39,806 nucleotides of DNA, taken from positions 1 to 39,806 of the forward strand of contig JAQGDQ010001463.1 in NCBI GenBank assembly GCA_030141605.1, in the 5' to 3' direction. This document shows positions 1 to 39,806 of this stretch, piece by piece. The translations under genes and the position numbers were made by a program. The stretch comes from Tubiluchus corallicola (taxonomy: Eukaryota; Animalia; Priapulida). The notes beneath the pieces are model-generated. The model saw only the letters and a program-made list of their open reading frames with translations, searched no databases and was not told the origin of the DNA. Position 1 is the first letter of the stretch. Each line of letters begins with the position of its first letter.

Positions 1-3000
1 TCCATCCTGCTTTTTCTTTTGTAATCGAGCGCTTTCTTCAGATGCACGTGACCAGAGCTTGAATTCGGGAATTCAAAGTACGTATGATCATCCTGAAATA
101 TCAAAACAACACTTCTATAATGTAAATTTACTGTTGAACGAAGGCAGGAGTATTGTTTTGAACATTCAAACTCTAATAGAAATAAATTTTGCGTTAGCAA
201 CAAAACTGCATTGAGTTAGTATTTCAGGAGAATAAAGGAAACAAGTAAACAGTGGAAGAACGAAAAGTTCGAGAATTTATAGTGTATTGATACTATGTTG
301 TTATCAGTATTAGAAACTTGATAGAATTAATAGCAATAAAGTATTAATGTTCATTGTTCAGACGCATCTAAGTTTTACCACGCATTGCAGTCTGTGTGTT
401 TTGTGGGACCACAAGAGAAATGAAGATATAAAAAGTAAATACATTTTTCCTTGAGTTTATTGAGGCTTTACAATTTGAATAGTCTGGCCATGTTGACAGA
501 ATAGGAGAAAGGTGACATAGAACGCAGGCAACCAAGCCGAGGAGGAATCAGAATGAGGTTTCAACCAGAGAACATCTTTACCGTATGTGGAAAGAAACAG
601 GGAGAGATGGAATTTCATTTTGAACAACTACCCTGGTTATCCACACACCGTCTACCGGGTCCTTAAAGAGAATTGCATCAAAACAAAGGCTCGGTGTTTT
701 CAACCAATTAAAAGATATCAAACTACAGCCTAAAGCAAATAGTATGCAAAAGTTCCTGTTTGAAGAGCTTCTCAACGAGGCACCCAATAAAAGTTCTGAA
801 AGGTAGCCTTGAATCTCAAATGCCAATCCATTTCTGTAAATGCAGAAAAAGAGACAGCTAGAAGCAGTATAGAAGTCACACATCCAACTGCTCACCAAGA
901 CCAGCATTGCTTAACTTTGCTGTCGAGCATGAACCATGACTATTTATGTATTTGCTGGAGAACACCAAATTTCGCACAGTAAATGTTTCCTCATAATTAT
1001 TTTGTTATCATAACCAAGAATTCTGTATTTCAAATCGTAAATTAAAAACGTGTATGTGCGGGCGCTCTCACATAGACTCCACATATAAAATATTTCCCAT
1101 GTCTTCCAAATAAATAGCCCCATTAAAAAACTGTTTGTACGCAGGAGCCCATAAAGTATCCTTCTCATACTTACTGTATAGTGATTAGGAACGATGGAAT
1201 AAACAATCTCGTTGTTCTCGTATTTAAAATCGTCATCTGTTGCTTCAACAGTGAAAACACGTCTACCAGGCGGGGTTGTCTGAAACATAAAAGAATTCAA
1301 ACATCTTTCACTCTTTCGACTGCTCTCTCGCTCGCTCTCTCTCTTCCTGTCTCTCTCTCTCTCTCCCCCTCTTCACTTACCTCGTTAACTTTTATATTCA
1401 TGTTTTGGTTAAGAATCCTCGGCTTATTATTGTTTATGTCCTGTATCCTAATCCAGATAAGAATCAACGAATACTAGAATAGAGAAATATCAGAACTTAA
1501 ACGCTGTTTTCAACGAAAACAAAGTCTCACAAGTTGGAAAGAAAAATAGCTAAAAAGTATTACAGATTGAAGAAAAATTAGCTAAAAATATTAAGGTTGA
1601 AAAAAAATTAGCTACAAAATGGCGCAGATTGAAGAAAAAATAGCTAAAAATATCACAGATTGAAGAAAAATTAGCAACAAAATGGTGTAGATTGAAGAAA
1701 AATAGCTAAAAATATCACAGATTGAAGAAAAATTAGCTACAAAATACTACAGATAGAAGAAAAATTAGCTAAAAATATCACTGATTGAAGAAAAATTTGC
1801 TAAAAATATTACAGATTGAAGAAAAATTAGCTAAAAATATTACAGATTGAAGAAAAATTTGCTAAAAATATCACAGATTGAACAAAAATGAGCTAAAATA
1901 TCACAGATTGAAGAAAAATTAGCTAAAAATATCACAGATTGAACAAAAATAGGTTACAAAATGGCGCAGATTGAAGAAAAATTAGCTAAAAATATTACAG
2001 ATTGATTGGCTAAACATATCACAGATTGAAGAAAAATTAGCTAAAAATATTACAGATTGAAGAAAAATTTGCTAAAAATATCACAGATTGAAGAAAAATT
2101 AGCTAAAAATATCACAGATTGAAGAAAAATTAGCTAAAAATATCACAGATTGAAGAAAAATTAGCTAAAAATATCACAGATTGAAGAAAAATTAGCTAAA
2201 AATATTACAGATTGAAGAAAAAATAGCTAAAAATATCACAGATTGAAGAAAAATAAGCTACAAAATGGCACAGATTGAAGAAAAAATAGCTAAAAATATC
2301 ACAGATTGAAGAAAAATTAGCTACAAAATGGCACAGATTGCAGAAAAAATTAGCTAAAAATATCACAAATTGAAGAAAAATAAGATAAAAATATCACAGA
2401 TTGAAGAAAAATTAGCAAAAATATCACAGATTGAAGAAAAAATAGCTAAAAAATATTACAGATTGAAGAAAAATTAGCTAAAATATCACAGATTGAAGAA
2501 AAATTAGCTAAAAATATTACAGATTAAAGAAAAATTGGCTAAAGATATCACAGATTGAAGAAAAATTAACTAAAAATATTACAGATTGAAGAAAAATTTG
2601 CTGAAAATATCACAGATTGAAGAAAAATTAGCTAAAAATATTACAGATTAAAGAAAAAGTAGCTAAAAATGCGCAGATTGAAGAAAAAACAAAAAACCAA
2701 AAAAAATTAGTTAAAAAATGGCGCAGATTGAAGAAAAAATAGATAAAAATATCACAGATTGAAGAGAAAATAGCTAAAAATATCACAGATTGCGAAGAAA
2801 ATAGCTGTTAAATTTCACAAACATGAGCAAGTACAAAACTTTGGGGCTTTTTTGCTTTACTTACACCGAGTTTCGGATCGTAAAGCTGTTCAGGCAAAAC
2901 GTCACCACGAAAATCTCCATGAGTACATATCAGGGGAACTTTCATTTTGGTTTGCCCATTCAGCTTTTCTTCTTGAGCCAGTATCTGTGAAAAATGAAAA

Positions 3001-6000
3001 GATTAACAGTGGCCCGATGACGCGAAAATTACACAAGTCAAATGTAATGATGTTAGGTGTAATGAACTCCATTCAGATTTTCAGGACATGAAATATTAAT
3101 TTTTATCTCCGGAACAACCTCATAAAAACAAGGACGTTCTTCAAGAAACGAATCACCAGTCTTTTTGAGATACTTCTCAGTCGTCTGTGATCGTAGAGTT
3201 CTTGGATTCCTCAGGGCTGCGAATGGTGTCAATACGATAATGACATAAAAATTGTGTCATGTGCGTTTAAAGTGTTTTCCATTCACAAAAGTGCGTTCAG
3301 TAAAAGCCTAATGCATCACTTTTTCAGCAGCTGTTTTAGCTGTTTTATGTCGCTTAAAACTAAAAATTCAAAATTTGCGTTTGTGTATAATGCGGATGCG
3401 GATGCGGAGGCAATTTCCCTCTGAGGAACAGTCTGCGGAAAAAAACAAAAGCAAACACCTGTACAAAAAGAATAACGCGTGCTGCATAAACGGGTTCATT
3501 GAAAACAGTATAAAACTGTTTTATCTATTCCGTACCCTCCCCCTAGCGCATACGCATCCGGATCTACATAAACGCCACTTAACGCATACCCAATCCGGAT
3601 CTACATAAACGCCACTTAATTCATACCTGTCCGGATGCTACATAAACGCCACTTAATTCATACGCATTCCGGATGCTACATAAACGCCACTTAATTCATA
3701 CGCATTCCGGATGCTACATAAACGCCACTTAATTCATACGCATTCCGGATGCTACATACACGCAACGTAAATGCTCTTTTTGGTCGAGACTCGTCCAAAT
3801 CGCTAATCATCTGTATGTTGTTCTTTTTGTTCTTGTGCTCGTTGGCGATGACTTTTTTGAAAAAAAGTCAAAGGATCCATGAATTTGCCATGGAGACACC
3901 ATGAAATTTCACAGAACATACTACGACCAATTCCACATCGGTTGACGGAGTCGGATTTTACATCCGCCATTTTGAATTAAAGATGGCGCTAATTGTCCTG
4001 AAACTTTATAGAAATACATCACAACGAATTTCGCATAGTCGGATTTTCGATCCGCTATTTTGAGCTCAAGATGTGGGCAATAATACCATTTTGATAAAAT
4101 CCTAAGGCTTCGCCAATTCGCAGTCCATCGTCATGACACTTTTTGGAAATACACTAGAAGAAATTCCGCATTGATTTCATGAAGCCAGATTTCCCATTTG
4201 CCATTTCCATTTTCGAAAAAAGTCTAAAGCTCCACCAGTTCGCAACGGATAGTTATCAAACTCTGCAGGAATACACTAGAAAGAATTATGCATCTACTGA
4301 CAGTGTCGGATTTTTGATTTACCATGTTAAATTCAATGCGAACAAATGTTCAAATTTGGCTGTAAATTGACTTTTGTAGTATAATTCTTCACAAGCATGG
4401 GCTATGTAGTAATTTACAAAAAGTATCTTTGTCGGGAAATCCAAAGTATAAGTGCCTATAATGTAGCAAATCCAGTCAAAATGCTGAGACAAAATCCAAT
4501 TATCTATTTTGCTCACAAATTGACTGTTTATCAACAACATCATACCAATCAGGTTCACATTATTATTACACATCACATTATTACAAAGATAGACAAGAAA
4601 TACACCTGCACTGTCGTACTCACCCATTTTGCTAAATCTTCTTTAAACTCCAGATAATGTTGCCCAGAAGTTTCTCTAATCTTAAACCAGTCTGAATCAT
4701 CTCCGCGCTCCCCGTACAATTTATTGTTGTGGTAGAACTTCAGAGATGGCGCTGTATGACGGCTCAAAGAAGAACCAATATCAAGCTTGATTGCATAACC
4801 TACAAGTTAAAAGTAGGATGTGAGTGCTCAACCGAGATGTAGACCCATACCTGGCATGGAGACCCATACTAGAGATGCAGACCCATACCGTGACATAATG
4901 TCACTACAGACAAAAAAATGTTTGGACACTTTTTTACCTTGTTACGTTGACGTTTCGAGTTTTTGAACCAATGACAATGGATTTCCAGATCTGCTTAACA
5001 GTTATCCATTTGGCTAAGTTTGCTGACAATAGGTTCATCCGTTTTTATTTTATTGTGCGGACAGGCAAGTTCGACTAATCGACCCGACTATAGTCGACAG
5101 TGTCAATAATTAGAATTCATAAACCTACAATAATCAGCCAGATACAATCTTCTTCAGCAGTTAGTAATCTACGTAGAAGTCCCGGTTATTTTCGTTAAGC
5201 ATGCGTGGTACATCTTCGTGCACCCAGCACCTTGCATTATCTTATGAAGTACACTCTCGCACGTCACTCCACGTACAAGTACACTCTCGCACGTCACTCC
5301 ACGTACAAGTACACTCTCGCACGTCACTCCACGTACAAGTACACTCTCGCATGTCACTCCACGTACAAGTACACTCTCGAACGTCACTCCACGTACAGTT
5401 ACACTCTCGCACGTCACTCCACGTACGAGTACACTCTCGCACGTCACTCCACGTACGAGTACACTCTCGCACATCACTTCACGTACAAGTACACTCTCGC
5501 ACGTCACTCCATGTACAAGTACAATCTCACACGTCACTCCACGTACAAGTACACTCTCGTACGTCACTCCACGTACAAGTACACTCTCGCACGTCACTCC
5601 ACGTACGAGTACACTCTCGCACGTCACTCCATGTACAAGTACAATCTCACACGTCACTCCACGTACAAGTACACTCTCGTACGTCACTCCACGTACAAGT
5701 ACAATCTCACACGTCACTCCACGTACAAGTACACTCTCGCACGTCACTCCATGTACAAGTACACTCTCGCACGTCACTCCACGTACAAGTACACTCTCGC
5801 ACGTCACTCCACGTACAAGTACACTCTCGCACGTCACTCCACGTACAAGTACACTCTCGCACGTCACTCCACGTACAAGTACACGCTCGCACGTCACTCC
5901 ACGTACAAGTACACTCTCGCACGTCACTCCACGTGCAAGTACACTCTCGCACGTCACTCCACGTACAAGTACACTCTCGCACGTCACTCCACGTACAAAT

Positions 6001-6150
6001 ACACTCTCGCACGTCACTCCACGTACAATACTATCAAATACAATAAATAAACCAGAAAAAATTATTACCTTTTTTGACGTTTTCATACACAGTGAGCCAC
6101 ATCTCATAAATGCCAGCAGGATCGCAGCCTCCTAAAAAAGTCATGTCATC
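1..6150 (-). CDS. Cadherin-repeat protein, partial; exons 6150-6069, 4799-4624, 2984-2865, 1473-1381, 1279-1175, 92-<1
   Basis: All six exons have AG/GT boundaries and matching phases (1,0,0,0,0). They splice into one open frame with cadherin EC motifs: YEMWLTVYENVKKG, IRIQDINNNKPRI..IKVNE|TTPPGRRVFTVEATDDD..EIVYSI, YFEFPNSSSGHVHLKKALDYK. The first (signal peptide) exon is unresolved; a candidate MLQDFTGTWLNVRAVLLFII lies near 7390-7450. Confidence 0.85.
1536..2805. repeat. Minisatellite, ~31-bp AT-rich unit (cagattgaagaaaaattagctaaaaatatca), ~40 copies, intronic
   Basis: Direct tandem repetition with small indels; it fills most of the cadherin intron 1474-2864. Confidence 0.95.
3549..3766. 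repeat. Minisatellite, 36-38-bp unit (gctacataaacgccacttaattcatacgcattccggat), 5-6 copies
   Basis: Direct tandem repetition seen in the sequence. Confidence 0.9.
5247..6028. repeat. Minisatellite, 30-bp unit (acactctcgcacgtcactccacgtacaagt), 26 copies, intronic
   Basis: Near-perfect head-to-tail units with no spacers, inside cadherin intron 4800-6068. Confidence 0.97.
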
Positions 6151-6214
6151 CTGAAGCAATGAAGATGTAAGTGATTGATCTTACTGACAGTATAAAGTAC
6201 TTTATGCGTTTGCT

Positions 6215-6470
6215 TAGTTAACGAAGAGTGCGCTATGAATGCTCTAATTATTTTCAAGCTTCACGCAATATTATCTAAACTTGTTTCAAACAACTTACCA
6301 TTAAAATGACTGCGTCTAGCCAAATCGCGGCATACAAATTTTACTGAGCGTTACTACTACCGCAAGCTCTGCATGCAATAAGACAGAAGGCAAGTGGTAT
6401 AGAAATCCAAGACTAGTCTTTAAGCTTTATTTATGAAGAGCGCTTTCTTGCCCTTTAAACGTAATTTTGA
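6215..6470. repeat. Diverged dispersed repeat, copy 1
   Basis: Shares gaatgctct..att..tttcaa...tctaaacttgtttcaaa and downstream blocks with ~8030-8290. Confidence 0.55.
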
Positions 6471-6712
6471 TCAATTGTGTGTATTAAGTAGAAGTCAATT
6501 AATGATTGTAGATTTTTAAGTAGATTTAGTATAGACATTATTGACTATTGCTTTCAACTAAGTGCTCCAACTGTTTGTACACAAAAATTTATTTATATGT
6601 ATTTTGTACAGTGGTAACAGTACAGAATGTGTACGTTAATTGCAATAAAGATTATGAATATTATTATTATATTCTCAATATAATAATACGGCACCAGTAA
6701 AAATAATTTCGT

Positions 6713-7061
6713 TGTATAGTGGATGGTGCGTTGTATTAGTTGTGTGTAGCTTATTGATGCTTTACGAAGAGTCTGATTATAAAACGACACGTTTATTAAA
6801 CATCAACACAATAAATATAATAGATAGCAATGCCAAAAGCCCCAGATCTAACGGCCCTCCGGCTCCGGCTCCCAGACTCAATCTGTGACTAATTCCTCGA
6901 GCTGGAGACCTCGCACGCTTTATATATCGTGCGCGGTACCCCGGCACCTCAATTTCTGAATCACGTACTCACGTGACACCACTCCTTAACTGGCTTCATC
7001 ATACCAGCATCTATCAACATAATTATTTAACATAATCTAACAGGTTCTCTTTACTGTACCA
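6713..7061 (-). mobile_element. Possible solo LTR
   Basis: TG...CA ends are possible. On the minus strand TATATAAA (~6918-6926) is followed by AATAAA (~6792-6797), the U3-R-U5 order. No TSD found. Confidence 0.3.
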
Positions 7062-8029
7062 CCTGTTAATTAGCTAGGCAGCCGGTGGACTATGATGAGT
7101 TACAAATTACTTCTTAACTTTATCTTATTCCGAAACAATATAGGCCAACCACCTCTTAAATTTCATAGAGTTCATTCTATAGTTATATCTTACTTTGCTT
7201 ATTACTTTAATTATTAATCAGTTGTCCGAAATGTTTTCATACGTACATTAAATTCAAGATACAAACCGGGTGAGTCATTTTCCTTGAACGGAATGATCTT
7301 CGTTCAGATTCCAATTATTCATTAATTGATTTCAATTTTATTTTCCTAATGAACGACTTAACATTCTAAAATGAATTCATAACATTACGATTATAAACAG
7401 CAGCACTGCACGCACGTTCAGCCAGGTGCCTGTGAAATCCTGTAGCATAAAAACCCGGTTGATCCTGTTAACCTGTTAACTGAAAACACATGAAAACCTG
7501 AAAAAACTGATTTCTTCACTTCCTGTTCAAACGTGGCATCTCTTTTTTACAAATCTACATTCAGATGGTGAAACTATCACTTACCGTTTTTAATTCTGTC
7601 ATATTTGGGAAATTTCCCTTCCACTCCAAGCAGATCATGGTCTCCTACTCTTTGGTAGCTGAGAGTAATACGTGTAATCAGTGAAGCCAGAAACAATCTG
7701 GCTTCCATCCGGCCCATGGCTTACTTTATTTCTCATTCAGTTGTCACATGAACTATCAGCTTCTCAAAACTCGCTCAACAGCATTTGCTCCTATGCTGTG
7801 TGAACTAGTGGACGAATTTTAAAAAATTAATTGCGTTTTTAGTTTTCAATGTGCCTGTGTTTGTTTCTAAGTATAGCGTTGCTATGGTTACACTTGTATC
7901 TGTGAAGCTTTGTTTTGTTTTTTTAAAGGACAAGAAAAGAGGTGCCTGACCTAGGCCAGGGTGCACCACTCACTAACCAAAAACGTATTTTTAATCTTAT
8001 TGAGAAGATACAGTAATTTCAAATTTTAT

Positions 8030-8290
8030 TTTGTTAGTAACGTGTGCGATACGAATGCTCTGATTACTTTTTCAAAGTTTACACAATGTTTTCTAAACTT
8101 GTTTCAAATGACCTATTATCAGAATGGCTGAGGTCATCACGGGAGTTTAAATTTACAAGTTTTATACAGCGTGACTGCCGATTGAAGTGCTGTATGTAAA
8201 AAGGCAGTATGTAAGCGATATAAAATTTCAAAACGAATTTTTCAAACTTTTATGTAAGTTGAGGGTTTTCTTGTGGTTTAAAGGTATTGT
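8030..8290. repeat. Diverged dispersed repeat, copy 2
   Basis: Aligns by eye to ~6215-6470. Confidence 0.55.
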
Positions 8291-9636
8291 GAGTACAATT
8301 AACTAGACTAGTTTTACATTTTTAGAAATCGTTCTCTTTTCATATCATCCAAACCAGACTATGCGAGGAAAATAAGAAACGATAAATAGAGTCACAAACA
8401 TTAAACTGCTGAAGGCTTTTTTAGATTGTTTGTGCTTCGTTTTCAGCCTGATTAAACAATTTTGTTATCCTTGATCAGACACGCGGATCTGTACTGAAGT
8501 TGACTGAAAGGCGTTTGTTAAACTTTATACAATTCATTTTCATTTTAGCCTGTCAACCCAGAGGCAGGTCAATCTCACTTTCACGTACTACATATAAGTA
8601 CGTATTATACTTCCTATTTACATACCAGGTTTATAAGTTAATGATATTCTTTTACTGGGCTTCACTATATCCATTGTACCTGTATATGATCTGTGAGTTT
8701 TGGCTTCCCTGTAAGCAAACAGTGAATAATGTCAATTCTATGTTATTTTTAAACTCAATCATTTTTAAAATGGAATGTCATTATTGTGTTGCTGGAAAGT
8801 GTTTGCCTTATATCATTCACATGTAACTAAAAAACACAACAAAAACACATGATATACATACTAACACTAAATTACCGTTTGTGTTCATTTATTTCAGAGC
8901 TGCTGGAAACTTGACATATAATCAGCATGACCAGACTTATTTCAATCAGTACCTATCACAGGAGTGTACATTTAAAGGCATATTTGCCTCAGTTAGTTCA
9001 ATGAAATTATAGTAGGTAGCAGCACAGGTATGCAAACATTGCATCTGTCGGCTGGTACATGGTAACACGACACCACCTATTGCCAATTAAGAGGAAACTT
9101 ACTAGCCCAATGCTCCTTTAATATACATGTAGTAAACCCAAACAATTTATATAAAGTGCAAATATTCATAAAACAAGTAACAAACTTGCCTGCAGCAAAA
9201 AAATGTAACATCAGGAACATACATAAAACATTTCACAATGAATTTTTAATATCACAAAGCTAAATAATGAAAATAACCAGAAATTATTTATTACAATGTT
9301 TTTAACGCCAATATCACATTGATGATCAGCGTTACCTACGAAAATAATAATCAATTAACCGTTATTTTAATACATGATATGCATAAAACATAATTCAATT
9401 TCACAATAACAGAATCGGCAATTACTAAAGCCATATTGCTACTACATAGCTGACAATTTAAGTGAGTAGTAACTAAAGACATTCAGTTCAACTCGCATAA
9501 AAATATTGTGTACTGGTAGCATATAATTTTCCTAAAAGATACAAATAGACACGTTTATATATATTTCCAAATTTGAATAATACATTGGCCTTTATCATAC
9601 ACAAACAATACAGATAAACTTTTTTTAAATTTAATA

Positions 9637-9902
9637 CAGTCAAACCTCATTATAATGCCTCCCCCCTTATAATGCCAACCTCCCCATTTTTTCTCGAAAC
9701 AAAATGTCTATATTTGCACAAACGTAGGAATTAATGCACCTCATTATAATGCCAACCTCGCTTAATGCCCGCATTTTCTGGAAAACAAAATGTCTATTTT
9801 CATAGACTTGTATGTATTAGTGCACCTTGTTTTACTGGCAAACTCGCTTAATGGCAACTTTTTCTGGAGTCCTATAGCGGGTGGTATAAGGAGGTTTGAC
9901 TG
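9637..9902. mobile_element. Tc1/mariner-pogo-type MITE (266 bp)
   Basis: TIRs CAGTCAAACCTC...GAGGTTTGACTG; TA on the left flank (right flank reads AA); internal ttataatgcc subrepeats. Confidence 0.85.
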
Positions 9903-10730
9903 AACCTTAAAAAACTATTCTATCCAACTTCTAGCTATACTATTATGTAAACTAAATTCAACTTATTAATATTAAAATGAGTTCTCAAAAAAAGGTTTAT
10001 ATGTAGTTATGTGCAGCACCTCTAGAAACAAAGTCAACACAAGTACTCAATACATAAACCGTGTTACTCTTAATGACAATGTTTCTTACGAATGAAGTCA
10101 TAAACATCAAAAGAGTCACCTGGACAGACTAAGCAGGCATTTATTTGTACTTTGTACTTGAAGGCACGTATAATTAACTTCATGATCACAGGACCGATTT
10201 TCTTATAATTCTACCAACATGAGAAAGTGTGACCTGTCAAATAGAATAAAATAGGGTACAAAAGCAAAGTAAATACAATTCAATCGGTATTTCCTTTAGT
10301 ATAAGAACTCTGGGTGTTAAATAACTGGAGTTCAGTTTATTACGATTGAAATTTGTAAGAACAGTTCACAAGTAAATTACACCCAAAACTTAAAACAAAT
10401 TAATTTTAACCCATAATTACTGAAGTTTTGAAACGACTTGACAGAAAAAAAAAACACAAAAGGCATTACGGTGTTTAGATTTGAATGAGGGGCATTGGAT
10501 CACAGTTTAAGGAATTACATTACTGATCAAAATTAATTGGAATAGCAGCTCAAATGCATCTCATTTTGAAGTGGAGTCTCGCTCGAGAATTTAAATTTTT
10601 TGAACATATATGAAAGTATCTCTTAAAAATAGTAGTTAAATTTAACAACGTTGACTAAACACTAAACTATTAATAATCCCTGAGAATATCTACGTTTATC
10701 AATTCACCCGTTTGTCTGCTACTACAGAAA

Positions 10731-13700
10731 TTAACGCAGAGTTACCAACTCTTCTGCAGATGTGGGATGAATCGCTACCGTCTGGTCGAAGTCCTTTTTT
10801 GTAGCGCCCATCTTAATAGCCACCGCGAAACCTTGGAGAATCTCATCGCATCCCAATCCGATCATGTGCAGACCGACGACCTTCTCCTCCGGACCGGCAC
10901 AGACTAACTTCATGGTACATTTTACTTTACGCGTAGTGACAGCGTGATACAGAGGCAAAAACGTCGACTTGTAAACCTTTACGGCACCTTCTCCGTACTT
11001 TTCTGATGCTTCTCTCTCCGTTATACCGATGGTACCGATGGGTGGATGGCTGAAAACCACGGTGGCAATGTTGGAATAATCGAGCTTTGCGTTGGGCTGG
11101 TTGTCGAAAAGGCGACAAGCTAACTGTCGGCCGGCTGCTATGGCAACAGGTGTCAACAGTGCTTTTCCGCACACGTCTCCGAGAGCGTATATGTTTTTAA
11201 CGGAGGTGTTCTGGTATTCATCGACTTTGATGTGTCCTTTGTTATCCAATTGAATGCCTAACTTCTCCAAACCTACAGAACAAAAATCAATAATCAAATC
11301 AACAATTAAATCCTTGAGTAAAATTTAAAAATTAAATTAAATTAATGAGCACCATACAAGATTATTCCTCAATTTCTTAATCACTACTATATTTTAGATG
11401 CCCACAGTTTCACTAAGCAGCCTAAGACACTGTTTCAATAGCACTGTGCTAGATAATTTGTTCTTTACATCTTCTTAAGAGATGGCGCTGTAATCACTTC
11501 ATAAATTTCACAGTGGGGCGAACAAGCCTCTGGTATAGCAATGTCATGTCGTGCCATATTTTACAAAAGTGATCTTGTTCAGTGTTTAATGCTCATGTTC
11601 TTGCCTAAAATTGTTTGCTGTAGACAATTAAGTATGCATTATTTTATCTGTATTAAATTGACTTGCTTTTTAACTGCCAAATACTGCTGCACTGTGCTAC
11701 CAGCTGTCTCTGAATAAACGCAATAAACAATACTCTAAAGGCAAACACCCATTGCAAACGATTATTTTTAAAGTGAAATAGGAGAAAAGACATTTAAGAA
11801 AAATGTCTCAGGATGATAAAGATGTCTTAAATCATCAAGCTTGACAAAAGAATTAACAGTGAGAAAATCACAAATGTATACCCAGTTTGGAATGAGGGAC
11901 ACGACCTATGGCCCATAGCAGACAGTCGACATCTGACACTGTTCCTGTAGTGGTTTTCATTGTCAGTCGTCCGTCAGCTTGTTTTTCTACTGACTGAGTC
12001 TGGGTACGGCGGAGAACAGTTACGCCAATGTTTTCCAACTCCTCGGTTACGTTGGTGCTAATCATATCATCAAATGTTCGAAGAACCTTGTCATATCTGA
12101 ACAATCAATAAAGTTTTTATAAAATATAGCTCTTTATCGGCTTCACTAATAACATCAAATGTACATTTTTAGATACAAATTTTTATAGCAGTACAACAAA
12201 CAAACAAACAAGGTAATCAATGTTACAAAAATTATTTGTTTCAACATAAATGAAATCAGAGCATTCCTGAAAGAAAATAGAATTGTGCATCACATATTCT
12301 CTTGTGGAAAATCCAACCTGGCAAGTAGTACTACGCCCGAATTTTGGCTGATATCTCGGTCTGTTGCATTAGCTTATTTTATAGCAAAACGCTGCCAAAC
12401 TCTTTCTCCGTCGATTCACATATGCAAAGACATTGACATTTTTTATTCACTTCCTCATTTACACCAGAATACAGGATAGACTATATATTAGAACAATTAA
12501 TTAAGAACCAGGACTGAGCATCAAACTTTCGAATTTGAATTCGAACCTAAAATTATAGATTCGAATAATTCAGTGCTTGAACCACATACATTGTTTTTCA
12601 TTAAAACGTTTTAACGTCTATGATTAGCACGTTTTGGCTGCGATATCTGTGCATAATTTTTAACCATAGTAGTAGGGCAGAGCATCTGTACCAGAAAGCG
12701 AATTCGAATTTGTGACTTTGGAATTCGAATGGAACCAAATTTCAGTATTTTGGATTCGAATCGAATTCAAAACTCTGTCTGAAAGATTTTCGAACAAGTT
12801 TTCGAACCACCAGTAAGAAATGGTCATATAGAAATTATGTGTAATTACCAAAAATATGCATGAAGTATTGATAGTTCATGAGAAAGGGTAGCGAAGGTCA
12901 TCAGGTCATCTATAATACTGTATTATTATTATTATTATATTAAAAAACGTTTAAAGGGTTTAAATCTTAATGATCGTTTGTCTTTTAACAGGCACCAGTA
13001 AGTAGCGTTGGCTCTTTGTGCTTTATCTGAAATTTTTTAACTAGCCATTTTATCTGTAAAATTTATATCTATGCTGTATATATGTTTTATCCTGGTTTCA
13101 TATTTTATACTTTATTGTAAATGTTTTATATATTTTTTTAATAAAGGTTACGTATTAAATAAATAAACAATACTGAATATCCCTGATTAGACTGTTGCAT
13201 CAAAACTTTAATTGGCACTTCAAGTTCTCAAAGATAAAATCTGCTTGTAATTTTGCAATATGAAGAATCATGCTTTAACTCTTTTTTCGCTTATGGTAGC
13301 TTAGATACACACTTTCCCCGGCTGCTTAATTTATACAGTAAACTCTGCATAACTCAAATCCAACCGGACGTTAGGCGAGGTTGACCATTGTGCAGCACAG
13401 AAACTCTAAATCCCTCCTCCAGAAAGCGAGCTAAATAGAAGGCAGAAAGTCAACCCTTCCACACATAAATGACGACATTTGGTGACAATTACATCAAGAA
13501 TAACAAATAAATTAATAACAAGAATAACATGATGATTTTTTTATGTTACAAAAGGACATGTACCAAAAACTGTTGAACAATATGACAGTGGAGCTACCAA
13601 TGTCTTACGTACTGCAGTTCAGTTCGTGCGTAGTTCAATTAATGCGGAAAAGTCAATCCCGGAGAAAATAATCGAGGGGAGTGACTTGTGAGATATCAGA

Positions 13701-16700
13701 AATTTCCCGGAAGACGATACTGTTTCTGAGTTGTATGAAACTTTTTATTTTTCGCGAGTATAAATTGCATTTTTGAGTTAGGCGAAGTAAATGACATGTA
13801 TTTTGAATAGATGGACCATAATTTTTTGTTTAAATTAGGCAAAATTTCGAGCTATATATTCTGAGTTAAGCGATGTTTTTCTATGGAAAAAATGAAGGAT
13901 TTCATCCATTCTGCTATAATTCTTTGAGTTAGGCGAAAATTTGAGTTATGCGATTATGAGTTACGCGGAGTTTACTGCATATACAAACTGCAAAACCGGT
14001 ATGGTGTCTAAGACTATATTTTTCACAAAGTAATTTTTAGATCTTTTTTCAGTTTTTATGATGCCATAATAGCGTAGCAACAAATGAACAATTGTTTCGT
14101 TGGTAACAGCTCAGAGTTATTCATTCCCAGTAGCAATCTCATTTATATATAAGCAATTTCTCTGACACCTTCATGGCTTGACCATTTTTTTCAATCTGAA
14201 AATTCGAAAGGCTGTTCAAGTATACTGAAATAATGATGTTGCAAAATTTATACGCAGCAAAATTTGGGATCATATTCATTATGCTAATAACCCCTGGATT
14301 GGGCAGAAGAGGCGATCCTTTCAGTCAATCCTGTTCAATAGAGAGATCTCAGGGTAATGAAATAACATGTGGTGGTGCTGTCGGAAATACTAACAAAGCT
14401 ACTATGGAGGAACTGAAAAAAGCAATAATATCTATTATTAATGCAAAGGTAAAGGTTATTACTGTGTCAAAATACACAGACAGTGCTCTGCCTTTGGACT
14501 TTCTACAAGGCACAGAAGTTTCACAAATCGAGTTACGGCGCACTAGAAATCTACAGAGAATTGAAGAACACTTTATCAGTGCTACAGGTGTTACAAGTTT
14601 TAAAATATTTGACGCTAACGGATTGACATTCGTTCATAATCAAGCTTTCACTAACTTGAATATGCTGATGTCGATCGAAATTAGCTACTGTCGGAATTTG
14701 AAGCAGCTGCATTTATATTTGCATAACTCTCCAAAGTTTCGTAGGTTGGACATTATTGATACAGGCATCACTACAATGGATATGCCAGAATTTCAGTCAG
14801 AAACTATTCCATTTGAAAATTTAATCATCCGAATTTATGGAAATCCTTTAGTCTGTGACTGCAGAACAGTCTGGATGAAGAAAATCCAAATACGGAATCG
14901 AGAGAACAAATTACGATGTAAAGAACTGCCTAATTCTAGAAAAAAATATCCCGCAACGATTTCCAGGCACACATTAAAGGATTTTTGCCCTTCTGCTGTC
15001 TTAACCACAAAAGCTTTAACAACACTAAAATCTACAGAAGTTTCAACAATCGAGACAACTACAGAAAATGAGCTTTTCAAAAAAGCTGAAAGTTTAGGTT
15101 GTTCTTTTATGTTCGATACTCTCACATGTGGTAGCAACCGAATGGATCTGGGTTTCTCAAAACTGGGTGAAATTTCAAAATCGTTGCCGGATGCAGCCGA
15201 TATCAGACTAATAATAGAGATCCTGTTCTACAGAGATTTACAGTTGCCTCAGGAGTTTCTGAAGGGAAAACATGTCGAAATGTTAGTCGTACTGAATGGT
15301 CACATAAATTTTCTCGGCCAAAATGACATACATGGTTCGATTGTAAACTTTCGAATGGAAAACATGAAACAATTATCATATATTCATCGCAATGCTTTTC
15401 AGCAGATGGAGAGCTTGCAGACAATTGCCTTTATTGACTGCAATGCACTGATAATAGCCAATTTCGACCTCTCCAATAATCCTTCAATTAGCTTCATCCG
15501 CTTTATTGGGACAAAAATAAGCAGCATGACAATGCCTGTGCTGCACCCAAGTGTTAATCCTAGCACAGTTGTTTTCAAGTTGTTACGAAGTCAGTTGACT
15601 TGTGACTGCACTGCAACTTGGACAAAGGAAACGAACTGGAGCAAATCATTCGTAGATTGCTATGAACCTCAAATATCCAATGAGCAGCTAAAGCTTTCAG
15701 ACTTTAATTGTGACAGAACTCGTGTCCTACATGTCTCGGCCCAAAGTGCAAGTACTGCAACCACCGGAAATGCGGGAAATTTATTTCTCAAGGTCCTGTG
15801 CCTCGAACTTTCACTTACATGTAAAAACATGTTCCTGATGTATAATTATTTTAAAGCTGTTTCAGTGTAATGAAAATCTGTAGCAGCAATTTGACATGGT
15901 AGAAGTAAAATTTTGCAATCTAGCTTTGTGTGTTTAATAGTAATTCTAAATTCTGGTTACAACTGACAACAAATGTCTAGAAGCCAAATACTGGAAAGGC
16001 TTGAGAAGGCGTGGGAAGCAGGAAGTAAACTTTTGCTGCACCAAAGAGCAGCAGTGCTTGAATTTAAACCGTCAGTGTCGATGGCAATGGTCTGCAACAT
16101 TTTCTTGCAGATTTGTAGAGATGCTCAGTGTCGATGGCCCTGGTCTGCAACATTTTCTTGCAGGTTTCTAGAGATGTTCAGTGTTGAGGGCCCTGGTCTG
16201 CAACATTTTCTTGCAGGTTTCTAGAGATGCTCAGTGTTGAGGGGCTCAGTGTCCAGGCCCCTGGTGTGCAACATTTTCTTGCAGATTTCTAGAGATGCTC
16301 AGTGTCCTGGCCCCTGGTCTGCAACATTTTCTTGCAGATTTCTAGAGATGCTCAGTGTCGATGGCCCTGATCTGCAACATTTTCTTGCAGATTTGTAGAG
16401 ATGATCAGTGTCGAGGGCCCTGGTCTGCAACATTTTCTTGCAGATTTGTAGAGATGCTCAGTGTCGAGGGCCCTGGTCTGCAACATTTTCTTGCAGATTT
16501 GTAGAGATGCTCAGTGTCCAGGCCCCTGGTCTGCAACATTTTCTTGCAGATTTGTAGAGATGCTCAGTGTTGAGGGCCCTGGTCTGCAACATTTTCTTGC
16601 AGATTTGTAGAGACGCTCAGTGTCGAGGGCCCTGGTCTGCAACATTTTCTTGCAGATTTGTAGAGATGCTCAGTGTCGAGGGCCCTGGTCTGCAACATTT

Positions 16701-19700
16701 TCTTGCAGATTTCTAGAGATGCTCAGTGTCGATGGCGCTGGTCTGCAACATTTTCTTGCAGATTTGTAGAGATGCTCAGTGTCGAGGGCCCTGGTCTGCA
16801 ACATTTTCTTGCAGATTTGTAGAGATGCTCAGTGTCGAGGGCCCTGGTCTGCAACATTTTCTTGCAGATTTGTAGAGATGCTCAGTGTCGAGGGCCCTGG
16901 TCTGCAACATTTTCTTGCAGATTTGTAGAGATGCTCAGTGTCGAGGGCCCTGGTCTGCAACATTTTCTTGCCGGTTTCTAGAGATGCTCAGTGTCGAGGG
17001 CCCTGGTCTGCAACATTTTCTTGCCGGTTTCTAGAGATGCTCAGTGTCGAGGGCCCTGGTCTGCAACATTTTCTTGCCGGTTTCTAGAGATGCTCAGTGT
17101 CGAGGGCCCTGGCCTGCAACATTTTCTTGCAGGTTTCTAGAGATGCGGCAGTACACTGAACACTTGTGGGGATTTTGTGATCATTATTTCACAGCTGCGG
17201 CTTCAAAGCAGAGATGTGCAGTTACACCTTTTCCTTTATCAGCAACCGCAAAATCCGCAACTGTACATATCCGAATGTGGAAAATCCTCGGATTTATGTG
17301 AAATCTGAAAATCCACGACTCCGCAAGAACAGTAGGCAAAAACTAGACTTGCTAGGTGTGCCCTACTGCTAAAACCTTTTTCGTACAAAGCTAAGAGTGA
17401 TAATCGATAATCAATAATAAATCACTAGCCACACCCGGCAAAAGAATTTTGCTTGTAAACCAACAATGACAACTCCTACCACACAATCTACATATATCAC
17501 CCCATCATATCATATCAATCACACCAAGACAGAAACTATAATTATCATGACAAAACAAAAAATTGTACAGAGATTGGCTAGTGTTTTTATGCAAGCAAGT
17601 AAAAACAAGTAAGTGGCTTTGTACACTGCAATTTCGCGTAAAATCCGCAATCTGCATACAATTCACTATCAGCAATCCATGAAACTGCTAAATTAGCACG
17701 GATTCCGCAACCGCATGACAGCAAATCTGCTATCCATGCATCTCTGCTTCAAAAGTGAAATGTTAATTTTTTATGGCAGATTCTTGTTTCCTTTTAATAT
17801 TTCAGCAAAAAACATGCACGTCTGATCACTCAGTAGCCACGTCCATGCCGTCATGCACGTCTGATCACTCAGTAGCCACATCCATGCCGTCATGCACGTC
17901 TGATCACTCAGTAGCCACGTCCATGCCGTCATGCACGTCTGATCACTCAGTAGCCACGTCCATGCCGTCATGCACGTCTGATCACTCAGTAGCCACGTCC
18001 ATGCCGTCATGCACGTCTGATCACTCAGTAGCCACGTCCATGCCGTCATGCACGTCTGATCACTCAGTAGCCACGTCCATGCCGTCATGCACGTCTGATC
18101 ACTCAGTAGCCACGTCCATGCCGTCATGCATGTCTGATCACTCAGTAGCCACGTCCATGCCGTCATGCACGTCTGATCACTCAGTAGCCATGTCCATGCC
18201 GTCACGCACGTCTGATCACTCAGTAGCCACGTCCATGCCGTCATGCACGTCTGATCACTCAGTAGCCACGTCCATGCCGTCATGCACGTCTGATCACTCA
18301 GTAGCCACGTCCATGCCGTCATGCACGTCTGATCACTCAGTAGCCACGTCCATGCCGCCATGCACGTCTGATCACTTAGTAGCCACGTCCATGCCGTCAT
18401 GCACGTCTGATCACTCAGTAACCACGTCCATGCCGTCATGCACGTCTGATCACTCAGTAGCCACGTCCATGCCGTCATGCACGTCTGATCACTCAGTAGC
18501 CACGTCCATGCCGTCATGTACGTCTGATCACTCAGTAGCCACATCCATGCCATCACTAACAGGACCCACGGGAACTTGTAGATCAGGTCAATGCTGATCT
18601 CAGGGACCTACAGGTTTGCAGACCCAAAAAAGGGCCTGCACATTTCTGTGCTTCAAGTATCAAATAAGGAACTTGTTTGTGCAGCCAAGTACATAGTATA
18701 ATACATAGTTAAACATAAAATACAAGTCAATGTAAAGATTTGTATCCTGCAAATACCTGATCATGAGTGATACATCAGAGCCCAATGTTTGTAAAATCCC
18801 AGCAAGTTCAACGGCAATATAACCGGCGCCGACAACAACCGTTTTCTTCGGCAGTTCTTCCAATTCAAAGAAACCATCGCTACTGATTCCGTACTCTGCT
18901 CCAGGTACCGAAACAGGAGAGGGAAATCCACCCGTAGCAACGAGCACATGCTGCGCAGAGTACCGCTCTCCATTAACCTCAATGCTGCCATCATCAGTGA
19001 ACTCCGCCCAACCCGGTATGAATTCCACGTGGCTTTTCTGAAGGTTTGCTAGGTAGATTGCATTTAACCTTTTCACGTACTCGTCACGTGCTTTCTTTAT
19101 AGCTGCCCAGTTGAAACTGTTTACAGTAACATCAAATCCATAATCTTTATGGTCATGTATCATTTCTGCATGAACTGCAGTGTTGAACATAACTTTTTTT
19201 GGCACACATCCCACGTTGACACAAGTGCCACCTAGGCGCCCTCTCTCTACCAGGCCTACTCTTGCGCCATATTCTGCGGCACGACGAGCGCTGGCTATAC
19301 CACCTATTAACAGAAATCAAACTGAATAACACAACACCAATATAACAGCCACAGTGACTGTAGCCTAATTTTTTTGTATGTTTCAAGCTAAACTAGAAAA
19401 TAAAGAAAAAATGATAAAACACAATTTTAATTTACTGACTGAAAAGCATTTTTGAAGTGCAAATTTAACCTAATCCTAATAGCTGAAAGGTGCAATTTAC
19501 TAAACCCTGTTATATGAATATAAGGGGGCAACGATGGTCTGTATATACAAAGCAGACAAAAGTTAACTAATTTGAGTAAAGGAAAGCTGTGTTAAATAGT
19601 GATTTTGATTAAATTGGTGATTAAATTATTAAATTAATAATTCAAGATTAAATGCTTAACAATGCAAGATTAAACTATCGTTGTGAACAGAAGCCTAGTT

Positions 19701-20715
19701 AGGTGTGGCATCATGTGACCAGATGATGTTCGACCGGCTGACTCAGAAGTAAAGATTGATGATGTAATCCTTATGCGAAGAAGCTCATGGCGCATTAGGT
19801 AGTTAGACAAAAGTGTTTTGAGACCCGCACCTCGAGGACATTAGGAACTGACTTGAAGACAGAGGGCTGGCATTACTATCCTCTTATATTTACCGTGTTG
19901 AGTTTAATATTCAATAAATGTGTAGTTTATTAAATAAAGTCTTGATAGTTTGCCATGCCCATCGTGACTACCTCACACGCCACACAATAAACAACAATAA
20001 TCAGCAAGCAGCTTAACCGCAAGAATCAATTAACTTTAACCAATTATTTTACTATTTGGTTAAAGTACAAAAAAACACCCTTCACAAATACAGCTTTAAT
20101 AAATTGTCTAAAAATTTTATATCACCTACATAATGTCCTATTGCAAAAAGGGCATGCGTTAGCAATAACGCTGAATAAAACTTGTACATTTAAACTCCCA
20201 TGACAACTGTTTAAAAAAATAATCAGAGCATTCATAACACACTCTTCGCTAGCTAAACAAAAGCGTAAATTGCTATATCTTGCCAATATGATCAATAGTG
20301 TATTTTTTGGTGAACAAGCGGTACACATTGGGATGGCGGTGCACAAATATTTTAAATCACTAAGAATTTTCATTTGCAATAACATAAGTTTTTCAAACAG
20401 CTAAGCAAAATGCTAAGTAATATTGCTTTGCATGGAAAGTTTTTTGGGGCATACTTTAAAATTCCCTTTTCTTCCACTTCAATATAATTAGTAAAGGTAT
20501 CATGTCCTTTTCACTAATTTTAACATACATATTTAACATAATATAACATAATTTTAACATCAATTACACCTTTAACTGTGGATGTTTCGGTTTATTCGAA
20601 ACTGAAAAGTACATTGATTTCCAAATCACGTAACTTTGTTTGCAAAAAGGCTACAATTACCTGATCCACCTCCTATAACAAGATAATCAAACGTCTTCTT
20701 CACAACTGGCGCCAT
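10731..20715 (-). CDS. GSR: Glutathione-disulfide reductase, 452 aa; exons 20715-20661, 19303-18757, 12096-11882, 11272-10731
   Basis: The spliced frame (55+547+215+542=1359 nt, phases 1,2,1) gives [20 protein letters not shown] (FAD binding), [13 protein letters not shown] (redox disulfide), [14 protein letters not shown] (NADPH binding) and C-terminal [12 protein letters not shown]. There is no C-terminal GCUG/CC extension, so it is GR rather than thioredoxin reductase. Confidence 0.97.
12510..12810. mobile_element. Probable degraded hAT-type MITE remnant
   Basis: Clusters of (t)tcgaa(t) subterminal-like motifs at 12528-12570 and 12699-12806. Ends and TSD are not resolved. Confidence 0.3.
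13336..13977. mobile_element. pogo/Tigger-type MITE (642 bp)
   Basis: TIRs CAGTAAACTCTGCATAACTCA and (reverse complement) CAGTAAACTCCGCGTAACTCA match at 19/21; TA on the left flank; gagtta(g/t)gcga subrepeats near the right end. Confidence 0.85.
14144..14152 (+). promoter_or_regulatory. Candidate TATA box of the nested LRR gene
   Basis: TATATATAA lies ~80 nt upstream of the ATG at 14233. The AT-rich background weakens the call. Confidence 0.4.
14233..15870 (+). CDS. Intronless secreted or GPI-type leucine-rich repeat protein (545 aa) with two tandem LRR modules, nested antisense in a GSR intron
   Basis: Long non-repetitive ORF with an N-terminal hydrophobic signal ([15 protein letters not shown]). 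Two Cys-capped LRR modules carry LRRCT motifs [11 protein letters not shown] and [11 protein letters not shown], with a Thr-rich linker and a small-residue plus hydrophobic C-terminal tail. Confidence 0.88.
   Translation: MMLQNLYAAKFGIIFIMLITPGLGRRGDPFSQSCSIERSQGNEITCGGAVGNTNKATMEELKKAIISIINAKVKVITVSKYTDSALPLDFLQGTEVSQIELRRTRNLQRIEEHFISATGVTSFKIFDANGLTFVHNQAFTNLNMLMSIEISYCRNLKQLHLYLHNSPKFRRLDIIDTGITTMDMPEFQSETIPFENLIIRIYGNPLVCDCRTVWMKKIQIRNRENKLRCKELPNSRKKYPATISRHTLKDFCPSAVLTTKALTTLKSTEVSTIETTTENELFKKAESLGCSFMFDTLTCGSNRMDLGFSKLGEISKSLPDAADIRLIIEILFYRDLQLPQEFLKGKHVEMLVVLNGHINFLGQNDIHGSIVNFRMENMKQLSYIHRNAFQQMESLQTIAFIDCNALIIANFDLSNNPSISFIRFIGTKISSMTMPVLHPSVNPSTVVFKLLRSQLTCDCTATWTKETNWSKSFVDCYEPQISNEQLKLSDFNCDRTRVLHVSAQSASTATTGNAGNLFLKVLCLELSLTCKNMFLMYNYFKAVSV
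16071..17146. repeat. Minisatellite, 53-bp unit (agagatgctcagtgtcgagggccctggtctgcaacattttcttgcagatttgt), ~20 copies
   Basis: Direct tandem repetition; variant units are clustered at both ends. Confidence 0.97.
17209..17746. mobile_element. hAT-superfamily MITE (538 bp)
   Basis: 8-bp TIR CAGAGATG...CATCTCTG; flanking 8-mers cttcaaag / cttcaaaa form a 7/8 TSD; subterminal (aaa)tccgcaa repeats at both ends. Confidence 0.8.
17813..18554. repeat. Minisatellite, 39-bp unit (cacgtctgatcactcagtagccacgtccatgccgtcatg), 19 copies, intronic
   Basis: Near-perfect tandem units with no spacers, ending ~200 bp from the GSR splice donor at 18756. Confidence 0.97.
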
Positions 20716-20724
20716 AGAACGAAA

Positions 20725-20739
20725 AAAATGCTGACTCAT
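20725..20739 (-). promoter_or_regulatory. Consensus antioxidant response element (Nrf2/CncC-small Maf site)
   Basis: The minus strand reads ATGAGTCAGCA-TTTT, matching RTGA(G/C)nnnGCA-wwww, about 10-25 nt upstream of the GSR MAPVV start codon. Confidence 0.6.
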
Positions 20740-20959
20740 ACGCGACAAAAATTGACTTTTATAGCGCTAAAATGAAACTTCAAAGAGGCATCAGTGCTAA
20801 GCAATTCTGCAACAACAAAGTACGCAAATACATGTAAGTGAATCGAATAAAAATAGAAAAAGACTCCGGACACTGTGTCCACTCGAAGGACATATAGTGG
20901 ACGCCTGTGACATCACTGCAGCATTCCCCAGTTAAGAAAGCAGGGAAATCACTTCATCT

Positions 20960-21060
20960 ATTACGCAGGTTGACGCGTGTCGACGTGGGCGCATCGGCTG
21001 CGCCAACGTCAATTGGCTGCGGGGCGCGCGCGTTCTATCAAATAATTATGGCTATTGGCT
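20960..21060 (-). promoter_or_regulatory. GC/CpG-rich GSR promoter or first-exon region
   Basis: Local CpG cluster with two minus-strand CCAAT boxes (~21012, ~21054) and a TGACGT motif (~21006-21011), directly upstream of GSR. Confidence 0.5.
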
Positions 21061-21399
21061 GCTATCACTTATCAGTATTATGAGAAAATGTAATATCCGC
21101 TATGCTTAAAGTGGTATTATGTGTACGTTATACCGCCATGTTTTATACTTGATCGGTGCGGAATTTTTACGAAAAAAGTGACCGGGTTGATATTTGGAAA
21201 GTTGAATTATAATCCTTGAATGAATTAGCAGATTTAACCAAATGAGACTTCTTTGCCGGTCAATATGTCATAATTCTTAATAAGATCTGCACGATGTTCC
21301 TAAATCAGCCTTTCTCCCGTACACGATGACGTAGTCCCCATGTAGGCTTTTGGAGATGACACCTGTTGTCATAAGTTCTTTTGTACGTAAATGCTGAAA

Positions 21400-21468
21400 A
21401 AGGAGAGAAAGCAAAAAGAGAGAGCAAAAGAGAGAGAGAGAGCCAGAGAGAGAGAAAGAGAGAAAGAT

Positions 21469-21540
<72 letters not shown>

Positions 21541-21626
21541 GCGAGAGAGAGAGAGAGAAAGAGAGAGTGCAAGAGAGAGAGCAAGAGGGAGAGAGAGAGA
21601 AAGAGAGAGCAAGAGAGAAAGAGGGA

Positions 21627-21673
<47 letters not shown>

Positions 21674-21730
21674 AGGGAGCAAGAGAGAAAGAGAGAGATA
21701 GAGAGAGTGGGGAGCGAGAGAGAGAGAGAT
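21400..21730. repeat. (GA)n-rich polypurine tract
   Basis: Interrupted GA microsatellite. Confidence 0.95.
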
Positions 21731-21874
21731 GTGTTTAGTGAATACTTGCATATTTATAAAAAAACATGCACTGAATATATATTTTTGCAAAGAATGTGAT
21801 AGAGTAACTGTGTGAATGGTGGTAAGTTTTCAAATTTTTCATAGCGTAATATATGTAAGGTTGGGAAATTATTA

Positions 21875-24800
21875 ATTAGTTTAGTTTAAACATAATTTAT
21901 TTAGGATTGGATCAGACAGTTTGTACAACATGATTTAAGATCCTCACCACAACAGACTTTATACACTATTTACAAGAACATTTACAGTAAGAATAGACTA
22001 TACTTAGTTTTTAGTATACTTTAGTATACTAAAGTTTTACTACAGTGATACATTAGACATTAGTAAAAAATGACGGTTAGTAAATATTAATGAACGATTA
22101 TTTAAGAATGATGCATTTTATATCAGATAGAAACTACTGGAAGCGTTTAGTACATAATATAAAGTCATATATACATTGGAATATTTTACAGTTAGTAACA
22201 TAGTTAAATTCATCTTTACCGAATAATAACAACTTCAACAGATCATTATTTCCTAAGACAGCTATATTAAGGTTTTCGGGCAAAAGTATTGCATGTAATT
22301 TATCAAACATAACTACCCTAGCTAGTTGATGCAATGGGCAGTGCAACAAAAAGTGTTCAACAGACTCAAATAGAAATCCACAGTTACAATTCGGCAATAT
22401 TGGATGACCGTTATTATCTTTACAGCCTTTAGAGAAAAGGTCATAGTTTAGCTGAGAAAATCCGATTCTCATACGCGTATGATGCACTGATATTGGAGGT
22501 TTGCCAAATGAAAAATGTTTCTTACGCAACGAAAAACTTAAATGAGATTTGAGCTCTTGTTTGAATTGTGAAATGGATGTAATTTCACGAATGTTCTGTG
22601 GTAAGTTGTTCCACATGTTAATGGTCGATATGAAAAACGATTTTTCTCAGCTAACAGAACGGCAATTAAAATTTCTGTATTTAGTACCACTGCGTATATA
22701 ATAGGGGGTAACTTCGTTTACCTTTGGCGGCAGAATTGCACTTAAATAGTGGGGCACTAAGTCATTGATTATTTTGAAAAAAAGACATAAGCGATGATAA
22801 TGGAAGCGTGTCACTAATTTAGTGAAGCCGCTATCAGAAAAGATACTTGCAGGGGAAGATCGAAACATAGCGCCAGAACAGATTCTAGCAGCAGTTAGCT
22901 GAATATTTTCTAACAAACGTATACGGTTTTCACTGCATCTTGACCATACTACGTTACCATATTCGATGGCAGGGAGAATAGTCGTAATGAATAATCGTTC
23001 CCGCGTAGCTCTGGGCATATTAACTGACACGCATCGAAAGTTGTTTAGCTTTAGATTTGCTTTGTCTACCATTTTTGAGACGTGATAGTTCCAGTTCAGG
23101 TCAGATGTAAGATGAATACCTAAATGTTTGTGAACATTTACAGTTTTCAGTGGAGTATTAGATAAATACAGAGTAGGATATTGAGCAGCATTGGATTTAC
23201 GGAAGAAAAGCATGACTTCGGTCTTATTAGGATTAAATTTAACCAACCAACGTTTGGCCCAGTTTTCAATTATTCTGAGATCTGCCTTTAAGCGATTTGC
23301 TGATGTATATGGGTCATCCTTAAGCAAATCCATTAAAACCGTAACGTCTGCAAAAAGGCGAATATCAGATTGAATGTCTTCTGTTATATCATTAACATAC
23401 ACTAGAAATAGAAGGGGACCTAAGATAGAACCTTGGGGGACGCCAGATAAAAGTGACTTCGCATCAGATGTATTACCGTTTAGCGTTACTCTTTGTGTTT
23501 GGTTTCGAAGGTAAGATGATAGCCAAGACAGAAGTTGGCCACTTACTCCATACTGCTTTAATTTGAATATCAAGCCTACATGCCACACCTTATCAAAAGC
23601 TTTACTGATGTCCAGAAAAACGCTACAGATTTCAGCACCGTCGTCTAAACTTGTATACAAATTGTGAACGATTGAAACTAGCTGGTTGATGGTGCTATCG
23701 TTTGATTTGAACCCGGAGTTCTTTTCCGTCAAAAAGTTATTATCAATAGTAAAGTAGTTATACATCTGATTAAAGACAACGCGTTCTAGAATCTTGGACA
23801 TACATGAAAGTAGCGCCACGGGTCTGTAGTTCGAAACAAGCTGTCTATCTCCGCCTTTGTGTATGGGGCAGACATTTGCAACTTTCCACAAGCTAGGAAA
23901 ATGACCTGACTGTAATGAGAAGTTAAACAATCGGGTTAATGGGCTTGATAATGAATCTGCACAAAGCTTAAGTACTTTGTTGCTTATTCCATCAGGACCT
24001 ACAGATTTGCTCGTATTGACGTTATTTAATAGTGTTTTCACTAAATCTTCGTATACAGTAATGTGAGACATGTATGTATCAGTCTTCGATACGAATCTGG
24101 GTAATGAAGCATTTGAAATGTTCAAACGGCACTGCTGGGCAAAGTAATTGTTAAATGCATTGCACTTGGAAATCGCATCACTTATGACAACACCAGCTTC
24201 ATTTATAATGGGAGGAATAAATAGTCACAAGTATTTTTGTAAAAACTTTTAGTAATTTCCCACCAGACTTTAGGGCATGTTTCAGGATTCAATAGCTTCT
24301 CGTTCAGTTTGTCTGAATAGTCACGTTTGGCTTTTTTAACAGCATTGTTGTACTTATTTCTAATAGTAGTATAGGACTGCCACGAAGCATTCGTCCTGTT
24401 TAATTTATAATTTCTGTGCGCCTTTTCTTTTTGTACTCTAAGCTTTCGAACGTAAGTATTCATCCAAGGCTTATCGCGTGGGCGTATTGTTACAATTTGA
24501 TTAGGCACACAAGAATCAATCATTTTCACTAGATTGTCAACAAATAATTGAAAAACAATATCAACAGATTCATTTGAAAACACAGCCTCCCAATTTGCAG
24601 CAGAGATTTGTTGATTTAATGCTGGCCAATCTGATAAATTATAATTATATACCTTTCTTTTGAAAGCATGACGTACTGGAATTTTGACACAAATTTTCCC
24701 AAAAATAGGGTTATGATCGCATGTAAAGATTTGTGGAAGCACACCGTAGTTAGTAAATAATCTAGGTGAGTCTGTGATAATCAAATCCAGTACAGACGTT

Positions 24801-24935
24801 GACGTACTAGTTACTCGAGTGGGATCAGTAATTAACTGGAACAATTGATTTTGTACAACAAAATTATTTAATTTAGGGCCCATTGGATTTTCGTTTAGCT
24901 CTGCCTGGTCCCAGGCGTTACATTTGGAAGTTATC
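21875..24935 (-). mobile_element. 5'-truncated non-LTR retrotransposon (CR1/L2-group-like); ORF2 pseudogene
   Basis: Three successive ORF pieces: endonuclease end (PTR..LDLIIT..DHNPI), RT (FLDISKAFDKV, GVPQGSILGPLLF, LFADV) and a C-terminal CxC..HxxxxC knuckle (CNCGFLFESVEHFLLHCP). Frameshifts lie near 24200 and 22650. The 3' UTR has AATAAA (~21897-21902) and a short AAACT-type tail. Confidence 0.93.
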
Positions 24936-25216
24936 AAAAGTATAGACGCAGTACAATGACAGTCGCCCATTGTTTTCAAGACTTGCGTTTGCGTTTCCAA
25001 GACTAGGCGAATTTGGAAGGCTTTGCGCAAAGCAGCGTCATTCTGGTTTATACTTTCAGCGTGTAAACTTGAATGTGAAGCGAAGAGAGAGATCTGCAAT
25101 TTTTATTAGCAGTGATATTTTAATTAGCAGACACTTTATGAACTATTGATTTATTTTAAAGATTAGGAGGACTGAACACAGTTGTAGGTAGGCAGTATTA
25201 TGAGTCATTTTTAAAA

Positions 25217-25234
25217 AGAGGGAGAGGGAGAAAG

Positions 25235-25298
<64 letters not shown>

Positions 25299-25649
25299 GC
25301 AGAAAGAGAGGGAGAGAGAGACAGAGAGCAAGAGAGAGAGAGAGAGAGAGAAAGAGAGCGAGAGAGAGACAAAGAGAGAAAGAGCGAGAGAGAGAGGAGA
25401 GACAGAGCAAGAAAGAGAGAGAGAGAGCGAGAGAGAGAGGAGAGAGAAAGCAAGAGAGGAGAGAGAAAGCAAGAGAGAGAGAAAGAGAGAGGAGAGACAG
25501 AGCAAGAGCAAGAGAGAGAGGGAGAGAGAAAGCAAGAGAGAGAGGGAGGGAGAGAGAAAGAGAGAGGATGGAGAAAGCAAGAGAGAGAGAGCGAAGAGGG
25601 AGAGAGAGAGAGAAAGAGAGAGAGTAAGAGAGAGAGGAGAGAGAAAGCA

Positions 25650-25683
<34 letters not shown>

Positions 25684-26170
25684 GAGAGAGAAAGCAAGAG
25701 AGAGAGAGACAGAGAGCAAGGAGCGAGAGAAAGAGGAGAGAAGGAGCGAAAAAGAGGGAGAGAGAAAGCAAGAGAGAGAGGGGGAGAGAGGGCAAGATAG
25801 ATAGATAGAGAGAGAAAAAGAGCAAGAGAGAGAGAGAGAAAAAGAGAGAGAGAGTGTGAGAAAAAGAAGTGAGAGAGGAGAGAGAAAGCAAGAGAGAGAG
25901 AGCAAAAGAGAGGGAGAGAGAGCAAGAGAGAGAGATAGAGAGAGGAGAGAGAAAGCAAGAGAGAGAGCGAGAAGAGTGAGAGAGAGAGGCAGAGAGAGAG
26001 AGAGAGGCAGAGAGAGAAAGAGAGCGGAGAGAGAGGGAGAGAGCGAAAAACGGGAATAATTTTAATTTATTAATTAAAGAGAGAAAAAGAGCGAGAGAAA
26101 AAGCAAGAGAGAGAGAAAGAGAGAGAGAGCAAAAAAGAGGGAGAGAGAAAGAGAGAGAGGCAGAGCGCAA
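25217..26170. repeat. ~950-bp degenerate (GA)n polypurine tract
   Basis: GA microsatellite with recurring aaagcaagagag interruptions. Confidence 0.95.
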
Positions 26171-26329
26171 GGGAGCGATTATTTTATTAATATAAGTTGG
26201 CTAAGGAAAAGCAGTGCAGAAAAGTAACCAAGTAAAAGACAATTTTTGATAAAAACAAAAAAAATCTCAGTAACCCTAACTTTTTTTTGATCATTGTTCA
26301 TTGATCCGCAACTGTGACAGTGCATGAGT

Positions 26330-26738
26330 AGCAGTACCCGCAACGACTACAGCAGCAGGAAGTGCGACAGGAAAAGCAACGACAACTATAGCAACAACGA
26401 CAATATCAAAAACAAGAATAACAGCAGCAGCATAGCAACAGCAGCCGCAGCACCATCATCAGCAACAGAAACATTAGCAGCCACAATGACGACGACAATA
26501 ACTGCAGTTAAAACAACAACAGCACTAGCAACAGCAACAGCAACAACATCGTCAAGAATGACAATGACAAGAAAACACCAGAAGCAACAATGGCAACGAC
26601 AGTACCACAAGCTATAAGAACAGCAGCAGTAGCAACAATAATCACAACTACAACAAAAGCCATGACAATCACAGCAGCTTTCAGAAACAACAACAAACAA
26701 CAACAACAACAACAAACAACAACAACAACTACTACTAG

Positions 26739-26807
<69 letters not shown>

Positions 26808-27350
26808 AGCGACAATCACGGCAACATTGACGACAATAACAACAAAAGTTGCAGCAGCAGCACCAACAGCAACTACAAAAATGGCAACAGCAACATCAAC
26901 ATTATCACCAGAAATGACAACAGTAGCAACAACACCATCATCAATGACAATGACAAGAACAACATCAGTAGCAACAAGAGCAACAACAGTACCACATGCT
27001 ACAAAAACAGCAGTAGTAGCAACAATAATGACAACTACAACAAAAACAACCATGGTCACAGCATCAGCAACAACAACAGCAGCAGCAACAACATCAACAA
27101 CGAAGTAGCCACAGGAGCAGTAACAGCAACAACAATGATAACTGCAACAACAATAAACAAAACTACAATTACAACAACTGTGGCAACAACAGCAACAGCA
27201 ACAATAATAACAAAAGTGGCAGCAGCACCATTAACAACATCAGTAGCAACAACCACGGCAATAGTGTAAACAGCACCACAGTGTGGCACCAACAATGATA
27301 ACTTCAACAACAATAACCAAATTATTGTTATTATAATAACCAAATTATTA
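26330..27350. repeat. CAA/GCA/ACT trinucleotide-rich low-complexity region with a pure (ACT)n core at ~26728-26806
   Basis: Seen directly; contains a diverged internal duplication (~26530-26680 vs ~26920-27065). Confidence 0.9.
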
Positions 27351-28065
27351 TTATAACCAAGCTACAGCTTCGACGACGGCACCATTAGCGGCGATCTATA
27401 CATCAAACGAAAGGTCTCGATCTAGTGTCGTGCCATTGGGGATTTATTTTCGAATCGGGCGCACCGGGACGAACGGGGGGCAAAAAACCATCAAAAATCG
27501 CCATTTTTGGACGTTTTTTGCAAAACTTATACCTCTTATTTCTGAAGAACGGGAATGGGTCAGGGGCGGTGCTGGCCATGGGTAGATAGCCCGTTCAGCG
27601 GCGGGTGTAGTAGGCATATTTAGAATTTGTGAGAGGGCCACGGCGTCCCGCAACGGGAGCTTTCCCGGACCCAACTCGAAACTTTGGCCAAACAGCATGC
27701 GGAAAAAACGTTCTAGCGGCGGCTGGTGGGACTCTTGGACGGAGATATATGGCTCTTTAGAAAGAGGAGGAACAGTGCTACACGATGATGTGGGCTATAT
27801 TTTAAGACACGTCCACCTAAAGCAGTACCGACCAGTTAATTAGATGTTCTATTTTTGGCAATTTTTGCTTAGAAAACTGCTGACGCAAAGCCATTGTTCC
27901 GACGTCATCCATTATACTCTGCCTATAACCTTATAGCTTTAATTCAGTAAAAGCTGCCCCTGCTGGCTTTGTGTTAGGTAAGTAAACGAACACTAGGTAG
28001 AACGTTCGCGTATTTTTGATTATACGTGTATTTTTACGCAAAATTTTTTGCGGGGCCTTTGCTAG
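27345..28065 (+). mobile_element. Putative non-autonomous Helitron (3' end defined, 5' end uncertain)
   Basis: GC-richer block ending in hairpin CGCAAAA-TT-TTTTGCG (28037-28052), followed 9 nt later by CTAG|T (28062-28066), the canonical Helitron terminus. Confidence 0.55.
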
Positions 28066-30111
28066 TTATCTATTATATTTTGTATGTTGAATGTATATGT
28101 ATATTTTTACCTACAAATAGAAGTAAATAAATGACATAATAATAATTAAAAAATCCCCCCCTCTCTCTCTCTCCCTCCTCTCTCTGTCTCTCTCTCCTTC
28201 GCTCTCTCTCTCTCTGTCCATCCATCTCTTATAGGCATTGAATAACAGTGACGCATTTTACACTTCAGACATAAGAGAGCAATGGAGGAAAGTATTAGGA
28301 AGAAATTATGAGTGACGATGATATTGTATATATATATCACTGTTATTTTATTTATTTATGTATTAATTTGCATGGGTTGAGAGGAGGGGTTATAATTATT
28401 GTATATCTTATAATTATTGTATGTTATGTATTCTATGAACCTAGTTCGAAATAAAGAGTTAAATCAAATCAAATCATCCCTCTTTCTTTCTCTCTCTCCC
28501 CTTTTCTATCTGTCTCTCTCTTTCATTCTCCCGCCTTCCCTCTCCCCCATTTCCATTTCCACTCCACAATGCTTCCAAACAAGCAAACAAGTTTAATAAC
28601 ACGAGTATTTTTACATGTATACCCTGTGTACACTTTCTACTGCTAACAGGATACCGCTACATTTTGCACAAAACACAGATTGTGAAGCAGTAGCGCGAAC
28701 TGTTTACATTCATTTGTAAACATTAAACATGGGTACCTCCTCTGCGTTAGAAAATTTATGACTCACGGGCGATTGAGAAAACGCGGATTAGGAGCGGTTG
28801 GGGAAACATCGTGATGTGGGAAGGCGTGCAGCCAAAGCAAACACAATAATTCACTCGTGAATGAACAGTTATTTGTGAATAGTTAACTACAAAACATAGA
28901 AAAGTGTTAAACTGCACAAATGTTCACGTCGATTGTTATTCGATCATAGAATTTGCAAACGACAATGATTAGGACGGCAGCATAACACATGGACAATTAC
29001 TTTTAGAGAAGACAAGAAGTAAACCACAGCTTACGAGAAATCGGTATAAACGTGCAATAGATCTAAGCAATCACGTGATTTCATTCGTACTCGACTAGTT
29101 GTGTTTGTTTGTTTATGGGTGTAATATGGTGAACTAGAATGATAAGTAAACTGATTGCTCTTTGCAGGTACGTTTCGACGAATCGACAGGTAATATCATA
29201 AAAAAAACGTGCTAGTTCTCAAGACAGACGTGCTGATGAATCATCCATCTGATAAGAGAACCAGCATTTCATTAGAAACACTCAGGTTACAAACTTCCAA
29301 CTTTGGTAGGTCTACTCTTCGAGTGCTGCAGTATCTCGCGTTAGCCGTGTAGTCAATTACTCAGTTATACATACTTATATAGATCTTCATTTAGGTGATA
29401 ATTATCTCGTGAACTGGTTCCAGGTTCGGTGATCTAATCCCTTTTTTCTCATACTCTGTTAGCGCTTTCGTTGCTGAAAGGACGCAGCTAAGGGTCCAGC
29501 TGTGAGGTCTGATTTGCTAATTCAAGAAAACAAGTTGAAAGTGTTTCTTATTCTTACGTTACAGCCTCCAGTATAATATCGTACTTACAGATAATGTGAT
29601 AAATCCAGATCAACGTACTTTACATCCTAAAAACAACCGACCGTGGACAATCGCTGTTGGTCATGTGAAGTCAGAACCTGTGCATGGAATTGTTTGGAAT
29701 ACTTAGAACGGTTTGCTAGCTTGTATGTACAATTCTTGAACATTGCACTTTGCACGTGTTTGCATAGTGGCTTTTACGTTTGTTTAGTTAAACTTCATTG
29801 TGCGCTGTTTAGAGACGGTTACTACAGGCACTCCTTCTGTAGTAGTGACCCGTTAATCTAGTCACTCACTAGTTGTTATCCTTCTTTAAAGAGAGTGAAA
29901 ATAAGTACAATTTTATACTTTGTGGATTTCAGCGCTGTTATAAATCATGATGTTGTGAAGCAATCATGTTATAAATCAACCACTTCAAAATGAAATCAAG
30001 TAGAACGCCTACATTATTTTATAGGTTACGTAAACATTCCGCTTTGGTGAGCGCGCGTTGTTCCAGCCGACCAAGGAAAGACAGTTAATAAATGCGCTAG
30101 AATCTGGTAAA

Positions 30112-32264
30112 ATGGCTTCGAAATCAATGCTGTGTCAGAAGGTCCATATGCGAAGTGAAGCCGTGCGTCTTCATGCTGAGGGTATCTCAGACAGCTTGTT
30201 ATCTCAAGTGAGTAAAGTATTGCGTTTACTTGTCTTAATTGTTTTAGTTAGAACGTTTGATAGTAAATTTATTGTGCTTAGTAATTAGATTTCTACCTGC
30301 CCACTGTCCACAATAGACGCAACGGGAATTCAACAATAGCATTTAAATAAGCAAGTAGATTTTCTGCCATGCGTCTCGTAAATTTACATTCGAACATAGA
30401 AAAAGGAACAGTAACGTATTCAATTGACTCTCTAGAAGACATGAACTAAAGTAGACTCAGGCTATACATTTTGACACAATTTTCTGTCACAAGCAGAAAG
30501 ATCTGCATGAAAGTTAAAACAGAAAATTGCAGTGCAGCAAAGCAAACGTATGCAGTCAACCAGTATCCCAAACTTTTTTTGCTGGGAGGATCCACCAAGA
30601 AGACAACGATTTACTCATTATGCTGATTTATTTTTGTAATGCTTTTCGGACATTACTCCACCCTCTGATGCTGACCAGCCACGTGAAACTACATCAACAT
30701 TCTTTAAAAAACAAACTGCCAACCGGAAGGATGATTGCCGTGGGTGAAATACAATGGTACAATAAGAGGTGGTAGAATGCAAAGGATTTCAATAAAAAAT
30801 AGCTAATAACCAAAAGTAATATCAAAAAGGAAGCAAATATTTTTAACTGTCTATAAAGTGTATTACACATTTCAGATTGGATTTACTTCACATCTAGAGC
30901 AGAACGTATATCCAGGACTGAATGAGATAGAATCATTTCCTGTTGTACCTGATGTAAATGCTAATTGGACGGTATGAACACTTACCAGCATATCGTTAAT
31001 CGTATCATTCGTCATTCCAGTGGTAAGGTGAAGATCTGAGTGGTTACTGAGTACTTAGTGACCAAAGTTAAGCAACACCGAGGCAGGTCTGTGAATGGAT
31101 GGATGACTGCAAGGTTCAATAGTCATTCTAAACAGTTTCATCTGTTAATTTTTCCATGGATATTTAACTCACTGAAGGTTCTAGCACACACCTCTGGCCA
31201 AGACACTTCTGCCACTTCACTGTCTCAGCTGACAGTAATATTCTTGATAATGAAATAGGTTTTGGTCCCACCACAATCATGTACATTGAGCAGGCTTTGC
31301 TCTTATGTGCTGAGGCATTCCAAGCTCTCCAACACCATGATGCCAGTGGAAATATTGGAAAATTCTTACATGTGTTTCAATTTTCTTTGACTTTAACAGC
31401 AAGCATTATGCAAAATGCACTAGGGTTTACAATTTTCTGTTGCTCAGAGCTCAAGTAAAATCATGACATCTTCATGAGAGTTGATCACAACTTTTTATCA
31501 GAGCTGAAATAGATTAAGTCCATCACTCCACAATTAGCGCACATTTTAATGAAAGTGAGCGTGGAGCACACAGAACAACAGGAATGCTGCCTCAGTAGCT
31601 GGGGGTAAATCAAAAACTTTATTGGAACATTAGTAAGTGCTTGCGAAATCCTAATGTTTCCTCTCCTGTTTTAGCAAAGCAATATTGGCATAGTTTCCAG
31701 AATTGAGGCAAACTATACGTGATTAAGCTAACATATTATTAATGGCCCTAACTTTGCGCGCAAATAGAGAGCGACGGAACTCCAACAAAACATCACTGGC
31801 CAAAGATCAGAGGTCACTAACAAGCGGTCAGCTGTACTGATTGACCTTTTGTGAACATGTAAACAGTTTGGCTTTCAGAACAGGTACTTTGCCTTATACT
31901 TTATTTTTACACAAGCTGCACTGTTTCGCATTTCATTAAGATGTTCTACTTCTAGGTTTATGATTCACTCCTCCAAATCTATCAAGATCTGCTCAACATC
32001 ACTGAATTTGTCAAAGAATCATCTGGATACAACAAAAAGAGCGAACTTCAAAATTCTTTGCAAGATTTGACGATGCTTGTTCTTGTTTCATCCTACTCCA
32101 TGTCGCCAACTTACTTGGAGGAGCGACAAGCGAATGTGGCTCCATCTAGTCCAGATAATGCCTCGAATAGAGACTACAGAAATTACCAAATGATGAGAAA
32201 CATCATGGACCACATGCTGTTTGTGCAAAAAATCTATGCAAGGGTAAAAAACGAGGAGATATGA
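30112..32264 (+). CDS. Uncharacterised 166-aa all-alpha protein, candidate four-helix-bundle cytokine; exons 30112-30207, 30876-30971, 31956-32264
   Basis: aaaATGG start context; donors gtgagt and gtatga; acceptors tttcag and ttctag; both introns phase 0; continuous open frame; AATAAA downstream (~32396, ~32574). The product call is inferred from the helix/loop pattern only, and the true N-terminus is uncertain. Confidence 0.65.
31061..31110 (+). mobile_element. Degenerate 5S-rRNA-related SINE fragment
   Basis: aagttaagcaacaccgaggcaggtctgtgaatggatggatgact resembles the 5S internal control region (AAGCTAAGCA...GGTTAGTACTTGGATGGGAGAC). It is too short and diverged to be a 5S gene. Confidence 0.45.
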
Positions 32265-33686
32265 TGAACGGGCGAGGACCAGACGATCTTTCAAAGTGCG
32301 AAACCCTTTTACCTCAGAGTTAACAATGATCATCATTATCGTTGGCGCCATCAAAGGACAGCTGCATAAAGGGAAGCCAGCAATCACATAACAAATAATA
32401 AAATAAGTCAATGTGTTCTTACAGCCCCTCTCGAGAATACACGTTTCTGAAGATTTAGAAACTGTGTGCTTCCAAAAATGCTACTGTAAAGAAAGGGCGG
32501 AATTTGAAGGTATTTGATACTTTAAAGGGGAAGAAGCGGTGAAGGTCCGAGGTTTTTAAATTACCCTTTCTTTAATAAACAAAGCCGAAAAAGCGTGAGT
32601 AAAATGGGAAACATATTTATATGCAGAACACCGTACTTGCGTTTTAAATTGCTAAAAAAAGGAGATACAGTAAATTGAAATGCTAACATATATATCTTAC
32701 AATATTTACAAACACAAACAACATTAATAACAGTGCAACAAACAAACAAACAATATTAATTAACATGAGCATAAACATTGATCAAACTAATCTATTAGTA
32801 AACTGTCTAACGGGGGTATTGCATTGTGTGCTCTAAGACGCAGTATCTAGACATTACCAACGACTTAGTCTGACAGACGGCTTTAATAACATACGATATT
32901 CATAATATCTAAAAATAGGTTAGGTACAAGTTTAAGGTCACGTATGCTATGCAAGGTCAAAACTACCTATCAATGCGGCTTCAATGTGTTTAAACTCAGT
33001 TTTACACTTGCAACAGTCCAGCTACTCAATTTAAGTAAAAATTAACTGAGTTCATTTAATTGATAAGATTATCAGCCAGAATATCATACTATTACATTAT
33101 TGCATCATTCGCAAATGTGTACATTTCATTGTAAACATACAATACAATATACAATATATAGAAATACAATATACCATTTTCGTGTAGTTTTACTGTACTG
33201 TTTTGAAAATAGTTAGTATTTATTCCAAGAAAAGTAATATGGTACTTCTTAACTTAGACCGTACTATTTCACCAATCTTACCAAATCTTGGCAAAGCACT
33301 TTTTAAAGTCAAATTTCGATTAAAGATCCAATGAAATTCAAGGATAAAATAATCATAATAAGACAGAAGGAAAACAAAGGAAGTCTTTTTTCGACACAGG
33401 ATGGTTCACAGGTCAAGAAAATTGTCACCGTAATTCAGAAGTTTATAATTAGTCAAATTAAACTTTATGTTTGTATCGCAAAGTGTCAAAGCAAGACCAT
33501 TCTTCAAAAAACGTCAACCGTAATTTATGAGTTATAATCAATAAATAAAGCAGATCTTGTTTTTCACAAATTACATTAGGACAGCACAATTTGCACGAGA
33601 TTGAAAGTTTTGATGCTTTGTAATAGGCATGAATTAACTTCATAAAATATAAAAGTTTTGGCACTAGTAATCAGCAATTATTACAT

Positions 33687-36600
33687 TCACATAAAACAGT
33701 ATACTGGAAATAAGGGTACAGGTTTCACCAATTTGCAATTTCTTGTTCTAGACAAATTATCGCTGTTGAGAAATGAAAGCTTATTTGCTGTTTTCAAGCT
33801 CGGACTGCTGCCGGAAAACAGTAAACCTTCATCACTCAACGTTGAATAATGCCTTGCCTGGCTATCATCTAAACTGATGCCATAATCAGAATTGTTTAAA
33901 ACAGAACTGTGAATAGGAACCGGTTGTCGGTTATCTGAACAGAAATTAAAACTAGGAACCAGCTGTCGGTTATCTGAACAGAAATTAAAACTAGGAACCG
34001 GCTGTCGGTTATGTGAACAGAAATCAAAACTAGGAACCGGCTGTCGGTTATCTGAACAGAAATTAAAGCTAGGAACCGGCTGTCGGTTATCCGAACAGAA
34101 ATCAAAACTAGGAACCGGCTGTCGGTTATCTGAACAGAAATTAAAACTAGGAACCGGCTGTCGGTTATCTGAACAGAAATTAAAACTAGGAACCGGCTGT
34201 CGGTTATCTGAACAGAAATTAAAACTATGAGGGTTTCGATTACCGGAAGCAAAATAAGCTAAATTATCCTCCGACAGGCCAAGCAAATATTTAAAATCAT
34301 TCTTAGTTGAAAGTAAGAGATTTTGACAGCATCCAAGATTCTCTAGATAATGATAGCCAATCTCAAGATTCATAGGCCCTCTCCATATTTCTGCCGGATT
34401 ATACATAGCTCGCAAGCCTGAATAAGAATAAGAAGCGTTGCAAAAGCAGTCAACAGATGACAGCACCATCTGGAAAAAATAGAACAGTTAAGTCAGTATT
34501 TGAATATGTGACGGTGTTCATATTTTCCCACTTCTTGTACCATACTGTTTACACATTTGCGAAACTACTGAAATTTGAAGAAAATTTCATACAGCTAAAT
34601 ATACAACTTTTGTTGATTAAATCATAGGTCATATCATTCTCGCAAGTTACACTGCTCACCTTGCATCCTGCACTAACAGGTAAACGCTCAATTCTGCTGC
34701 CCATGATGCTCGCAGACGGCCTAACTGGTTCAGGTTTTGCAAGATAGTAATTTCCTAAAGGTAAAACAGTTTAGTATCAAAAAATTGAATCGTTACGTGG
34801 AAAAAACTATTCGAATAAATATATTTTTCTAGTCAGCAGTAGGCGCTCTTAGTCAGTTTAGAACAAACAACGGTGAAGTTCAACTTTTCTGTTCACTGTG
34901 CTGAATAACATGTTTTTAATGTGCTAGAAATGCCACTGGGTCATCATACTGTTATTTACTTAGTAATAATAGATACGTTATTTCATTAGCAGGTGTAAAA
35001 ATGAAGTAAATCCACAACATTTTTTATTGTCTTTAATATAAATTATAAAAATGATTGTGCAACGACTCACTGTGATTAGAGAAAAGCTTTAGACACTAAA
35101 TTAACACTGTAAGAGTGCTACATGTACAAAAGCATAAAAACAGAACTATATTAGCACTACTTTCATGACATCTCAAAATAACAAGCTTTAAACTCTCAAT
35201 TAATACCAAATTTCGGTTTAAGTTATAGTAACTTTATAAAAGCACTGATTTCAGCATACCTGCTATGAGAGGAGAATCAGAGGTTCCTGTGTAGTTTTCC
35301 ATTCCCATCACAGATGTCACTCTCATTTGCTTTCGCCACTTTGCTCTCCTATTACTAAACCAGATCTAAAAATAAATGTCTTAACTTTATTGAAATACAC
35401 TCGTGGAATTCAGGCATGCACTTAAAATTTGATATGCAGTCTAACTTTCTAAACCTCCCAACAACTGTAACCCCCCTTCAGTATTCAGCTTGTCCATAAA
35501 AAGAAATGATATTCACTCTGCACAATGCACTCTCTGTTTCTAAAAAAACCACTTGTATACACCGTGCAAGTGGTATATCTCAGAACCAAACTCTCAAAGT
35601 TCAGCATTGCTACCTCTAATTAGTACACAGATAGACAACAGCAATTGATCTAATGTTGTAACCAATATTTGTTTATCTGTTAGCAAACTGACTGTCTCGG
35701 AGACTTAGCTTTATACATTGGCTCAAGAACAAAATTCGTGAAATTGCTTCTAGCTTAGTAACTTGTGAATTTTGGGAACTAATTCTGCCAACTGTACGAG
35801 AAAGCTAGATCATGCTTTCAACAGACAGCTTGCAACAGGATTATAACACCACATGCTAAACTGCTGTAGTAATTTACTGCTAATTATACCATAATACCTG
35901 AACTCTCGTATCGGTAAGATTCAGGTTTTGAGAAAGTGCTTCTCTTATAGCGATGTCCGGATACGGCGTTTGTTTGAATGCTGCTTCTAAACTGCTCAGC
36001 TGTTGCAATGTGAATGATAGTCGTTTTCGTCTATGTTTGTTTTCCAAAAAAAGTTTTTCTCTGTTGCGCAATATGTGATTTACACCTACAGATGGCATAA
36101 ATGAGGTGTCTATTAGCTATGTAGAAAGCGATAAAATGCCGTACAGACACATACTAGAAGTTATAGCACACACGCTTGACTATAGTTACACCCATAACGA
36201 CTCGCAATGCGTCAATTTGATAAAACTTTACAAAACTGAATCAAACGTAACAATTTTGTAACATGACAGTTAAGCTAAGATTTTGAAAAATAGGGCATTT
36301 AAAGTAAAATCATATAGCTGTTCAGAGAAATTTTAAAAGTCAACAGAGCACACAGGTCAAACAAAACTGCACTGATGTGAGGCTAAGCTTCAGACTACAG
36401 CAGAACATGTGTCACTCAGAATTATGCACAAAATCATAAAGAGTGATAATCAAGTATAAAGTTCTGCTTTATAACAGAAGCAGAAAGGAAACCTTGATAA
36501 GTTCCAGTCACTGTCCCAACGAGATTGCCACTTTCTGTAGATGACGCCAGGGTTGTAACACAATCATCACTGTTAACCAGCGACTGATTACTGCTACTAC

Positions 36601-38200
36601 ACTCCTACAATAAAAAAGTGTAAGAATTCTGTAGCCCGTATTCATTTCTCAACAACATTTGTAACTTTAAACACAAAAAAATATTTTCTCACAGTCACAG
36701 TCACACTAAATTAACACAAGACATCAAAAGCATTATACTACTTCTCCCATTGTTTTAATGCGCTCACATATTTTTACTAATATTCACTTCATACGAAGCA
36801 GGAGTTACTTATTGGGCTTTCCTGGAAGTAAGTCTCTAAACTAAAAAAGGATCATAATAATTCTTGAAGAAGTTTATCTGAACAAACATGCATATAATGG
36901 AACAAAAGTAAGTTTAGAGAACGAAACCCCCGACAAAGTAAGGGTTCATTTCAATAAAGATACCCTGGGTCCAGTTTCGCAAAGCCGTCACTGACTTAAC
37001 GACATCATTATTAATAGTGAATTGAATGTAATAACGACATCGTTAACTTAGTGACGGCTTTGCGAAACCGTCCCCTGGTCAATATAGAATATCACTATCC
37101 AAGCATAAGCCAGGACAAATGACGTCCAAATTTGAGGAATTCACATTTTGCAAGTGAGACTCTCTCACATTGTCCTTTTGCAAATGCAGTGATCTATGCA
37201 TCAGTAATTTCATAATTTTCCAATTTCTGAATGCTTTTCCGCGCAATCTAATGGAACATACCTGGTGCTTGCTGAGTATCTTGCTCACACAACCATGTGA
37301 TACTCGGAGATGACGGCTTATTACGCAAGGTTTCACGCCACGCATGAACATGGCAATAATCTCGCGACGCAGCTCCGTCGGTAATGGTCTTCCGTTTTTG
37401 AACCTTCTACCAAGCTGATTGAGTTGATAAGTGCCTAAAGCAATAGAATAACCGTATTATTACACCTATTTGAATCTGTTATGAGCATATATTACACGAA
37501 GCCTAGTTCTTTAGCAAAAATTGTATAAACTGTTGTACTTGTGCAAGGACCTTTGTGTAACATTTGAGAAAAATCTACTTATTATGTTGAAAGATTCGCG
37601 TTGGATGCGAAGACCTCTAAAAATTGACAGCAAGTCAATTTTACAACAAAATTTGTGCCAAACAACTAATATTGTTAACAACTCACTATACAAAATATCT
37701 AAAAAATGGCAGACCATAGCTAGCAGGATACGTAAGCAAATTAAAGGACTAGGAAAAACGTATGATTTGAGTGGTTTGTCTGCAACTGGATGATTAACGA
37801 CAAAGTATCAATACAATGGACAATGTGATTAACATTAAACAGTTGTGCTGTCACATACTGATGTAAACTGCTTAACTCATTAAGTAGAATTTTCCCAAAC
37901 TTCCTTTCTTAAACATTCTGTTACCCATCATTTCTATCCCAGTTTGCTATACTGATTTCTTTTTTTAAATTGTCCAATAATCCATTGCTTTTTAATCATT
38001 TTTGGAATTCCACTGTGCATCAGGCACCTAACAAGTCCTTTCTTCTGGTTCCTGACTGCGATGATACATGCATGTTTCACATCATAACTTTTATTTAGTT
38101 ATCTTTTTGTAGGCATTTTAAAATTGATACGTAAAAAATTTCAGCAATGAAAAAATAATCATAACAACTTACCACTTTTCATTGGTGCACGATTTGGCAT
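33687..38200 (-). CDS. Divergent Pax (Pax3/7-like) transcription factor, ~494 aa; exons 38200-38173, 37434-37262, 36604-36493, 36085-35898, 35365-35260, 34754-34660, 34469-33687
   Basis: Phase-consistent splicing (1,0,1,0,1,0; 1485 nt). Paired PAI subdomain [15 protein letters not shown]...[20 protein letters not shown]. Homeodomain [10 protein letters not shown]...YPDI...RVQ|[13 protein letters not shown] has Ser50 and the usual paired-class intron before WF. PCVISR and YPDI point to the Pax3/7 group. Confidence 0.88.
33915..34227 (-). repeat. Coding minisatellite, 39-bp unit x8 ([13 protein letters not shown]), in the last Pax exon
   Basis: Tandem units lie in frame within exon 34469-33687. 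Confidence 0.92.
36968..37074. mobile_element. PIF/Harbinger-like MITE (107 bp) in a Pax intron
   Basis: 25-bp TIRs with core GTTTCGCAAAGCCGTCACT and 3 mismatches near the termini, flanked by a 3-bp CTG duplication (36965-67, 37075-77). Confidence 0.75.
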
Positions 38201-39590
38201 TGTTTAGATGACAGGCAAGAAGTGTGTCTTTACCTCAGGTGTATGCAATCAGGTACGCTCGCAAACGAGACTACATCAATGAAACACAAACTGTTTGTCA
38301 CTCCATCACTGGCCACAAACTCAAATGTCTGCACTGCCTGGCCGCTGTGTCACATGACTTGCTAACACTTGCAATTAAACTTACAGGTATTCACCTCATT
38401 ACAACCCTTGAATCTACAGGGCTTCCCTAATTACTGGTTATACGTAAGTAGAAAAACCAGTAACTCAGTAACATCTATGGGCACCAGATGACCATGAACC
38501 ACAGCATGTGGTCAATATTGGAGTCACAGTATAGGATATTTTTTTATCCCTACTCACCAGTGCAAAGTGATCTGAGGGTGAATACACCAATAATTTAACA
38601 AAGCAAAATTAGTTCCTGAGATCAATACCACAACTTCAAAGCCCCTAGAATCAGTTATTGAACTAACAGAAGTAATTGTCTTCTAGATATGCTTAGATAA
38701 AGCAACTTAGCTTTTACCTTCTAAACATCAGGATTCAAAAAAGACTACGCAATACAGAATTTGCAGTCATTACTACACAAATTATACCCTCTGAATGATG
38801 GCGTAATCAGCAGCAAACACTTTTGCATACTTTTTGTCCAGAAATATCACATAAACAATCGAACTAATTTATCCAATGCTTACGTCTATTACACGAAACA
38901 ACAACCTTTTTCATCAATGTATACACAATGCTGTTTATCTTTAAGATATTCTTTAAAAATACACTCAAATAAATAAATACAATATTTACTGTATATATAA
39001 TACATTTATACAACTACAATATGTATAATACATAGTGTTGTGCATTAAATATCAAAAAAAGAAAGAATTCATTCAAAATGGCACAGCACAATTTGTAAGG
39101 AGGTTTTGCATAATTTGATTTGACCACATAAGGAAAACGTTTGATCAAACTGAAGATACAGATAATTCCATAATAAAACAAAATCGCTTGCACTTATTGT
39201 GCCAGGAAATCAAGTTCTATAACTTCAAAAAAATAACGCTAAGACAGATAAGAACAAACGAACTGCAATTATTGATTTTTTGAAACTAAACTTAACGGAA
39301 GTATAGAAGGTTTTCACCTTCTTTCCTTTTGGTCAGGAAAGGTTTCAAAAATTCAATAATTCTGTGTTTATTCTAATAATCAATAATCTTAAAATTAGGA
39401 TAATAAATAATTCATTCCACAATGGGGACAATTTGCAAGCACATACATGTATTGATAAATAATTATTCAAAATTTGAATGTTACAGGCATGTGGTAAAAA
39501 GTATTTATTACGAGGTATCTGAGACATCTATGTCCTGTAATTAGCAAAACAAAAACTGACTGTTTGTCCATTATACATGTGCCACATATA

Positions 39591-39806
39591 CAGGGTTGTC
39601 TAAAAAAAACATTCCCACAAAATAACTTCTAGTCCCGCCATCCTGGGAGTGGCAGATGCTCGAAAAACAGCCGTTTTTCCTTTGAAGCTGAAATTTACAG
39701 CTCTTTGAAAAAAAGAGGAGAAACTGGGCTACGAGTTGATGTCGATCTCTTAGAAACACACCTCTACCAAAATGTAGGATTATAAGCTAATTTGAGGGAA
39801 CATTTT
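39591..39806. mobile_element. Possible left end of a Tc1/mariner-type element, running off the window
   Basis: TA|CAGGGTTGTC start resembles mariner-family TIRs; the partner end is not in the window. Confidence 0.35.

What the first reader, a model, noticed from the sequence alone, without database searches (positions are those of the whole stretch)
30112..32264. Hidden 3-exon gene resembling an invertebrate long-chain helical cytokine (possible JAK/STAT ligand), apparently leaderless
Seen: three exons, only partly covered by the ORF track, splice through two phase-0 introns into 166 aa. The pattern is helix A (MLCQKVHMRSEAVRLHAEGISDSLLSQ), a 32-aa Pro-containing loop exon, helix B (VYDSLLQIYQDLLNITEFVKES), a short SGYN turn, helix C (KSELQNSLQDLTMLVLVSSYSM), a ~20-aa Pro/Ser loop and helix D (NRDYRNYQMMRNIMDHMLFVQKIYARVK). 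All four helices show 3/4-residue hydrophobic periodicity. Established: long AB, short BC and long CD loops, this size and phase-0 introns typify class I helical cytokines (IL-6/LIF/CNTF/leptin, fly Upd). CNTF and cardiotrophin-1 lack signal peptides, and such ligands are hard to find by BLAST in invertebrates. Inference: this may be an undescribed cytokine. No signal peptide was found; an in-frame TAA at 30031 closes the frame unless the AG at 30066 is used as an acceptor.
Basis: partly seen in the sequence, partly recalled or inferred. Interest (0 to 1): 0.8.

Follow-up and report, generated by a model that had tools for sequence, protein, structure and literature searches.

The report
Leaderless IL-6-type cytokine candidate in worm
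A three-exon reading frame in what is likely a marine worm related to priapulids encodes a 166-residue protein with one 36%-identical unnamed relative; it is predicted to be an interleukin-6/CNTF-type signalling protein that appears to lack a secretion signal, and would be a candidate for the cytokine ligands reported missing outside chordates and insects.

Summary
The gene model holds: exons 30112-30207, 30876-30971 and 31956-32264, with two GT-AG phase-0 introns, give 166 aa. A search with exon 3 alone found one unnamed homolog whose N-terminus also matches exon 2 (36% identity over 130 columns), which independently supports junction 2. In a second DNA data set, 4 of 5 coding differences are synonymous. 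Exon 1 has weaker support. ESM Atlas neighbours of both proteins are mostly class I helical-cytokine clusters (CNTF, cardiotrophin-2, IL-11, IL-6, LIF, GH), at lead-level scores. The four-helix fold is not confirmed: only fragments lacking helix A could be modelled. Only helix B is significantly amphipathic. No convincing signal exon was found in 10.6 kb upstream, but a conserved glycosylation sequon keeps normal secretion open. A neighbouring gene groups with Priapulus. Verdict: very likely a real gene, probably (about 0.75) a long-chain helical cytokine; receptor and release route are inferred. The scan has already noted similar candidates in octopus, acorn worm and feather star.

The parts
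30112..30207 (+). Coding exon 1 (32 codons): start Met and predicted helix A; holds the only Cys (residue 8); ends on Gln at a phase-0 donor
   Evidence: Sequence; donor ranking and codon usage; X1 differences: 1 synonymous, 1 Lys to Arg. Not covered by the homolog.
30208..30875 (+). Intron 1, 668 nt, GT..AG, phase 0, after predicted helix A
   Evidence: Sequence; no spliced read available
30876..30971 (+). Coding exon 2 (32 codons): long Pro-containing AB loop with conserved YPGL, FP..P and Trp; sequon NWT
   Evidence: 10 of 21 identical to P0122 residues 1-21; shuffle test; modelled as non-helical in the homolog (low confidence)
30972..31955 (+). Intron 2, 984 nt, GT..AG, phase 0, just before predicted helix B
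   Evidence: Sequence; homolog protein is continuous across this point
31956..32264 (+). Coding exon 3 (102 codons and stop): predicted helices B, C, D with a short BC turn and a long CD loop; most conserved block at the CD-loop end and helix D start (14 of 22 identical)
   Evidence: 3 of 3 X1 differences synonymous
30034..30111 (+). In-frame open stretch upstream of the ATG (26 codons, not hydrophobic): 5' UTR, or an N-terminal extension entered through the AG at 30066
   Evidence: coding-like codon score +0.175, reached by 1.7% of overlapping background windows; the one X1 difference here (30093) would be non-synonymous in this frame and removes a 2-codon upstream ATG frame (sequence)
29939..29975 (+). 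Two TATAAA boxes (29939, 29970) in a short direct repeat: candidate core promoter about 140-170 nt before the ATG
   Evidence: Pattern scan, sequence; function inferred, chance rate not tested
29139..29189 (+). Small ATG-led frame with donors at 29168 and 29190: best nearby candidate for an upstream exon, but with only 5 consecutive apolar residues, too short for a signal peptide core
   Evidence: unverified
32397..32402 (+). AATAAA 133 nt after the stop: candidate polyadenylation signal
   Evidence: Pattern scan; inferred

Best explanation
This is a three-exon reading frame for a 166-residue protein that is likely a class I long-chain helical cytokine of the gp130/IL-6-CNTF kind, probably made without a signal peptide, and predicted to be released on cell damage or by an unconventional route and to activate JAK/STAT through a gp130/Domeless-type receptor. 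Shown: the splice signals, the frame, a homolog across junction 2, mostly synonymous variation. Predicted: helices B, C, D with long-short-long loops. Inferred: helix A completing an up-up-down-down bundle; the conserved CD-loop-end/helix-D-start block (with Tyr138 and Tyr141) forming a site-III-like receptor surface; leaderless release; the receptor. My odds: functional gene 0.93, helical-cytokine fold 0.75, leaderless given that fold 0.6, gp130/Dome-type receptor given that fold 0.7.
For: Homolog spanning exons 2 and 3. 4 of 5 coding differences synonymous. ESM Atlas: for exon 3 the top cluster scores 0.90 with 204 shared features (Hormone_1 in 13% of members), the second is cardiotrophin-2-like (0.88), and 9 of the 10 best family-bearing hits share a family or clan; for the homolog, 10 of 10, best score 0.82. 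The homolog model gives loop 1-20, helix 21-48, 5-residue turn, helix 54-84, loop 85-98, helix 99-126 (pLDDT 55). Conservation peaks at the CD-loop end and helix D start, 14 of 22, against 4 of 22 in helix C; site 3 of IL-6-type cytokines includes this segment (PMC11039321, passages). The size and a ~32-codon loop exon between phase-0 introns match introns 2 and 3 of IL-6/IL-11/G-CSF/GH genes (phases and positions recalled; the five-exon conserved layout of IL-6 read in PMC13081863). No signal-peptide-like model stood out among 27 one-exon and 9 nearby two-exon upstream models printed; TATA boxes and an A(-3)/G(+4) ATG context fit a start at 30112. CNTF lacks a signal peptide (PMC11039321). 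A Dome/gp130-type receptor predates the protostome-deuterostome split (PMC1963337, passages).
Against: Atlas scores are lead-level: recognition 2225 and 1509 are below the 2300 mark, the cytokine Pfam families sit on 10-32% of cluster members (leptin cluster 90%), the third-ranked exon-3 cluster is named DUF2935, and the tool notes that a third of shuffled proteins also get ten of ten same-clan hits. Only helix B is significantly amphipathic in the window protein; helix A is not. Exon 1 has no homolog support. Against leaderless: three N-glycosylation sequons (62, 78, 132), with the one at 132 conserved in the homolog, and coding-like codon usage upstream of the ATG. The site-III Trp described for IL-6 (PMC7378365) and its four Cys are absent. 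There is no intron between helices C and D, unlike IL-6 genes.
Confidence: 0.45

Rival explanations
1. Same cytokine fold, but conventionally secreted: an unrecognised upstream exon supplies a signal peptide through the AG at 30066 (or 30075, 30084, 30100), and the protein is N-glycosylated.
For: Conserved NAS sequon and further sequons in both proteins; open, coding-like frame upstream of the ATG; most family members, and the scan's octopus and acorn-worm candidates, are described as secreted (unchecked notes).
Against: The most hydrophobic upstream model starts at 23468, on the antisense strand of a LINE remnant; the nearest (29139) has a 5-residue apolar run. The conserved Ser may instead be a helix-D N-cap (S-x-x-D; inference). 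Three sequons is near the roughly 2 expected from 13 Asn and 25 Ser/Thr in 166 aa. The scan used a crude donor matrix and could miss weak sites.
Confidence: 0.25
2. A helical cytokine that signals through a short homodimeric receptor (CRLF3 or GH/PRL-receptor type), acting as a hormone or cell-protective factor rather than a gp130/Dome ligand.
For: Hormone_1 (GH/PRL) is the family on the top exon-3 cluster; CRLF3 is present across eumetazoans and had no known ligand as of 2021 (PMC8063046, passages).
Against: The strongest conservation is at the segment used for site 3, an interaction described as particular to gp130-family complexes (PMC7378365); no GH-type disulfides (one Cys here, none in the homolog fragment).
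Confidence: 0.12
3. A lineage-restricted intracellular helical-bundle protein unrelated to cytokines; the resemblance comes from generic amphipathic helices.
For: No signal peptide; Atlas recognition below its mark; weak periodicity in helices A, C and D.
Against: Two proteins 36% identical point separately to the same cytokine clusters; the loop-helix layout and intron positions fit the cytokine plan.
Confidence: 0.15
4. Exons 2 and 3 are real, but exon 1 is wrong or the gene is not expressed.
For: No homolog covers exon 1.
Against: Best open phase-0 donor upstream of exon 2 and codon-usage drop after it; intact frame with mostly synonymous variation.
Confidence: 0.06

Closest known systems
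Vertebrate CNTF / cardiotrophin-1 / cardiotrophin-2 / CLCF1 (gp130-LIFR cytokines)
   Same: Size; no signal peptide (CNTF, PMC11039321); Atlas clusters with CNTF and cardiotrophin-2 labels rank 2 and 8 for exon 3; a phase-0 intron after a Gln ending helix A, and a lone Cys near the start of helix A as in CNTF (both recalled).
   Different: An extra phase-0 intron before helix B, which these genes lack (recalled); no Pfam CNTF/PRF match for exon 3 or the homolog; N-glycosylation sequons present.
Vertebrate IL-6 / IL-11 / G-CSF
   Same: A loop exon of about 30-40 codons between phase-0 introns (recalled); IL11, IL6 and GCSF-labelled Atlas clusters at 0.82-0.84.
   Different: Three coding exons rather than five (PMC13081863); no signal peptide; no four-Cys pattern; no site-III Trp.
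Drosophila Unpaired 1-3 and Aedes Upd-like (Domeless ligands)
   Same: Proposed role as a protostome JAK/STAT ligand.
   Different: Aedes Upd-like has a signal peptide and an Unpaired domain (10.1101/2025.09.21.677592, passages); no Unpaired family appeared in the Pfam scans or the listed Atlas rows.
Amphioxus GH-like type-I helical cytokine (208 aa)
   Same: Invertebrate class I helical cytokine with low identity to vertebrate members (PMC9010856, passages).

Membership tests
Class I long-chain helical cytokine | Four-helix up-up-down-down bundle | tested here: inconclusive
   Only fragments without helix A could be modelled (pLDDT 60 and 55); their fold searches are uninformative.
Class I long-chain helical cytokine | Long AB loop, short BC turn, long CD loop, helices of 20-30 residues | tested here: met
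   Homolog model for the AB loop through helix D (low confidence); the exon-3 model has the same three helices plus a short CD-loop helix. Helix A not modelled in context.
Class I long-chain helical cytokine | Length of about 150-280 aa | tested here: met
   166 aa; range from PMC13081863.
Class I long-chain helical cytokine | Sequence or profile similarity to a cytokine family | tested here: inconclusive
   No cytokine Pfam or PDB-sequence hit for exon pieces or the homolog, which is usual for this group; language-model neighbours are cytokine clusters at lead-level scores. The whole spliced protein was not scanned.
Class I long-chain helical cytokine | Phase-0 introns after helix A and before helix B | tested here: met
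   the vertebrate phases and positions are recalled, not retrieved.
Class I long-chain helical cytokine | Binds a class I cytokine receptor and activates JAK/STAT | not testable with these tools
   No genome is held, so the species' receptors could not be found.
IL-6 proper | Signal peptide, five exons, two to four conserved Cys, site-III Trp | tested here: not met
   Three coding exons, one Cys, no Trp near helix D, no signal peptide found; criteria from PMC13081863 and PMC7378365.
CNTF / cardiotrophin-1 type leaderless cytokines | No signal peptide | tested here: inconclusive
   None at the ATG or in upstream exon models; the transcript's 5' end is unknown.
CNTF / cardiotrophin-1 type leaderless cytokines | Orthology by phylogeny or synteny | not testable with these tools
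   No alignable vertebrate sequence was retrievable; neighbours are glutathione reductase and a paired-box gene.
Unpaired | Pfam Unpaired domain with signal peptide | tested here: inconclusive
   Not listed in Pfam scans of the pieces; the whole protein was not scanned.
Class II helical cytokines (IFN / IL-10) | Signal peptide, five helices, four phase-0 introns | tested here: not met
   Two introns, four predicted helices, no signal peptide found; criteria from 10.64898/2026.05.30.728932 section 5.

The most novel reading that the evidence does not exclude
An early-branching ecdysozoan (priapulid-like) keeps a leaderless, CNTF/cardiotrophin-like damage-released cytokine with two vertebrate-type intron positions. 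Long-chain gp130-family cytokines, their intron code and possibly leaderless release would then date to the last common bilaterian ancestor, and have been missed because the genes are unannotated and published structure screens filter on a signal peptide.
Probability: 0.33. Interest if true: 0.85.

Novelty: new member of a known kind. Interest (0 to 1): 0.6.

Why it matters
A 2026 survey finds IL-6 receptor-like proteins, JAK and STAT in invertebrates but IL-6-family ligands only in vertebrates, apart from insect Upd (PMC13203501, passages). A review of annelids and bivalves lists no class I helical cytokine in the passages read (PMC9756803), and CRLF3 had no known ligand (PMC8063046). A concrete protostome candidate makes the missing-ligand question testable. 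Two recent structure-guided screens used a signal peptide as a criterion (PMC13081863; 10.64898/2026.05.30.728932), so a leaderless, unannotated gene like this would be filtered out. Together with the scan's unchecked octopus, acorn-worm and feather-star candidates, it suggests these cytokines are widespread in bilaterians.

Full report
Observation. Splicing 30112-30207, 30876-30971 and 31956-32264 gives 501 nt and an open 166-aa frame; both introns are GT..AG and phase 0. The ATG has A at -3 and G at +4, two TATAAA boxes lie at 29939 and 29970, and an AATAAA lies at 32397. The frame is open upstream to a TAA at 30031.

Is it a gene? An exhaustive HMMER search with exon 3 alone returned 3 proteins at E 0.001 or better; two were repeat-driven and rejected, and one, P0122 (133 aa, unnamed, from a 1,047-nt Logan contig), is a true relative. 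Its first 21 residues, which were not in the query, match exon 2 (10 of 21), and none of 10,000 exon-2 shuffles scored as high. The spliced protein aligns to it over 130 columns at 36% identity with one 1-residue gap at junction 2. A second DNA data set (run X1) covers all 501 coding bases and lists five differences: four synonymous and one Lys to Arg, with P 0.008-0.028 under neutral expectation for transition biases of 1-8; its only listed indel in 29900-32480 is a 6-nt deletion just past the stop. The sample is small, two of the five differences lie on a low-depth contig, and one difference on the contig that spans exon 2 is not listed by place. Exon 1 is not covered by P0122, which probably starts at an internal Met. 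It rests on having the longest open phase-0 frame of 7 candidate donors in 28300-30820, and on codon usage that turns non-coding right after its donor. No RNA data were available.

Host. The neighbouring glutathione reductase has best hits across marine invertebrates. In a quick ML tree with 45 of the 120 listed hits (chosen for taxon spread), it pairs with Priapulus (SH-aLRT 95, 75% identity), next to Owenia (the careful search did not finish). Unchecked notes on the same genome also mention a gene layout shared with Priapulus. A priapulid or relative is likely but rests on one gene.

Fold. The ESM Atlas feature search places exon 3 next to clusters labelled Hormone_1, cardiotrophin-2-like, CNTF, IL-11, LIF/OSM, IL-6/G-CSF, leptin and IL-27 alpha (scores 0.90 to 0.80; 2 of the 10 rows shown are other things). 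P0122 goes to five of the same clusters (best score 0.82). By the tool's own calibration these are leads, and both recognition values fall below its mark; the agreement of two divergent proteins is what carries weight. AlphaFold could be run only on pieces lacking helix A. The homolog model shows an extended N-terminal loop, helix, 5-residue turn, helix, 14-residue loop, helix, the order expected for AB loop-B-C-CD loop-D, at low confidence. The topology itself remains untested.

Mechanism. Identity to the homolog is highest at the CD-loop end and helix D start (14 of 22), then the AB loop (10 of 22) and the rest of helix D (9 of 21), and lowest in helix C (4 of 22) and the first half of the CD loop (1 of 10). 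In IL-6-type cytokines, site 3 is built from the end of helix A with the start of the AB loop, the BC loop, and the CD-loop end with the start of helix D (PMC11039321, passages), and engages the Ig domain of gp130 (PMC7378365, passages). I infer a conserved site-III-like surface using Tyr138/Tyr141 and a gp130/Domeless-type receptor, a receptor form present before the protostome-deuterostome split (PMC1963337, passages). None of this was tested.

Leader. Scanning 19400-30030 (the whole gap to the divergently oriented glutathione reductase gene) gave 27 one-exon and 102 two-exon open models; I inspected the 15 most hydrophobic one-exon models and the 9 two-exon models starting after 27800, and none is a convincing signal peptide. 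The other 93 two-exon models were not inspected. Against leaderless: three sequons, one conserved, and a coding-like stretch before the ATG, though the conserved Ser may be a helix cap and GC-rich 5' UTRs can mimic coding usage. I put leaderless at about 0.6.

Comparison and novelty. It most likely works like a CNTF/cardiotrophin-type gp130-family cytokine. It fails the IL-6-proper criteria (exon number, Cys, Trp, signal peptide), and membership of the class I superfamily is probable but unproven. Its gene combines the intron after helix A with the intron before helix B and lacks the C-D intron (vertebrate positions recalled). Known invertebrate examples I read about are insect Upd and Aedes Upd-like, amphioxus GH-like and class II types; PMC13203501 reports IL-6 only in vertebrates. 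Papers were seen as passages, except section 5 of PMC13081863 and the abstract and section 5 of 10.64898/2026.05.30.728932; no supplements were read, and these could list invertebrate candidates. The scan has noted comparable candidates in octopus, acorn worm and feather star, none by sequence similarity to this one and none in this genome's notes. Verdict: new member of a known kind, interest 0.6; higher if the full-length fold and the leaderless start are confirmed.

Noticed in passing
window 10731-20739 (-): Glutathione reductase gene with exons matched at 20739-20659, 19316-18753, 12104-11877 and 11276-10734; used to place the host near Priapulus.
   Followed up: partly
window 14200-15870 (+): Single-exon 556-codon leucine-rich-repeat ORF with a signal-peptide-like start and two similar halves, nested on the opposite strand inside a glutathione reductase intron (LRR hits below Pfam cut-off).
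   Followed up: no
window 22134-25102 (-): Broken LINE-like reverse transcriptase/endonuclease reading frames, recognised by eye from the translations.
   Followed up: no
window 37079-37456 (-): Paired-box (PAX) exon, profile positions 4-64, E 1e-20; the gene points towards the cytokine candidate.
   Followed up: no
window 33687-34487 (-): 266-codon ORF holding 8.1 copies of a 39-nt repeat, 95% matched; may be an exon of the paired-box gene or a minisatellite.
   Followed up: no
window 944-1372 (-): Translation contains a cadherin-repeat-like stretch (recognised by eye, not tested), possibly an exon of a cadherin gene.
   Followed up: no
window 27800-28570 and 32456-33037: High-copy repeats by contig depth in run X1 flank the gene on both sides.
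   Followed up: no
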